Virus record (IMG/VR): IMGVR_UViG_3300048580_000375 | Coordinates: 3,304-67,303 of that record | Strand: one strand, 5' to 3' | Length of the DNA stretch: 64,000 nt | From: a virus | In this document: in pieces, positions 1 to 64,000 of the stretch | How positions within the stretch are numbered: the first letter of the stretch is position 1 | How the letters are laid out: each line of letters starts with the position of its first letter | Made by a program: the position numbers and the translations under genes | The notes under the pieces: model-generated | What the model was told of the DNA's origin: nothing | Database searches by the model: none | Seen by the model: the letters and a program-made list of their open reading frames with translations, nothing else

Positions 1-176
1 ATATGACTTAATTTAACTGATTCACTTTTAGTTCTAACAACAAATAAACCATTTTTACAACCATAAGATAATCCATTATTACTAATATTAAAGTTTTTAG
101 CCACCTCAACCCAAGTATGATTTTCATCATAGTATTTTTGTATTTCAACCCAATTATATGTAATATATTTACTCAT
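1..176 (-). CDS. 5' part of a protein running off the window (MSKYITYNWVEIQKYYDENHTWVEVAKNFNIS...), probably an HTH-containing homing endonuclease
   Basis: Open frame from ATG at 176 to the window edge, translated by hand. It has an HTH-like N-terminus and lies directly downstream of tRNA-Lys, like the other endonuclease genes in this array. Confidence 0.5.
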   Translation of the reverse strand, partial: MSKYITYNWVEIQKYYDENHTWVEVAKNFNISNNGLSYGCKNGLFVVRTKSESVKLSH

Positions 177-191
177 ATCTTATTATTTTAG

Positions 192-263
192 TCCTCCCGC
201 CGAGAGTCGAACTCGGCCCCATAGATTAAAAGTCTATTGCCTACACCAGTTTGCTACAAGAGG
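192..263 (-). tRNA. tRNA-Lys(UUU)
   Basis: Acceptor CCTCTTG/CGGGAGG; anticodon arm ATAGA-CTTTTAA-TCTAT; T arm CCGAG-TTCGACT-CTCGG. Confidence 0.9.
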
Positions 264-299
264 TTATTTTTTATATCACCCCCATACCAAGAGAGTGTT

Positions 300-320
300 T
301 TAATTTGGTTTTCGTTTCAT
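300..320 (-). promoter_or_regulatory. Mini-ORF MKRKPN upstream of tRNA-Lys
   Basis: ATG AAA CGA AAA CCA AAT TAA, followed by the hairpin CACTCTC-TTGGTAT-GGGGGTG just before tRNA-Lys(UUU). Confidence 0.5.
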
Positions 321-344
321 CGTCTTAATCTTTTTTTATTCTTT

Positions 345-417
345 GATCCAAATGTCGGATTCGAACCAACTTCCCATCATTACAAGTGACGTGTTTTCCC
401 AATTAAACTAATCTGGA
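345..417 (-). tRNA. tRNA-Thr(UGU)
   Basis: Acceptor TCCAGAT/ATTTGGA; anticodon arm CGTCA-CTTGTAA-TGATG; T arm GTTGG-TTCGAAT-CCGAC. Confidence 0.9.
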
Positions 418-424
418 ATATAAC

Positions 425-459
425 AAAAAACCCTGAACTTTTTAAGGGTTCAGGGTTTT
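425..459 (-). terminator. Attenuator terminator 1
   Basis: AAAACCCTGAAC-CCTTAAAAA-GTTCAGGGTTTTTT ending about 8 nt before tRNA-Thr. Confidence 0.85.
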
Positions 460-485
460 AATATTTATTTTAATATTATTATGTT

Positions 486-590
486 TTACGTTTTAGACAA
501 AACACTTCCTGAACCAAGTGAGATATTATTTCTACCCCCTTTTGTTGTTGCTTTCGCAGTTACCACCATATTTCTGTTCGTGTTTTTCAT
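486..590 (-). CDS. Attenuator leader peptide 1, 34 aa (MKNTNRNMVVTAKATTKGGRNNISLGSGSVLSKT)
   Basis: Short ORF between a promoter and a terminator. It contains ACT GCG AAA GCA ACA ACA AAA and the segment GGTTCAGG (515-508), which is complementary to the 5' arm of the terminator. Confidence 0.75.
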   Translation of the reverse strand: MKNTNRNMVVTAKATTKGGRNNISLGSGSVLSKT

Positions 591-599
591 ATTTGTATT

Positions 600-665
600 A
601 TATAAATAGTATGTTTTTTTCTTTTGTTATACAAAGATATAACTTTTTTTTTAAAATGTCAAACT
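600..665 (-). promoter_or_regulatory. Tandem Bacteroidota sigma70-type promoter and phage TATTTAT motif
   Basis: TTTGAC...TATATCTTTG (-33/-7 consensus TTTG / TAnnTTTG), followed by ACTATTTATA just before the leader ATG. Confidence 0.7.
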
Positions 666-670
666 TTTTT

Positions 671-1000
671 TTAATTTTTTTTCATCCCTTTATGTTTTTT
701 AATCACTTCAATGATTACTTCTACAGGAACATATGGATAAACGGTATCTGTAGGATTATTATTTGATTGAGCATAATCTATAATTAGTTCTTCATATTCA
801 GAAGGAAACCCAATCTCCATTTCGGTAAAATTACTACCAAATTGTCTTGGGTTTGAATATGAAAATTCCCCACCCTGAACTGACATAGAAAATCCATCAT
901 TACATTCTATCCTAGGTCTTGGATTCAAACTAATAGTGGTAGTTTTTTCCAACCACTCTTGAAATTTTACACTTACACTAATTTTCGATAAACTCCTCAT
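671..1000 (-). CDS. Conserved-type phage hypothetical protein
   Basis: 109 aa ORF with a CNDGFSMSVQ...VYPYVP motif pattern. Confidence 0.75.
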   Translation of the reverse strand: MRSLSKISVSVKFQEWLEKTTTISLNPRPRIECNDGFSMSVQGGEFSYSNPRQFGSNFTEMEIGFPSEYEELIIDYAQSNNNPTDTVYPYVPVEVIIEVIKKHKGMKKN

Positions 1001-1328
1001 ATTTTTTTAATAATATTATTAAATCGTTTTCTAACCTATTTTTTAATTCAGTTATATCTTCATAATACCAACCATCTAATTCGTAAATTAAATCGTCATT
1101 TATTGACATGGACATTCTATTTACCCCTGAATTAAATACATATAATTCATCACTATCACTATTACATAACATTATTGTCCAACCACCTAATTGTTGTCGG
1201 TTAGTTAAACTAATATTCCAAGTTAAACCAATATAAGTAAAAAGACGATAAGTTATATTTGAATCATCAACATTTGACACCCAATCATTAGTATATCTTA
1301 ACTTTTTGATTTGTTTTACACTTCTCAT
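978..1328 (-). CDS. Hypothetical protein
   Basis: 116 aa ORF, overlapping and coupled to the next gene. Confidence 0.7.
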   Translation of the reverse strand: MRSVKQIKKLRYTNDWVSNVDDSNITYRLFTYIGLTWNISLTNRQQLGGWTIMLCNSDSDELYVFNSGVNRMSMSINDDLIYELDGWYYEDITELKNRLENDLIILLKKYEEFIEN

Positions 1329-1339
1329 ACTTTGATTTT

Positions 1340-1726
1340 TTAGTAATTTTCATAAAATTTCTCCATTCTTTCCATTACCACATCTAAACTCCAACCACTT
1401 GAACTCTTTTGGTCGTTCCAATGAAAGTAACCCATTTGTATTTTCTCAACACTCCTGGAAATTGACTTGTCGTGTACAAATTCTGGCATACCACCATTAC
1501 CTAAATCCTTGTTGTAGTTACAACGATACTCAACAACTATGTCTTTACCATTGAATTTTTTCGTGTAACGTATTTTAGATTTACCTTTCATTCGTGTCCA
1601 ACCGTGATTAGACATATAAACATCCATTTGTTCGATAACACTATTTTTTGTTACCTCTAAAAAAGCTTGTCTTTCTTCTTCCTGTTTTTTAAGGAAATCG
1701 TAATATTGTTTAACTGTGTTATACAT
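1340..1726 (-). CDS. Hypothetical protein (early-type)
   Basis: 128 aa ORF downstream of a host-type promoter. Confidence 0.75.
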   Translation of the reverse strand: MYNTVKQYYDFLKKQEEERQAFLEVTKNSVIEQMDVYMSNHGWTRMKGKSKIRYTKKFNGKDIVVEYRCNYNKDLGNGGMPEFVHDKSISRSVEKIQMGYFHWNDQKSSSGWSLDVVMERMEKFYENY

Positions 1727-1744
1727 ATCTGTTTTGTTAATTAC

Positions 1745-1780
1745 AATACAAATATACCCCTTTTTTTAATATTTACAAAT
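1745..1780 (-). promoter_or_regulatory. Bacteroidota sigma70-type promoter
   Basis: TTTGTAAAT...GGTATATTTGTAT. Confidence 0.6.
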
Positions 1781-1796
1781 TTTTTTAATTTTTTTT

Positions 1797-1869
1797 GTGG
1801 AATATCTGAAATTCGAATCCAAGCCTTACCCTGTTTAGGGTCTGCACATCCTTATGTGCTTTTATCCCA
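1797..1869 (-). pseudogene. tRNA-like element with aberrant anticodon arm
   Basis: Acceptor TGGGATA/TATTCCA; D arm GCAC..GTGC; TTCGAAT loop; anticodon hairpin ACCCT-AAAC-AGGGT is non-canonical. Confidence 0.6.
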
Positions 1870-1873
1870 TTCG

Positions 1874-1903
1874 TACTACCAACCGGATTTGAACCGACAA
1901 CCT
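1874..1903 (-). tRNA. 3' half of a split tRNA
   Basis: AGGTT-GTCGG-TTCAAAT-CCGGT-TGGTAGT-A; the acceptor strand is the exact complement of ACTACCA at 2651-2657. Confidence 0.75.
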
Positions 1904-2472
1904 TATAATAAATTAAATAAATGTTTATTATGGTACTCCCTATGGCAATTAGAACAAAGTACCTCACACTTATTTAATTCAGGTATTAATTTATCAAACG
2001 ATTTAAGATTACCGCCAGATATCCCAAATTCTTTTTCATTACTATCTTTATGATGTAAATCTAACGCACCTACACATCTATTATAACCACATTTACTACA
2101 CTTACCACCTAAATACTTTAAACATTTAATTTTAATATTCAAACGCCATTGTCTATGCTTTTCATATTGTTTATCACGTAATTCATCTTTTGTTTTAAAT
2201 TTCTTTGGCGTCTTACCGGTATATTTTTTTACCGTACCATATGAAATACCTAATTTTTTAGCGATTTCTTTTTTTGTAATCGATCCGTCATTTAATTCTT
2301 CAATTACTTTAATTAATTCATTAGTTATTTTACTACCCCTATTATTTATAGGGTTGTTTAACCCTTCTTTTTTAAGATGATATGATATTATACCTTTACC
2401 TATATTCAGTTTTTTAGATATATCATCATATGACATATTTTCCCTTCTTAATTTTAAAATTTGATCCCTCAT
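1903..2472 (-). CDS. HNH homing endonuclease with N-terminal HTH
   Basis: GGKCSKCGY...ALDLHH...KCEVLCSNCHREYH motif; HTH-like segments. Confidence 0.9.
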   Translation of the reverse strand: MRDQILKLRRENMSYDDISKKLNIGKGIISYHLKKEGLNNPINNRGSKITNELIKVIEELNDGSITKKEIAKKLGISYGTVKKYTGKTPKKFKTKDELRDKQYEKHRQWRLNIKIKCLKYLGGKCSKCGYNRCVGALDLHHKDSNEKEFGISGGNLKSFDKLIPELNKCEVLCSNCHREYHNKHLFNLL

Positions 2473-2522
2473 ATTTATTTATTTAATAATAAATACATTA
2501 AAAAACTAAAAAGGTTCAATTG

Positions 2523-2594
2523 TTGTGGGTACGAGAATCGAACTCGTATGACAAACGTATAAGATTCGCAGCCTAACCATTAACTGAACCCACA
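2523..2594 (-). tRNA. tRNA-Ile(UAU)
   Basis: Acceptor TGTGGGT/ACCCACA; anticodon arm CGAAT-CTTATAC-GTTTG; T arm ACGAG-TTCGATT-CTCGT. Confidence 0.85.
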
Positions 2595-2607
2595 ATAAAA
2601 ATACTTC

Positions 2608-2657
2608 AAATAATATTCAACCAATTACCCTGCTCTCACCAATTGAGCTATGGTAGT
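2608..2657 (-). tRNA. 5' half of a split tRNA
   Basis: ACTACCA-TA-GCTC-AATTGGTGA-GAGC-A followed by an irregular hairpin; no adjacent T arm. Confidence 0.75.
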
Positions 2658-2667
2658 ATATTATTTG

Positions 2668-2740
2668 TGGGGACGGGTGGTTACGATCCACCTCCTTCAG
2701 TTTTTCAGACTGACGCTTCTACCAAGTTAGCTTCATCCCC
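2668..2740 (-). tRNA. tRNA-Phe(GAA)
   Basis: Acceptor GGGGATG/CGTCCCC; anticodon arm TCAGT-CTGAAAA-ACTGA; atypical T loop ATCGTAA. Confidence 0.9.
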
Positions 2741-2749
2741 TTTTATTTG

Positions 2750-2822
2750 TACTCCCACCCAGATTTGAACTGGGATCCCCACCTTATCAGGGTGGTATCC
2801 TCACCGATTAGACGATGGGAGC
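2750..2822 (-). tRNA. tRNA-Ile(GAU)
   Basis: Acceptor GCTCCCA/TGGGAGT; anticodon arm CCACC-CTGATAA-GGTGG; T arm CCCAG-TTCAAAT-CTGGG. Confidence 0.85.
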
Positions 2823-2832
2823 GTATATTTTG

Positions 2833-2905
2833 TATTCCGTACGGGATTTGAACCCGTAATCTTTTCCTTGAAAGGGAAACGACTTAACCATTTGTCCAAC
2901 GGAAC
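2833..2905 (-). tRNA. tRNA-Glu(UUC)
   Basis: Acceptor GTTCCGT/ACGGAAT; anticodon arm TTTCC-CTTTCAA-GGAAA. Confidence 0.9.
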
Positions 2906-2916
2906 ATTTATTTTAG

Positions 2917-2993
2917 CGGTACCAGTGGAATTCGAATCCACCTGTTTTTCCCGAGTGACAGTCGGGTAGCCACACCTAGCAGCCCCTGATACC
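2917..2993 (-). tRNA. tRNA-Asp(GUC)
   Basis: Acceptor GGTATCA/TGGTACC with G discriminator; anticodon arm CCCGA-CTGTCAC-TCGGG. Confidence 0.9.
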
Positions 2994-3011
2994 ATATTTT
3001 TAAAGAACTAT

Positions 3012-3046
3012 AAAACAAAAAACCCAAACTTATTAGGTTTGGGTTT
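3012..3046 (-). terminator. Attenuator terminator 2
   Basis: AAACCCAAAC-CTAATAA-GTTTGGGTTTTTTGTTTT about 20 nt before tRNA-Asp. Confidence 0.85.
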
Positions 3047-3073
3047 CTCTTAATTTAATCTAACTACACTTTA

Positions 3074-3151
3074 TTAGACACAAAGATATCCCAAACTGAG
3101 GTTTCTATCCTCAATCACGTTAAATTCAAATATGTTAATAATTGTTGTCAT
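3074..3151 (-). CDS. Attenuator leader peptide 2, 25 aa (MTTIINIFEFNVIEDRNLSLGYLCV)
   Basis: ATT ATT AAC ATA TTT GAA TTT AAC GTG ATT GAG GAT, then GTTTGGG (3096-3090) complementary to the terminator 5' arm CCCAAAC. Confidence 0.8.
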   Translation of the reverse strand: MTTIINIFEFNVIEDRNLSLGYLCV

Positions 3152-3171
3152 AATCTTTTTTTTTAATTGTT

Positions 3172-3870
3172 TTACTTTCTTCCTTTAACCCAACCATCTA
3201 ATTGATAAGTTTCAAGGCCTTCTTTTTTAATCTTTTTGTTAGTACCATCTTTGGTTATCCAACACGTACCGAATTGGCTATTTGATTCACCAACACCATT
3301 ACCTTTAGATGATTCAGACATTAGTTTCTTAGTTTCTTCAGAATGTTTTTTATTCTTAAAGGTACCTTCAGAAAAACCAGCATTTGAGAACCCTATTTTA
3401 GTTTTTAAAATCCAATCATCTTTTAATGTTTTATCATTTTCTAATGATATTCTAAAATTTTTACTTATTTCACTTTGAAAATTATCACCAAATTTATTCT
3501 TTAAAAATTCGTTAGTTTTTAATCTACCATTTTTAACACCTTCAGTAAAAAATTTAATTTTATGTTCTTCTGAACTAAAACCCCCATAACCACCTACTTT
3601 TAGATTTATACAATCAATTTTAGCAATTTCGTTTAAATTAACAATTTCACCCTCTCTATTTTTTAGTTCTTCTCTTGTTTTACAAAATTCAAGTATTTCC
3701 CTAATAAAATTTTCTTTACCGTGTTTGTTAATAGAATACCTTAACCTAGTACCACTACCCAAATAACCATCATCTAAATCATCAGTACTATGCATTCCTA
3801 TATAATATTTACCACTTAATATATTTGTGGTTTTATATATGAAATGATACTTTTTTTCTTTTCTCGCCAT
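3172..3870 (-). CDS. GIY-YIG (Seg-like) homing endonuclease with NUMOD3
   Basis: FIYKTTN..GKYYIGMH...YLGSG motif; KHSEETKKLMSES NUMOD3-type motif. Confidence 0.9.
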   Translation of the reverse strand: MARKEKKYHFIYKTTNILSGKYYIGMHSTDDLDDGYLGSGTRLRYSINKHGKENFIREILEFCKTREELKNREGEIVNLNEIAKIDCINLKVGGYGGFSSEEHKIKFFTEGVKNGRLKTNEFLKNKFGDNFQSEISKNFRISLENDKTLKDDWILKTKIGFSNAGFSEGTFKNKKHSEETKKLMSESSKGNGVGESNSQFGTCWITKDGTNKKIKKEGLETYQLDGWVKGRK

Positions 3871-3926
3871 ATCTATCTTTTATAATAAATATGCAGAAAA
3901 ATGTAAAAGTACAAAAAACATTGACT

Positions 3927-4002
3927 TGGTTGCGGAGGATGGATTCGAACCACCGACCTCAAGGTTATGAGCCTTGCGAGCTACCACTGCTACTACTCCA
4001 CA
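3927..4002 (-). tRNA. tRNA-Met(CAU), initiator-like, with encoded CCA
   Basis: Acceptor TGTGGAG/CTCCGCA-ACCA; AGCAGTGGTAGCT D arm; anticodon arm CAAGG-CTCATAA-CCTTG. Confidence 0.9.
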
Positions 4003-4017
4003 ATATATTTTCTTACT

Positions 4018-4082
4018 AATAAATAGTATGTTTTTTTAAATTGTGATACAAATATACTATTTTTTTTCTATTTGTCAAACTT
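4018..4082 (-). promoter_or_regulatory. Tandem host-type promoter and TATTTAT motif upstream of tRNA-Met
   Basis: TTTGACAAAT...TATATTTG...CATACTATTTAT; near copy of the cassette at 600-680. Confidence 0.7.
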
Positions 4083-4093
4083 TTTTTTAATTT

Positions 4094-4537
4094 TTATCCC
4101 CATTGTTGGACTGAAAAAAATATTTTATCGTTCATTTCATCAACCACCTCAGCCATTATCCAACCGTGATTTTCAGGTAATTTACTATCATCACCAATAA
4201 CTTTAAAATATGTCAATCCACCTTCTTCAATTATTCCACCATAAAACAAATCCATTAATTCATCATAAGCTGTTTTTTTAAATCCATAACAACTATCACC
4301 GTCAAGATCTTTGGTTTTTTTGAAGTGTTCAGACCATATTAATATTGGTTGATTCGGATCATTATCATCTATTGAAAAATCAAATTCATCCAAATATTTC
4401 TTTAGTTCTTCAGCTCTTTCATCGATATATCTTGGAATAAATAATTTACCTTTTTTTGGATTTTCATCTTCTTGGATTACCTTATTAATAATGTTGGTTA
4501 ATTCTTGTTCTGTTATTTTAATCTTCTTCATATCCAT
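4094..4537 (-). CDS. Hypothetical protein with KKIKITE N-terminal motif
   Basis: ORF track; TATTTAT motif upstream. Confidence 0.75.
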   Translation of the reverse strand: MDMKKIKITEQELTNIINKVIQEDENPKKGKLFIPRYIDERAEELKKYLDEFDFSIDDNDPNQPILIWSEHFKKTKDLDGDSCYGFKKTAYDELMDLFYGGIIEEGGLTYFKVIGDDSKLPENHGWIMAEVVDEMNDKIFFSVQQWG

Positions 4538-4603
4538 AAATAGTTTATTTTGTTTTATTCTGATACAAAGGTAATATAATTTTTTTATACTTCCAAATGT
4601 TTT

Positions 4604-5551
4604 TTAAATTATTTCAATTTCACTTAAATGTCTGTAATTCAATAACGTATTATAAAAATCTTCTTTATTTTCAAATAACTTTCCTAAATCTCTATCATCT
4701 GGATAATTTAAAACAAATATACGATTTCTTAATTTCCCAGCATTTAATTTCTGATACATCCCATATATTTGTTGGGTGGCGTCAGGATCTAAAGCAATAA
4801 CAATATCAGATTTAGCGTTATCATATATTGCTTTCCATTTAAACTCTGATAATGACTTACCCAATAATAAGAAGTGATTTGGTATTGGTAATCCATCAAA
4901 TACACCTTCAGTTATATATAATGGTTTTTCCCAATCGATTCTATTCTCATTAAATATTAAATCATCTTTATCGGTGTCAGGGTTTAGATATTTTTGTTTA
5001 GCACCAATATATGACCTAGTTGAGAAATAAATAATATTACCTTTCTTATCGTATAATGGAACAACTATTCTTTGCTTATATTTTCCTTCTAAACAAAACC
5101 CAATGTTAAATTCTTTTAATAAATCATCGGTATAACCTCTTGATATAATGTAGTTATAAGGTTGAAGGTGAATATAATTTCTTTTATTTATAATTGAAAA
5201 TGGGATGAATTCTTTTGGGAATTCAGTAATATTTTTATCTTTTTTCGTATATTTTCTCTTATTTATTTGATAATCGTATTCAGGAGCAATTACTTTAAAT
5301 GTATTATAATGCTGTTTATTTCCAAATTTTTTAATAATCCCATCAATTGTTCCTGGAGTTCTTTCACAAGCCCAACAATGGGATAAACCTTCTTCAAGAT
5401 TTATTTCAAGATTTCCTTTCCCATCATATTCAACGTTTTTATCTGCCGAACATAATGGACAATCAACAGTTATTTGTGAGTTTCCGTGATATGTTTTTTT
5501 TATGTTTCCAAAAATTGAAACAACTAAGTCTGTTATAAGAGAATAATCCAT
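4604..5551 (-). CDS. DNA primase (zinc finger plus TOPRIM)
   Basis: CPLC...HCWAC zinc finger; YITEGVFD and ALDPDA TOPRIM motifs; KYLNP. Confidence 0.9.
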   Translation of the reverse strand: MDYSLITDLVVSIFGNIKKTYHGNSQITVDCPLCSADKNVEYDGKGNLEINLEEGLSHCWACERTPGTIDGIIKKFGNKQHYNTFKVIAPEYDYQINKRKYTKKDKNITEFPKEFIPFSIINKRNYIHLQPYNYIISRGYTDDLLKEFNIGFCLEGKYKQRIVVPLYDKKGNIIYFSTRSYIGAKQKYLNPDTDKDDLIFNENRIDWEKPLYITEGVFDGLPIPNHFLLLGKSLSEFKWKAIYDNAKSDIVIALDPDATQQIYGMYQKLNAGKLRNRIFVLNYPDDRDLGKLFENKEDFYNTLLNYRHLSEIEII

Positions 5552-5577
5552 TATTATAAGTATAGGAAAAAGGCATA

Positions 5578-5607
5578 AAAAAATCCCCTTTATTAGGGGA
5601 TTTTTTT
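5578..5607. terminator. Intrinsic terminator
   Basis: AAAAAATCCCCT-TTATT-AGGGGATTTTTTT. Confidence 0.75.
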
Positions 5608-5621
5608 AAAAATGCTTGTTG

Positions 5622-6251
5622 TTACATTAATTCATCTAACATTCCATATCTTCTAGCTGCATCATATAATTTCGGATTTTTAATTTTTAAATCACGTCTA
5701 CTTGTATAATCACCATTTTCAAATTCTTGCCTTATCAATTCAGGTGTCCAAGATGGTTGGAATCTATATGGTATTAATTCATCTAACATACCACGTTTTC
5801 TAGCCGCAAAATATAATTTCGGATTTTTTTTCTCTAAATCACGTCTACTTGTATAATCACCATTTATAAATTCTTGCCTTATCAATTCAGGTGTCCAAGA
5901 TCTTTCTATTCCACTAGGTAATGATTTATTATCATCGAAATAATCCATAGCCCAATCATCCATATAACCAGTCACTTTACCAATTCGCCTATCTAATTGA
6001 TCGTAAACTTGTTTGGTTAAAGTATCGATAAATATTTTATCACTACTTCTATCAGTGTACATAAAAACATCCCCCCCTCTTTCAATTATTTTCATAATAA
6101 GTTCAGCAGAAACTTTAGTTCCCATAGCATATCTTTTAGCTGAAGCAAAATCTGTTATTTTTCTTTTTACAATACCGCCCGGTAAATCTTCATTTTCGTT
6201 AATAACTCGTCTAACGATTCTAACGATGTCTGATTCTGTTAATCTAATCAT
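5622..6251 (-). CDS. Hypothetical protein with RLTESD N-terminus and two 49-aa C-terminal repeats
   Basis: ORF track; SWTPELIRQEF..GMLDEL occurs twice. Confidence 0.8.
   Translation of the reverse strand: MIRLTESDIVRIVRRVINENEDLPGGIVKRKITDFASAKRYAMGTKVSAELIMKIIERGGDVFMYTDRSSDKIFIDTLTKQVYDQLDRRIGKVTGYMDDWAMDYFDDNKSLPSGIERSWTPELIRQEFINGDYTSRRDLEKKNPKLYFAARKRGMLDELIPYRFQPSWTPELIRQEFENGDYTSRRDLKIKNPKLYDAARRYGMLDELM
5627..5901. repeat. 147-bp tandem direct repeat (about 2 copies)
   Basis: ttaattcatctaacat...tcaggtgtccaagat recurs at 5627 and 5774. Confidence 0.85.
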
Positions 6252-6298
6252 TTTTTTTTGTTTTTTTATTTTAATATAAATAGTTTATTTTTTTAATT

Positions 6299-6853
6299 TT
6301 ATTTATTCCACATACCCATAAGATATTCATCATATTCATCTTTAAGTTCTGATATAATATCATCAGTATCATCATATTCATCTGAAATATCCCATTCAAT
6401 CTCATCAAAAATTCTACTCATCCAATCATATACATCACTATAACCACGTTGCGATATTTCATTAGCGTATTTATTAATAAGTTTTTCAAATCTTCCATTG
6501 TTTTCTTTATCATCTAAATTTGATTCTGTTATTTTTTTTAAATAAAGTTCCCTAATAAAAGGAGCAACATCATCAAAAGTAACACCTTCACATTCTTCAT
6601 CTACATAAAGAGGTATATCCATAACATCTTTTAAATATTTAATAAATCTTTCATATGCTGCAGTATCATTCTTTTCGGGTATAACATCGTCATTCCAATA
6701 TAGTAAATCCCCACCATTTTTCCTATTAGTAAATGCAAAGTCAATATATGTTTTAATACATTTCATTGGATTACCCATATCTTCATTTTCTTTGATAACT
6801 CTTTTAACTATTCTCGTAATATCGCTTTCAGTTAATCTTACAATTTTTTTCAT
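6299..6853 (-). CDS. Acidic hypothetical protein with RLTESD N-terminus
   Basis: ORF track; TATTTAT motif upstream. Confidence 0.8.
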   Translation of the reverse strand: MKKIVRLTESDITRIVKRVIKENEDMGNPMKCIKTYIDFAFTNRKNGGDLLYWNDDVIPEKNDTAAYERFIKYLKDVMDIPLYVDEECEGVTFDDVAPFIRELYLKKITESNLDDKENNGRFEKLINKYANEISQRGYSDVYDWMSRIFDEIEWDISDEYDDTDDIISELKDEYDEYLMGMWNK

Positions 6854-6881
6854 TCTTTTATTTTATTTTAATATAAATAGT

Positions 6882-7070
6882 TTATTTTTTAATTTTAAAA
6901 GTTTCAGGATTTCTTTTTTGTTTATTTGCTGTAGCATAATAAACTGATTTACCTTTTTTCTTTCCATATTGTTTTTGGAATGATGACATTGCCGGTTTAT
7001 CATATTCTTTAACCATATCTTCAATAAGATTGATTAATTCTGTTTCTGTAAGTTGTATTTTCTTCCCCAT
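6882..7070 (-). CDS. Small basic hypothetical protein
   Basis: QYGKKKGKSVYYATANK motif; LTETEL N-terminus. Confidence 0.75.
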   Translation of the reverse strand: MGKKIQLTETELINLIEDMVKEYDKPAMSSFQKQYGKKKGKSVYYATANKQKRNPETFKIKK

Positions 7071-7096
7071 TTTTATGTTTTCTTTAATTTAAATTA

Positions 7097-7768
7097 TTAC
7101 CAATAACCACCAGTCATTCTACTTGGACCTGTCTTAAAAGCCACTTTCTTTTCAAACTTATAGTTTTTATCATCCTCATCAGCGTCATAATCAGGGATTG
7201 AGAAAGAATCTCTTACTTCTTGATCCGAATAATCATCAACTTCATCTTGAGTTAAAACCAATTCCTTTTTCTTAAATGTTTCACCATTAGATTTTTCAAT
7301 ATCATAACCTGGAATATCTTTCTTCCAAAAGTCATCAAGTTTAACATTATATGGATATGAATCTAAACTTCTAAGTTCTAACTTTTGTTCAGGTGTTTTC
7401 GGCATTGTTTTTTCAATCTTATTTTCCAAATCATCTATTTTAGATAAGATTTGTTCCATATTACCTAATTTAACCTCTAAACTAGAAATAGTGTCCATAA
7501 TTTTAGTTAAATTATCATCACTATCAACCACCTTTTCTTCAACGTCACCAACTTTATTTACAATATCTGTAACATTTATACCTTGAGTATCTTTACCTGA
7601 TGTTGGTTGTTGTTCTTCAACTGGATTGTCTAAATCAACGACATCAACCATAGTTGTATCATCAGCAGTTTCAAATGGTTGATTACCTTCATCTTCTTTT
7701 AAGTAATACTTATATCCAAGTATATTATTGAATCTTTTTAATTCTTTTTCTAATATCGTTTCTTTCAT
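7097..7768 (-). CDS. Acidic coiled-coil protein, probably virion or scaffold-associated
   Basis: KTPEQKLELRSLDSYPYNVKLDDFW motif; late-type promoter. Confidence 0.7.
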   Translation of the reverse strand: MKETILEKELKRFNNILGYKYYLKEDEGNQPFETADDTTMVDVVDLDNPVEEQQPTSGKDTQGINVTDIVNKVGDVEEKVVDSDDNLTKIMDTISSLEVKLGNMEQILSKIDDLENKIEKTMPKTPEQKLELRSLDSYPYNVKLDDFWKKDIPGYDIEKSNGETFKKKELVLTQDEVDDYSDQEVRDSFSIPDYDADEDDKNYKFEKKVAFKTGPSRMTGGYW

Positions 7769-7794
7769 AGTAATAAATATGCTAGATTTATTAT

Positions 7795-7965
7795 TTATAA
7801 TATTCCGTAAGTAATTTCTCTGATCAATTCTCTACCATCTTCAACAACTAATTTTTTGTCAATTCTTTCTACGAGACCATCTTTAGTTGTGATAACTACT
7901 TTTTCGTTATCTTTTTTTTCTTTGTTTTCAACTTCAATGAAGTCATTAATATTTTGAGTTTCCAT
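7795..7965 (-). CDS. 56-aa hypothetical protein missed by the ORF track
   Basis: METQNINDF...KDGLVERIDKKLVVEDGRELIREITYGIL; TATTTAT motif upstream. Confidence 0.75.
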   Translation of the reverse strand: METQNINDFIEVENKEKKDNEKVVITTKDGLVERIDKKLVVEDGRELIREITYGIL

Positions 7966-7994
7966 AATTATATTTTTATATATAAATAGTTAAA

Positions 7995-10900
7995 TTATTT
8001 AATTTCACCGGCAATTATTGCATCATATATTGATTGTAAATTAGCCAAACCCCTCCTGTATGAATTACCATCTTCATACTCTTGTATCGCCTTTTGTAAT
8101 GTCCAACCAGGTCCAGCCGTTAAATTATAAGCCACATTATACGCATCAGTTAAATCAGTAAAACTATTTAAGGCATCTAACCCTTTCTTACCCGACATAT
8201 TACTATATTTATCTTTATCTTTTAACGATGAAAGAGTTTTAATATTATAATCACCTAAAACTTTTGCAGCTGTATCAGGATCCGTTATTTTACTTGGCGT
8301 ATCTTCTAACCCATACTCCCTATATACCGCTCTACCGGTTATTTGATTAAATCCACCACCTCTATATTTATAACCATCACCATCAGGGCTATCATCAAAA
8401 GTTATATTATTAAAAACTATTGGTTCTATATTCTGAGGTTTATTACCTAAGTAAGTCCCATTTTTTATTTTTCTTCCATAATATACTTTATTATAATACC
8501 TTATAGGATTTTCAGCCATAAATTTAATAGTATCATCACCGGCAGGTAATATTTCATTTATAAATGTTTTATTACCCCCAAAAATTGATTTTATACCTCC
8601 TTCTCCATCAATTTTTTTAGTATATGTCTGTTCTCTAACCGGTTTTAAACCACTTTCTTTTGACGCAACCGCCATTATACCGGCAATCATTTCTACGCTA
8701 GTGTAACCAAGCGTTTTTAATGTATTATATATATTATTTGCATTAGTTTTAGCTGTAGCTGATAAATTTTTATAATAATTATTACTTGGGGTTACGGTAG
8801 ATAAAACATTACTAACACCTTTTTCCAATATTTCTTTTGTTAATGTAGAAACAAATTCACTTACTAATGGGAAGTTTAGACTTGACATTCTAACACCTTC
8901 AAAGTTTGTTACGACATTGTTTGGTTGTATTGAATGGGATACTTTTGTTATTAGATACAAACCACTAAATAGTGGAATATATCTTAAATAAAAATACATT
9001 GTTGGTTGTATCATCATATTACCTAACGATTCAACTTTACAAGTATAACTTCTTCTAGATAAAATAGGATATATGTTATTACCTATTGTTTGAACAGATC
9101 TATTTTGTTTTTGAGATGTTAATTGATCCCAAACAGTAATACTTTCATTTGTCTCCCTAAATTCAGCCTGATCTAAACTAATACCTCTAAACATATTTTG
9201 GTTTTTAATACCCATATCAACAAAAAAAGCAACAGGTTCATTCACCTTATTAGTATCAGTAAGATCATTAAATGGGGATTTAGATGGACTTTCAAATCTT
9301 TCGTTTGAGAAATCAATTTTAACAACATCAGGTATATGGTTTTGATTTTCATATTGATACGACGCATTCTTACCCACATATTGCATAATAAACACAGGTG
9401 ATGTAGATTGAAAATCAAGTGTATTTATTGGTTTAAATAACCCATCAATTAAAGCATTTTTGTTGGAGTTAGCTGTTAAACCACCAAAATTGATATATGA
9501 TGTTAATGGGTGAAAAATCATTTCATTCATTTTAGCCAATTCACCTATAATACTATATAAACTATTTTTTGAATTTACTTTCTCATAGTAATCTTTTAAC
9601 ACCCTAAAATCTAACAATAAATCACCCCCAATATCTCTATTAATTCTATCAACAAAAAAGAAGTGATCGAATAAAAATTCTCTATTATCATTATATTTTA
9701 ATTCATTATTTGAATCCACATCACCTTCTAACCCCCAAGTATATCTAAGCCTATCACCATCTTTCTTATCAATAACCCACTTATCATTTACATTCTTGAA
9801 TGTTTGATATAAAGATTTTTTTAAATCACTAGCTGTTTTTACCGCTACGGCATTAGATCCGGATTCAGGATTATTTTTATCATTTTTAATTATTTTCACC
9901 TCAATTTCGGTAATTTTTCTTTGGAATCCTGTTAAATATTTTTTAATTATAAAAGCCTGATTATAAACATTGTATCTAATACCATTATATGTGACTTGTG
10001 AAAAAATCCCGTCTTTGGTGACATTTGTATCCCACTCATTATTATTTGTCCAATATTTTAACCAAACATCATATAATTTAGACAATCCGTTTGATTTCGC
10101 AACCATTTGTATTTCAACATCAAAAAACTCTTTAATTAAAGAATAAACAACTTTTAATTCTTTTCCATCCATTTTTTTAACAGATTCGCTTACATTACCA
10201 TTATTCCTAAATACGATAGTATTACCATTTTTATTTATGGTAAAAGGAACAATAGCGTTGTCCGAATTAGCATTTTCTGTTTGATATATATCTATATCGT
10301 ATAAAATATGGTTTTCACCTACTCTAGTTAAACCATTTTGTATTGTTTCAGCTATAAATTCTACTAATTCCTTATATACTTCTAAAAAAGCTTTTCTATT
10401 AGCTATATAGATTTCGTCTATATTTTCATACGAATCAGGGTTGTTTGGGGTTGTAAATGGAAAATAATAATTATATTTAGTATTAAATGGATTTTTATAA
10501 TCACCATCACGGCTCATATAAAATCTATTATTAAAAAATAAATAACTTAAAGCGTTTACCATTTTTGTTATGTGTATTCCATTAAATAAAGTAAAATCAC
10601 TAAAATCATCTAAAACACCTGGGAGATATTTTAAAATAGTTTTAATCGTATTTTCAGCGGCTTGTAAATTATATAAAACATTTTCTAATGAAGTTAAAAG
10701 ATTAGTATCATTATTCAAAAGAGTTTTATTATAAACCATTCTTTCATCTTGTTTTTCCATAAATGGAAAAAACATCGCCTTTAACGATATTTCATTTGGG
10801 TATTCAAATTTTTCTTTTCCATATTTAATAAATCCATTATTCCCAACTTTAACCGAACCAGCACCATAATCGGCCGATAAACTTATTACATTATCTTTAA

Positions 10901-12935
10901 TCTCAGGAACAAATCTTAAATTATTTAAGGTATCATATTTTTGTTTTAATTTTTTTATACCTTCAGTTTCCACAATATCGGTGAAATAATTAGATTTATA
11001 ATTTTTAAGGTATCTGAATTTTTGTTTTATATCGCTTTGTATTATACTAACTGTTTTGTCGTAATATATTACTTTATCTTTACTTTCATCTATAATTTGT
11101 AATAACCCTAAAGGTTGATTATTATAATTATTATCTTTACTATCATTTATCCAAGTTAAATTATTTTTTAAAGTAGTTGCGTAAGTTTTTATCCCAGTTT
11201 CACCTAATATTTTATATAGGTTATTAGCATCCATTTCACCAAATTTTTCAACTTGATCTATTTTACCAATACCCCAAGAATTACTTGAAAGTAATAAAGC
11301 ATGTTCAACGATATCATATAAAATATTTTTAATTGAAAATGGTGTTGTTGTCGGTGAATATTGTTGTGAGTGTATTGGGTTAAATAAAATTTGATCCGCT
11401 ATTAATGCCGTGTTCGTATCTGTTTTCCCTGTTGATTCTAATAATCTATTAGTGGTTTTAGTCGCATTTAAATAACTTTCAACAAATTGTCTTTCAGGGT
11501 AATCATTTTTATTTAGTAAGGGTAAATCATCAAAATAACAAATTTCATAGTTATCATTAAATAAAACAGGCCAAGGATAAATTTCTTCTAATTGTTTACT
11601 TTCAACTCTTTTTGGATTACCATCATCCATTATATTTTTTAACTTATTTTTCCTATTAAAAGTATCGGCAGCACTTTGAGTTGTTTCCGTAATTAAATCC
11701 AAAAATAATTCAAAGTTATTACAAATAATCAACATTATATTTCTTATTGTTGGTGTAAAACCTAAAAATTCTTTAAGTTCAGATTTAACTTCATCATCAA
11801 GTTCTTTTGTTATTTCGTTATTTCTATTATTTATTATGTTTTTTGAGTTTTCAAAATATAGTTTATAACTATTAATAATTTCATTTGATATTGGGTTAAT
11901 TGGACTATCGGTAGGGGCTGTATTATCACATTTTAATTGCCCACCGTAATTAGGGAAATTAATAAATAAAGAATCACCATTTATTGTTTTAACCTTTTCG
12001 TTGAAAGTATTATTTAGTACGGTTGTTTTAGTAACTTCATCATATATTCTTTGTATAAGATCAATAAAATTATCTAATGAAGCCTTTTCCCTAAACTTTT
12101 GATTTTCTTGGTTTAGAACCGATACAAACGTATTTAAATCTTTAGATTTGTTAATTAAATCAACTAAAGTAAAAACATTGCTATTAATAATGTTAGTTAT
12201 TTCATCACTCATTTCAGGGTATTTTTTAGCCTGTAACTCAAATTTTTTAATTAACCTATCTTTCCCTGACTTACCATTTATTTCCATTTGAGATGCCACC
12301 AAACCATATTGCACATTTAAGTCAGATAATAACGCATATGTAAATCCAACAAACTCACAAGTTATCTGAAAATTTCCTGTTGAATAGTCAAATCTAGACG
12401 AATATTTTAATAAATGTAATAAGTATTTAACAGCTTTACCATAATAACCTTTAACTTCTAAAACAAACATAGGGTATGGGAAATTAAAAAAAGCCCCATA
12501 CGGTGAATCTTTAGGATCTTCATTTAATGCCTGACCTCTAACATCTGTCATTGTTATTGTTACTCTCGGAACATAAGATGTATCATATGTTATTTGAACT
12601 GAGTTAATACCTAACATTTCTTCACCATTTGGTTTTCCTGAAGCGTCTAATTCAGTCCAATCCGTTGTAAACTTATCTTTATCTTTATTTGGTTTAAGAA
12701 AATTAATTCTAGCCGAAGCAACAGCTTGTGTTTTAACACCATCAGAGTTTGAATTCATTATGTAAGATCTGGGTCTAGTAAAAGCCCTTAGATTACAATA
12801 CATAATCAAATCTTCTTGATTTACCGCATTATTGTTATTAGGATTAGTTCCAAACCCATAGGCGGAATATTCACTACCACCAATATTTTCATTAGGATCG
12901 TATAGGTTTAAATTACCAATTGTTATTACACTCAT
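7995..12935 (-). CDS. Baseplate hub-like structural protein with C-terminal GH19/lysozyme-like domain
   Basis: N-terminal VTITMTDVRG hub-like segment; LGNMMIQPTMYFYL..FSGLYLITKVSHSI; C-terminal ESG...GDGYKYRGGGFNQITGR. Confidence 0.75.
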   Translation of the reverse strand: MSVITIGNLNLYDPNENIGGSEYSAYGFGTNPNNNNAVNQEDLIMYCNLRAFTRPRSYIMNSNSDGVKTQAVASARINFLKPNKDKDKFTTDWTELDASGKPNGEEMLGINSVQITYDTSYVPRVTITMTDVRGQALNEDPKDSPYGAFFNFPYPMFVLEVKGYYGKAVKYLLHLLKYSSRFDYSTGNFQITCEFVGFTYALLSDLNVQYGLVASQMEINGKSGKDRLIKKFELQAKKYPEMSDEITNIINSNVFTLVDLINKSKDLNTFVSVLNQENQKFREKASLDNFIDLIQRIYDEVTKTTVLNNTFNEKVKTINGDSLFINFPNYGGQLKCDNTAPTDSPINPISNEIINSYKLYFENSKNIINNRNNEITKELDDEVKSELKEFLGFTPTIRNIMLIICNNFELFLDLITETTQSAADTFNRKNKLKNIMDDGNPKRVESKQLEEIYPWPVLFNDNYEICYFDDLPLLNKNDYPERQFVESYLNATKTTNRLLESTGKTDTNTALIADQILFNPIHSQQYSPTTTPFSIKNILYDIVEHALLLSSNSWGIGKIDQVEKFGEMDANNLYKILGETGIKTYATTLKNNLTWINDSKDNNYNNQPLGLLQIIDESKDKVIYYDKTVSIIQSDIKQKFRYLKNYKSNYFTDIVETEGIKKLKQKYDTLNNLRFVPEIKDNVISLSADYGAGSVKVGNNGFIKYGKEKFEYPNEISLKAMFFPFMEKQDERMVYNKTLLNNDTNLLTSLENVLYNLQAAENTIKTILKYLPGVLDDFSDFTLFNGIHITKMVNALSYLFFNNRFYMSRDGDYKNPFNTKYNYYFPFTTPNNPDSYENIDEIYIANRKAFLEVYKELVEFIAETIQNGLTRVGENHILYDIDIYQTENANSDNAIVPFTINKNGNTIVFRNNGNVSESVKKMDGKELKVVYSLIKEFFDVEIQMVAKSNGLSKLYDVWLKYWTNNNEWDTNVTKDGIFSQVTYNGIRYNVYNQAFIIKKYLTGFQRKITEIEVKIIKNDKNNPESGSNAVAVKTASDLKKSLYQTFKNVNDKWVIDKKDGDRLRYTWGLEGDVDSNNELKYNDNREFLFDHFFFVDRINRDIGGDLLLDFRVLKDYYEKVNSKNSLYSIIGELAKMNEMIFHPLTSYINFGGLTANSNKNALIDGLFKPINTLDFQSTSPVFIMQYVGKNASYQYENQNHIPDVVKIDFSNERFESPSKSPFNDLTDTNKVNEPVAFFVDMGIKNQNMFRGISLDQAEFRETNESITVWDQLTSQKQNRSVQTIGNNIYPILSRRSYTCKVESLGNMMIQPTMYFYLRYIPLFSGLYLITKVSHSIQPNNVVTNFEGVRMSSLNFPLVSEFVSTLTKEILEKGVSNVLSTVTPSNNYYKNLSATAKTNANNIYNTLKTLGYTSVEMIAGIMAVASKESGLKPVREQTYTKKIDGEGGIKSIFGGNKTFINEILPAGDDTIKFMAENPIRYYNKVYYGRKIKNGTYLGNKPQNIEPIVFNNITFDDSPDGDGYKYRGGGFNQITGRAVYREYGLEDTPSKITDPDTAAKVLGDYNIKTLSSLKDKDKYSNMSGKKGLDALNSFTDLTDAYNVAYNLTAGPGWTLQKAIQEYEDGNSYRRGLANLQSIYDAIIAGEIK

Positions 12936-13243
12936 TAATATCCGTATAAATTAAAATAATTATTTATTGCAGAATTATAATCTAATAAGCTTGCTTGTAA
13001 AGGATATGGGACATTTAATATCGTTTGATCTGGTATGTTAATTTCCAAAGCACCATATTGAGGGTTAGCCATCATTATTAACCAACCATATGTAGGATTA
13101 CCATAAAAATCATTACTAATTTTATCTAACCTAGAACTACCAACACTATAAAAATATTGCTTATCGGTAGATTTCTTTGGTAACTTAACAAATGGTAATG
13201 TCCTATGTTTATTGTTTATAAATGTTTCTTTATATCTATCCAT
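12935..13243 (-). CDS. LysM-like baseplate wedge protein (gp53/P2 X-like)
   Basis: RLDKISNDFYGNPTYGWLIMMANP motif. Confidence 0.75.
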   Translation of the reverse strand: MDRYKETFINNKHRTLPFVKLPKKSTDKQYFYSVGSSRLDKISNDFYGNPTYGWLIMMANPQYGALEINIPDQTILNVPYPLQASLLDYNSAINNYFNLYGY

Positions 13244-13254
13244 ATTTTTTATAT

Positions 13255-16200
13255 TTAAACCCTATCTTGATTCATCATACTTGGAACTTGTTCGACACCA
13301 ATATTATTATTTGTATTAGTATCGACAATTACATCTAATTCTGTTGGTCTAAAATTAGCCTCTTCAATCATTTCCATTTCCTCTTGTTTTCTTTTAGCCT
13401 CAGCGACTTCTTGTTTATTTATATTTTCTAATATTTGATTTAGATATTCTTCCTCATCTTTACTCAATTTAGCTCTACTGTCATATAAATTAGTATTGGC
13501 GAAATAGTTGAATGAAAGAGCGTTTTGTAATTCATTAATTGGACCACCTAAAGAACTTCCACCAATATAACTGAACTGAATATCCACATTAGCTATCATA
13601 GGTTGCACACCAATACCTTCATAATTCATATCCCAAACTAAAGGATCGTAAGTTATATTTATACCATTTATAATAATTTTAGTATGGTAAAAATCACCAA
13701 TTCTTAATATACAAACAGGTGGAGGTCCAAACACAGTATTTGTTACAACACTCGTATCAATAGAATCACCAGCCTTAGCGCATTGTTGTAAAAATGTTAA
13801 TCTACTATTAAACCCTTCAGGTGTTGTCGAATGAAATGCCGGATGAAAGAATTTTAATTTTTCAATTAACTTATCATATAAAAACGGTGAGTTTGATTTT
13901 AATTCTTCAAACATATCACATTCCTTATTAAATGGTTGTAATACACCGGCTCGCAATCGCCTAAATAATGAATTATAGTAATCTAATTTTAATTGTAATT
14001 CATTACTATTTTTACTTGTTTGTTCAGCTAAATTACTAATACTACCATCAGTATAACCTATTTTAATTTGAGCCCCATTAATAACCGCATAACGATATAA
14101 GTAAGATTCTTTAGCGTAAATAGATCTTGGATTATTTTCATCATTAAGTTGATTTTTATTAAGATTATTATTTAAATCCACCGTTGGTGTTTCAACCACA
14201 TTACCAATATCTAAAGTATTACCTTCAGATTTTTTTAAATCGGCATTAAATATTATACTATCAACATTAAATGCAGGATTTTGTTCCTTTATTTTATCTT
14301 TAATATATTTAGCTAAAGTGTTTTTTCTTCTACTTGATAGATTAGCGTTATAACTACTAACATCTTGATTTAAAAATGATGTATTACTTTCAATTGGAAT
14401 TGTGACACTTAATATTTTAGTATCTAAACCCTTATCCGTAATTTCTTTAATTTTTTCACTAATAGCAGTAATTAAATTATTTAAATCAGCCCAACCATTA
14501 GGTAATGTTTCACTAAAGAATGTTCTTGTAGTCCCACTATCACCCCAACTATTATTTTGGTTTTCTACCAAATATTCTAATTCCCTACCTAAATAAGTGG
14601 TATATAAAGCATTTAAATCAGGATCTTCAAAAGTGGCTGAACACCTTATATTTGATGACCTATTATCTATATTAACTAAAGTACAATTACCAGGTAAATC
14701 ATTTTCATAATAAACTTTAGGATTACCACTATAAATTAAATCTAACGTTGTTTTATTTTTATTAATTAATGCGGTTAGATTATTAATTTCATTGCTAGTA
14801 AATTGTTTATATTTTTTTAATAAATCCTCAATTGGGTAATTAATACAATCATCAAAAAAAGCTTCTAATTCACCATCAGCCTTACCATAACCTTGAGTAT
14901 TATAAATACCACTATTAAAATGATTCACAATTGATGGATGATCCACAACAATCTTAAATCCTAAAGATCCGCTTCTTGATGAATTATTATACGTATATAT
15001 CGGTTCAGGCCTACCCACAAATTCATTCGCAGTCCAATTAACGGTAGTATTATCACTAAATGATATATTATACGGTGGAAACCACATAATTCTACCACCA
15101 TTAGGTCCAACTTCACCACAAGGTAAAAATACTTTAGCACCTCTCCAAGCTAAGTTTTCAATTGATAACATATATCTTTTAGCTATTGTTGGGTCCAATG
15201 TTCTTTCACCATATTCATCAATAATTGAGTTTTGTTTAGTTGGAGCTATTATCGGAATACCATTCTTATCTAATGTGGTGTATTTCGTATCAGTCATTAA
15301 ACCCCTACCATAACCTCTATAACCTTTTCTAACTAAATCACTTATTTGATTGTAACCTTTATCTTTTGTCCATACCCTACAAAACTCTTTATTTTCAATC
15401 GGCCATTTAACCGCATTACCTTTAGACATACCCCTTAAACTCCTTGTGGAGTTTCTTACAACATCACCTATAATATCATCTCTATTAGCTAATGTCTGAG
15501 TTGTACATAATATACTATCACCATTAAAACTAAACTCACCTGATATATTTATTGAACCATCCCAATTTTGTCCATCACTTCTAAACGGATCATCACTAGT
15601 TATTCTAGGATTACCAAAATCGGTATTATCTCTTAAAACTACATTAGTTTCCCAATAAATATCATCATATTCACCAGGTTTTATAGCTATTGTACTAATT
15701 CTACCACCTTCACCCGTACCATCAGCATTACTATCATATTCTACAAAATCATCACTTAATTTACCACTTCCCAATCCACTATTATCAGGACTATCATTTA
15801 ATCTTACAGGATCAGTATTATCAACCACGTAATTAGAATCAGGTTCTTTAACAGGTAATCCTAATATACCACTAATTTTTTGTGTTGTAGTATATTTTCT
15901 TTGAGAATCAATATATAAATTAGATTTTGGTTTTGGTACAAGTGCAGAAAATAAATCTAACGTATCAGGATCTCTTAACCATTCAGGTGTAAATTTATTA
16001 TAAGATATAGTGTTATACATCTTAAATAATTGTCCTGTACTTGTATATCTTAATAGTGTTTTATTTCTCGGTAGTTTAGGCGGGATTAACCTATCTGGAT
16101 TAGTATCACATTCAGTTATATCACCACCAAATATATTTCTACCAAATAAAGTATTTATACCGTTTTTAATCGTATTTACTACACTACTACCAATGTTTTC

Positions 16201-17736
16201 TTCAGGTATTGGACTTATACCCGGATCTATACCTGATAACCTTCTTACCACATCAAATGAGGTTAAAAAACCAGGTAATGTTGTTATATCATAACTTAAA
16301 GTAAATGGTGGTACCTGACCCTTTAATAACGCTACACCAGCACCCAATGGATCATTCATAGCGTCAGTTGTATTACCAAACCTACCCTCAAGTTCTTTTG
16401 TTTGAGCTCTATCTAATCTATTCTGTATTGTTTGTTTTAAGAAAATATATCCACCTTTACCTAATTCAGAATCACCTTGAACCGATAATGGTAATCCATC
16501 CGAAGCTAAATCAGTTATTAAATTAAATGTTGCAGGTAATTCTGACCTACCATTAGCATTGAAACCATAACTTAAATCGTTTTTAGTGAATTGTGTTTGT
16601 CCGATAAAAGGGGTTAAAGATTCACCAGCAGAATTAGTTGGATCACCAAGATTTATTAAATAACCATCAAGTGTTCTTTGATTAGGTAATTGAATATCGT
16701 TTTGAATATCAACTTGAGTTCTTTCTTGACTTGAAAACTTATTTATTTGCTCCGAATAGTTATAATTTCCTTGTTCTCCGATTACGAAATAACCATCAAC
16801 AGGATATTCATCACTACCTGTCGTATCCGGAACTTGTCTTATATTATCTAAATTAATATCTTTACCAACATCTTTAGTAGTGTATTTTACATACTTATTA
16901 GCGTCTTTACCTTTATTTGTTAATTCAATTTGATTGTTTGATATTGAATCAACGCCCGGTGTATTATTCACCATTAAATTACTTAAAAATAAAGCCCTAC
17001 CTGTTTGAACTTGTGTTACATAATTAATAAAATAATCTATACTACCAGTATCAGCATTTGATAATTCTTTTATTAAAATATTTTGAAATAATCCGACCCC
17101 ATATCTGTTTATAAACTCAGGTATTTCCAAGTTTTTAGTTAATAAATTAGTTTTAGTTGGCTCAATAAAGTCGTCCAACTTAGAATTAATTACATTTCTT
17201 AAAATATTTGCAACCGCACCATCTGTTTGTAAGTCATCAAATAATGCGTTATATTGTCTTGAACCGGAATTAAGGTATTGTAACGCATCATCTTCAGATA
17301 AGTTTTTAAGTATTTGATTTTTTTGCGTTAAAATATCACCTTTAATTTGTGGGTTCGTAACCCCATTATCATCAATTAAAGTTGTCTTAATTTGATTTAC
17401 GTTATTTCTTGTAGGTAAATCTTCAACTATATCAAATAAATTGTCAATAACATTTCTTCCGTGATAAGCAACTAAATCATTTGGTTGAATATTTTTAGTT
17501 ACTTCGTTTTTTTGCGTTTGTATTTGTGTCTCAATTAAAAGATCACCAACAGGATTTTCCAATCCAGTGGGAACAAGATTTTTAACGTTATTTATATTTA
17601 ATAACGCAGTTTTTCTTATAGCATCATCAAGTATTTGATGATAATCATCCATTTTATCAGGTGATATATCAAAACCTAATAATTTGGCAATTTGTATTTT
17701 TGCTTCGTCTGTTAATTTGATATTAGAGTTACTCAT
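13255..17736 (-). CDS. Large baseplate/tube-initiator protein with OmpA-like insert
   Basis: FPPY..FSDN..W..FVGRPEPIYTY and PPVCILRIGDFY motifs; YNANLSSRR OmpA-like motif. Confidence 0.65.
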   Translation of the reverse strand: MSNSNIKLTDEAKIQIAKLLGFDISPDKMDDYHQILDDAIRKTALLNINNVKNLVPTGLENPVGDLLIETQIQTQKNEVTKNIQPNDLVAYHGRNVIDNLFDIVEDLPTRNNVNQIKTTLIDDNGVTNPQIKGDILTQKNQILKNLSEDDALQYLNSGSRQYNALFDDLQTDGAVANILRNVINSKLDDFIEPTKTNLLTKNLEIPEFINRYGVGLFQNILIKELSNADTGSIDYFINYVTQVQTGRALFLSNLMVNNTPGVDSISNNQIELTNKGKDANKYVKYTTKDVGKDINLDNIRQVPDTTGSDEYPVDGYFVIGEQGNYNYSEQINKFSSQERTQVDIQNDIQLPNQRTLDGYLINLGDPTNSAGESLTPFIGQTQFTKNDLSYGFNANGRSELPATFNLITDLASDGLPLSVQGDSELGKGGYIFLKQTIQNRLDRAQTKELEGRFGNTTDAMNDPLGAGVALLKGQVPPFTLSYDITTLPGFLTSFDVVRRLSGIDPGISPIPEENIGSSVVNTIKNGINTLFGRNIFGGDITECDTNPDRLIPPKLPRNKTLLRYTSTGQLFKMYNTISYNKFTPEWLRDPDTLDLFSALVPKPKSNLYIDSQRKYTTTQKISGILGLPVKEPDSNYVVDNTDPVRLNDSPDNSGLGSGKLSDDFVEYDSNADGTGEGGRISTIAIKPGEYDDIYWETNVVLRDNTDFGNPRITSDDPFRSDGQNWDGSINISGEFSFNGDSILCTTQTLANRDDIIGDVVRNSTRSLRGMSKGNAVKWPIENKEFCRVWTKDKGYNQISDLVRKGYRGYGRGLMTDTKYTTLDKNGIPIIAPTKQNSIIDEYGERTLDPTIAKRYMLSIENLAWRGAKVFLPCGEVGPNGGRIMWFPPYNISFSDNTTVNWTANEFVGRPEPIYTYNNSSRSGSLGFKIVVDHPSIVNHFNSGIYNTQGYGKADGELEAFFDDCINYPIEDLLKKYKQFTSNEINNLTALINKNKTTLDLIYSGNPKVYYENDLPGNCTLVNIDNRSSNIRCSATFEDPDLNALYTTYLGRELEYLVENQNNSWGDSGTTRTFFSETLPNGWADLNNLITAISEKIKEITDKGLDTKILSVTIPIESNTSFLNQDVSSYNANLSSRRKNTLAKYIKDKIKEQNPAFNVDSIIFNADLKKSEGNTLDIGNVVETPTVDLNNNLNKNQLNDENNPRSIYAKESYLYRYAVINGAQIKIGYTDGSISNLAEQTSKNSNELQLKLDYYNSLFRRLRAGVLQPFNKECDMFEELKSNSPFLYDKLIEKLKFFHPAFHSTTPEGFNSRLTFLQQCAKAGDSIDTSVVTNTVFGPPPVCILRIGDFYHTKIIINGINITYDPLVWDMNYEGIGVQPMIANVDIQFSYIGGSSLGGPINELQNALSFNYFANTNLYDSRAKLSKDEEEYLNQILENINKQEVAEAKRKQEEMEMIEEANFRPTELDVIVDTNTNNNIGVEQVPSMMNQDRV

Positions 17737-17763
17737 TTACAATAAATAAATGGTTTTTAATTT

Positions 17764-20007
17764 TTAAACAGTTCCGTTATTTAATTCTAACATATTATTT
17801 GATACTAATTGTAAAATACTATATCTGAATTCAGGGTTATTAATTAAATCTCTTCTCATATCTAAACTAACCCCCATACCTAAATCTAATTTTAAAGTTC
17901 CATTTATATTAACATCTGTTACGCCACCCATACCATTTTTTCTTAAATACGCAGTATCATCTGGAGCTCCTTGAGCAATTGGTCTTAAACCCCTAGGTGT
18001 TGGTTTTGAAATAACTAAACCATTTGGACTGATATCACCATCATTAACTTGCTCTAAGTCGTTGAAAGACATTATATCTTTTCCTCGTTCATTTTCAAAC
18101 CTTAAAAATGATCCCAACCTACCAAAACTATTATTCCAAGCAACCATTAAAACACCACCTAACATTTTACCTAAGCTAGTTAAAGCATCCATCATTGTCG
18201 TGTTTTTATTTGGATCGAACAATCTACCAATCCATTCACCAACACTTTTAATACCTTCAGTTATACTAGTGAGAAAACTATCTAAACCACCACCTTCAAT
18301 CATACCACCAACCACATTACCAACAGTTTCCATAGCCTTAGTTAAGTTTTCAGCAAAATCGGTTCTATCTAAAACAGCGATAAGTTTATCCATTATTGGT
18401 GCAAACCCAGCCTTTAAAATTTCAAATAAATTTTTCATCTTATCAAAGAATGTTAATCTTTGAGTTGCGGCGTCTGCCAATTTTTTTTGTTCACCAATAG
18501 CTTTCTTTAAATTTTCAGGACTTAAATTTTCCAATAATTCCATATTATCCCCAACTAAAATTTCAAACTTACCAGTACCCTTGTTTAATTGAGCCAAATT
18601 TTTAATTGTTTCTCTTTGTTCTTTTTCAAACGCAAATAAATTTTTTACTTGACTTAAAGCTTTTTCTTGTCTTGCTAATGTTAAAGCACTTTCAGTCATT
18701 TCATCAATAGATATACCTGTTGCTTCAGCAACTTTTCTCAACCTATGTAATTCCATTGCAGGTATTTTGAATTCACCTGACGCTTTATCAAACATAGCAA
18801 CACCTTTAGTTGCTTCAATTAAGGATTTTTGTAATCCTTCCATATCATTTCTTGCTTGGTATATTAACTGCATTGGATCACCTAAAGCAGCAAAACTACC
18901 ACCTAATACTTGTAATTGTGCAGATAATTCAACAGCACCTTCCAACTCAAATAACTTTTCAGATAAACCAAATACGGATTCCATACTCATTTTAACTGAC
19001 GTTGCGGTTTGAGCCATTTGAGCTAAGTTTTTAGCCCCATCCTTGAAACTATATTTTTGAGCTGTTTTTAAACTACCTTCAATATTTTTTAATACTTTAG
19101 AAGAGTTTAGACCGAGTTTTTGATTGGTGATGAAAGTTGTTTCAACTAAATCTTTAACATCAGTCATATTATAACCAAAGGCCTCAAAAGAAGCTGCCAT
19201 TCTACCCGCACCATCAGCACCTAAGTCAGTTCCAAGTGCAATTTCAGTCATATCACCCATCATCTTGCTAGATAATACAACACCCCTACCTAAAGCATCG
19301 TTATAAGCTTTCTGACCCGCCAACATATCAGCAATATGAACACCCATTGATTGTGTATGAACAGCAGTTAATGCGGCTTGATGTCTTAAATTCATCATCT
19401 GTTCTGATGTCATACCAACATCAACGGACAATGCTCTAGCCGCTTTATCTAACTTATCGTAATAATTAATGAAGAAGTCTTTAATTTCAGAAAATATACT
19501 ACCAAGTACGCCGGCAACCGGAACCATTCTACCTATAAGTCCAGCCATTGCCTTACCACCAATTACGGATCTACCAATACTATCGGCAGCCGCTTGATTT
19601 TCGGCATACTCTTGTTTTTTTAATTTGATTATTTCTTCTAAATTTTTCTTTCTTTCACCTTCAGCTTTGTCTGCTATTTTTTGTAAATCCCTCATTGAGC
19701 GGTATAAATTATCGTTTTCTTTTTGTATTTTACGATAAGCTTCACCCGCTTTAATATTCTCTTTTAACCCATCAAATGTTAATTTTCTTGTTTTTTGTCT
19801 TAAATCATATTCCTCATTTAATAATTCATTTTCAATTCTTTTTAAGTCATTTAATCTATCTAATAACTCTTTTTGTTTTTCAATTTCTTCAGTACCAGCG
19901 TTTTGAAATGAGTTAGTTCTTTCAATATTAGCGTTGATTTGGGTAACTAAATCATTAATTTCCCTATATATATTTAAACTTTCTTTAGGATCTCCACCTG
20001 TAGCCAT
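17764..20007 (-). CDS. Tape measure-like protein
   Basis: Long helical Ala/Gly/Leu-rich protein between the chaperone and baseplate genes. Confidence 0.75.
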   Translation of the reverse strand: MATGGDPKESLNIYREINDLVTQINANIERTNSFQNAGTEEIEKQKELLDRLNDLKRIENELLNEEYDLRQKTRKLTFDGLKENIKAGEAYRKIQKENDNLYRSMRDLQKIADKAEGERKKNLEEIIKLKKQEYAENQAAADSIGRSVIGGKAMAGLIGRMVPVAGVLGSIFSEIKDFFINYYDKLDKAARALSVDVGMTSEQMMNLRHQAALTAVHTQSMGVHIADMLAGQKAYNDALGRGVVLSSKMMGDMTEIALGTDLGADGAGRMAASFEAFGYNMTDVKDLVETTFITNQKLGLNSSKVLKNIEGSLKTAQKYSFKDGAKNLAQMAQTATSVKMSMESVFGLSEKLFELEGAVELSAQLQVLGGSFAALGDPMQLIYQARNDMEGLQKSLIEATKGVAMFDKASGEFKIPAMELHRLRKVAEATGISIDEMTESALTLARQEKALSQVKNLFAFEKEQRETIKNLAQLNKGTGKFEILVGDNMELLENLSPENLKKAIGEQKKLADAATQRLTFFDKMKNLFEILKAGFAPIMDKLIAVLDRTDFAENLTKAMETVGNVVGGMIEGGGLDSFLTSITEGIKSVGEWIGRLFDPNKNTTMMDALTSLGKMLGGVLMVAWNNSFGRLGSFLRFENERGKDIMSFNDLEQVNDGDISPNGLVISKPTPRGLRPIAQGAPDDTAYLRKNGMGGVTDVNINGTLKLDLGMGVSLDMRRDLINNPEFRYSILQLVSNNMLELNNGTV

Positions 20008-20020
20008 AACTATTTAAGTA

Positions 20021-20644
20021 TTAAGGTTTGTTAATTACATTTAATCTAAATTGATACTTCTTGTATTTGTTTTTATCTACAAGATCATTTATATCCAAAG
20101 CTGTTAAGTATGTCATATCATAAGTATTAGGTGTATATATAACACCTGAACTTGGTGATTTTTTATTATATATAATATCATTATATTTAACTAAATATTT
20201 ATTGTTTGTTAGAATAAAATCAACAGAAAATAAATCCGGATAACCTGTCGTTGTTTTCATTTTAACATTACCTTTAGTAAAAATTTCTTTTATTCTTTGG
20301 TAATCATCCACACTAACTTTAAGATATTGGAATCCTGTGTAATTATCTCTCGTAGTAAAAGATATTGTTATTTTATTAGTTTTATCTTTACCCTCAACAT
20401 CATCACGAGTTTGTCTTGATCTAGGGATATTAAAACCTATTTTATCCGCAGCTTTTTCAACATTTTTATTAGCCAATCTAGCACCACCAATACCTTTATA
20501 TTCTTTAGGTGATCTGATAAATCCTGGTGTTAGTTGTTTACCAACATTAGCAATTTTAGAATCAACTCTACCACCACCATCTCTAGTAATTTTAAAATCA
20601 TCAGCTTCTTTTAATATTTCATTAAATAAATCTATAAGTTTCAT
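20021..20644 (-). CDS. Hypothetical protein (likely start MKLIDL)
   Basis: ORF track; ATG directly after a TATTTAT motif. Confidence 0.7.
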   Translation of the reverse strand: MKLIDLFNEILKEADDFKITRDGGGRVDSKIANVGKQLTPGFIRSPKEYKGIGGARLANKNVEKAADKIGFNIPRSRQTRDDVEGKDKTNKITISFTTRDNYTGFQYLKVSVDDYQRIKEIFTKGNVKMKTTTGYPDLFSVDFILTNNKYLVKYNDIIYNKKSPSSGVIYTPNTYDMTYLTALDINDLVDKNKYKKYQFRLNVINKP

Positions 20645-20677
20645 ATATATAAATATGTTTAAATAAAAAAACCGCAA

Positions 20678-20850
20678 TTATTTATTGCGGTTTTCCATTT
20701 CTTCAAATTGTTTTATAACCCTACCAATTAAATATCTTTTTGTTTTAACAGGCATAGATAAAAAATCATTCCAAGTTATATTCCTATGATGTGATAAAAA
20801 ATCAAATTCATCGTATAGGTTTTCTTCAGTATTAAAAATCAGGCCAGAAG
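20678..20850 (-). CDS. Tail assembly chaperone C-terminal extension (probable frameshift product)
   Basis: GLIFNTEENLYDEF...WNDFLSMPVKTKRYLI; no convincing start of its own; overlaps the end of the upstream chaperone gene. Confidence 0.6.
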
Positions 20851-21617
20851 AAAGAAAGGCTGATTGGTACTGAAGTACGAAAAAATTCTCCACTTGGAGC
20901 CTCAACCTCCAAGCCTAAATCTAAACCAGGTTCTACCCTATTATATTCTTTTCTAATAGCGGAACTATCACCAATTCTCATATTTAATATAAATTGAGCA
21001 ATTCTACCTTTATCTCTATCACCATCAATTTCCATTATCATTCTTTCTAATTTTTTTGTCGATGTTTCATCAACATAAAATTTCATCATTTTCTTTTTCT
21101 TTTCAATTTCCTCATCAATTGATTCAATATCTTTAGTTGTTAATAATCTAAATTTAATGGTGGATTTTGATAGGGGTAATTTCATAGTGTATTCATTATT
21201 ATTATCAGGATCAACCAATTCTTTATATTTTATATTACTTAAATCAACCTCATATTCAAATTCTTCCCCTGTTTTAGGATCAGTCAATTTAACAGGATAT
21301 ATATTACCATAACCACTTGTTCTTAAAAAAATATAAATAGCATCCCTATCACCCGGTAATAATTCATTATGTTTAATATCCTTATCCATTATTTTTCTAT
21401 CCAATAAAACATCTAACGCTTTACCTGATTTAAGTAAATTTGGTGATAATAATATGTTTTCATCAGCCGCGGTTAAATATGATACTTTAACAGATGATTT
21501 TTTATTTGTATAAAATAACCCTTTGCTTGGTAAGGGTATAACGTCATATGGTTCATTACTCTCTTGAGCAGCTCCAATAGCTTTTAATTGATCTAAATTC
21601 TTTATATCTAATTCCAT
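20832..21617 (-). CDS. T4 gp26-like baseplate hub / tail assembly chaperone
   Basis: LPSKGLFY...LTAADENIL...GDRDAIYIFLR..GYG; ends in FFWPDF. Confidence 0.8.
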   Translation of the reverse strand: MELDIKNLDQLKAIGAAQESNEPYDVIPLPSKGLFYTNKKSSVKVSYLTAADENILLSPNLLKSGKALDVLLDRKIMDKDIKHNELLPGDRDAIYIFLRTSGYGNIYPVKLTDPKTGEEFEYEVDLSNIKYKELVDPDNNNEYTMKLPLSKSTIKFRLLTTKDIESIDEEIEKKKKMMKFYVDETSTKKLERMIMEIDGDRDKGRIAQFILNMRIGDSSAIRKEYNRVEPGLDLGLEVEAPSGEFFRTSVPISLSFFWPDF

Positions 21618-21658
21618 ACATTATATATATGAAACTTTTAGTTTTTGTAAATATTTAC

Positions 21659-22480
21659 TTATTTACCGTAATAAGGGTTAGGGTTTAATTTAGATTGCAT
21701 TTTTTGTCTCAACTCTTCAGTTCTACCAGGATAATTAGTTTGAGTTGGTTGTGTTTGATTAGGTGTTTGTTTATTTTGAACCCCTTGAGTTGGTTGTGTT
21801 TGATTAGGCGTCGATTGAGTTTGAGTTGGTTGTATTTGATTTGTTTTTTTATTAAAAAATAAATTACTATCTTTAGATAAACTACTCTCATTTAATTTCA
21901 ACATTTTTTCATTTGCACCTAAAAATTCTTTTAAGAAATACATATACTTATAAGCTTGTTCCACCAAAACACTTTCATTTCTTCTAGGAGATGAAAATAA
22001 CTTTTCTAAATCTTTTATCGAATTTTCAATATTTTTATTTATTGATAATCCGATTCTCTTTAATTTAAGATTTTCTCGGTTATCCCCATTTTTACCTGTA
22101 TAGTATTGAGCTTTAGGTATTTTAATATATTTAGTATTTAGATTTAAAACCTTAGTATTTTGATCTGTAAAATCAGCTAAAAGATATAAATATTCAGAAA
22201 CATCCACGTTTCTACTTGGGTAATTTTCTACAATTTTTTTTATTGAGTTGTCAATAAAATTATATACCGATAATCCAATACTTTTTAATTTAGTTTCATC
22301 ACCTAAATTTTTTATCCCTTGATAACTTGTTCTTTTACCATCACCTGTCACAATATTTTTAATGTTTGACCCAACAGCTTTAATTTGTTTAGTTCCGGCA
22401 GATACTTTAGCACCTAACCTATCAAAAAAACCTTCATTTAATAAGGTATTATATTGTTCTTCTGTTATTTTAATTTTCAT
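21659..22480 (-). CDS. Hypothetical protein with Q/T/P-rich tail
   Basis: ORF track; MKIKITEEQY..LLNE N-terminus. Confidence 0.75.
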   Translation of the reverse strand: MKIKITEEQYNTLLNEGFFDRLGAKVSAGTKQIKAVGSNIKNIVTGDGKRTSYQGIKNLGDETKLKSIGLSVYNFIDNSIKKIVENYPSRNVDVSEYLYLLADFTDQNTKVLNLNTKYIKIPKAQYYTGKNGDNRENLKLKRIGLSINKNIENSIKDLEKLFSSPRRNESVLVEQAYKYMYFLKEFLGANEKMLKLNESSLSKDSNLFFNKKTNQIQPTQTQSTPNQTQPTQGVQNKQTPNQTQPTQTNYPGRTEELRQKMQSKLNPNPYYGK

Positions 22481-22494
22481 AAATTTAATATTTT

Positions 22495-24858
22495 TTATCT
22501 AAAGTAATCACCTCTAATAGAACCACTAACTTTTGTATCGAATCCAACACCGGTTGGTTTTTTATTTGAGGTTTCTTGACTTACAGATTGTTCAGTTTCA
22601 TCTCCTTCAGGTTGATTACCACCACCTTGATTTGATTGATTAGAACCTTGTTGATTACCACCTCGATTATTTACTTGTGGATTTGTACCTTGAGTTGTTT
22701 GTCCCCCTGATTTACCACCACCTTTAACTACACAATCATAAGCTTGAATAAATAAATTCATAGGGGCTTTAGCACTACCATAAGCACCTGTTAAACCAAC
22801 ATCTTCTTTATATGCCATAATAATTCTACTTACTAATGATATCGCTTTAGCTATCGCTTGAACATTTCTACTTCTAGCTATTTTAGGATCTTCAGCTTCT
22901 TTTACTAATTGTTCAAATGGAATTACTTTACCAATAGTTGCTCTATTCTGAATAATTAAATTACCTATTTGCATCATATCCTCTTGAGCCGCCTTTAATG
23001 TATCTTTACCTTGTGAAATTGAAGTATTAACCAATAATTCCATAGGTTTAACTAATGCAGATACATTGGCTTGTTTAAATGCTTTAACCACTTTATTCCA
23101 AGAATTAACCGCATCTGTCTCACCGGCTTGTAAAGCCCCACCTTTAGGTGCGTTTGTTTGTGTTACGTTAGCAGCATTTGCAGTATTCCAAGCCGCACCC
23201 GCTTCTTTTAATTCAATAAACTCCCTAAGTAAATTATGAACAACAGCATCAATACTAGATTTTAATTGTGACTGAGTTAAAGGTTTAGAATTAGGAAATC
23301 TACCTTGTTTTTGTTGTGTTGGTTGTGGTTTATTTGGTTGTGTTGGTTGTGGTGATGTTTTTGTTGGTTTAGTTGGTATTTTAACAACACCTTTATTAAT
23401 CATTTCGTTTAATTGAATAGTAGCCTTAATTAGATTTTTTACACATTCAATATTTATACCTGTTGTACCACCTTGTTGGTTTTGTTTATCGCCACCTTTA
23501 CCATCAGTTTTAATAATACCTGATGATGGGTTTTCTTGGGTTGGTTTTAAATCAACTAATGATTGGTATAAGTCATTTAAAGTTTTAGCTCTTGATTGTT
23601 TTTGTCCTTTAATTCTCATACCCTTTACAAGAGCACCCGCAGCTATTAAACCAATACCTAAAGCACCTACGATTGGAGCTGCGGAACCAGCAGCGGTTTT
23701 AATTAATACTTTCTTTAATATAGGGACAGTAACTTTTTTAGCTATTGTTTCTACAACAGAACCACCCGGAACTGTTACCAAAGTATCACCAATACTTCTA
23801 CCTGTTCCAGCCCAATCACCTTTAAACATTTCACCTAAACTTTTATACCCATCAGGATTGTTTTTAATTTGTTCTAATACTTGTTTAGCAACATCAGGAT
23901 TTCTAAATATACCACCTTGTTCTGTTAAAGCACCAATACCTTTATCTAAATCACCATTACCAACTTTTGTAACAGCATCTAAAAATTGTTGTGGGGTTGA
24001 ATTTGGGTTTAATCCCGTTCCCTCAAACATATTTAACCATTGAGTTAAACCTTGTCCTGGTTGTATAGTTCCAATAGTATTTTTTAAATATTTAACTTTT
24101 TCTTCTTCTGTTGGAACTTCAATGAATCTTTGCCCCCAAACTGAATCCATTAACCAACTTAAACCACCTAAACTAACACCAAGTCCTGATAATAATAAAG
24201 GTAATTTATTTGATTTAAGAGTTTTCATTCTACTCGAATCAAAAGTTCCTGTCTTACCAGCTTGATTTAATTTAGCACTTCTCGGTTCAGCCTCATCTAA
24301 TAATTCATATTCAGTAATTAAATCACCTTCAATATTTTCATGATCCATAACACTAAAAGCCGCAGTTAAATCAGTATCTAAAAACTTTTTAACATACGTT
24401 CTTAAATCACCAATAATAACATTAGCAGCGTCAATAGGTAAAAACTTAGAATCTGTCGGTGATAATTTAGTTGAAGCGACAATTGAATCGTAAGCTTGTG
24501 AAACTAATATTATACACCTTAAAAAAGATACTCTGGACTTATTATTTGGGAATTCAGAATCAATATCACGAATATCCCTATCTAATTGTTGAATTATTTC
24601 ATTACCTTTTTTTGTTAATAAATCTCTGATTTTACCTTCAGCATTAGCAGTTGATTGAGTTTTACCTAATATTTTACCATCAGCTTTATATCTGCCTAAT
24701 TTAGATAGAGCATATTTAGTTGTTTCCCACCAACCTTCATTTAATAATTCTTTGTTTATATCCTCTAATATTAAATCTATTTCTTGTGATTCATTTAATG
24801 GTTTAACACCCATCACTTTTCTATTTCTATTGATTTCTTCAATTAATATTTTACTCAT
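22495..24858 (-). CDS. Large putative internal virion protein with hydrophobic segments
   Basis: 787 aa; LNE motifs; two Gly-rich hydrophobic helices. Confidence 0.65.
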   Translation of the reverse strand: MSKILIEEINRNRKVMGVKPLNESQEIDLILEDINKELLNEGWWETTKYALSKLGRYKADGKILGKTQSTANAEGKIRDLLTKKGNEIIQQLDRDIRDIDSEFPNNKSRVSFLRCIILVSQAYDSIVASTKLSPTDSKFLPIDAANVIIGDLRTYVKKFLDTDLTAAFSVMDHENIEGDLITEYELLDEAEPRSAKLNQAGKTGTFDSSRMKTLKSNKLPLLLSGLGVSLGGLSWLMDSVWGQRFIEVPTEEEKVKYLKNTIGTIQPGQGLTQWLNMFEGTGLNPNSTPQQFLDAVTKVGNGDLDKGIGALTEQGGIFRNPDVAKQVLEQIKNNPDGYKSLGEMFKGDWAGTGRSIGDTLVTVPGGSVVETIAKKVTVPILKKVLIKTAAGSAAPIVGALGIGLIAAGALVKGMRIKGQKQSRAKTLNDLYQSLVDLKPTQENPSSGIIKTDGKGGDKQNQQGGTTGINIECVKNLIKATIQLNEMINKGVVKIPTKPTKTSPQPTQPNKPQPTQQKQGRFPNSKPLTQSQLKSSIDAVVHNLLREFIELKEAGAAWNTANAANVTQTNAPKGGALQAGETDAVNSWNKVVKAFKQANVSALVKPMELLVNTSISQGKDTLKAAQEDMMQIGNLIIQNRATIGKVIPFEQLVKEAEDPKIARSRNVQAIAKAISLVSRIIMAYKEDVGLTGAYGSAKAPMNLFIQAYDCVVKGGGKSGGQTTQGTNPQVNNRGGNQQGSNQSNQGGGNQPEGDETEQSVSQETSNKKPTGVGFDTKVSGSIRGDYFR

Positions 24859-25006
24859 ACATATAAATAGACAATATTTTAAAAATAAAAAAACCCACTA
24901 TATCTTTTTACAGATAAGTGGGTTATTTATAAAACCAACAAAGAATTATAATATATAAATAACTAAAAATTTAAAAAAGTAAAATAATTATCACTTAAAT
25001 TTGGGA

Positions 25007-25267
25007 TTATTTTTCCCACTCATCTTTTATTTTTTTAAATAATTCATCCAATGTTTCAGCATTCCAAACCCTTACAATACTTCCATCAGGGTATTCAAAT
25101 TCAGCTTGAGGGACCCAATTGACTCCTGTTTCTTCAACAGCAACATCCCATCCTTGATATAATTCACTTTCTAACGCTTCGTAAGGGATATTATCATTAT
25201 CTAACATACCTTTCATTTCAATACAGTCTGGACATCCAAACTTTGTCCAAATAAACAATTTTTTCAT
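25007..25267 (-). CDS. Glutaredoxin-like protein
   Basis: CPDC motif and VP cis-proline motif. Confidence 0.85.
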   Translation of the reverse strand: MKKLFIWTKFGCPDCIEMKGMLDNDNIPYEALESELYQGWDVAVEETGVNWVPQAEFEYPDGSIVRVWNAETLDELFKKIKDEWEK

Positions 25268-26115
25268 ACTACCAATTTATTAAATTTATTTAATCTTTCT
25301 TTACTGATTTCAATATATAATTCATTCATATCAAAACCAATATAATTTCTATTATTATTGTAAGATGCTACCCCTGTTGAAGCCACACCGTTAAAAGGAT
25401 CTAAAACTAAATCACCTTCTCTTGTCAGCCATTTAACAAAAAATTCAGGTAATTCAGGATTAAATGGTGCGGGATGCCTTCCTGAACTTTCATCTCTTAC
25501 AGTCGCAGCTGTATTGAATTGAAATAATGTACCAGGAACTTTACCTAACGGATTTACATTAACCTTTTTCTTTTTTGTGTTATCAGTTAAACCATTTTCG
25601 TCAATAACATCATTAGCCATTACTTTATAATCAAATCGTTTAACGGAAGCTTCCGCATATGGTTCTCTTATATCGTCTGTATTACAATAAAAATCTTTAG
25701 GTGATTTTACAAAATGAAAAATATATTCAATCCTATCATTTAATCTTTTCTTACCACCTGTCGGTAAAGCGGCTTTCTTACCCCAAATATATCTATCGTA
25801 TAGTTTGAAATCTGTTTCCCTTACAATACGACAAACTAAATCCATAACATAGATACTTCTTTCACCATTAGATACCTTATCATTTATATTCATAATAAAT
25901 GAACCATCATCAGTTAGTTTATTATAAAAATCTTTGATAACCGGTATAAACCAATCTGCAAAAGTATTCTCATTATATAATTTAACTTTCTTACCATAAT
26001 TTACTGTGTTAGCATAATCAGGTGATGTAACAATAAGATTAATTGACTTATCATCCATTTGTTTGATTAAATCTTCCGTTAATCCTTTATGTATTTTATT
26101 TATTTCCAAACCCAT
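25264..26115 (-). CDS. DNA N4-C/N6-A methyltransferase (beta class)
   Basis: TSPDY catalytic-type motif; HPAPF; VLDPFNG..TG SAM-binding motif. Confidence 0.9.
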   Translation of the reverse strand: MGLEINKIHKGLTEDLIKQMDDKSINLIVTSPDYANTVNYGKKVKLYNENTFADWFIPVIKDFYNKLTDDGSFIMNINDKVSNGERSIYVMDLVCRIVRETDFKLYDRYIWGKKAALPTGGKKRLNDRIEYIFHFVKSPKDFYCNTDDIREPYAEASVKRFDYKVMANDVIDENGLTDNTKKKKVNVNPLGKVPGTLFQFNTAATVRDESSGRHPAPFNPELPEFFVKWLTREGDLVLDPFNGVASTGVASYNNNRNYIGFDMNELYIEISKERLNKFNKLVV

Positions 26116-26386
26116 CTTCTAATTCCCAATCCAAAGGGACTCCATTTTTATGTTCAAATCTTTTTTGTAATTCACCTGTTTTTATATATTTTTTATAAAA
26201 ATCAGGGTTATATAATTCAATTAATTGTTCATTCCAAGATATTTTTTCTATTCTTCTCAACAATTCAATCCAATGTTCTTTAATTAACCCCTTTTTAAAC
26301 TCCCCATTTATTAGTTGAAAGTTAATAACATTAATTAAATGAGATATTGTCATATCCTCAGTTTTTTTAATTTTAGTCGTTTTCAT
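26096..26386 (-). CDS. Hypothetical protein
   Basis: ORF track; overlaps both neighbours. Confidence 0.65.
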   Translation of the reverse strand: MKTTKIKKTEDMTISHLINVINFQLINGEFKKGLIKEHWIELLRRIEKISWNEQLIELYNPDFYKKYIKTGELQKRFEHKNGVPLDWELEDGFGNK

Positions 26387-27050
26387 TCCAAATATTATTA
26401 TATTTTACTTTACTCTTTTCCTTAGTAAAAACAACCCAATAACAATGATATTTCCTTGCGTGCATCTGAACTTTATGCTTACCTGATAATATCCTATTTT
26501 TAGTTGTTTGAATAAACAAATCCTTACAATAGAATCCATGTCTTATACCATAATTAATTACTTCAATATGTGATAAGTATTGCTTTGAAGAACTAATAGT
26601 ATCTTGACATTTTACAATTAGAACACCTTTTTCATTCATTATTCTTGAGAACTCACCTATCGCAGCGTCATAGAATTTCCAAAGTTCTTCAATATTTTTA
26701 AATGAACCAAATCTATTTGATATAATATTTGAACCTAATTTACCTTTAGAACTATTAGGCGTTCCAACAACAAATGGTGGATCGAACATAATACTATTTA
26801 CCGAATTATCAGGTAATGGTAATTTATCGGCAGACGCTTGAATAGTATCTTCCGTTTGTGGGTATAAATCAAACTTATGTTTTGGTTCTGGTATAATTGT
26901 TTTCTTATAAAAATTACCCTTAGAATATGTCGGATCGACATCTATTTGTTTAGATGGGATATACAATTTTAATATATTATCTATAATAATAGATTGTTCA
27001 TCCGATACCGATTTAATAACATCTTTATTTGTTTTAGCGAATTCTATCAT
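26373..27050 (-). CDS. DNA adenine methyltransferase-like protein
   Basis: DPTYSKGNFY and FDPPF motifs. Confidence 0.75.
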   Translation of the reverse strand: MIEFAKTNKDVIKSVSDEQSIIIDNILKLYIPSKQIDVDPTYSKGNFYKKTIIPEPKHKFDLYPQTEDTIQASADKLPLPDNSVNSIMFDPPFVVGTPNSSKGKLGSNIISNRFGSFKNIEELWKFYDAAIGEFSRIMNEKGVLIVKCQDTISSSKQYLSHIEVINYGIRHGFYCKDLFIQTTKNRILSGKHKVQMHARKYHCYWVVFTKEKSKVKYNNIWNEND

Positions 27051-27331
27051 TTGTATAATACCTCCGTGATTGGATCTAAAACACCATAAGTGTCTAACAT
27101 AGTTTTTAATTCCTTAGCTTTATTAATATACCAAACAGATTTTTTAAAATCTTGTTCCAATGATTGATTTGGTTTATCACCCATACGCATTTTATATTTA
27201 AAGGCGTTCATCTCACAAAAAGCAATTGTTTTTTCAACACCCCAAATATCTACCATCATATCAATAACTTCTTTACTAAAAGTATTATAATGGTTTGGGT
27301 GATTCACATGTTCATATTCCTTGTTTTCCAT
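27047..27331 (-). CDS. DUF3310 (SaV-like) protein
   Basis: VNHPNHY...NAFKYKMRMGDK...DFKKSVWY. Confidence 0.85.
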   Translation of the reverse strand: MENKEYEHVNHPNHYNTFSKEVIDMMVDIWGVEKTIAFCEMNAFKYKMRMGDKPNQSLEQDFKKSVWYINKAKELKTMLDTYGVLDPITEVLYK

Positions 27332-27374
27332 ATATACACAAGGTTAATAAAAAAAAACTAAAAAGAAAACCTAG

Positions 27375-28916
27375 TTATAAAACACTAGAAAGTGTGGTTA
27401 ATTTTAATAACGCATCTAATATTGATCTACAATTACCAAAATTTATATTTAAATTAACACCCTTTATTTTATCAAATAAATTAATTAATGATAATATTAT
27501 AGATAACCTAGCCTTTATTTTTTCACTTACAATTTGTAATATTAAACCTTGTATTATTAACCATATATTATCAGCAACTAATTTATATATTTTCTTATAT
27601 ATTTCACTAATAATACTTTTAAACATATCAAATAAAGATTTCGTATATTTTTGTAAAAAACTTTCAAATCCCTCACCCCATTCGATACCACCTACTTCAG
27701 TTAAAATAGCAAATAATAATATTACTTTTGGTGATAATAATAATCTAGAAATATTATTTGGTATTTGATTAATTATACCTGACTTGAAATCAATATTTAG
27801 TGTAGGTAAAGATCCAGGACTCTCATTTATTGGATTACCACCTGTAGATATATTATTACCTAACCCATTAGCATTATTTTGATATGAATTATTTAATACC
27901 CCATCAATATTGTTTAATATACTATTTAATTGATTAATTTCATCATTTATCTGATCATAAGCTTCCAATACTATTTCATTTGTTATTGGTGTTTCTATTG
28001 GTTGGCATAGTATTTGATTTATTTTGTTTGTAAAATCATCTGATAGTGTATCATATTCATTATATTTAGAAATTCTTTCAGATAAAATCTGACTTAAAGG
28101 TTTTCCTTTATTATTTAATAAATCAACCAATATAGCATCTTTTTCTGTTTTATCTTTTCCTATATCATTTAATGTAGGCGCACAAGCGTTTCTTACGTCG
28201 TTTACTAATTTATTTAAAAATTGTAATCTTTTTCGTAATTCTTTATTTGGTTTTTGTGATATACTAAATAAAGATTTAAAGAAATCATTATCAATAATAG
28301 TAAGTGAATTTACATATTCATTCACAAATACACTTACAGGTTGATTTATATATTTGGGATTTATTCTAAAACTTAAAACTTGTGTTGATTGATTAAAACT
28401 TATATTTGTTAATAAATCTTGCCATGATGTCGCACCTGCCGAACCGTTTAACGTATCATAAATAAATCTATTTAATCCACTACTTACTTCATAAGCACCA
28501 CTTACATCATCTAATGGGTTTGTCTTTAATAGAAAAAAATAATCTATACTTGATACCGATAACTCAATATTATTAGTTCCATCTGTATACTCAGGTTTTA
28601 TTACGAAATCATTATTACAAAAAAAAGATTTAAGAATTACTTTTTTTAAACCTTCTTTAAGGTTAGTATTTAACGTTTCTATATCACCTAATACTGAATT
28701 TAAAACTTCTTGAACAGCCTGTTTCTTACCTTTCATAGTTCCAAGTAAGTCCATTAGAAAATCAAATGGATCATCTTTAGGAATTCTTAAAGAAGGTAAT
28801 GAATAGTTAGTTACCTGCAATAACAGTTTTTCTTTTTTTAATTGCTCAATGGTAATTAAAAAATTTTGAACTCTATCAATAATAAGTTTTTTATCTGCTT
28901 GTCCGGTATTAGCCAT
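27375..28916 (-). CDS. Hypothetical protein, probably structural
   Basis: 513 aa ORF, coupled to the upstream gene. Confidence 0.7.
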   Translation of the reverse strand: MANTGQADKKLIIDRVQNFLITIEQLKKEKLLLQVTNYSLPSLRIPKDDPFDFLMDLLGTMKGKKQAVQEVLNSVLGDIETLNTNLKEGLKKVILKSFFCNNDFVIKPEYTDGTNNIELSVSSIDYFFLLKTNPLDDVSGAYEVSSGLNRFIYDTLNGSAGATSWQDLLTNISFNQSTQVLSFRINPKYINQPVSVFVNEYVNSLTIIDNDFFKSLFSISQKPNKELRKRLQFLNKLVNDVRNACAPTLNDIGKDKTEKDAILVDLLNNKGKPLSQILSERISKYNEYDTLSDDFTNKINQILCQPIETPITNEIVLEAYDQINDEINQLNSILNNIDGVLNNSYQNNANGLGNNISTGGNPINESPGSLPTLNIDFKSGIINQIPNNISRLLLSPKVILLFAILTEVGGIEWGEGFESFLQKYTKSLFDMFKSIISEIYKKIYKLVADNIWLIIQGLILQIVSEKIKARLSIILSLINLFDKIKGVNLNINFGNCRSILDALLKLTTLSSVL

Positions 28917-29281
28917 TATTCACCACTAATATTAATTTTACCTTCTTTTATTTCTTTAACCAATTTACGCATTTCAGCCTTTTGCTCTTTTGATATTTGT
29001 TTTGTTGAAGAATCATCATTTTTAATGTTACCCTTCTTATTCATTATATCAGCCATTAATTTTGCTAACTCAAGCTTTTTACCTATTGAAGAATCTATAA
29101 CCTTTAATAATTCATTATTAATTTTACCTACCATAGCTACATCACTATTTTCTTCAACGTTCTTTAAATACTTATTTAATAAACCTAAAGCTTTGTTTCT
29201 CTGATCTACTACTTCACAATATGTTTCTTGGAGTAATGAAGTTAAACTTTCATCATTAAACTCTAATTTTTGTTTTGCCAT
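28916..29281 (-). CDS. Coiled-coil hypothetical protein
   Basis: 121 aa ORF with TATTTAT motif upstream. Confidence 0.7.
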   Translation of the reverse strand: MAKQKLEFNDESLTSLLQETYCEVVDQRNKALGLLNKYLKNVEENSDVAMVGKINNELLKVIDSSIGKKLELAKLMADIMNKKGNIKNDDSSTKQISKEQKAEMRKLVKEIKEGKINISGE

Positions 29282-29332
29282 ATATATAAATATATATAAA
29301 AAATATTACTGGCCTTCTATAGGTACTATTAT

Positions 29333-29432
29333 AATATAGAGAGTTAAATATATTAATACTAGTATATGTTAATAATGATCAATATAGAGAGTTAAATATA
29401 TTAATACTAGAGATATTGTACTGATCAATATA
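29333..29432. repeat. 30-bp direct repeat in the divergent intergenic region
   Basis: aatatagagagttaaatatattaatactag at 29333 and 29381; tgatcaatata at 29376 and 29422. Confidence 0.85.
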
Positions 29433-29496
29433 AAAAAATTTATTTTAAAATAAATAGTTATTGATTTTTTTAATCAAAATAATTATAATTACATAG

Positions 29497-31317
29497 ATGA
29501 TAGAATTAAATGATATTAGTAAAATTAAGGCTCTTGATATATTAAAAAATTATGTAGGTGATAACCCTTATATTTTAGAATTAAAAAAAAAGAGAGAAGA
29601 TAAATCATTCTTACCTATAACTGAAAACCAATCAAAATATATTATAAGTAATCATACTTTTCAAGTAAAAGAAGTAAATAAATTTTTAGATCTAACTAAT
29701 TTTTTTAGGAATTCATTAATGAGAGAATTTAATATTTCAACTCAGATTGAAAAGATATTAATTGAAAAGATATTTGGCGAACAAGAAAAAGTATATCATG
29801 CACAAGTTAAGATCCTTAAAAATAGACCATCTGAAATAATTTGGATACCTAAATCTCAATTAAATGAGGATTTATTTAAAGTAATTCCGGAAGTAAATGT
29901 TAATTGGGATAAATATTCTTCAAGACTTCCTATGAAACATCAGGAAGAAGCTATTATTAAATTACTTCAAAATGATAAGTTTTTATTATTAGATACACCA
30001 GGTTTAGGTAAAACTACATCATCTATTATTGCAGCATTAGAATCAGGATCTCAAAAAATATTAATTATATGTCCTGCATCTCTTAAACTTAATTGGAAAA
30101 AAGAAATATCTATTTATGATAACCCTAATAATGTATCAATCATTCAACGTGAATGGACACCTAATAAATGGACAATTATAAATTATGATATCTTAGATAA
30201 ATTTAATACTATTGAAAAACCTAAAAAAGGGAAAAAACCTAAATTTAAACATCAGGAATATGATAAAGAAGTTGTCAATAATCATATAATTAATGAAAAA
30301 TTTGATTTGATTATTATTGACGAGTCACACTATTTGAAATCAAATAGCAGTAATCGTACAAAACATGTTAAAAAAATCATTAAATCTATTAAAAAAAGAT
30401 GGTTTCTAACTGGTACGCCAATAACAAATAAACCTATAGATATATTTTCATTACTTTCAATGGTGGAACACCCACTTTCAACTAATTATAATTCATTTTT
30501 ATATACGTATTGTAATGCTAAAACAATGATGATAAAAGGTAGAAGAATAATTAAAGCTGATGGTGCTTCGAACTTAGAAGAATTAAATAGAAGGATTAAA
30601 CCTGTTTCGATTAGAAGAAGAAAAGAAGATGTGTTAGATTTACCGGATAAAATTATTTCACCAGTTTATTTACAAATGGAAAGTGATGAACTTATTGAAT
30701 ATGAATTGTCAGTTGAAAGATATATTCAAATGAGAGAAGAACAGGGTAAAAATCTATCTAATAATAAATTAGTTGAATTGGCTGTATTAAGAAGATGGGT
30801 TGCAGAAAATAAATTAAAATATACTAAAGAACTAATAAATAATTCATTAGAGAGTGATAAAAAAGTAATTGTCTTTACAGACTATACTTCAGTTGTTAAT
30901 ACATTGAAAGAAGAATATAAAGATATTTGTACAGTTATTAATGGTGAAACATCACAAAAAGATAGACAAAGGGCGGTTGAAGATTTTCAAAATAATCCTG
31001 ATGTTAAATTATTTATTGGTAATACCGTTGCCGCTGGTGTTGGTTTAACATTAACAGCTGCAGAAGTTGTTATTGTTAACGATTTAAATTTTACACCCGC
31101 AAATGTAGATCAATCATTAGATAGGGCTTATAGGATTGGTCAAACTAAAGATGTAATATGTTATTTCCCATTATTTGATGATACTATTGATACTATCGTA
31201 TATGATGTATTAAATAAAAAAAGGGATATTATTAATATGGCTATTGATGGTGTTATAGATAATAAAGGAGTTATTGAAGAAGTAATAAATAGAATAGATG
31301 AGAAGTATAAAAAATAA
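29497..31317 (+). CDS. SNF2-family (HARP/SMARCAL1-like) helicase
   Basis: DTPGLGKT, DESH, LTGTP, GVGLTLT and DRAYRIGQ motifs. Confidence 0.92.
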   Translation: MIELNDISKIKALDILKNYVGDNPYILELKKKREDKSFLPITENQSKYIISNHTFQVKEVNKFLDLTNFFRNSLMREFNISTQIEKILIEKIFGEQEKVYHAQVKILKNRPSEIIWIPKSQLNEDLFKVIPEVNVNWDKYSSRLPMKHQEEAIIKLLQNDKFLLLDTPGLGKTTSSIIAALESGSQKILIICPASLKLNWKKEISIYDNPNNVSIIQREWTPNKWTIINYDILDKFNTIEKPKKGKKPKFKHQEYDKEVVNNHIINEKFDLIIIDESHYLKSNSSNRTKHVKKIIKSIKKRWFLTGTPITNKPIDIFSLLSMVEHPLSTNYNSFLYTYCNAKTMMIKGRRIIKADGASNLEELNRRIKPVSIRRRKEDVLDLPDKIISPVYLQMESDELIEYELSVERYIQMREEQGKNLSNNKLVELAVLRRWVAENKLKYTKELINNSLESDKKVIVFTDYTSVVNTLKEEYKDICTVINGETSQKDRQRAVEDFQNNPDVKLFIGNTVAAGVGLTLTAAEVVIVNDLNFTPANVDQSLDRAYRIGQTKDVICYFPLFDDTIDTIVYDVLNKKRDIINMAIDGVIDNKGVIEEVINRIDEKYKK

Positions 31318-31465
31318 AATTAGAAATAATTCCCATATAAATTTCGCTAGAAATTGTATGATTGAATTACTTTCAAAGAAAGATGAGCCTACCGGATTTA
31401 GAGAAATAAGTTCATTAGACTTACATAAAATTGAAGAAATATTAAATAGATATAAACCTAGATAA
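31298..31465 (+). CDS. 55-aa hypothetical protein (MRSIKNKIRNN...) missed by the ORF track
   Basis: Open frame overlapping the helicase stop; shares the MRS[ILV]K N-terminus. Confidence 0.6.
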   Translation: MRSIKNKIRNNSHINFARNCMIELLSKKDEPTGFREISSLDLHKIEEILNRYKPR

Positions 31466-31609
31466 TAATTTAATGTTTGTATTTAGTTTTTGATTAAAAA
31501 AAACTAATATTAAATACAATATAGATGGTTTCATTTTTAAAAATGAACTATTTATATATAATAAATTCGAACTCGTTAGAGTTGTAATAAACTTTTAAAA
31601 ATATATATT

Positions 31610-32395
31610 ATGAGCGCAAAAGCACAACCAAAAAACAGCGTATTAGACGCAATCCTTAAGCAGTACGAAAGCAATAAGGTAAAACCAAGAAAAGAAGTAG
31701 ATTTAACTAAGTACTTCACTACAATGTTACCAAAAGGTAAACTTACAGACAAAAAGAAATTTAGAATCATCCCAACAGAACCAGGTCAATCACCATTTGT
31801 AGAAGTGTGGTTTCACAACGTTCAAATTAATGGTGAATGGAAAAAGTTGTATTGTCCTGAAAAAAATGCTGGCGACCCTTGTCCATTTTGTGAGGTTGCA
31901 TCTGAATTAGATAAATCCGATTCAAAAGAAGAAAAAGATTTGGCTAAATCATATAAACCTAAAAAATTCTATATTGTAAAAGGTATTGAAAGAGGTAAAG
32001 AAAATGAAGGTGTTAAGTTTTGGAGATTCTCACACAATTATAAAGGTACTGGTGTATTTGATAAAATGATTGCCGTTTTTTCTGAAAAAGGTGATATTTC
32101 AGACGCTAAAGAAGGTAGAGATTTAATCATCAATATCGGTAAAGATGATAGAGGTAATTCAGTTGTAAGTTCAATCATTCATGATGATAAAGAACCGTTA
32201 GGTACAGAAGAACAAATTACTGAATGGATTTCCGATACTATGACTTGGGAAGATGTTTTTAGTAAGAGAGATTATGACTACTTATCAAAAGTAGTTAGAG
32301 GTGAAAATCCTTATGAAAAGAAAGATACTTCACCAACTTCAGCTACAAACCAAAAAGAAGATGAAGCCACAATGGATGAAGAACAACCATTTTAA
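31610..32395 (+). CDS. T4 gp32-like single-stranded DNA-binding protein
   Basis: H..CP....CPFC zinc site; EGVKFWRF; acidic C-terminal tail ending in PF. Confidence 0.88.
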   Translation: MSAKAQPKNSVLDAILKQYESNKVKPRKEVDLTKYFTTMLPKGKLTDKKKFRIIPTEPGQSPFVEVWFHNVQINGEWKKLYCPEKNAGDPCPFCEVASELDKSDSKEEKDLAKSYKPKKFYIVKGIERGKENEGVKFWRFSHNYKGTGVFDKMIAVFSEKGDISDAKEGRDLIINIGKDDRGNSVVSSIIHDDKEPLGTEEQITEWISDTMTWEDVFSKRDYDYLSKVVRGENPYEKKDTSPTSATNQKEDEATMDEEQPF

Positions 32396-32399
32396 TTTT

Positions 32400-32442
32400 A
32401 ATGAGCTTGGGTATAAAAAAATACCCAAGCTCATTTTTTTTT
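32400..32442 (+). terminator. Intrinsic terminator after SSB
   Basis: AATGAGCTTGGGTAT-AAAAAA-ATACCCAAGCTCATT-TTTTTT. Confidence 0.9.
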
Positions 32443-32482
32443 AAACTATTTAGAAAATAACAAAAAATAATTATTATTAAGT

Positions 32483-32806
32483 ATGTCAAAAATTAAAGTA
32501 TATATGTGTGAATCATATACTACAATAGTAGCGAAAGAATCAATTGAAATTGATTCGGAAATGTACGAAGAAACTAAAGGTATGTCAATTGAAGAATTGG
32601 AAGAATATATCGAAGAAAATTTTAATAAAATGATTCCAACACCTAATAATAACAGTGAATGGATTTCTTCATTAGAAGAAGAATTAAATGAAATGGAAAT
32701 GGTTAATGATAAAATCAAAAACCAAGAATCGTGGTTAGAATTTATACATCCTAATGATTGTGAAGAATGTGACGATGATTTTAATATTAGTGAAGAAGAT
32801 GAATAA
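32483..32806 (+). CDS. Highly acidic hypothetical protein
   Basis: 107 aa, E/D-rich. Confidence 0.75.
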   Translation: MSKIKVYMCESYTTIVAKESIEIDSEMYEETKGMSIEELEEYIEENFNKMIPTPNNNSEWISSLEEELNEMEMVNDKIKNQESWLEFIHPNDCEECDDDFNISEEDE

Positions 32807-32829
32807 ATTAATAAAAAATAAAAATATAA

Positions 32830-33939
32830 ATGGCTGGTAAAATAACAAAAAAAGATGAATCAAAGGGTATTGTTAAACCTAAAATAGTTGATAAAAAATC
32901 AATTAATTTAGATAAATTAAAAGATTTTAAAAATAAAAATGGGTTTAATGAAGATGTAAAAGATAAAGAATTAGATTGGATTCCTATTTCTAAAGCATTT
33001 ACAGAAGCCACTGGATTGGCTGGTATTCCAAAAGGTTATATAACTCTATCAAGAGGATTTTCTAATACAGGTAAATCCACATCTTTAATGGAGGCAATTG
33101 TGTCATCTCAAAAATTAGGTATTCTACCTGTTATTATCGATACTGAGAATAATTTTAGTTGGGAACATGCTAAAGATATGGGTTTACAGTTTGATGAGAT
33201 TATTGACGAAGAAACAGGACAAATTGTAAATTATGATGGTTTTTTTATTTTTATTAATAATGAATATCTAATTGATAATTACGGTAAAAAAAGGGATAAA
33301 AATAGACAGGAAGCGGTTATTGAAGATGTTGCAGATTTTTGTCATGATTTAATAGATAAACAAAGTGCTGGTGAATTACCATATGAAATATTATTTGCTT
33401 GGGATTCAATAGGAACTTTAGATTGCGAACAATGTGTTACATCTAAAAATAGAAATAATATGTGGAACGCAGGAGCGTTAGAAGCTGCATTTAAATCATT
33501 AGTTAATCATAGAATTCCTGCTTCAAGAAAAGAAGGTAAACCATTTACAAATACTATGATTGCGGTTCAAAAGATTTGGATTGATAGTATGGGTGCTGGT
33601 GTTGTAAAACATAAAGGTGGTGAGGCTTTTTTCTATGGAGCTAGATTAATTTTACATTTTGGTGGAATTCAAGCTCACGGAACTGAAAGATTAAAGGCAA
33701 CTAGTTCAGGTAGAGAGTATTCTTTTGCTATTGGTACTAAAATTGAAGTCGTAAAAAATCAAATTAACGGTATTCAATTATTAGGTAAAATAATATCAAC
33801 ACCTCACGGATTTATTAGTTACGCCGACTTAGATGATTATAAACGTAAGAATAAAGATTACTTATTAAGTAAATTAGGTAGTGATGATGGTGAAATTGAA
33901 ATCACATCTGAAGTTGTAAATAGTATTGATTCTGAATAA
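32830..33939 (+). CDS. RecA/UvsX-like recombinase
   Basis: GFSNTGKST Walker A; IDTEN; WDSIG; GGEAFFY; KNQING. Confidence 0.9.
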   Translation: MAGKITKKDESKGIVKPKIVDKKSINLDKLKDFKNKNGFNEDVKDKELDWIPISKAFTEATGLAGIPKGYITLSRGFSNTGKSTSLMEAIVSSQKLGILPVIIDTENNFSWEHAKDMGLQFDEIIDEETGQIVNYDGFFIFINNEYLIDNYGKKRDKNRQEAVIEDVADFCHDLIDKQSAGELPYEILFAWDSIGTLDCEQCVTSKNRNNMWNAGALEAAFKSLVNHRIPASRKEGKPFTNTMIAVQKIWIDSMGAGVVKHKGGEAFFYGARLILHFGGIQAHGTERLKATSSGREYSFAIGTKIEVVKNQINGIQLLGKIISTPHGFISYADLDDYKRKNKDYLLSKLGSDDGEIEITSEVVNSIDSE

Positions 33940-33966
33940 AAAAACCCTGCTAAACAGGGTTTTTTT
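33938..33966. terminator. Bidirectional terminator between convergent genes
   Basis: AAAAAAACCCTG-CTAAA-CAGGGTTTTTT. Confidence 0.85.
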
Positions 33967-34264
33967 ATTCATTTAAAATTTGTTGTTCATTTGGAGTATT
34001 TTCAGGGGTAGATTCAATTTTTTTATCTTTACTAATTTGTGTTGTTGTCCATCCACCATATCCTAACCATGATCCAATAATAATCATAAAATCAGTTGCA
34101 CCTAATGTGCAAGCAATAATAGATTTAGTAATAAAAATTATTGTTAAAATTAACATTACTGAAAATATAAAGAATCTTTCAATTCGTTTAGATGATAAAA
34201 ATGATTTTTTATTTGAGAAGGTATTTAATAATTCACTAAATATCCATTTAATTTTTTCTTTCAT
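33965..34264 (-). CDS. Small membrane protein, holin-like
   Basis: SSKRIERF followed by two predicted transmembrane helices. Confidence 0.55.
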   Translation of the reverse strand: MKEKIKWIFSELLNTFSNKKSFLSSKRIERFFIFSVMLILTIIFITKSIIACTLGATDFMIIIGSWLGYGGWTTTQISKDKKIESTPENTPNEQQILNE

Positions 34265-34330
34265 GTTTACACTTTTTATTTAAATTTATATTATTGTTTT
34301 ACAATAAATACAAGAAAATGAAAATTATTA

Positions 34331-34663
34331 ATGAAATCCATAAAGGATATTAAAAAAGAAATTGGTTATATTGAATTTAAATCTTTGATTAATTCAGACT
34401 CAATATTAATTCCAATTTATTATCTACGAAATACTAAGAATGGTATTAGAGTTGAGACAAAACATCATCAAATAATTGATGAGTTATTAAAATACTCAAA
34501 TTTTCGTGATGAAAAAACATATTATTTTAAAGGTGATCCTATTAACTATAGTATAGTTCAATTTAAAAAAACAAAACAAAAATTTGAATTCGGTGAATTA
34601 AAATATGGGTTTTTAACCGATTTAGTTATTAATAAAAATACATATCAATTTACTTTAATTTAG
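34331..34663 (+). CDS. Hypothetical protein
   Basis: ORF track; MKSIKDIKK N-terminus. Confidence 0.65.
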   Translation: MKSIKDIKKEIGYIEFKSLINSDSILIPIYYLRNTKNGIRVETKHHQIIDELLKYSNFRDEKTYYFKGDPINYSIVQFKKTKQKFEFGELKYGFLTDLVINKNTYQFTLI

Positions 34664-34683
34664 TTATTAATAATATAAATGTT

Positions 34684-35211
34684 ATGAAAATAGGTATTGA
34701 CGTAAATATATTAAGAAACTACATTCCCAGACTAATTGATATGTATTATAAAGAACATGAAAAAAGTCCATTAAATGACGATATAAATCCATATTCGTTA
34801 GAAGATAGTTTTGATGATGATATATTTGATTTTATTGGTGAAAACATATTAGAGATATTTGGATTCGCCAAAGAAAGTGAAAGAGGTGTTATTGGTTTTT
34901 GTGGTCAATTACAAAAAAATTATAATAATCATCAATTTTATATTATATGTAATGGTTTTGAAATTATGATTCCCAGCACACTACATTTTTTATGTAAAAT
35001 GAATTGTGATATTCAAGGGTATATTTTTAGGAAAAACTCTATTGACTTATGGGATGAAGTTGATATGATTATAACGGATAGTCCTTTTATATTGGAAAAT
35101 AAACCTGAAAATAAAAAATCAATTAAGATTAATAAATTTTACAATTTAAAAAGTATAAGTGACTATACAATAAATTCTCTATTAGAAATAGAAGATGAAA
35201 GAATACTTTAA
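34684..35211 (+). CDS. HAD-fold 5'(3')-deoxyribonucleotidase-like protein (degenerate motif I)
   Basis: MKIGIDVN; DMIITDSP; YN near the C-terminus. Confidence 0.6.
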   Translation: MKIGIDVNILRNYIPRLIDMYYKEHEKSPLNDDINPYSLEDSFDDDIFDFIGENILEIFGFAKESERGVIGFCGQLQKNYNNHQFYIICNGFEIMIPSTLHFLCKMNCDIQGYIFRKNSIDLWDEVDMIITDSPFILENKPENKKSIKINKFYNLKSISDYTINSLLEIEDERIL

Positions 35212-35482
35212 AATATTAAACAAAGAATACTTTTTAGATTTAGAAGAAGTAATTAAATGTGTCGAGCAAGGTGAAGGTGAAATAAATATTGGTAAATTCG
35301 ATGTTTTAAGAATGTGGATAGATCAATTTATTAGTTTAACCGATGTTGAAAAAAATGAAGCAACAGGACAAAGTGAAGAATTAAGTGATAGTGGTAAAAT
35401 TTTATGGAATACACTATTACGTCATAACATATTAAAAGAAATAGAAGAAAATAAAGCATATTTTAAACCAAAAACAAAATGA
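35195..35482 (+). CDS. Hypothetical protein
   Basis: ORF track. Confidence 0.7.
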   Translation: MKEYFKILNKEYFLDLEEVIKCVEQGEGEINIGKFDVLRMWIDQFISLTDVEKNEATGQSEELSDSGKILWNTLLRHNILKEIEENKAYFKPKTK

Positions 35483-36552
35483 TTGAAAAATTAAAAGAAA
35501 GTCTAGATAAAATAGAAAATAAAGACTTCCAAATTATGTTCCTTACACCTGATTTAAAAGGAACACCAAGAGCATCAGTAGCTGAAATCTATTATCATGT
35601 TAAAGAATTAATTAAATTAGGTTACAACGCATCAATTCTACATGAAAATAATGAATATACGAAAGTAGGATCTTGGTTAGGTGAAGAATATGATAATTTA
35701 CCACATTCATCAATACAAGAAATTGGTGGGACATTTAAAGTCGGTCCTCAGGATTTTTTAATTATCCCTGAATTGTTCGGTAATGTCATTCAACAAACAC
35801 AAAAACTACCTTGTAAGAGAGTTATTTTAGCACAATCTTACGACTATATTTTAGATATGTTACCTCCAGGAACTAATTGGACTTCATTAGGTGTTAATAC
35901 ATTTATTACCACTTCTGAAACGATTAAACAAGAAATTAATAAGTTGTTTCCAACAACCAATGGATATGTTATAAATCCCCAAATACCTTCTTATTTCAAT
36001 AATAAGAATAGTCTTAAAAAACCTATCATTGCTATTATGTGTAGGGACGATAGAACTACATCAAAAATAGTTAAAACATTTTATTTAAAATACCCTTTAT
36101 ATTCCTTTATCACATTTAGGGATATTAAACAAATTCCAAGAGAAGAATTATCAAACGTATTAAATGATTATTTCTTATCTGTATGGGTAGACGAATATTC
36201 TTCATTTGGAACATTCCCTGTTGAAAGTATTAGATGTGGAACCCCTGTAATTGGTAAAGTCCCAATGATTCAACCTGAATGGATTACTGAAAAAAATGGT
36301 ATTTGGTTATTTGATGAATTACAAATACCTGAAGCTATCGCTATCTTTAGTAAAAACTTTTTTGAAGATATTGAAGATTTAGAATTATTAAATGAAATTA
36401 AAGGTATGGAAAATAAATATACCGAAGAAGAACAATCAAAACAAATTAAAGATGTATACACTAAAATATTTAACGAAAGAAAAGAAGAGTTAAAAATAAA
36501 TATTAGTAGATTATCAGAACCAAATAATTTAGAACAACCAATAGTATTATAA
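35479..36552 (+). CDS. GT-B glycosyltransferase (GT4-like)
   Basis: SSFGTFPVESIRCGTPVIG motif. Confidence 0.8.
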   Translation: MIEKLKESLDKIENKDFQIMFLTPDLKGTPRASVAEIYYHVKELIKLGYNASILHENNEYTKVGSWLGEEYDNLPHSSIQEIGGTFKVGPQDFLIIPELFGNVIQQTQKLPCKRVILAQSYDYILDMLPPGTNWTSLGVNTFITTSETIKQEINKLFPTTNGYVINPQIPSYFNNKNSLKKPIIAIMCRDDRTTSKIVKTFYLKYPLYSFITFRDIKQIPREELSNVLNDYFLSVWVDEYSSFGTFPVESIRCGTPVIGKVPMIQPEWITEKNGIWLFDELQIPEAIAIFSKNFFEDIEDLELLNEIKGMENKYTEEEQSKQIKDVYTKIFNERKEELKINISRLSEPNNLEQPIVL

Positions 36553-36553
36553 T

Positions 36554-37381
36554 ATGGAAAAAAGTAATATAAGTGTAATTATACCAATTCATACGGTTAT
36601 TGAATTAGATCAATATTTACCAAAAGCATTAGAAAGTGTTGAAAAAAACACAGTCCAACCTGACGAAATTTTAATTGTTAGATGCGCTTGCCCTGAAGTA
36701 ACAGAGTTTTTATCAAAATATGATTTCGGTGATATGAAAAAGAAAATCAGAATCGTTGAAACTAAAAAAACAAAAGAGTTTGCTCATATGATAAATTCGG
36801 CAGTTGAAGAAGTTAAAACAGACTATTTCTCAATCTTAGAATTTGATGATGAATACTCATCTATTTGGTTCAAAAGCGCTGTTAAATACATTAAGGCTAA
36901 TTCAGATGTTGATGTATTCTTATCACACGTTATAGATGTGGATCAAAATAATAATTTCATCGGAACAACAAATGAGGTAACATGGTCATTAGGATTTGTT
37001 CAAGGGATGACACCTGAAGAAAGTTACGCTAATTTAGGTTTCTTAGATTTAGAAGCGTTAAAATCTTTCCCTAACTTTCAATTAAGCGGGGCTATTATTA
37101 AAAAATCAACATTTGAAGATATTGGTGGAATTAAAAATAACCTTAAATTATCGTTTATTTATGAGTTCTTATTAAGAATGACATATAATGGTTATAAAGT
37201 TATGACAATCCCTAAATCAGGTTATAAACATATGAATATGAGACCTTATTCTTTATTCTGGAGATATAGAAATGATGATAGATATAAATTATCACAAGAT
37301 GAAGGTAAGTTTTGGATGCAAACAGCAATGAAAGAATACTTCTTCAATTTCGATAGGGAAATTAAGTATGAGGGAAATTAA
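36554..37381 (+). CDS. GT2 glycosyltransferase
   Basis: ISVIIP and LEFDD motifs. Confidence 0.85.
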   Translation: MEKSNISVIIPIHTVIELDQYLPKALESVEKNTVQPDEILIVRCACPEVTEFLSKYDFGDMKKKIRIVETKKTKEFAHMINSAVEEVKTDYFSILEFDDEYSSIWFKSAVKYIKANSDVDVFLSHVIDVDQNNNFIGTTNEVTWSLGFVQGMTPEESYANLGFLDLEALKSFPNFQLSGAIIKKSTFEDIGGIKNNLKLSFIYEFLLRMTYNGYKVMTIPKSGYKHMNMRPYSLFWRYRNDDRYKLSQDEGKFWMQTAMKEYFFNFDREIKYEGN

Positions 37382-37742
37382 AAAATACTTAAAAAATAAA
37401 AAGGGTGTTAAATATAAACCTAATACTAATATAGGTATAGGGACAATTGGATTTAATAATGGAAACGATATAATTCGTTTTCCATTATTAAATTATTCTG
37501 TTATTACTACACCGACAATGTTGGTATATAATAGATATATCCATCAACTAGTTATAGACTCAAATGATAGAAGTTTAGATAACTTTCTTTTAAATAAAAG
37601 AAGTGGTGAAAAATATAGTATTTATATTCATGGCGTTATACTAGAGGGTTGTTTTGTGAAAGAATATAATTATCATGGTTATGATGATAATAATATAGCG
37701 ACTTTTCGTTTTAGTGTGGATACTTGTATTGTAAATTTATAA
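37368..37742 (+). CDS. Hypothetical protein; C-terminus resembles a tail tube protein end
   Basis: ILEGCFVKEYNY..YD.....FRFSVDTC pattern. Confidence 0.5.
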   Translation: MREIKKYLKNKKGVKYKPNTNIGIGTIGFNNGNDIIRFPLLNYSVITTPTMLVYNRYIHQLVIDSNDRSLDNFLLNKRSGEKYSIYIHGVILEGCFVKEYNYHGYDDNNIATFRFSVDTCIVNL

Positions 37743-37770
37743 TAAAATAAGATAAATAAAAAAGAAAATT

Positions 37771-38484
37771 TTGAGTATCACATATTTTGGTGAAAATGAA
37801 GAATACGGAATGTTATTATTTTTAAGTGCTAAGACACAGTATGAAAGAACTGTTATATTTAACGAACACTTAAAATATGCCTTCACTAAGTTAGTTGAAA
37901 GTATAATTAGAACCTATGGTTTATTTGATAAAGATGAAGATTTTGAGGAACAATTTAATGATTCTTTATCCTTTATTATGACAAAGATTGAAAATTTTAA
38001 ACCGGGTAAGATTGGTAAATCAGGAAAACCTGTTAAAGCTTATTCATATTTTGGGACGATAACTAAAAGATATTTAATATCAAAACTTAAAGATAAGTAT
38101 GAAGAAAAATTAAAATCCACTTCATATGAAGATATATCGCAAGAATTAAATGATGATGAAAGGTTTTCATATCATATTGACGAAGAAAAAAATATTCACA
38201 ATAAAGAATTTTTCTACGGTTTAGGTGAGTCTATTAAAAAACAAATAGAAACCACCAATATGAAACAAAATGACATTATTATAGGTAAAACAATTATTGA
38301 ATTATTAGATAGATGGGATACTATATTTGATGATAAAGGGAATCATAAGGGTAGTGTTAAATATAATAAAAACTTAATATTATTATATCTTAGAGAAATA
38401 ACAGGATTACAGCCAAAAGATATACGAAAATCACTTAAACACTTCAAAAAAGCGTATTTTATTTACAAAAAATCTTCTTTCTAA
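37771..38484 (+). CDS. Phage late sigma factor (gp55-like)
   Basis: YF..F.KLVESII...F.PGK..KAYSYFGTITKRYL region-2 motif; TTG start. Confidence 0.8.
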   Translation: MSITYFGENEEYGMLLFLSAKTQYERTVIFNEHLKYAFTKLVESIIRTYGLFDKDEDFEEQFNDSLSFIMTKIENFKPGKIGKSGKPVKAYSYFGTITKRYLISKLKDKYEEKLKSTSYEDISQELNDDERFSYHIDEEKNIHNKEFFYGLGESIKKQIETTNMKQNDIIIGKTIIELLDRWDTIFDDKGNHKGSVKYNKNLILLYLREITGLQPKDIRKSLKHFKKAYFIYKKSSF

Positions 38485-39068
38485 TAGAAATAACTATCGT
38501 CATCCCCAACCCATTTAGAATTATGCTCAACATTTGGAATCCAAACATCAACTTTCCAAGTAAGAGTTTCTCCTGTTGATAGACAAAAATTAGTATCATG
38601 CCATTCAACAACCCTATTATTTGGCATCGCCAATAAATAACCATCATCGGCGAATATTATATGAGCACACTTATAGTCGGTTGGTTCATCTGAATATGGG
38701 TTATCATACCAATCAATCGTAAATTGATATCTACCCCATACTTCTTTTTTTGATTTTAATAAAACTTTACATCTTCTATCCTTCAAATACTGATAAGACA
38801 CTATATTTGATTTCTCAGAAAAACAATTCCATAATTGCTTATGGTGATAAGGGATATCGTTTATTGGTTCTTTATGAAATATTTCAGATAATGGGACTCT
38901 AGATCTTAAAGCACCATAATCAGTCATAATATGAAAAGTTATTATTTTATCTGAATATGACTGTAATCCAAACACATAACAATTATCAAACTTATCGAAG
39001 TCCTTATCGTTTTTAGTTAGCCAAGAACGTCTAACTAACGCTTTAAAAGAAGGTATGTCGTAATTCAT
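38481..39068 (-). CDS. Conserved-type phage hypothetical protein
   Basis: QLWNCFS, GRYQFTIDW and MPNNR motifs. Confidence 0.75.
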   Translation of the reverse strand: MNYDIPSFKALVRRSWLTKNDKDFDKFDNCYVFGLQSYSDKIITFHIMTDYGALRSRVPLSEIFHKEPINDIPYHHKQLWNCFSEKSNIVSYQYLKDRRCKVLLKSKKEVWGRYQFTIDWYDNPYSDEPTDYKCAHIIFADDGYLLAMPNNRVVEWHDTNFCLSTGETLTWKVDVWIPNVEHNSKWVGDDDSYFY

Positions 39069-39069
39069 A

Positions 39070-39438
39070 CTAATTTGATTTTACAAAACTATCCAAAATA
39101 TTAATATATAATTTTTCTCTTATCGGAACTATTAATTTAGTTCCATCATCTGAAAAAGTTATATCAAATTGAGCTTCATATCTACCTTCTCTTTTAGTAT
39201 CATTAGCAGTCCATTTATAAATTATATAATACTCTGTTGTTTGATTTATATTCGCTAAAATAATATTAGCTTCTTTATTGGCGACAATTAATTTATTAGT
39301 ATTTACATCACGCATTGAAAATGTTATTGATGCGTATTCTAATTTATCGTTTAATTTATGATAATCAAACCTACCGTCTTTAATTAAAGCTAAAGTAAGA
39401 ATTGGTAATGTGCTATTTTTTGTTATAAAGAAATCCAT
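39070..39438 (-). CDS. BppU N-terminal-like Ig-fold structural protein
   Basis: FFITKNSTLP...YKWTANDT..GRYEAQF...VP. Confidence 0.7.
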   Translation of the reverse strand: MDFFITKNSTLPILTLALIKDGRFDYHKLNDKLEYASITFSMRDVNTNKLIVANKEANIILANINQTTEYYIIYKWTANDTKREGRYEAQFDITFSDDGTKLIVPIREKLYINILDSFVKSN

Positions 39439-39452
39439 ATATATAAATATTA

Positions 39453-42400
39453 TTAAACTATTTTTAAAAAGCCATTAACGTCTTTATATATAGTTCCTGT
39501 AGATAAAGATAAAATTTGTGTATAATCAGGAATATATTGAATAATTAAATTACTCGGACATAATCCGTTACTTAATGTTAAATTATTTACAAAAGTCGTA
39601 CAACTACAATTTGATATAATATTAGAACCGATAATAAAACTTTGTGTATGTGATTGACAAATATTGTTATTATTTCCACCTAATATACCAGAAAAAGAAC
39701 CGTTTATTAAATTATTGGATCCACCACCAATTATACTATAGCAACCTAAATTTATTTTATTATTATAACCACCACTAATTGTTGATGCAATTTGACATGC
39801 TGTGTTACAAAAACCACCACCTATTGTTGATCTATTACCATCCGCTGTGTTACGAAAACCACCACTAATTGTTGCTGAATTATTTCTTGATAAATTACAA
39901 TAACCTCCAGATACTGTTGAATAAACTCCAGAAACTAAATTACAAAAATCTTTTCTATATGTCGACCCTGCATCTACTCCAGCAATAACTACTGATTGGT
40001 CAATACTTTTCCAAGAAATACCTGATGAGTTAGTAGTTAATACTTGACCTGTTGTTCCTGTACTTCCTGAGGCGTAAATATAACCATTAATATCCAAATT
40101 TTGGGTAAATGTGGTGTTATTTTTATTTGTTATTATATTGGAACCTAACACAAATGAATTATTATGTGTTGATGTATTATTATATCCACCAAGTATAGAC
40201 GAGTTATCACCGGTTATATGATTACCACTACCACCTAAAATATTTGAAAAATTACCGTTAATACTATTAAATCTACCACCGCTAATTGTTGCCGCCCCAT
40301 AAACACTGGATGTTGTATTACAATAACCACCACTAATTGTTGAGTATTGACCTGAAATTGTATTAAATTTACCACCTCCAATAGATGACCAATGATCTAA
40401 AATCGTATTACTTTCCCCTCCATTTATTACTGAACACCCTTGATAATAATAAGTTAAACTTATATTTGTAGGTGTTTTAATTAAATTATTAAAACCTCCA
40501 CCAATAAAATTAGTTGACCCTGAAATTGTGTTATATAAACCTCCACCAATTATTGAGTTTTGTCCGTATAATCTATTAGAATCCCCACCAACAATTGATG
40601 AAAACCCACCTGTTAGTTTATTAAGTGATCCACCCCCAATAGTATTATAACAATTAAAATTATCTATACAAGAAGTATCGTTTGTTCCTTGTATTGTATT
40701 TAAATAACCACCACCTATTGTTGAATATTCACCTGAGTTATTTATAAAATTACTAACACCGTTTATTATTGTAGAATAATCACCAAATACTACATTATTA
40801 GTACCACCAACAACTATTTCTGATTTATCAGGTGTATTACCGGCTATATTATTTATCCCACCACCTATAAATGAATAGTTACCACATGCGGTATTACCAC
40901 TACCAGATCCAATAAATGCGTAATCACCGTAAACCATATTTGATATACCACCGGTGTTACCCCACTTAACCCCTGTTCGTGTTGAAGTCAATACTTGTCC
41001 GGTGGATCCTGAATTATTAAAACTATCAAATAAATATTTTTGTATATCTAAACAATTAACATATGTTGTGTTTGTTCTATCTGAACTTAAACCATTACCT
41101 ATTATAAATGAATTGTCGTGTGTTAATAAATTTGTATTACCACCTAAAATACCACTACAATTTGAAGTTGATTTATTATATACCCCACCTAAAATCACCG
41201 AATCTCTACCTGATACGGTATTATACCAACCACCACCAATAACACCACCTGGTTTTAATATTGTATTGTTGTGACCACCACCAATATATGAGTTAAAATC
41301 TGATGCGATATTAAGGGAACCACCACCTATTGTTGATAAACAACCCGATATTGTGTTTTGACAACCACCACCTATTGTTGAATAACACCCTAAAATTTTA
41401 TTTATATACCCGCCATTAATGACACCATAATCACCCGATATTGTATTATAATATCCACTACCAATATATGAAAATGGTTTTGTTATTATATTAAACCAAC
41501 CACCGGATATTGTTGAACAATTTGCACTTATCGTATTTTTACAACCACCACCTATTGTTGATACGTTAGATAATATTGTATTTGATTCACCTCCTGATAT
41601 AACACCACCACGACCATTTGAAGTATTTGTTTGACCACCACTTATAGTTGAATATATTCCGGATGCGATATTATTTTGTTGTATTCTATTTGTTGTTCCA
41701 ACCACATTTAAATATTCTTGTATAATACCACTACCGGTTAAAGTAATTATTGTTTGATTACTCCCACTAATATTTACCCATTTAACACCTGTTGGTGTTG
41801 ATGAAAGTATTTGTCCTGTCGCTCCTTGACAATTAAAACTATCGAATAAATGGGTTTGGATGTCTAAACAATTAACATAAGTTGTATTTGTTTTATCAGA
41901 AGTTATGTTAGAACCTAAAATAAAAGTATTTGTTTTATTGGTGTAATTATTTTCCCCACCCAATATTCCAGAATTTGAACTAAGTATGGTATTACAATTA
42001 CCACCACCAATTAAAGATTGATTATTTAAAACTAAATTATTAACACCACCATTAATTACTGAATCATCCCCACTTATTGAGTTATTAGAACCACCACCAA
42101 TAAATGAATAATTACCCGATGAAGTATTTTGAATCCCGCCGGTAATTGTGGAATAACAACCTAAATTATAGTTAATAAATCCACCTAATACTGATGAATA
42201 TACCCCTGAAACTAAATTATCGTTATCAACTCTAACACTCGACCCTAATGTTGTACCTGAACTATATAAGTTAGCTGATATTATGATATTAGTATTGTTA
42301 TTTGATGTTGACGCACTAACCCATTTTATACCTGTTGAAGTCGTAGATAAAACGTATCCGGTTAAACCTGTTGAATTGTTAACATCATATATGTGGTTTT

Positions 42401-45080
42401 TTACATCTAAATTATTAACAAATGTAGTATTTGATTTATCAGAAGTAATATTAGAACCAACTATAAATGAATTTGTATGGTTTAAAATTTTATTATTTTC
42501 CCCACCTATTATTGATGAGCTATCACCACTAATACTATTATTTATACCACCACCTATTACTGAAAAAGAACCTAAATTAGATATGTCATTTAAATATCCG
42601 CCACCAATAACTGAACAACACCCATTTGATGTATTATATTTACCACCGGAAATAACACTATCTTTACCGTTAGATGTGTTATGAATACCACCACCTATTA
42701 CTGAACCTGTGTTTAATGTTGTATTTCTTTCACCGCCACCAATAAATGATTTGTAATTACTAACGGTATTATTCCAACCACCACCTATTACACCCCATGA
42801 AGCAATTTGTATCCTGTTACAAAGACCACCAGCTATAGATCCATAATTAGCTGAATTTGTATTACATAATCCACCACCAATAAATGATTGACTACCTGAT
42901 GAGCTATTTAAAAAACCACCACCAACAAATGAATGATTACCCGAAGCGTTATTACTATAACCACCAACAACAACTGAAAAATCACCAAACGCTGAATTAT
43001 TTTGACCACCACCAACAAATTCACCTAGATTAGGGGTACAGCCGGCAATATTATTTAAACCACCGACAACAACTGAATAGTTACCACAAGCGGTATTACC
43101 ACTACCAGATCCAATAAATCCGTAATTACCGATTAAATTATTATTATTACCAACTCCAACGATATTTGAAATCGATGTCCATGTAATACCACTATTTGTC
43201 GAAGTTAAAACGTAATTGGTGTTACCGGTACTCCCATCAAAATCTTTTATTGATTTAGCTGTTAGTTGATTTAATTTTAAATTACTGTAATTTATTATGT
43301 TTATTGTTGATGACGTATAAACACTATTAGTATAACCTAATTTGAATTCTTCATCGACTTCACTCCAAATAAAAGCAGTATCTTCAGTTATACCTCTATC
43401 AATTAAAAAACCGGCATCTTTAGTTGGTATTGTTGTACCTGATGATAAAACAAGTATTGGGTTTGATATGATTAAAGATGATGTATTAATAGTTGTTGCC
43501 GTTCCTGAATATAATAAATTACCATTTATAATTAAATTACCATAAATAGTACCCCCACTTATACTTAATTTTTTATTTAGAAGTTGTGATGATGACCCAA
43601 GAGGGGTGTCGATATTTACCCAATTAATTAAGCCATTTGATTTATTAATACTTAAAATTTGATTTTCAGAGCCGGGACTATTATTACCATCATATAAGTA
43701 ACCTCGAATATTAGTGTTATTAATAAAAACAGTATCATTTCTATTCGCATCACCTGCGTTACCTAAAATAACGACATTACTACAACCACTATCACTATTA
43801 TTATAACCTAAAATATATGAATTAACCCCTGTTGAAGTGTTGTTACAACCTAAAACAATTGAACCCTCACCAGATACTACATTATTATAACCACCAACCA
43901 CAGAGTAGGAACCTAATGCTGAGTTATTACAACCACCAATAACGGAAGATCCGCAATTGGATGTGGTATTACAATTACCACCACCAATTATTGAGTAATT
44001 ACCGTTATTGTAATTATTCGATCCTGCGAAAATACCTGAGTAATTACCATCGGTGATTGTATTATTGGTTCCACCACCAATTATTGAACAAACACCTTTA
44101 TTTTGATCGTCAACATTACCACCTATAAAATTATATTCACCACCGCCAATTAATGATATATTGCCAAAAACAGTGTTATAATTACCACCACCTATAAATG
44201 ATCCTTTATTTATTCCTAATGTATTATATTTACCACCCGAAATGACTTGAAATGAGTCAACACCCCTACCAAGTATCGTATTAAACGCTCCTCCCCCAAT
44301 TGATGAATAAGAACCGGATAATGTGTTATTTAATCCACCATTAATTAATGACAAACAACTTTCACCTTCCGATATTGAATTTTGCTGACCTGAGCCAATA
44401 AAACCCCAATTACCATCTAATAAATTAGATTGACCACCTACAAGAACATTATAGTTATCAATAGTTATAGTGTTATTATCCCCACCACCTATAAATGAAG
44501 AACCTTGAATACCTAATAATCCAGGTCCGCCACCACCTATAATTACGTTACTATTACCGCCTGAATTACCCCAACAAAAACCATCTGATGTAGCGACTAT
44601 AAATTGACCTGTTAAACCTGGTGATCCTACATTATCGTATATATAATCTTTAATGTTTATAGACTCTACAAATGAAGTATTTGTTGTTGTAGCGGTTAAA
44701 TTACTACCTAAAATAACGGAATTAGTTTTATCCGTGTAGTTATTAACGCCACCAATAATAGTAGAACAATTACCAATCGCCGAATTATTAGACCCATTTC
44801 TTACGGTTGAATAACTACCAGTTCCTTGTGTTATGGTATTACCTGTATAATTTGAGAAAAAATTAATATCTATTTTTTCATCTAATATGTTTTTAGTATC
44901 AGATGTATATTGATAAAATGTATCATTTTGAACAACCGGTATAGAATCAACAAAATCATTTATTATGATTTTATTTGATGTATTACTTGATATACTATAT
45001 AGTAATAATAAATCTTCAGACGGTTTTACTTGCCCGCTGTTTATACCTGTTAAATCTTTTAATATTCTTCCTTGTGCCAT
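39453..45080 (-). CDS. Gly-rich repeat fibre/adhesin (beta-roll, S-x-I-G-G-G-x-x-N repeats)
   Basis: 1875 aa; dozens of roughly 15-aa repeats in blocks separated by G.TGQVL.ST..G..W linkers. Confidence 0.8.
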   Translation of the reverse strand: MAQGRILKDLTGINSGQVKPSEDLLLLYSISSNTSNKIIINDFVDSIPVVQNDTFYQYTSDTKNILDEKIDINFFSNYTGNTITQGTGSYSTVRNGSNNSAIGNCSTIIGGVNNYTDKTNSVILGSNLTATTTNTSFVESINIKDYIYDNVGSPGLTGQFIVATSDGFCWGNSGGNSNVIIGGGGPGLLGIQGSSFIGGGDNNTITIDNYNVLVGGQSNLLDGNWGFIGSGQQNSISEGESCLSLINGGLNNTLSGSYSSIGGGAFNTILGRGVDSFQVISGGKYNTLGINKGSFIGGGNYNTVFGNISLIGGGEYNFIGGNVDDQNKGVCSIIGGGTNNTITDGNYSGIFAGSNNYNNGNYSIIGGGNCNTTSNCGSSVIGGCNNSALGSYSVVGGYNNVVSGEGSIVLGCNNTSTGVNSYILGYNNSDSGCSNVVILGNAGDANRNDTVFINNTNIRGYLYDGNNSPGSENQILSINKSNGLINWVNIDTPLGSSSQLLNKKLSISGGTIYGNLIINGNLLYSGTATTINTSSLIISNPILVLSSGTTIPTKDAGFLIDRGITEDTAFIWSEVDEEFKLGYTNSVYTSSTINIINYSNLKLNQLTAKSIKDFDGSTGNTNYVLTSTNSGITWTSISNIVGVGNNNNLIGNYGFIGSGSGNTACGNYSVVVGGLNNIAGCTPNLGEFVGGGQNNSAFGDFSVVVGGYSNNASGNHSFVGGGFLNSSSGSQSFIGGGLCNTNSANYGSIAGGLCNRIQIASWGVIGGGWNNTVSNYKSFIGGGERNTTLNTGSVIGGGIHNTSNGKDSVISGGKYNTSNGCCSVIGGGYLNDISNLGSFSVIGGGINNSISGDSSSIIGGENNKILNHTNSFIVGSNITSDKSNTTFVNNLDVKNHIYDVNNSTGLTGYVLSTTSTGIKWVSASTSNNNTNIIISANLYSSGTTLGSSVRVDNDNLVSGVYSSVLGGFINYNLGCYSTITGGIQNTSSGNYSFIGGGSNNSISGDDSVINGGVNNLVLNNQSLIGGGNCNTILSSNSGILGGENNYTNKTNTFILGSNITSDKTNTTYVNCLDIQTHLFDSFNCQGATGQILSSTPTGVKWVNISGSNQTIITLTGSGIIQEYLNVVGTTNRIQQNNIASGIYSTISGGQTNTSNGRGGVISGGESNTILSNVSTIGGGCKNTISANCSTISGGWFNIITKPFSYIGSGYYNTISGDYGVINGGYINKILGCYSTIGGGCQNTISGCLSTIGGGSLNIASDFNSYIGGGHNNTILKPGGVIGGGWYNTVSGRDSVILGGVYNKSTSNCSGILGGNTNLLTHDNSFIIGNGLSSDRTNTTYVNCLDIQKYLFDSFNNSGSTGQVLTSTRTGVKWGNTGGISNMVYGDYAFIGSGSGNTACGNYSFIGGGINNIAGNTPDKSEIVVGGTNNVVFGDYSTIINGVSNFINNSGEYSTIGGGYLNTIQGTNDTSCIDNFNCYNTIGGGSLNKLTGGFSSIVGGDSNRLYGQNSIIGGGLYNTISGSTNFIGGGFNNLIKTPTNISLTYYYQGCSVINGGESNTILDHWSSIGGGKFNTISGQYSTISGGYCNTTSSVYGAATISGGRFNSINGNFSNILGGSGNHITGDNSSILGGYNNTSTHNNSFVLGSNIITNKNNTTFTQNLDINGYIYASGSTGTTGQVLTTNSSGISWKSIDQSVVIAGVDAGSTYRKDFCNLVSGVYSTVSGGYCNLSRNNSATISGGFRNTADGNRSTIGGGFCNTACQIASTISGGYNNKINLGCYSIIGGGSNNLINGSFSGILGGNNNNICQSHTQSFIIGSNIISNCSCTTFVNNLTLSNGLCPSNLIIQYIPDYTQILSLSTGTIYKDVNGFLKIV

Positions 45081-45097
45081 GTTTATAAATAGTTGTT

Positions 45098-47032
45098 TTA
45101 TATGATTAAATATTCTTCTTCGTTAATATTTGTATTTGGATTATTTTCTTGTATATTTAGATTGTATCCGCTAAAATCATCAGTAATTAAGGGGTTATCG
45201 ATAATTTGAGATACACATGGTAATAATTCACAACCATATTCAGGTAAAACTATTTTCCTACCACCAAAATTACCTTTAAAATTATATCTACATTTATCAA
45301 TATTATAATTATGTCTTATTTCGCCAATATCTAATGGTTTTTCATACATTTTAAATGAACTAATACCACCTAAATATGTTCCAGCAAAATAATTTTGAAT
45401 GAGTAACTCACTATTTGTTCCACCTGTATATTTACCTAAAAATAAATCATATGGTGTAAAATCTTTATAGTTACTAGCATTCCACAATTCCATTACATCT
45501 TCCCAATTCATTTGAATATTATTCCAAATTAAAGGTGTTTCTTTTAAAAGTGAAACTTGACTTTGAAATAAACCTGAACTACCACCACCTAAACTTATTG
45601 TAAATGGAACTCCTTCTTGCTTTGAAGGATCTGTTGGTAATTCATAAGGTATAAACTCCGTAAAACCTGTTACAATCCAATAAGGTCTGCCATTCACATA
45701 TGTCTTTAATGTTCCATTCTTATATTTACCGTAATCTAACTCACAATCTGTTTGATATGGATAATCTCTTTCCCATTTAATAGTTAAATTTACCCAAGTT
45801 GATAATGTATTTGGATTACACTCACCACAAGTATAACCTGTAAACATAGGAATTGGTGCGTATTCTTCAACTATTTTCGGTTCAGTTATTTCGGTATATC
45901 CTGATGTAATAATAACTTCACCACATCTATTAGTTCCTGTGTAAGCGCTTATAATACAGTATGTATTCGTTGTTATTCTCCTATAACCTAATTTAAAATC
46001 AGGTGTCACCCTGAAACCTAATACGTTATCTGTTATTCCTGACCAAATTATCGGTGTGTAATCCCAATTATAATACTCATCACCGCAATTCCTACAACCA
46101 TTAGAACATGAACAAGTCCCATAACCGGGTATTAACATATTATTTTGAATTAAATTGTTTTCTTGAATTTCAATGTATGGATCTAACGAAATATCTGTTG
46201 ATGTTCTTAATTCTTGACTTGTTATTGTTGTTGGGTTTAAAGTTAAACCACTTAAAAAAGTATTAAATGCTAAACTTGTTATACCTGTAAATGAATCATA
46301 AAATTTATTTTCTTGCCTTACACCAAAATATAAGAAGAAGCCTGTATTACCGGTAAAAGTATCGTTTAATGTTAATCCGGTAAAATTAGTAAATAAGTTA
46401 GGATTATATTTAGTATTTAAATTTAATTGAACCGTCCATCCCTTATTAAATCTTTTTTGAATTAATTGATATGGGTATCCGTATAATTTATAAAAACCAT
46501 TAAAATAACCACCACCAAATTCTATATATTGCCCACTAGTATCATTCCATAATTGTAATGGGAAATCATAATTTGTTGTCCCATACGGAAATACTCTCCA
46601 CAATTTAAGATTAGTATTACCACTTACAAATGTTAAAGTTTCACCAGTAAAAGAAAGTGTTGTTGCCGTATATTCACCTAATACTTGATAATCTAAAGGG
46701 TTTTGTCCTATTATATAATTAGAACCGTCTGTTTGAGTTCCAACGTTAATCGATGTTAATCCAATATCATTTAAGGTAAAACCTGATGTGTATTGTTTAG
46801 ACGAGTACGTAGGGGTTTCTATATATTGAATAGCACCATCTATTATATGAATATTTGTGTCGGTTGAATCAAAATCAAAATTAAAAATTAAACCATTATT
46901 TATAATATCTGTTGAATATAAGTAATTTGGTATGTATTGATCGGGCGTTAATTCATAATCCCAATAATCCATAAATGGAAGAACTAGGTCTAAATTATTA
47001 AAATTAGTTTGTCTATTATAGTTATATCCCAT
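45098..47032 (-). CDS. LamG/concanavalin-like virion protein
   Basis: LKTYVNG; YLGGISSFKMYEKPL..EIRHNY. Confidence 0.7.
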   Translation of the reverse strand: MGYNYNRQTNFNNLDLVLPFMDYWDYELTPDQYIPNYLYSTDIINNGLIFNFDFDSTDTNIHIIDGAIQYIETPTYSSKQYTSGFTLNDIGLTSINVGTQTDGSNYIIGQNPLDYQVLGEYTATTLSFTGETLTFVSGNTNLKLWRVFPYGTTNYDFPLQLWNDTSGQYIEFGGGYFNGFYKLYGYPYQLIQKRFNKGWTVQLNLNTKYNPNLFTNFTGLTLNDTFTGNTGFFLYFGVRQENKFYDSFTGITSLAFNTFLSGLTLNPTTITSQELRTSTDISLDPYIEIQENNLIQNNMLIPGYGTCSCSNGCRNCGDEYYNWDYTPIIWSGITDNVLGFRVTPDFKLGYRRITTNTYCIISAYTGTNRCGEVIITSGYTEITEPKIVEEYAPIPMFTGYTCGECNPNTLSTWVNLTIKWERDYPYQTDCELDYGKYKNGTLKTYVNGRPYWIVTGFTEFIPYELPTDPSKQEGVPFTISLGGGSSGLFQSQVSLLKETPLIWNNIQMNWEDVMELWNASNYKDFTPYDLFLGKYTGGTNSELLIQNYFAGTYLGGISSFKMYEKPLDIGEIRHNYNIDKCRYNFKGNFGGRKIVLPEYGCELLPCVSQIIDNPLITDDFSGYNLNIQENNPNTNINEEEYLII

Positions 47033-48117
47033 TATATTAATAAATAAGGTGTTTGGAATGGTCTGTATTTTAATATCGTATTTAAATTTTCGGCTTCATT
47101 AGCCTTTCTTTCTAACATCTTAGGCTGACTAATTCGGTCTAAATAATCCTTTAATTCTGTTATTAGTAATTCTTTTTCTTCTTTAGCTGAACTAGCAAAC
47201 ATTTCATAATCCATTTTAATTTCAGCTCCGGGTGATCCTAAATTTCCACTAAATGTTCCTCTTACATATGCTAACGTTTCTTTACATAATGCAGTAAAAT
47301 ATCTTCTTACCCAATATTTAGCCGGTTCGTTTAAATCTGACCATTGTAATTTACTTAATGGAGTATCACTTGGTAATTTAATAATATCTTTATTTTGTTC
47401 AATACATCTTTGTCTTTCTGTATTTACATCGTAATACCAATACCAAACATAATGACCATCAATTCTTCCGGCATTAGCATCAAATCTACCACCAGGTGTT
47501 GGTAATAAATGTAAGTATTTTGTCCCTTTCGGACCTGCCGTTACTTTATATATTAACTCACTTCTAATAATTCTATTCTTTAAGTTTCTGTCTGCCGCTC
47601 TTAATAATATATCAAATGCTGGCATAACATATAACGCACCTAAACCAATATATTCCGCACCAAAATGAAAGTTCCACACACCTAAAAATGGATCAACAAC
47701 CGATTGATTTAAAGTTGGTGGGGTGATATACATAACTTCATTTATTTCCCTACCCGCCGGTATTTCGTATATTTGTTGATTTCTTTTTAATACAACATAA
47801 TCCTTTTTAATTTCCCAAGGTCCATTAGCTTGTAATCCAACTATTTTAGAATAGGCGTAAGTAAATGATGTTTCGTAATTTAAACTTCTGGTAGTTAACG
47901 CAAAAGTAATATCTGCAACATCTAAGTTTATACCTTCTAACGAACTCCATTGATTTTCAATCAACCAATTTTGTGTGTATTGGGCGTAATCTTCAATGGC
48001 TGTTTGTAATAAATCATCCATTTGTTCATCGGTAAGTTGTATTTTCCTGATGGGAGCACCTAAACGAGATTTAACTTGTTTATATAATGCTAACTTTTCC
48101 TCTAATGTTATTTCCAT
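47032..48117 (-). CDS. Neck / head-completion protein (T4 gp13-like)
   Basis: RLGAPIRKIQLTDEQ; WVRRYFTALCKETL..VRG.F. Confidence 0.8.
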   Translation of the reverse strand: MEITLEEKLALYKQVKSRLGAPIRKIQLTDEQMDDLLQTAIEDYAQYTQNWLIENQWSSLEGINLDVADITFALTTRSLNYETSFTYAYSKIVGLQANGPWEIKKDYVVLKRNQQIYEIPAGREINEVMYITPPTLNQSVVDPFLGVWNFHFGAEYIGLGALYVMPAFDILLRAADRNLKNRIIRSELIYKVTAGPKGTKYLHLLPTPGGRFDANAGRIDGHYVWYWYYDVNTERQRCIEQNKDIIKLPSDTPLSKLQWSDLNEPAKYWVRRYFTALCKETLAYVRGTFSGNLGSPGAEIKMDYEMFASSAKEEKELLITELKDYLDRISQPKMLERKANEAENLNTILKYRPFQTPYLLI

Positions 48118-48497
48118 TCTTGGTTGTTATATTTTAGTATTTTGGGTATAAATTTATTAAATATTTTAGGCGAATATTTTATCATAAAATCTAATTCTTC
48201 CTGAGCAATATCTTCAGATGGGAAAGTAACTGGTTTAACTTTTTCACCTTTATCGTTAAATTTTGATATAAAACAACAAGTCCCATCATAATATTGAGAT
48301 AAAAAATATTTTTTAGGTTTATATTTTTCATCTAAGTTAAATGTATCTTTAAATCTATTAACTACTTTCTTATAATCATTTAATTCATCTTTATTAATGA
48401 AAATAATATAATAGGTTTTTTCACCACCAAAAGTATGGGTTTTATGTAAATCACCAACTTCATTAATAACACCTTTACTAATAATTACTTTTTTCAT
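48108..48497 (-). CDS. Hypothetical protein
   Basis: ORF track. Confidence 0.65.
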   Translation of the reverse strand: MKKVIISKGVINEVGDLHKTHTFGGEKTYYIIFINKDELNDYKKVVNRFKDTFNLDEKYKPKKYFLSQYYDGTCCFISKFNDKGEKVKPVTFPSEDIAQEELDFMIKYSPKIFNKFIPKILKYNNQEWK

Positions 48498-48543
48498 AAT
48501 AATAAATATTTAACTTATCAATTTTATTTACTATATTTTATAT

Positions 48544-49329
48544 ATGATAAATAAAATTGCTTATTTTGGAGATTTACATCTTAGACTTTATAAATACCAC
48601 TACGAATATAAAGATATATTCTTTAATCAATTCATACCGAAATTAAAAGAAATAAAACCAGATAGAATATGTTTCGGAGGTGATTGGGCTCATTCCAAAA
48701 ATCAAGCAACCCCTGAATTATTTGAAATATCTTGTATATTCTTAAATGAACTTACCAAAATAGCTCCTGTTGTTCTTACGTTAGGTAATCACGATTTATT
48801 ATTAAATAATTTAGATAGGTTAGATATTTTAACACCTATATTAAATGCTTTAAGTAATGATAAAATTACGTTCTTAAATAAAACAGGGTGTTATGAAGAT
48901 GAAAATATTGTTTGGTGTGTTTGGGGTATAACTGAAGGTAATACAAAACCTGAAATAATTAGAGAAGAAGGGAAACATTATATTGGATTACAACACGGTC
49001 CTTTAAGAGGTTCTACAACTGACTTAAACTTTATATTTGAGGATGGGTTAGATATTGAGGATTTTAATGATTGTGATGTTGCTTTAAATTCCGATATTCA
49101 TAAAAGAAATGTTATGACAACTGAAAAAGGTATTCCGGTTGTGATGGTGGGTAGTTTGGTACAGCAGTCGCATGGGGAAAAAATAAATAATCACGGATTT
49201 TTAGAATATACGATTGAAGATAAAGGTATAAAGTTTCACGATCTCCACAATGATTATGTTTTTATGAATTATAAAATATCATCAATAGATGATATTGAAA
49301 ATGAAAGTGAAGTACTATTAAATCTATGA
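48544..49329 (+). CDS. Mre11/SbcD (gp47-like) metallophosphoesterase nuclease
   Basis: GDLH, GGDW, GNHD, HG and DIHK motifs. Confidence 0.88.
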   Translation: MINKIAYFGDLHLRLYKYHYEYKDIFFNQFIPKLKEIKPDRICFGGDWAHSKNQATPELFEISCIFLNELTKIAPVVLTLGNHDLLLNNLDRLDILTPILNALSNDKITFLNKTGCYEDENIVWCVWGITEGNTKPEIIREEGKHYIGLQHGPLRGSTTDLNFIFEDGLDIEDFNDCDVALNSDIHKRNVMTTEKGIPVVMVGSLVQQSHGEKINNHGFLEYTIEDKGIKFHDLHNDYVFMNYKISSIDDIENESEVLLNL

Positions 49330-49709
49330 GAACATTAAAAGATAACAATTCATTAATTAAAAAGTGGGAATATAGTGGACTTTTAAAGTATACCCAAAAC
49401 CCTAAAATGATGGCTTATTGTTTAGAATATTCTGCTAAAACATTACTTGATTCAGGTATAAGTGAAAATAACGGTATGATTATCCCAATAATATTTAGGG
49501 TAATAAATAATATAAAACCAACATTTAGACACGATAGTAAAATAATTATTAAAGATATTATGGAAAGATTTCCAAATTTTATGTTGGATAAAAGAAGGGT
49601 TATTGATGATTTAAAATTTTTTACTAGTATGGATTGGGAAGCGGAAATGTGTCAATTATTTGTTGAGGAATATTTAAAGATATATGAGAACAATAAATCA
49701 ATACGTTAG
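49326..49709 (+). CDS. Small protein resembling the N-terminus of a T4-type major capsid protein
   Basis: LIKKWEYSGLL...MAYCLE..AK.LL...IIPIIFRV. Confidence 0.55.
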   Translation: MRTLKDNNSLIKKWEYSGLLKYTQNPKMMAYCLEYSAKTLLDSGISENNGMIIPIIFRVINNIKPTFRHDSKIIIKDIMERFPNFMLDKRRVIDDLKFFTSMDWEAEMCQLFVEEYLKIYENNKSIR

Positions 49710-49944
49710 TAGAAAAAAAACTAAAAAAACTTTTACCGAACAATGGGGGGCGTTATTGAATGGTGTTATAATGCCAACAATACAAAGATTTACCCACAGA
49801 ACATTAGGTGAAGATATAGTGTCAGTTCAACCAATGGAGGCGCCTATTGGTATTCTTAATTACATAGATTTTCAATACGGAGTTGCGTCAGAATCAACAT
49901 TTCCTTTTTGGAAAATTAAAGTTATATTTAATAAAAAAAAATAA
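49684..49944 (+). CDS. Small protein resembling the gp23 Gol-peptide region
   Basis: VIMPTIQRF..TLGEDIVSVQPMEAPIGILNYIDFQY. Confidence 0.7.
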   Translation: MRTINQYVSRKKTKKTFTEQWGALLNGVIMPTIQRFTHRTLGEDIVSVQPMEAPIGILNYIDFQYGVASESTFPFWKIKVIFNKKK

Positions 49945-49945
49945 T

Positions 49946-50518
49946 ATGGATTTAAGGGCAAAAATTGAAAAAAATAAAACACGATTTATTGATAGTGTTA
50001 AAAATTATGGTAATTTCATTACTGATGAATTATACGAATTTTTAGGTGAAGATTTATGGACATCACCAGCATCAACTACATTACAATTACATAATTGTTT
50101 TCCTGGTGGATTAGTTGATCATATATTAAAAGTTACGGCTTATGCTGTCAAGATAAATGATACATTACCTGAAAAACTTAGAGTTGATAAATCATCAATT
50201 ATTAAAGTTTGTTTCCTACATCAAATTGGTAAAATTAAACTATATTTATTAAATGATACTGATTGGGAAATTAAAAGAGGTATCTTATATAAGTTTAATG
50301 AAGAACTACCGTCTATGAAAATAAGTGAGAGGGGTTTATTCTATTGTAATCAATATGGTGTGAAATTATCAGATGTTGAGTTCCAAGCGATAATGAATTT
50401 TGAAAAAACTGATGAAGATAGACAATCAAGATGGTATAGTGATATATTATCGATAATATTAAAACAAGCTATTGAACTCGCTATTTTTGAAGAAAAACAA
50501 TCAAATGAGAAGTCTTAA
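49946..50518 (+). CDS. HD-domain-like hydrolase
   Basis: PAS...HNCFPGGLVDH...FLHQIGK; likely ATG start at 49946. Confidence 0.75.
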   Translation: MDLRAKIEKNKTRFIDSVKNYGNFITDELYEFLGEDLWTSPASTTLQLHNCFPGGLVDHILKVTAYAVKINDTLPEKLRVDKSSIIKVCFLHQIGKIKLYLLNDTDWEIKRGILYKFNEELPSMKISERGLFYCNQYGVKLSDVEFQAIMNFEKTDEDRQSRWYSDILSIILKQAIELAIFEEKQSNEKS

Positions 50519-50936
50519 AGAAATAGTAGCATATAGAAGTTTTAACAATAATAAGTTTAACCTCATTCTCACACCGAGACAATGGGGTTTAACTACGTTA
50601 TTAATTAGTTATATAAATCAAATACCAAATGGTAAATCAATATTATTTGGTGTGAGTAATCCTACTATGGTTATAGAAACTAACAGAAGAATAACACACT
50701 CTAATTGTAGAATTCAAATCATTCACGAATCAAGTTTAATTGGATATGGATTTGATTATATTATATGTGATAATTTTTTTAATGATAGTTGGATTCAAAA
50801 ATTAGTGTTAATAGCACCAGTTTTAAACCCAAATGGTAAGATAATATTAGCGGATAGTGGTAGGTGTTTAGGGTATCAAATGGAATATTTTAGAAACTAC
50901 AATAAAATAATAAAAACAAGTTTAGATAATGGATGA
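50505..50936 (+). CDS. Truncated, degenerate terminase-like P-loop ATPase fragment
   Basis: FNLILTPRQWGLTT (Walker A-like, K to L); GYGFDYIICDNF (Walker B-like); GKIILADS. Confidence 0.6.
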   Translation: MRSLKEIVAYRSFNNNKFNLILTPRQWGLTTLLISYINQIPNGKSILFGVSNPTMVIETNRRITHSNCRIQIIHESSLIGYGFDYIICDNFFNDSWIQKLVLIAPVLNPNGKIILADSGRCLGYQMEYFRNYNKIIKTSLDNG

Positions 50937-51603
50937 TGTAAGAAAAAAGATGATGGGTTTGGTTACGGCTTTCTTTATGGGTTTAAATGAGGCAGATAAA
51001 CAAATCTTAAAATCTCAATTAAACACTGTTGATGAATCACAACTAGGTCATCACCAAATGAATATTAAAAGCCCGTTTTTAAATGGGATAAATCAAGGTA
51101 AGATAACTGAAGAACAAAGACAACATTTTTATAAGGTATTACACCTTGCAGAACAAAAATGGAGAACATCAAAAGGATTTGATGATCCTGAAAAAATGAG
51201 AACATTGATGGAAAAAAGGGGAATGAATGGTGTATTAGAAAGTATTAGTTGTGAGCCAATAGATATGGGGCTTAGTAATGAATTTTACTACCCTGTAAGA
51301 ACAAATGCTGAACAATTTGAAATTGAAAAGATTGCTGAGAATATGTTGGTATATGACAATGAAATTAAATTTAGGTGTCCTATGTTTAATAATAGGAGAA
51401 TATTTGAAAATATAAGAGGTGAGGGTAATGTATTAAGGGAATTAATGAATACAACACAAGTTGAATGGGATAAAAAAGAATTTGACAATGTGGGTGTTAA
51501 ATACACTTATAATACATATGATTATAATGTAAGTTATAAGAATACAATAAAAGAAAATGATGACTATTTTTTAGTTGTGTTTAATAAAAATAATATAATA
51601 TAA
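50929..51603 (+). CDS. Hypothetical protein
   Basis: ORF track. Confidence 0.7.
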   Translation: MDDVRKKMMGLVTAFFMGLNEADKQILKSQLNTVDESQLGHHQMNIKSPFLNGINQGKITEEQRQHFYKVLHLAEQKWRTSKGFDDPEKMRTLMEKRGMNGVLESISCEPIDMGLSNEFYYPVRTNAEQFEIEKIAENMLVYDNEIKFRCPMFNNRRIFENIRGEGNVLRELMNTTQVEWDKKEFDNVGVKYTYNTYDYNVSYKNTIKENDDYFLVVFNKNNII

Positions 51604-51604
51604 T

Positions 51605-51796
51605 ATGGAAAACGGATTTATAATAATAAAGAAAGAAACTCTTCAGGAGTTAGTTAAAAATTTCTATAAGGTGTGTAGTCTAGCGGATGAATGTAATATT
51701 TACGAACATGATTATTTAGATGAGTCAATGCAAGAAATGAAGTCTTGGGTGGATGATAAATTTGGTAGAACTATTAAAGAAGAGACTTATGAATAA
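51605..51796 (+). CDS. Hypothetical protein
   Basis: ORF track. Confidence 0.65.
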   Translation: MENGFIIIKKETLQELVKNFYKVCSLADECNIYEHDYLDESMQEMKSWVDDKFGRTIKEETYE

Positions 51797-52334
51797 TAAT
51801 ATGGAAAATATATTTTTAAAATGTGAATGTCATTCTCACGGACTTGAAGTCGAAGTTGATAGAAACTCTGAAAACCCAAATAATTCAGAGTTTATGTTTA
51901 GTATTTGGGAGTATGGTAAAAAAACCAAACCATCATTTAAACAAAGATGGGATTATTTTTGGACTGGTAATAATGATATGATTAACGATCACGTTATTAT
52001 GGATCTAAAAAAAGCGTCTGAATTATCAAAATATTTGGTATCTAATATTGATAAAATTAATGTGGATATTAAAAAACATAACTCTTCTAATGGTTTAATT
52101 AGGGATTTAATTAAAAAATCTGAAGAAAATTTAGAGAAGATTTTAAAAAGAAAACCTAAAAAAGTTGTACCGACAAAACAACAAGTGGAAAAGGATATTA
52201 TGGTTAAATCGGAAAAAATTAAAACCGGTAATGATAATAAAATTGAAAAAATTGGTGAATTAATTATTCCTACAAATGGTGCTGGTTTTCAAGGGGGTGA
52301 ATCAGGTGATGGTTTAAGTGGATTTAGGGGTTAG
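51789..52334 (+). CDS. Hypothetical protein (CECHSH motif)
   Basis: ORF track; start uncertain (51753, 51789 or 51801). Confidence 0.65.
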   Translation: MNNNMENIFLKCECHSHGLEVEVDRNSENPNNSEFMFSIWEYGKKTKPSFKQRWDYFWTGNNDMINDHVIMDLKKASELSKYLVSNIDKINVDIKKHNSSNGLIRDLIKKSEENLEKILKRKPKKVVPTKQQVEKDIMVKSEKIKTGNDNKIEKIGELIIPTNGAGFQGGESGDGLSGFRG

Positions 52335-52385
52335 AAATTAAACCTTAATCTTTATTTTTAGTAGAATATTTACGATACTTAGTCT

Positions 52386-53945
52386 ATGATTAAAAATGGT
52401 CTAAGTATCGTTTGTTCTATGCGAGAACACGATAAAGAGTTTGAAGAACACGTTAAAAAAACTATCGGATTAAAGGATTATGAGTTATTGTTTTACATAA
52501 ATCCAGGAACACATTCACTTACAGAATTATATAATAAAGGATTAAATGAATCCAAGAACAAATACGTTCTTTTCTGTCATAATGATATTAAATACCTTAA
52601 ATCGGGTTGGGGTAAAAGATACATTGAACAACTTGAAAATAAAGATTATGGTATTATAGGACACGCTGGAACCACAAAATTAACTGAAAGTGGAAGATGG
52701 TGGGATGATATGAATTTGATGGTAGGTCAAGTATGGCATCAACACAATGATGAACAATCAGGTAAAACTATGAAATGGGAATCAAAATATTCGGGTAATT
52801 TTGGTTATGAGGTAATTAATACTATTAATTTGGATGGCTTAGCTTTCTGTGTTAATAAAGAAAAAATTAAAGAAAGATTTGATGAAAACATAAAAGGGTT
52901 TCACTTTTATGATTTAGATTTTACATTGGCGAATCATATCGCTGGTGTTGAAATTGGTGTTATTTTTGATAACCCTATTTTACATAAATCAATTGGGATG
53001 ACAGACGAACAATGGGAAACTACGAGACAACAATTTGTTGATAAGTGGATTAATGTCGGTATCCCATTAGAAATTAAACCAATTAACGTATTTCATGATA
53101 AACACGTAAATAAACCCTTACCTAAAGAACCTAAATTAGCAATAATTATCCCAAGTAAAAACAACTACGATTTATTAGAAAGGTGTGTTAAATCTATTCA
53201 AGAAACGAAGTTTTCTAATTATAAAATTTATATTGCTGACACTGGTTCATTAAAAGTTACGGTTGATAAAATCAAAGAAAATTTATTAAATGATAAAGTG
53301 GTGTTAAACCAGTATGGTTACTATAACTTTAGTAAGATTAATAACGATATGGTAAATAATTTTATCGATAAGGATAGTGAGTTAGTATTATTTTGTAACG
53401 ATGATGTCTATATTAAAGAAGGTGATCCAATTACAAGAATGACTACGATTTACGTTAATAATAAACATGATATTGGGACGATAGGTTTAAGATTACATTT
53501 CGGTGAAAGAAGTGGTGATAAGGTAAATAAAGTTCAACATGGCGGTGTAATTGCTTTTACTAATGGACAAGAAATAAGAATAACACATCAAGGGTTAGGT
53601 AGTTATTGGGGTTATGAACCAAGTGTGAAAAGAGATGTGTTTGGTAATACGTTTGCTTTTGCTATGACACCTATGAATGTTTGGAAGAAAGTCGGTGGGT
53701 TAAATGAAATATTTGAAGAATGTTTTGAGGATGTGGAATTTAATTTAAAATGTATATTAAATGGAAAAACCAATTACTTTATTGGTGATGAATACGCAAT
53801 TCACGATGAATCATCATCAAGAAATAAATCACAAGAAAAATTACAAAAAGAATCTTTGGATTACCAAAAGATTGTAAAAATAATAAGTGGTTATATGTGG
53901 AATGAAAGACTACAAAAATTAATAAAATTTATAAACAAACAATAA
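52386..53945 (+). CDS. Two-domain GT-A glycosyltransferase
   Basis: LFCHNDI..FHFYDLD N-terminal domain; AIIIP, FCNDD and EDVE GT2 domain. Confidence 0.85.
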   Translation: MIKNGLSIVCSMREHDKEFEEHVKKTIGLKDYELLFYINPGTHSLTELYNKGLNESKNKYVLFCHNDIKYLKSGWGKRYIEQLENKDYGIIGHAGTTKLTESGRWWDDMNLMVGQVWHQHNDEQSGKTMKWESKYSGNFGYEVINTINLDGLAFCVNKEKIKERFDENIKGFHFYDLDFTLANHIAGVEIGVIFDNPILHKSIGMTDEQWETTRQQFVDKWINVGIPLEIKPINVFHDKHVNKPLPKEPKLAIIIPSKNNYDLLERCVKSIQETKFSNYKIYIADTGSLKVTVDKIKENLLNDKVVLNQYGYYNFSKINNDMVNNFIDKDSELVLFCNDDVYIKEGDPITRMTTIYVNNKHDIGTIGLRLHFGERSGDKVNKVQHGGVIAFTNGQEIRITHQGLGSYWGYEPSVKRDVFGNTFAFAMTPMNVWKKVGGLNEIFEECFEDVEFNLKCILNGKTNYFIGDEYAIHDESSSRNKSQEKLQKESLDYQKIVKIISGYMWNERLQKLIKFINKQ

Positions 53946-54721
53946 TGACTAAATTAGGTATAGCATATAATATTTTTGATGACTCAATAGAGTTGTTAGA
54001 AAAATCAATTTTATCTGTTAGAAATGTCGCTGATTACATCACAGTAATATATCAAGACATTTCTAATATGGGTAATGAATCTGAAGTAAATTTAAAAGAA
54101 TTACTAACCGAATATAAAAATAAAGGTTTAATAGATTCTTTTTATTTATATAAACCACAATTAAACGCACCTATTCCACATATTAATGAAATAAATAAAA
54201 GGAATATGGGTTTATATGTTTGTCAAGGTGAAGGTTGTACTCATTTTATGTCAATGGATTCTGATGAATTCTATAAAGAAGATGAGTTAAGGAAAGTATT
54301 AAACGTAATGGTTGAAGGTGATTATGATTCATCTGCTTGTCAATTACAAACTTATTGGAAGAGCGGTAAATGGGTTTTAAATCCACCTGAAGAATATTAT
54401 GTTAGTTTAATATATAAAATTAGATCTGGTGTGGATTTTGTATTGGGACACGTATTTCCTGTTTTAGTTGATCCAACAAGAAGAATGAATCCTGGTAATT
54501 GTAAAATATTTACAAGGGATGAAATAGAAATGCATCACGCATCATATGTTAGAAATGACATAGCTAAAAAATTATTTAATAGTTCATCTATAAGTAGTTT
54601 TGGTGATATTATTGAAGATTTAATTAATTACTTTAATAATTGGAAAGAAGGTGATAAAGCATTTATGCCTGATAGAAATAAATATGATCTTAAAAAAGTG
54701 GAAAATTTGTTTAATATATGA
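53945..54721 (+). CDS. GT2-like glycosyltransferase
   Basis: KRN.GL and MDSDEFY motifs. Confidence 0.75.
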   Translation: MTKLGIAYNIFDDSIELLEKSILSVRNVADYITVIYQDISNMGNESEVNLKELLTEYKNKGLIDSFYLYKPQLNAPIPHINEINKRNMGLYVCQGEGCTHFMSMDSDEFYKEDELRKVLNVMVEGDYDSSACQLQTYWKSGKWVLNPPEEYYVSLIYKIRSGVDFVLGHVFPVLVDPTRRMNPGNCKIFTRDEIEMHHASYVRNDIAKKLFNSSSISSFGDIIEDLINYFNNWKEGDKAFMPDRNKYDLKKVENLFNI

Positions 54722-55452
54722 AAATAGCTGTTTGTTTACACCTTTTCTATACCGATATGTGGGAAGAAATAACACATTATTTGGATAATATTAATCATCC
54801 ATATAAATTATATGTTAGTTTAGTAGATAGTTATTATGATGAAAGTATTATGGATAAAATTCACTCGTATAAACCAGATATGGCTACAATTGTTGTGGTT
54901 GAAAACAAAGGTGTTGATATTGGTGGATTTTTAAATGTCTATCCGTTAGTTGATGAAGATACTGATTTAATATTAAAAATACACGGTAAGAAAAGTATTG
55001 GATTACCTAATAAACCATCAGATATGGTTAAAGTTTATGGTATGGAAAGTGCAATACAAAAAGGTAGAGAATGGTTTGAAAGAAATATGAATGGTATTCT
55101 AAAAAACTCAGATTTTGTAGATAGTATAATTGATAGATTTAAAACCGATGAAACTTGTGGTTTAATTGGACATAATTTAGAGACTTACGTTGGACCTAAC
55201 GACTTTTTAGTAAAAGAATTAATTAAAATGTTTGGGTTAAATCCTAATGTATATGGATCACCATTTATAGATGGGACTATGTTTTGGGTTAGAAACGATT
55301 TATTTAAAAAATATTTAACCGAAGATGGTGTTAGAAATATATTAAAAATGATACCAAAAGGTTATCAAAACGAACCATCAATTAACCATTCACTTGAAAG
55401 GATTTTTGGTTATATTATAAAAAATGAAAATAAAGAAGTTATTGTTTTATGA
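54718..55452 (+). CDS. Rhamnan synthesis F (RgpF)-like protein
   Basis: AVCLHLFY, NKGVDIGGF, KIHGKKS, GTMFW and HSLER motifs. Confidence 0.85.
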   Translation: MKIAVCLHLFYTDMWEEITHYLDNINHPYKLYVSLVDSYYDESIMDKIHSYKPDMATIVVVENKGVDIGGFLNVYPLVDEDTDLILKIHGKKSIGLPNKPSDMVKVYGMESAIQKGREWFERNMNGILKNSDFVDSIIDRFKTDETCGLIGHNLETYVGPNDFLVKELIKMFGLNPNVYGSPFIDGTMFWVRNDLFKKYLTEDGVRNILKMIPKGYQNEPSINHSLERIFGYIIKNENKEVIVL

Positions 55453-56114
55453 TATTAAATGAATATTTTGATAAAGCATTTTGTATAAATCTTGACAGAA
55501 GAAATGATAGGTGGGAAGAAGTTCAACCAATCTTTATAAAGGAAAATATTGAAATTGAAAGATTTAGTGCTTGTGATGGTAATAAAGAGTTTAATTTACC
55601 GATAGTTGAAGGTGGTCCGGCATCAAATGCTGAGTTGGGTGGGACTAAATCACATATGGATGTTATTATAAGAGCGAAAGAATTGGGATTAAAGAATGTT
55701 TTAGTTTTTGAAGATGATGTTGATTTAATACCAAATATAAATGAAGAGTTTTCTAAAGTTTTAGAACAGATACCTGATGATTGGGATATGATTTATTTTG
55801 GTGGTAATCATGTTGGTGGTTTATTACAAATTAGTCCTAATATATGTAGAGCTGGTAGAACTTATGCTTTACAAATGTATGCGGTAAATGAAAAGTTTTA
55901 TGATTTGGCTATAAAATATTATTCAGATAAAATTAAATGGGTTTTAAGTGGTAGACAACCATTAAAACCATCGGTAGCTGCGGATTATTTCATTGCGGAT
56001 TTACACCAAATAATAAATTGTTATGTAATTAAACCACACTTCTCTTGGCAAAGAAAAAGTTATTCTGATTTAGCGGAGCAAGTGGTTGATTATAATTTTT
56101 TAAAAAATAAATAA
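55449..56114 (+). CDS. GT25 glycosyltransferase
   Basis: INLDRRNDRW, SH, VFEDD and WDMIYFG motifs. Confidence 0.88.
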   Translation: MILNEYFDKAFCINLDRRNDRWEEVQPIFIKENIEIERFSACDGNKEFNLPIVEGGPASNAELGGTKSHMDVIIRAKELGLKNVLVFEDDVDLIPNINEEFSKVLEQIPDDWDMIYFGGNHVGGLLQISPNICRAGRTYALQMYAVNEKFYDLAIKYYSDKIKWVLSGRQPLKPSVAADYFIADLHQIINCYVIKPHFSWQRKSYSDLAEQVVDYNFLKNK

Positions 56115-56117
56115 AAT

Positions 56118-56867
56118 ATGAAAATAGATGAATTAGCTTTAAAACACGGCACTGATAAATCCAGTTTGGATCACTATTACACCCAATTTTATCAAAAATA
56201 CTTTGATAAGTATGTTAGTAACCCTAAAAAAATATTAGAGTTAGGTATTTACACAACAACAAAAAGTACTGATTTAGAAACATCGGGTGCATCATTAAAA
56301 ACATGGTCTGAATATTACCCTGAATCAGATATCTATGGTTTAGATTTAAGCGACTACTCGATATTAGATAATACTTATAAAAATATACACACCTTACCTT
56401 GTAATACTGAAATTAGAAAAAATGATGATGTATATAAATTACAAAATCCGTGGCTAAGAGAAATATATACAAACCCTAAACACCAATTAATTGGTGGTGG
56501 TGTAGGTTTAGAAGATATTGAAAAAAAATTCGGTAGTGATTTTGATATTATAATTGATGATGGTCCACATACAATGTCAGGACAACAAATATTTTTAGGG
56601 TATATGTTTAAGCATTTAAAATCGGGTGGAATATTTGTTATTGAAGATTTGTGTACTTCAGATATTAATAAATGGGGGTCGACATATAATAGTTATCCAT
56701 TTACCGAAAAAAATACTTTATGGGTGATTAATTATTATATTAAACATAAAAAAATAGTCACAGATTTTATGTTAGAAAATGAGATTAAGTATTTGGAAGA
56801 TAACATTTCTGAAATGTATTTAGAAACCGCTAATAATTCTGAAATTGTTTTTATAGTTAAAAAATGA
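56118..56867 (+). CDS. Class I SAM-dependent (sugar O-)methyltransferase
   Basis: GTDK, ILELG, FDIIIDDGPH and GGIFVIED motifs. Confidence 0.85.
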   Translation: MKIDELALKHGTDKSSLDHYYTQFYQKYFDKYVSNPKKILELGIYTTTKSTDLETSGASLKTWSEYYPESDIYGLDLSDYSILDNTYKNIHTLPCNTEIRKNDDVYKLQNPWLREIYTNPKHQLIGGGVGLEDIEKKFGSDFDIIIDDGPHTMSGQQIFLGYMFKHLKSGGIFVIEDLCTSDINKWGSTYNSYPFTEKNTLWVINYYIKHKKIVTDFMLENEIKYLEDNISEMYLETANNSEIVFIVKK

Positions 56868-57637
56868 TAACGTGTGAATTAATGGGTGGTTTAGGAAATC
56901 AATTATTCCAAATCGCAACAACAACAGCACTTGCTTTACGAAATAACGATAACGCTTGTTTCGATATTGATGGTCATAAAATAGGGTTACAAGGAAGAGA
57001 TGCTATAAATTATAAGGAAAATATTTTTAGGAATTTATTAAACCAAAAAATAGAAACAAATAATGTTTTCGAACAAAATGGGTTTCATTATGAAAATATA
57101 CCTTATTCTAAGAATCTTAAATTAAGTGGTTATTTCCAGAGTGAAAAATATTTCATTGATTATAGGGATGAAATATTAGAATTATTAAGTCCTGGTGAAA
57201 AGATAGAAAAATATATTGAACAAAAATTTGGGGAAATATTGAAGAAAAAAACTTGTTCACTCCATGTTAGACATGGTGATTATTTACAATTATCTAATTA
57301 TCACCCACCATGTTCGGTTAAATATTATACAGAGGCAATTAAAATGTTTGATGATGATACTTTATTTATTATTTTTTCTGACGATATTTCTTGGTGTAAG
57401 TCTGTATTTAGAGGAGATAATTTTTTCTTTATAGAAAATGAAGAGGATTATATTGACTTATATATTATGAGCAAATGTTTAGATAATATAATGGCGAATA
57501 GCTCATTTAGTTGGTGGGGGAGTTGGTTAAATAAAAACGAAAATAAACGTGTAATTGTTCCGAGTAAATGGTTCGGTAAAGGATATTTTGATTGGAATAT
57601 AAATGATGTTTATACAAATAAAATGATAAAATTATGA
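56864..57637 (+). CDS. GT11 alpha-1,2-fucosyltransferase
   Basis: GGLGNQLFQ, GYFQSEKYF, HVRHGDY and NSSFSWW motifs. Confidence 0.92.
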   Translation: MITCELMGGLGNQLFQIATTTALALRNNDNACFDIDGHKIGLQGRDAINYKENIFRNLLNQKIETNNVFEQNGFHYENIPYSKNLKLSGYFQSEKYFIDYRDEILELLSPGEKIEKYIEQKFGEILKKKTCSLHVRHGDYLQLSNYHPPCSVKYYTEAIKMFDDDTLFIIFSDDISWCKSVFRGDNFFFIENEEDYIDLYIMSKCLDNIMANSSFSWWGSWLNKNENKRVIVPSKWFGKGYFDWNINDVYTNKMIKL

Positions 57638-58326
57638 TGAATTTTAGTTTTGGAATATGTAAGGGTATTAATTCACCCTTTTTGAAAGAAATAATTTATT
57701 CTATACGACAACAAAATATAGATAATTATGAAATAATAATTGTAGGGGAAAAACATACAGAATTTGGTGATGATATTATTAATATAGATTTCGATGAAAG
57801 TATTAAACCAGGTTGGATAACTAAAAAGAAAAATTTAATAACTAAGAATGCTAAGTATGAAAATATAGTTTATCTTCACGATTATGTTTATTTTAAACAT
57901 GACTGGTATAAAGGTCAAATCCTTAAAGGGTGTGATATTAAAATTAGAATGGATAAGATAAAAAACAATAATGGTGATAGATTTAGAGATTGGTGTATTT
58001 GGCCTAATAATGATAATGTTATTGATAATATTATAGGTAGAAGTATAATGATACCTTACGATATGACACATTTATCAAAATATATGTATATTAATGGAAC
58101 TTATTGGATTGCTAACAAAAAAATAATGACAGAATTCCCGTTAAATGAAGATTTAGTTTGGGGTGAAAGTGAGGATGTTGAATGGTCAAAAAGAGTTAGG
58201 GAAAAATATAGTTTTGAAATGAATGACTTTTCCGAAGTAAGATTATTAAAACAACATTCAAACCACGATTTTAGTGAATGTAATAATGATATTATAAAAA
58301 TATTAAAAGAATATGAAAAAAATTAA
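57634..58326 (+). CDS. GT2-like glycosyltransferase
   Basis: KKN, YLHDY and EDVEW motifs. Confidence 0.75.
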   Translation: MMNFSFGICKGINSPFLKEIIYSIRQQNIDNYEIIIVGEKHTEFGDDIINIDFDESIKPGWITKKKNLITKNAKYENIVYLHDYVYFKHDWYKGQILKGCDIKIRMDKIKNNNGDRFRDWCIWPNNDNVIDNIIGRSIMIPYDMTHLSKYMYINGTYWIANKKIMTEFPLNEDLVWGESEDVEWSKRVREKYSFEMNDFSEVRLLKQHSNHDFSECNNDIIKILKEYEKN

Positions 58327-59122
58327 AATATTTGACGATATATTTTCCCATAATCCTTATAGTTGTTTAAATTGTGTGTCGGATTATATTATTTGGGACG
58401 TAAACCCTGAAAAAATAAATGATGGGGATATTATTTTTTTTACTGACATTTCTTTAGAAAAGGTGTTAGAATATAAAGGTAGAAACGTAAAAAAGTATGC
58501 TTGGTTATTAGAATCTCCGGCAATTATTAATCAAGATAAAATATTAGAATTAGAAAATGAATTTGATAATATATTCACATTTAGAAATGACTTATTAAAA
58601 CTATCTAATAAATATAAATTATTATTACATTGGTGTTGTTGGATAAAAAATCAAGATAAACAGATTTATAGTAAAACAAAATCATTATCCATAATAGCCT
58701 CTGGGAAGAGGCAAACGGAAGGACATATTTTAAGACATAGTATTATTTCTTTATTCGGTAATAAAATGGATATTTTTGGTCGGGGGTATAATTTTATTGA
58801 AGATAAATTAGAAGGATTAAAAGACTATAAATTTCATATTGTCGTTGAAAATATAAAAGAAGATTATTATTTTAGTGAAAAACTATTAGATTGTTTTGCT
58901 ACTGGAACAATACCGATATATTGGGGGTGTCCTTCTATCGGTGATTTTTTCAATGAAAAAGGTATTTTAATTTTTAATAATATGGATGGTTTATATAATA
59001 TTTTAAAAAAAATAAATGATGAAAAATATGAAGAACTTTTACCTTACGCTATTGAAAATTTTAAAATATTACAAAAATATAAAACCCCAGAAGATTATTT
59101 AATAAATTATAATATACTATGA
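58313..59122 (+). CDS. GT10-like fucosyltransferase
   Basis: YKFHIVVEN...YFSEKLLD..TIPIYWG. Confidence 0.85.
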   Translation: MKKIKIFDDIFSHNPYSCLNCVSDYIIWDVNPEKINDGDIIFFTDISLEKVLEYKGRNVKKYAWLLESPAIINQDKILELENEFDNIFTFRNDLLKLSNKYKLLLHWCCWIKNQDKQIYSKTKSLSIIASGKRQTEGHILRHSIISLFGNKMDIFGRGYNFIEDKLEGLKDYKFHIVVENIKEDYYFSEKLLDCFATGTIPIYWGCPSIGDFFNEKGILIFNNMDGLYNILKKINDEKYEELLPYAIENFKILQKYKTPEDYLINYNIL

Positions 59123-60474
59123 TTAAACTAATACTTTTTGATTTGGATGGTGTTCTTGTAGATGCCAAAAATATACATTACGAAACCTTAAATAATGCCC
59201 TACCCTTAGAATATAGGATAGGTTGGGAAGAGCATTTAAGTATTTATGATGGTTTAAAAACCATTCAAAAACTAGAGTTATTAACACATAATAAAGGTTT
59301 ATCTAAAGATAAATATAACGATATATGGGTGAGTAAACAAAAATTTACACAAGAAAAATTAGAAAATTTAGAAGTATCTTCAGTATTAAAGAATACTATA
59401 AAACAATTATCTTTAAATGGGTATAAATTAGGGGTAGCTTCAAATAGCATACGTAAAACAGTAAATTTAGTATTATCTAAATTAGATATAATACAATATT
59501 TTGACACTATATTATCTAATGAAGATATTTTTAATAGTAAACCACACCCTGAAATTTATTGGAAGTCAATGTCTATGTTAAATATATTACCAGAAGATAC
59601 TTTAATTATTGAAGATTCCCCATATGGTTTGTTAGCCGCTAACAGAAGTAATGCTAATATTTATAGAGTTAAAAATCCTAAAGATATAAATTACGATAAT
59701 ATTATAAATGAAATTAAAAAAATAGAAAATAGAAATATGATGCCAAAATGGAAAGATAAAAAATTAAATGTTTTAATACCTATGGCCGGTGCTGGGTCAA
59801 GATTTGCTGATGCTGGATATACTTTTCCTAAACCATTAATAGAAGTAAATGGGAAACCAATGATACAAGTGGTTGTTGAAAATCTTAATATTGATGCAAA
59901 TTACATATATGTTGTTCAAAAAGAACATAGAAAAAAATATAATTTAGATACTTTATTAAATTTAATAACACCGGATTGTAAAATAGTTGAGGTAGAAGGT
60001 ATTACTGAAGGTGCTGCTTGTACGGCATTATTGGCTAAAGAATTTATAGACAATGATAAACCTCTATTTTTTGCCAATTCGGATCAATTCGTTGAATGGG
60101 ATTCTACTGAATTTATGTATAAAATGAATGAATCGAATGTTGATGGTGGTATAATAATATTTAAGTCTACACACCCTAAATGGTCATTTGCTAGGTTAAA
60201 TGATGATGGACTTATAAGTGAAGTCGCTGAAAAAAATCCAATTTCCGATAATGCGACGGTAGGTTTTTATTATTGGAAATATGGTAAAGATTTTGTGAAA
60301 TACGCAGAACAAATGATTATTAATAACATTAGAGTTAATAATGAATTTTATGTTTGTCCAGTTTTCAATGAAGCTATAAACGATGGTAAGAAAATATTAC
60401 CATTTAATGCAAAAAATATGTATGGTTTAGGGACACCTGAAGATTTGAATAATTTTTTATTAAATCATAAATAA
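59119..60474 (+). CDS. HAD phosphatase fused to a nucleotidyltransferase
   Basis: FDLDGVL, KPHPE and EDS motifs; PMAGAGSRF..PKPLI and GLGTPEDL motifs. Confidence 0.9.
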   Translation: MIKLILFDLDGVLVDAKNIHYETLNNALPLEYRIGWEEHLSIYDGLKTIQKLELLTHNKGLSKDKYNDIWVSKQKFTQEKLENLEVSSVLKNTIKQLSLNGYKLGVASNSIRKTVNLVLSKLDIIQYFDTILSNEDIFNSKPHPEIYWKSMSMLNILPEDTLIIEDSPYGLLAANRSNANIYRVKNPKDINYDNIINEIKKIENRNMMPKWKDKKLNVLIPMAGAGSRFADAGYTFPKPLIEVNGKPMIQVVVENLNIDANYIYVVQKEHRKKYNLDTLLNLITPDCKIVEVEGITEGAACTALLAKEFIDNDKPLFFANSDQFVEWDSTEFMYKMNESNVDGGIIIFKSTHPKWSFARLNDDGLISEVAEKNPISDNATVGFYYWKYGKDFVKYAEQMIINNIRVNNEFYVCPVFNEAINDGKKILPFNAKNMYGLGTPEDLNNFLLNHK

Positions 60475-60477
60475 TTT

Positions 60478-61251
60478 GTGAAAGTTGCGTTATTAATATC
60501 TGGACATATGAGGTATTTTAAAGAAACTATACCATCATTAAAAAGATCTATTTTAGATGTTTTAAATCCTGACATATATATTCATACATGGGATGAAGGT
60601 GATAGAAGTATGTGGAATAATACTTTAGGTGGTGAAATAAATAACAAATATTTCGATAATTTAGGTATAAATATTAAAAAATTTGTTATAGATAAATGGG
60701 GTGACTATGAAGGTCTATTTAATCAAAGGATAATTACTGAATTCCCTAATAGTTTCGCTGTTTACCCTAGACCAGTCAGAGTATTATCTATGTTCTATAA
60801 AATACAAAAATGTTATGAATTAATGACGGAAGATTATGATTTTATTATTAGAATTAGACCTGACCTAATATATCCTAATATTATTGATCCTAACATAAAC
60901 ATAAATCACCTATATATGCCTAATAGTCATAACTTCCCAACGATAGAAATTACTGATATGAATTTTGATTTTAATATAGGTGATACACTATTAAGTGGAA
61001 TTATTGGACAATCTAGTTATTATACCGTAGAACCTGGAGATTGTGCAGGTTATTTAGATCAATTCGCTATGGGTGGTAAAGAAGTGATGAAAAAATATTG
61101 TAGTATTTACGATAACATTAATGAATATTATAATAATGGTTGTATTTTTTCTCCTGAAATATTTTTAAAATACCATTTAGATAAAAATAGTGTTACACCA
61201 ATAAGAAGTGATTTTAGGATTTTTATTTTAAGAAATAGACTTTACCATTAA
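60478..61251 (+). CDS. Putative glycosyltransferase-like protein
   Basis: KVALLISGHMR, HTW, RIRPD and DQFA motifs; GTG start. Confidence 0.65.
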   Translation: MKVALLISGHMRYFKETIPSLKRSILDVLNPDIYIHTWDEGDRSMWNNTLGGEINNKYFDNLGINIKKFVIDKWGDYEGLFNQRIITEFPNSFAVYPRPVRVLSMFYKIQKCYELMTEDYDFIIRIRPDLIYPNIIDPNININHLYMPNSHNFPTIEITDMNFDFNIGDTLLSGIIGQSSYYTVEPGDCAGYLDQFAMGGKEVMKKYCSIYDNINEYYNNGCIFSPEIFLKYHLDKNSVTPIRSDFRIFILRNRLYH

Positions 61252-61275
61252 AAAAAATTAAATATATATTAAAAT

Positions 61276-62037
61276 ATGATACACGTTATAACTTATGGTG
61301 ATGATAGATTTATTAAATCTAGAGAAAGGGCGGTTAAATCTATTGAAAATTTTGTTGATTCCACCAAAATATATACAGATAAAGATTTAGAAAAATTTAA
61401 AATAAAATACCCTAAAATTTTATATCATAACGCCAGAGGTGGCGGGTTTTGGTTGTATAAATCACTTTTTTTAAAAGAAACATTTAGTAATTGTAATGAA
61501 GGTGATATGATTATATGGATGGATTCCGGAACAGATTTTATAGGGGATAAAGATGATATTACTACGTTATTAAATATTGCGACGAATAATGGTGGATTTT
61601 GTTTATTTAAACAAGTAAATATAAATAAAGTTTGGACTAAACGAGATTGTTTTGTTTATATGGGTTGTGATTCGGAAGATTACTATAATGCCTTACAATG
61701 TGACGCAGCCATTCAAGTGTATGTTAAAAACGATAGAACTGATAAATTTATAGATGAATTATTAAAATATTGTGAGGATTATAGGATTATAACTGATTCA
61801 CCAAACGAATGTGGATTACCTAACTTAATGGGTTTTAAAGATCATAGACACGATCAATCAATACTTACTAACTTATGTGTAAAACATAAAATAAATAGGT
61901 TTAAACAACCCACCGAGTATGGCTATGGTTATATTGATTGGGATGGTGATAGTGAAATAATTAATTTAAATGATTATGAAAGACAAGAATCTCATAAATA
62001 TAAAGTAATATTTAATCATCATAGAGAACGAAGATAA
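61276..62037 (+). CDS. Putative glycosyltransferase-like protein
   Basis: RGGGFWLYK, WMDSG and DHRHDQS motifs. Confidence 0.65.
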   Translation: MIHVITYGDDRFIKSRERAVKSIENFVDSTKIYTDKDLEKFKIKYPKILYHNARGGGFWLYKSLFLKETFSNCNEGDMIIWMDSGTDFIGDKDDITTLLNIATNNGGFCLFKQVNINKVWTKRDCFVYMGCDSEDYYNALQCDAAIQVYVKNDRTDKFIDELLKYCEDYRIITDSPNECGLPNLMGFKDHRHDQSILTNLCVKHKINRFKQPTEYGYGYIDWDGDSEIINLNDYERQESHKYKVIFNHHRERR

Positions 62038-62095
62038 TGAACAATTTTTTGAATGCGAGTAATTATAAAATATTGGGGGTAGTTAATTAAAAATT

Positions 62096-62848
62096 ATGAT
62101 TAAAGTTAATTACTATTTAGTGTCCTATGATAGGCTGTACGATAGAGTAATAGATAATTTAGATAATAATGAATTAGAAACCATTTATTGTTATGCTATA
62201 CAGAAAAAAATAAAAAAAAATATAACCGATAAAATTAAAACTATTAATGAATGGGATTTAGAATGGAATGATTACCAGTACCAAACAAAACAATATTATG
62301 AGTATGGTGCAATAGTTCATCTTTTAAAAAACCCTGATTTAATAAAAAATTGCACACATATAGGGTTATTACATTATGATATTATATTTAATAAAAATTG
62401 TTTAAAAGATGTAAAAACAAATTTATGTGATAATAAAGACGTGATACATTATCAATGTATTAGACCGAATAATCAATTACTTTTTACTAAACATCAATTA
62501 AATATGATTTGTAAATTTCTTTCTAATAAACTACACATTTCCATAGATCCTGATTATATTTGGACTAATGGTTGGGTGAGTGAAGCGTTGAGTGTAACAC
62601 CTAAAGAAATTTTCTTAAAGTTTGGACAATTTCTGTTTGATAATAAAACAGAAATTGAAAATATGTTAATAAATAATATGTGGGGATTAATGCAAACCAC
62701 AAACCACAGGATTTGTGGTTTTGTTGAGAGAATGTGGGGTATATATTTAATGTCTTTAAATATGAAGATGGAAAAATTAAATATTATTCATGATAGAGAT
62801 TTTTATGAACATCAACACGAAACTGAAATAAATTGGATTACAAATTAA
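62096..62848 (+). CDS. Putative glycan-modifying protein
   Basis: YYE, GLLHYD and ER motifs; located in the glycan cluster. Confidence 0.55.
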   Translation: MIKVNYYLVSYDRLYDRVIDNLDNNELETIYCYAIQKKIKKNITDKIKTINEWDLEWNDYQYQTKQYYEYGAIVHLLKNPDLIKNCTHIGLLHYDIIFNKNCLKDVKTNLCDNKDVIHYQCIRPNNQLLFTKHQLNMICKFLSNKLHISIDPDYIWTNGWVSEALSVTPKEIFLKFGQFLFDNKTEIENMLINNMWGLMQTTNHRICGFVERMWGIYLMSLNMKMEKLNIIHDRDFYEHQHETEINWITN

Positions 62849-62852
62849 AGAA

Positions 62853-63413
62853 ATGAAAATTAAAGAAAAAATATTATCGATAACTAATAACGATTTGGAT
62901 GGGTTAGACACCACCTATATTAATAATTACACTTTAACTGGAAATAGACAATATTTTCATGGTAAATCTGGTGATGAACATTATAGATTACTAATGAAAA
63001 TATCTTCATTCTTTGAAAATAAAATTCTTTTTGATGTGGGGACTAATATCTGTATGTCTGCCATAGCATTACAAAATAATAAAAATACTAACAAAATTAA
63101 AAGTTTTGATGTAGAAAAAATTTTAATCGAAAACCCTAAAATAGATAATATAGAATTTATTTTAGGGGATTCAATAGAAGATAATGATTTTATAAACACC
63201 CCTTTTATTTTTTTAGATACTTATCATGATGGTATTTACGAAAAAATTGTATATGAACATATAAAAAACAAAAATTGGAAAGGGATTTTAATGTTAGATG
63301 ATATTCATTTGAATGAGGCTATGATTAATTATTGGAATTCATTTACCGAAGAAAAATATGATTTAACTAACATAGGTCATTGGAGTGGTACGGGTATGGT
63401 AATTTTTGAATGA
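62853..63413 (+). CDS. Class I SAM-dependent methyltransferase
   Basis: DVGT, FLDTYHDG and LDDI motifs. Confidence 0.8.
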   Translation: MKIKEKILSITNNDLDGLDTTYINNYTLTGNRQYFHGKSGDEHYRLLMKISSFFENKILFDVGTNICMSAIALQNNKNTNKIKSFDVEKILIENPKIDNIEFILGDSIEDNDFINTPFIFLDTYHDGIYEKIVYEHIKNKNWKGILMLDDIHLNEAMINYWNSFTEEKYDLTNIGHWSGTGMVIFE

Positions 63414-63838
63414 TGATTCTAATATCGCATAGAGGTAATATAAATGGTGTTAATAGTAATTTAGAAAATAACCCACAATACATAAATGAAGCACTAAAAA
63501 ATTATAATGTAGAGGTAGATGTTTGGTGGGTTGATAATGGGTTATATTTAGGTCACGATTCACCACAATATCTTATAACTGAGGAATATTTATGTAACGA
63601 TAAAATATGGTCTCACGCTAAGAATTTAGATGCTTTGATTATAATGTTAAAAAACCCTAAAATTCATTGTTTTTGGCATGAAAATGATAAAGTAACTTTA
63701 ACATCTAAAAATTATTTATGGACATTTCCTGGTGTTAAAGGTATTAAAAATAATATTTCCGTTCTTCCAGAAATCTATAATGATAATACTATAAATTCTA
63801 TTGGTATTTGCTCCGATTATATTAGTAAATACATTTAA
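63410..63838 (+). CDS. PLC-like phosphodiesterase-fold protein
   Basis: SHRGN, EN, EVDVW, GHD and GICSD motifs. Confidence 0.7.
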   Translation: MMILISHRGNINGVNSNLENNPQYINEALKNYNVEVDVWWVDNGLYLGHDSPQYLITEEYLCNDKIWSHAKNLDALIIMLKNPKIHCFWHENDKVTLTSKNYLWTFPGVKGIKNNISVLPEIYNDNTINSIGICSDYISKYI

Positions 63839-63875
63839 TTGGTTTTACTATTTCCAACCCCTTATCGGATTTTAA

Positions 63876-63950
63876 AAATTAGGGTGGGAACCAAAAGTTA
63901 AATGCGATGAATTGGTTAAAATTATGATCGATAATTATATGATTACTTAA
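63876..63950 (+). pseudogene. C-terminal remnant of a GDP-mannose 4,6-dehydratase / NDP-sugar epimerase
   Basis: KLGWEPKVKCDELVKIMIDNYMIT*, preceded in frame by TAA and lacking a start. Confidence 0.6.
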
Positions 63951-64000
63951 CCATATTGTAGATAGCGTCAACTAAATCTTTGTTTGATTTAATGTCTTTT
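63943..64000 (-). CDS. 3' end of a gene entering from beyond the window
   Basis: ...KDIKSNKDLVDAIYNMVK*. Confidence 0.5.
   Translation of the reverse strand, partial: KDIKSNKDLVDAIYNMVK

What the first reader, a model, noticed from the sequence alone, without database searches (positions are those of the whole stretch)
50505..50936. Apparently inactive, stand-alone terminase ATPase fragment next to the capsid mimics
Seen: a 143-aa ORF with FNLILTPRQWGLTT (gp17-type RQxGKT with Lys changed to Leu), a Walker B-like FDYIICDN lacking the catalytic Glu, and GKIILADS, with no nuclease domain. Established: Avs1-3 STAND NTPases recognise large terminase folds. Inference: together with the capsid-like and tube-like fragments, this may be a set of decoy mimics of phage pattern-recognition targets.
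Basis: partly seen in the sequence, partly recalled or inferred. Interest (0 to 1): 0.7.

Follow-up and report, generated by a model that had tools for sequence, protein, structure and literature searches.

The report
Inactive terminase-ATPase mini-protein with shared leader
A small, conserved gene of an uncultured lake phage encodes a catalytically disabled copy of the DNA-packaging motor's ATPase core, and it is one of a set of mini-proteins (others are capsid-protein fragments) that share a short N-terminal tag and may be packed into the virus head.

Summary
The ORF is real: 50505..50936 (+), 143 aa, with the motifs as described. It is conserved as a stand-alone protein (57 database proteins) and under purifying but relaxed selection: median dN/dS is 0.41, against 0.06-0.08 for its neighbours.

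New here: the protein starts with a 7-residue leader, M-R-S-hydrophobic-K-E/N-hydrophobic. At least 9 other small ORF families of this phage lineage, mostly basic, share it, including three separate gp23 capsid fragments. The leader resembles the T4 internal-protein capsid-targeting sequence.

Best reading: a non-catalytic, TerL-derived binding protein, possibly packaged and injected. The Avs-decoy idea is neither tested nor excluded.

The parts
50505..50936 (+). CDS of the 143-aa TerL-ATPase-like protein (P0001); the end coordinate includes the stop codon
   Evidence: 57 homologues; AF2 model with pLDDT 74.8; hhalign to TerL at 93.9%
50505..50525 (+). Shared N-terminal leader MRSLKEI (residues 1-7). 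The first 14 nt overlap the end of the upstream HD gene.
   Evidence: Leader pattern is over-represented: 5 ORFs against 0.085 expected, and 6, 10 and 5 ORFs in G000, G001 and G002. Conserved in the family: R2 in 53 of 59, S3 in 52 of 59, hydrophobic residue at position 4 in 56 of 59 and at position 7 in 57 of 59. Residues 1-16 have pLDDT below 50.
50571..50597 (+). Degenerate Walker A / P-loop, TPRQWGLTT (residues 23-31); L29 stands where T4 gp17 has K166
50751..50774 (+). Walker B-like strand FDYIICDN (residues 83-90). D89 stands opposite gp17 D255 and N90 opposite the catalytic E256.
50835..50858 (+). C-motif-like strand GKIILADS (residues 111-118), opposite gp17 SKIIITTT (280-287)
49946..50518 (+). 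Upstream 190-aa HD-like gene; its stop lies 12 nt inside P0001. The usual HD dyad reads HQ (LHQIGK) in 9 of 9 sequences.
   Evidence: Pfam HD E 0.005, below the cut-off; phrog_5889 and phrog_28876; alignment A4; directly upstream in 8 of 8 loci that reach that far; dN/dS 0.08
50929..51603 (+). Downstream 224-aa gene of unknown fold; its start overlaps the P0001 stop by 8 nt
   Evidence: Present downstream in 7 of 7 loci that extend far enough, 1.3 kb away in L050; dN/dS 0.06; no family hit; AF2 failed with pLDDT 36.7
49684..49944 (+). Leader-tagged 86-aa gp23 (major capsid protein) N-terminal fragment, MRTINQY...
   Evidence: Pfam Gp23 positions 5-50, E 1e-4; BLASTP to T4 gp23 residues 94-157 at E 7e-5 and residues 4-25 at E 0.012; dN/dS 0.43
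49326..49709 (+). Leader-tagged 127-aa ORF of unknown family, MRTLKDN...
   Evidence: conserved in 6 loci; dN/dS 0.46
978..1328 (-). Leader-tagged 116-aa ORF, MRSVKQI...
   Evidence: no family hit
31298..31465 (+). Leader-tagged 55-aa ORF, MRSIKNK...
34331..34663 (+). Leader-tagged 110-aa ORF, MKSIKDI...

Best explanation
Shown:
- The gene encodes a conserved, basic (pI 9.4), about 16-kDa protein.
- Its folded part, residues about 17-141, is a cut-down copy of the gp17-type large-terminase ATPase core (RecA-like subdomain I).
- It has no upstream adenine-binding motif, no subdomain II and no nuclease domain. About 30 residues are deleted between the second and third strands.
- The Walker A lysine (L29), the arginine before Walker B (I79) and the catalytic glutamate (N90) are replaced in all close relatives.
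- The remnants of the nucleotide pocket are the most conserved part of the protein.
- The first seven residues form a leader, M-[RK]-[ST]-hydrophobic-[KN]-x-hydrophobic. At least 9 other small ORF families of the same phage lineage share it. Most are basic and those measured evolve fast, and three of them are separate fragments of the major capsid protein gp23.

Inferred:
- The protein cannot hydrolyse ATP and works by binding something through the conserved former active-site face.
- By analogy with T4 internal proteins, which are diverse cargo sharing only a 10-19-residue capsid-targeting sequence, the leader directs these mini-proteins into the prohead core. They would then be delivered into the host with the DNA and act early, in host takeover or counter-defence.
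- The target is unknown.
For: Homology to TerL:
- hhalign of the family profile A2 (31 sequences) against a 10-sequence gp17-type TerL ATPase alignment gives 93.9%, E 1.6e-7, over 117 columns, with all three motifs in register. A1 (25 sequences) gives 83.0%.
- Against a full-length TerL alignment the score is 87.1%, aligned to gp17 residues 147-290.
- Controls built from the same phages all fail: UvsW 0.5/0.6%, Dda 0.3/0.2%, PhoH-like 0.5/1.4%, gp41 0.8/0.2%, reversed TerL 0.2%.
- The distant relative P0065 (phmmer E 6.7e-5) keeps a Lys in the P-loop, a D-E Walker B and a YDFQ motif like cyanophage TerL. On its own it scores 75% to TerL over 172 columns.

Fold:
- Other terminases follow: 8dgc_E at 11.3, D6E at 10.2, Sf6 at 9.7.
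- Foldseek finds 2o0j at E 7.3e-4, TMq 0.63.

Loss of catalysis and selection:
- L29 and N90 are invariant in 25 of 25 sequences.
- Median dN/dS is 0.41 (range 0.30-0.66, 21 pairs). HD is 0.08, ORF224 0.06 and the Mre11-like gene 0.06.

Leader:
- 5 ORFs in the window against 0.085 expected (maximum 2 in 200 shuffles).
- With the wider pattern, 6, 10 and 5 ORFs in G000, G001 and G002 against 0.06, 0.19 and 0.05 expected.
- 18 of 21 have pI above 7.5. The background median is 5.7.
- Leader-tagged gp23 fragments: Pfam Gp23 E 3.4e-14, 2e-3 and 1e-4.
- T4 leaders read from the T4 record are MKTYQEFIAE (IPII, IPIII) and MKTFKEF... (IPI).
- PMC9026906 section 2.6 says targeting depends mainly on residues 4 and 7. 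Those positions are hydrophobic in 56 and 57 of 59 family members.
- PMC3012670 calls the T-even internal proteins a diverse set of defence proteins with only a conserved CTS (passages).
- Residues 1-16 are disordered in the model.
Against: Against the TerL link:
- The similarity rests on the three motif blocks. With those 25 residues masked, the hhalign score falls to 0.3%.
- No Pfam, PHROG, NCBIfam or PDB-sequence hit to any terminase.
- One family member, P0061, scores only 0.5% to TerL.
- P0065 also passes the Pfam Methyltransf_31 cut-off on its C-terminal half (32.8 bits).

Against the packaging reading:
- The leader resemblance to the T4 CTS covers 7 residues and is a pattern, not homology.
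- A Glu that could fit the T4 protease logo [LI]-x-E is at position 6 in only 38 of 59 sequences. There is no conserved Glu near position 10.
- No gp21-type protease, full-length gp23 or TerL lies on the three available genome fragments, which are 20%, 34% and 10% complete. The head module could therefore not be inspected.
- There is no virion proteome.
- The leader ORFs are scattered in operons of mixed function, so the leader could serve another purpose.
Confidence: 0.42

Rival explanations
1. Immune decoy. The dead TerL core, together with the gp23 fragments, binds host pattern-recognition sensors of terminase or capsid folds (Avs1-3 and others) without activating them, and so shields the real proteins. 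This could operate from the cytoplasm or after injection, so it is a possible function within the best explanation as well as a rival to it.
For: - Avs1-4 recognise terminase and portal folds by direct binding, and Avs families monitor most core phage proteins (PMC13581612 passages; PMC13728456 passages).
- KpAvs2 is predicted to contact the TerL ATPase domain (PMC11564622, section 7 passage).
- dN/dS is higher in exactly the fragment genes, 0.41-0.46.
- The MCP and TerL fragments occur together in one lineage.
Against: - No test of binding or of suppression was possible, and the host and its defences are unknown.
- The only published small phage protein with a TerL-ATPase-like fold, Ksap2, triggers KpAvs2; it does not block it (PMC11564622, section 9).
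- The two anti-Avs proteins named in the preprint 10.1101/2025.06.06.658234 (passages) are a ligase (ORF55) and a Rossmann-fold protein (ORF83), not mimics.
- My searches found no published terminase or capsid decoy.
- The fragment lacks the nuclease domain and subdomain II.
Confidence: 0.12
2. Cytoplasmic non-catalytic subunit or regulator. The protein is not packaged. It pairs with the products of the translationally coupled neighbours (HD-like protein, ORF224), or with the phage's own or a competitor's packaging motor, as an adaptor or dominant-negative paralogue.
For: - The gene overlaps both neighbours, by 14 nt upstream and 8 nt downstream.
- The order HD - TerL-like - ORF224 is kept in 8 of 8 loci upstream and 7 of 7 downstream.
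- The HD-like neighbour also has a degenerate catalytic dyad, HQ, in 9 of 9 sequences.
- The conserved former nucleotide pocket suggests a binding surface.
Against: - The neighbours evolve five to seven times more slowly in dN/dS, which is unusual for obligate partners.
- This reading does not explain the leader shared with unrelated mini-ORFs elsewhere in the genome.
- In L050 the TerL-like gene and ORF224 are separated by 1.3 kb.
Confidence: 0.2
3. Not terminase-derived. A generic small RecA-like or Rossmann-like protein (helicase-like, or a degenerate class I methyltransferase) whose motif resemblance to TerL is convergent.
For: - The structural match to gp17 is tied with many helicase domains.
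- The best Foldseek E-value is UvrB, 6.8e-4.
- Weak Methyltransf_31 hits: P0001 at E 0.22 and P0065 at 6.5e-8.
- The TerL profile match disappears when the motifs are masked.
- The ESM Atlas gives only unnamed viral clusters, one with ResIII on 19% of members.
Against: - Four helicase/ATPase control profiles from the same phages score 1.4% or less, while TerL scores 83-94%.
- Methyltransferase structures match with TMq 0.41-0.47 and rmsd 6-12. gp17 matches with TMq 0.63 and rmsd 3.9.
- There is no GxGxG SAM motif.
- P0065 aligns to TerL over 172 columns, including the upstream motif.
Confidence: 0.12
4. Still an enzyme. The protein binds and hydrolyses a nucleotide with non-canonical residues, for example R25 or a partner's residue in trans.
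For: - D84 and D89, T30/T31 and R25 are conserved.
- Bona fide terminases with a deviant P-loop exist. Halovirus HRTV-26 TerL reads GRRIGVSY, with the Lys further upstream, in the alignment.
Against: - No Lys anywhere in the P-loop of the close family.
- Asn replaces the catalytic Glu in 25 of 25 sequences.
- The adenine-binding region is absent.
Confidence: 0.05

Closest known systems
ATPase domain (N-terminal subdomain I) of the T4 gp17-type large terminase (Pfam Terminase_6N; PDB 2o0h, 3cpe)
   Same: - Same order and spacing of P-loop, Walker B strand and C-motif strand.
- TerL-flavoured residues are kept (R25-Q26 before the P-loop Gly, T30-T31, G80, D89), in register with gp17 R162-Q163, T167-T168, G246 and D255.
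   Different: - 143 aa against 610 aa.
- No residues corresponding to gp17 1-146, so no adenine-binding motif.
- About 30 residues deleted after the second strand.
- No subdomain II and no nuclease domain.
- Substitutions K166 to L, R245 to I, E256 to N, and TTT to ADS.
- Below every Pfam and PHROG threshold.
- The functional roles of the gp17 residues are recalled from the literature, not read here.
T4 internal head proteins IPI, IPII, IPIII with their capsid-targeting sequence
   Same: - Small, mostly basic proteins, diverse in sequence, that share only a short N-terminal leader with hydrophobic residues at positions 4 and 7. Compare MKTFKEF (IPI) with MRSLKEI (P0001).
- Variable in content between related genomes.
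- IPI* is an injected anti-restriction protein (PMC3012670 passages).
   Different: - Packaging, cleavage and injection are not shown for any of these ORFs.
- No conserved Glu at the T4 cleavage positions.
- The cargo here includes fragments of the phage's own conserved head and packaging proteins. My searches did not find this described.
Ksap2 (Bas60_220), KpAvs2-stimulating protein 2
   Different: - Ksap2 activates the sensor.
- No sequence relationship: tblastn of P0001 against 50,697 phage records found nothing at E <= 1.
- P0001's TerL signal is much stronger.
- The Ksap2 sequence itself was not examined here, because supplements are closed.
Published anti-Avs proteins ORF55 and ORF83
   Same: Phage accessory proteins proposed to counter Avs type III (10.1101/2025.06.06.658234 passages).
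   Different: They are a DNA ligase and a DprA/Smf-like Rossmann protein. Neither is a mimic of the sensed protein.

Membership tests
gp17-type large terminase, ATPase domain (Pfam PF03237 Terminase_6N) | Match to the family HMM above the gathering score | tested here: not met
   No Terminase family listed for P0001 at E <= 1; no terminase PHROG; PF03237 finds nothing in the contig
gp17-type large terminase, ATPase domain (Pfam PF03237 Terminase_6N) | Profile-profile similarity to TerL ATPase with motifs in register, and not to other P-loop families | tested here: met
   93.9% (A2) and 83.0% (A1) against TerL. Scores against UvsW, Dda, PhoH-like and gp41 are 1.4% or less; reversed TerL gives 0.2%. 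Caveat: the match is lost when the motifs are masked.
gp17-type large terminase, ATPase domain (Pfam PF03237 Terminase_6N) | RecA-like ASCE fold most similar to terminase ATPase domains | tested here: inconclusive
   [not shown]
gp17-type large terminase, ATPase domain (Pfam PF03237 Terminase_6N) | Walker A lysine (G-K-T/S) | tested here: not met
   L29 in 25 of 25 sequences; it aligns to gp17 K166
gp17-type large terminase, ATPase domain (Pfam PF03237 Terminase_6N) | Catalytic Glu directly after the Walker B Asp | tested here: not met
   D89-N90 invariant, opposite gp17 D255-E256
gp17-type large terminase, ATPase domain (Pfam PF03237 Terminase_6N) | Adenine-binding Y/F-Q motif upstream of Walker A | tested here: not met
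   P0001 has gaps opposite the DYQ of gp17. The motif is present in the distant relative P0065 as YDFQ.
Full large terminase (ATPase plus nuclease) | C-terminal RNase H-like nuclease domain, in the same protein or an adjacent gene | tested here: not met
   - The ORF ends at residue 143.
- No fused forms of 491-2000 aa were found (weak evidence).
- PF17289 is absent from G000-G002.
- Downstream ORF224 scores 0.2% against full-length TerL, and its fold could not be modelled.
T4-type internal head proteins (CTS-bearing) | N-terminal capsid-targeting-like leader shared by otherwise unrelated small proteins | tested here: met
   over-representation; T4 leaders; positions 4 and 7 hydrophobic in 56 and 57 of 59
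T4-type internal head proteins (CTS-bearing) | Prohead-protease cleavage site ([LI]-x-E) ending the leader | tested here: inconclusive
   I/L/V-K-E at positions 4-6 in 38 of 59 sequences; N or D in 17 of 59. No gp21-type protease on the available fragments.
T4-type internal head proteins (CTS-bearing) | Presence in the virion and ejection into the host | not testable with these tools
   Uncultured phage; no cultured relative
Anti-Avs / immune decoy | Binds a terminase-sensing receptor and blocks its activation | not testable with these tools
   Host and receptors are unknown; no assay is available
Class I SAM-dependent methyltransferase | Family HMM above cut-off, GxGxG SAM loop, methyltransferase fold as best match | tested here: not met
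   Methyltransf_31 at E 0.22, 11.7 bits against a cut-off of 27. The loop reads PRQWGLT. Methyltransferase structures match at TMq 0.41-0.47 against 0.63 for gp17.

The most novel reading that the evidence does not exclude
A T4-like jumbo phage of lakes tags cut-down, catalytically dead fragments of its own most conserved and most immune-visible proteins (three pieces of the major capsid protein and the terminase ATPase core) with a capsid-targeting leader. It packs them into the head and injects them with the DNA as pre-delivered decoys. These would occupy host pattern-recognition sensors (Avs-type, Lit- or CapRel-type) before the real proteins are made.
Probability: 0.08. Interest if true: 0.9.

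Novelty: new variant of a known kind. Interest (0 to 1): 0.62.

Why it matters
Large terminases and major capsid proteins are the textbook conserved phage proteins, and they are the main ligands of bacterial pattern-recognition immunity. A phage lineage that keeps small, fast-evolving, catalytically dead fragments of exactly these proteins, all behind one shared N-terminal tag, is unusual.

If the tag is a capsid-targeting signal, it would extend the T4 internal-protein paradigm to a distant, uncultured, freshwater jumbo phage. It would also show a new source of cargo: pieces of the phage's own core genes.

If the fragments act on host sensors, that would be the first case of mimicry of a protein ligand of Avs-type receptors.

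Even the minimal result is useful for annotation. It defines a stand-alone pseudo-ATPase family derived from TerL that current Pfam, PHROG and NCBIfam models miss.

Tried and rejected
- Family libraries gave nothing for P0001: Pfam, PHROGs, NCBIfam and PADLOC. A PDB sequence profile search gave a best E of 0.29.
- The ESM Atlas gave only unnamed viral clusters at about 0.9.
- tblastn of P0001 and of ORF224 against cultured phages found no match. The 361-aa neighbour has only a 24%-identical hit in a Microcystis phage.
- hhalign against a single gp17 sequence (0.3%) and BLASTP (E 0.30) were too weak.
- The gp17 homologue search returned only proteins at least 83% identical among the 120 listed. 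It was useless for a diverse profile, so I built one from tblastn 'spread' hits. 11 loci were fetched. 2 of them, T751 and RaK2, were dropped because a large insertion interrupts their P-loop region.
- The search for longer fused forms found none. The tool itself calls this weak evidence.
- AlphaFold of ORF224 from 8 near-identical sequences failed, with pLDDT 36.7, so its fold is unknown. The Atlas had nothing for it.
- Complex prediction of the HD-like protein with P0001 returned 'no answer' (score 0.19, mark 0.32). This is evidence neither way.
- Promoter, terminator and TATAAATA scans were at chance level in this 28% GC sequence.
- Contigs from RNA libraries cover parts of the HD gene and of ORF 51753..52334 but not P0001. 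Contigs cannot show absence, and DNA may be present in such libraries. Expression of P0001 is therefore not shown.
- No TerL, Terminase_6C, gp21 protease or full-length gp23 lies on the three genome fragments. The true terminase could not be located, and a recent-duplication test could not be done.
Repoila et al. 1994 is not held. Supplementary tables of the Avs papers were not seen and may bear on the comparison with Ksap2.
Full report
**What is there.**
- The window is bases 3304-67303 of a 67,303-base viral contig that CheckV rates about 20% complete. GC is 28%.
- It carries T4-like replication genes: a helicase, a gp32-like SSB and a UvsX-like recombinase. It also carries very large tail or fibre genes.
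- It overlaps the end of an upstream 190-aa HD-like gene by 14 nt. Its own stop overlaps the start of a downstream 224-aa gene by 8 nt.

**It is a real, conserved gene.**
- A word-indexed search of 5.8 billion proteins found 57 proteins with E <= 0.01 among 65 candidates. They are 55-93% identical, nearly all 138-156 aa long, and none has a Pfam domain.
- An exhaustive phmmer scan of 1.84 billion cluster representatives added only a few more distant members: 13 hits at E <= 1e-3 and 8 at <= 1e-10.
- In an alignment of 25 members, W27 G28 L29 T30 and D84 Y85 I86 C88 D89 N90 are invariant.
- Ten related loci were recovered, 2 from viral contigs and 8 from metagenome contigs.
  - The HD-like gene is directly upstream in 8 of 8 loci that reach that far.
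  - ORF224 is downstream in 7 of 7 loci that extend that way, once with a 1.3-kb insertion between.
- Nei-Gojobori dN/dS, leaving out six codons at each end because of the overlaps, has these medians (a first version is):
  - This gene: 0.41 (0.30-0.66; 7 sequences, 21 pairs).
  - HD: 0.08. ORF224: 0.06. Mre11-like gene: 0.06.
  - ORF127: 0.46. gp23-like ORF: 0.43.
- The gene is therefore under purifying selection, but it evolves much faster than the enzymes around it.
- The stretch, or most of it, occurs in lake and freshwater metagenome runs of many studies. 9 runs hold at least half of the sampled words, and one of them may be the source.
- DNA contigs of two of these runs carry a 15-nt insertion behind 50533. 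It corresponds to the 5 extra residues of most homologues.

**Fold.**
- AlphaFold2 on the 25-sequence alignment gave mean pLDDT 74.8 and pTM 0.73. The fold is beta-alpha-beta, and residues 1-16 are disordered.
- Foldseek against the PDB gave three hits at E <= 0.001:
  - UvrB, 6.8e-4, TMq 0.40.
  - T4 gp17 ATPase 2o0j, 7.3e-4, TMq 0.63.
  - T4 gp17 3cpe, 8.3e-4.
- The Avs3-bound PhiV-1 terminase is at rank 10. Methyltransferases score only TMq 0.41-0.47.
- DEAD-box, HelD and other helicase RecA domains follow within one Z unit. Other terminases score 11.3 (PhiV-1), 10.2 (D6E) and 9.7 (Sf6).
- Among predicted viral structures, terminases, helicases and several small uncharacterised phage P-loop proteins all match.
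- Fold alone therefore says 'RecA-like ASCE NTPase domain'. It does not say 'terminase'.

**Is it specifically terminase-like?**
- No library model says so.
- I built a 10-sequence alignment of gp17-type TerL ATPase regions: T4 plus 9 phages spread from 70% down to 28% identity. 2 of the 11 fetched loci were dropped because an insertion splits their P-loop.
- As controls I built alignments of UvsW (10 sequences), Dda (5), PhoH-like (5) and gp41 (10) proteins from the same phage genomes.
- hhalign of the family against TerL:
  - A1: 83.0%, E 9e-6, 115 columns. With the alternative match-state setting (-M first): 77%, 112 columns.
  - A2, which adds six distant members: 93.9%, E 1.6e-7, 117 columns.
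  - Against a full-length TerL alignment: 87.1%, on gp17 residues 147-290.
- The same family profiles score 0.2-1.4% against all four controls and 0.2% against the reversed TerL alignment.
- For scale, UvsW against Dda gives 93.9%, Dda against PhoH-like 95.8% and TerL against UvsW 75.3%.
- Residue correspondences in the alignment:
  - R25-Q26-W27-G28-L29-T30-T31 lies on gp17 R162-Q163-L164-G165-K166-T167-T168.
  - I79-G80 lies on R245-G246.
  - D89-N90 lies on D255-E256.
  - A116-D117-S118 lies on T285-T286-T287.
  - About 30 gp17 residues after the second strand have no counterpart.
- The distant member P0065 (280 aa; phmmer E 6.7e-5) retains lysines in the P-loop (KPRQKGVTT), a D-E Walker B and an upstream YDFQ motif like cyanophage TerL. 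On its own it scores 75% to TerL over 172 columns.
- Results against this reading:
  - If the three motif blocks (25 residues) are masked, the score collapses to 0.3%.
  - One member, P0061, scores 0.5%.
  - P0065 also passes the Pfam Methyltransf_31 cut-off on its C-terminal half.
- I conclude with about 80% confidence that the family descends from a terminase ATPase domain.
- That gp17 K166, E256, R162 and the TTT motif are catalytically essential is recalled knowledge, not read here.

**Activity.**
- No lysine occurs in the P-loop of any close member, and Asn replaces the catalytic Glu.
- The region upstream of Walker A that carries the adenine-binding motif is absent.
- ATP hydrolysis is therefore very unlikely. 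This is an inference.
- The remnants of the pocket are the most conserved residues of a fast-evolving protein. That suggests the former active-site face is now a binding surface.

**The shared leader, found while checking the 'capsid mimics'.**
- A Pfam Gp23 search of the related 109-kb contig G001 found three short matches and no full-length capsid gene.
- Two of them are consecutive mini-ORFs, and a third mini-ORF of 74 aa follows them:
  - 81 aa: Gp23 profile positions 131-194, E 3.4e-14.
  - 84 aa: positions 310-353, E 2e-3.
- All three begin MRTINQY, MRTIKQY or MRSLKNL. Three ORFs in the window begin the same way:
  - ORF127: MRTLKDN.
  - The gp23-like ORF: MRTINQY.
  - P0001: MRSLKEI.
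- Counts for the leader pattern:
  - ORFs of at least 30 aa starting M-R-[ST]-[ILV]-[KNR] number 5 in the window. The shuffle mean is 0.085 and the maximum is 2 in 200 shuffles.
  - With M-[RK]-[ST]-[ILVM]-[KNR] there are 6, 10 and 5 in contigs G000, G001 and G002, against 0.06, 0.19 and 0.05 expected.
- The 21 ORFs fall into 11 distinct families. One of them, a 237-aa lipoprotein-like ORF, is probably unrelated.
- No conserved upstream DNA accompanies the leader.
- 18 of the 21 have pI above 7.5 (P0001: 9.4). The median is 5.7 for the 44 ORFs of at least 150 aa.
- Within the TerL-like family the leader is conserved although the next residues vary and carry indels. Out of 59 sequences:
  - R2 in 53 and S3 in 52.
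  - Hydrophobic residue at position 4 in 56.
  - K at position 5 in 52.
  - E at position 6 in 38.
  - Hydrophobic residue at position 7 in 57.
- The T4 record gives the internal-protein leaders MKTYQEFIAE (IPII, IPIII) and MKTFKEF... (IPI).
- Two reviews bear on this:
  - PMC9026906, section 2.6: these 10-19-residue propeptides are capsid-targeting sequences, and targeting depends mainly on residues 4 and 7.
- The parallel is close: small, basic, diverse, fast-evolving proteins with one shared short leader.
- It remains an analogy. The cleavage logo is not consistently present. No protease or scaffold gene lies on the available fragments. No virion data exist.

**Function.**
- The decoy hypothesis could not be tested.
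- It fits the facts that terminase and capsid folds are sensed by Avs families and that KpAvs2 is predicted to contact the TerL ATPase domain.
- The closest published case runs the other way. Ksap2 is a small phage protein with weak TerL-ATPase-like fold, and it activates KpAvs2.
- The two anti-Avs proteins named in the preprint 10.1101/2025.06.06.658234 are not mimics.
- Four literature searches found no described terminase or capsid decoy and no described inactive terminase paralogue of this kind.
- My odds:
  - TerL-derived, non-catalytic binding protein: about 0.8.
  - Leader family real: about 0.9.
  - Leader is a head-targeting signal: about 0.4.
  - Decoy of immune sensors: about 0.1.

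**Verdict.** The finding is a new variant of known kinds, namely the terminase ATPase fold and, possibly, T4-type internal proteins. Its most interesting aspect lies outside the given coordinates: a leader-tagged set of fragments of core virion and packaging proteins.

Noticed in passing
window 49684..49944 (+); G001 95773..96018, 96018..96272 and 96269..96493 (= L051 1474..2194): Stand-alone mini-ORFs that are fragments of the gp23 major capsid protein, each behind the shared leader. The N-terminal piece aligns to T4 gp23 residues 4-25 and 94-157. The middle piece matches Pfam Gp23 positions 131-194 (E 3.4e-14). The C-terminal piece matches positions 310-353 (E 2e-3). The N-terminal fragment family also keeps an invariant C-terminal FPFW[KR]IKVIF. 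From memory, T4 gp23 residues about 93-122 are the Gol peptide that activates the Lit protease; this was not checked here.
   Followed up: partly
window 978..1328 (-), 31298..31465 (+), 34331..34663 (+), 49326..49709 (+): Further small ORFs with the same leader and no recognisable family. Homologues are present in G001 and G002.
   Followed up: partly
window 49946..50518 (+): The HD-like protein has LHQIGK where HD-domain proteins usually have the H-D dyad. Q is invariant in 9 of 9 sequences, yet dN/dS is 0.08. It may be a second pseudo-enzyme in the same operon, or a variant metal site.
   Followed up: partly
window 50929..51603 (+): A 224-aa protein with very strong constraint (dN/dS 0.06, 91-96% identity across loci) and no detectable family. 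The model failed, with pLDDT 36.7.
   Followed up: partly
window 52386..61251 (+): A long run of glycan-synthesis genes. Pfam hits are Glyco_tranf_2_5 plus GT2, GT2, RgpF, GT25, a methyltransferase, GT11 (fucosyltransferase family), GT10, and a HAD-nucleotidyltransferase fusion. This is unusual cargo for a phage. The target (DNA, virion or host surface) is unknown.
   Followed up: partly
window 48108..48497 (-) and the same position in L001 (7693..7992) and L002 (7714..8001); L001 6240..6557: A hypervariable slot between conserved structural genes and the Mre11-like gene. The three relatives carry different small ORFs there (129, 99 and 95 aa). G001 has an extra leader-type ORF, MKTIKLT..., inserted between two baseplate-region genes.
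   Followed up: no
L010 (Klebsiella phage T751) and L013 (RaK2) terminase loci: Both terminase genes carry a large insertion at the P-loop region, intein-like by position. It is unrelated to the finding, but it forced me to drop them from the TerL profile.
   Followed up: no
window 39453..45080 (-): A 1875-aa ORF made of many G/N/S-rich repeats with recurring 'TTFV.NL.I..' modules. It is probably a fibre. Not examined.
   Followed up: no
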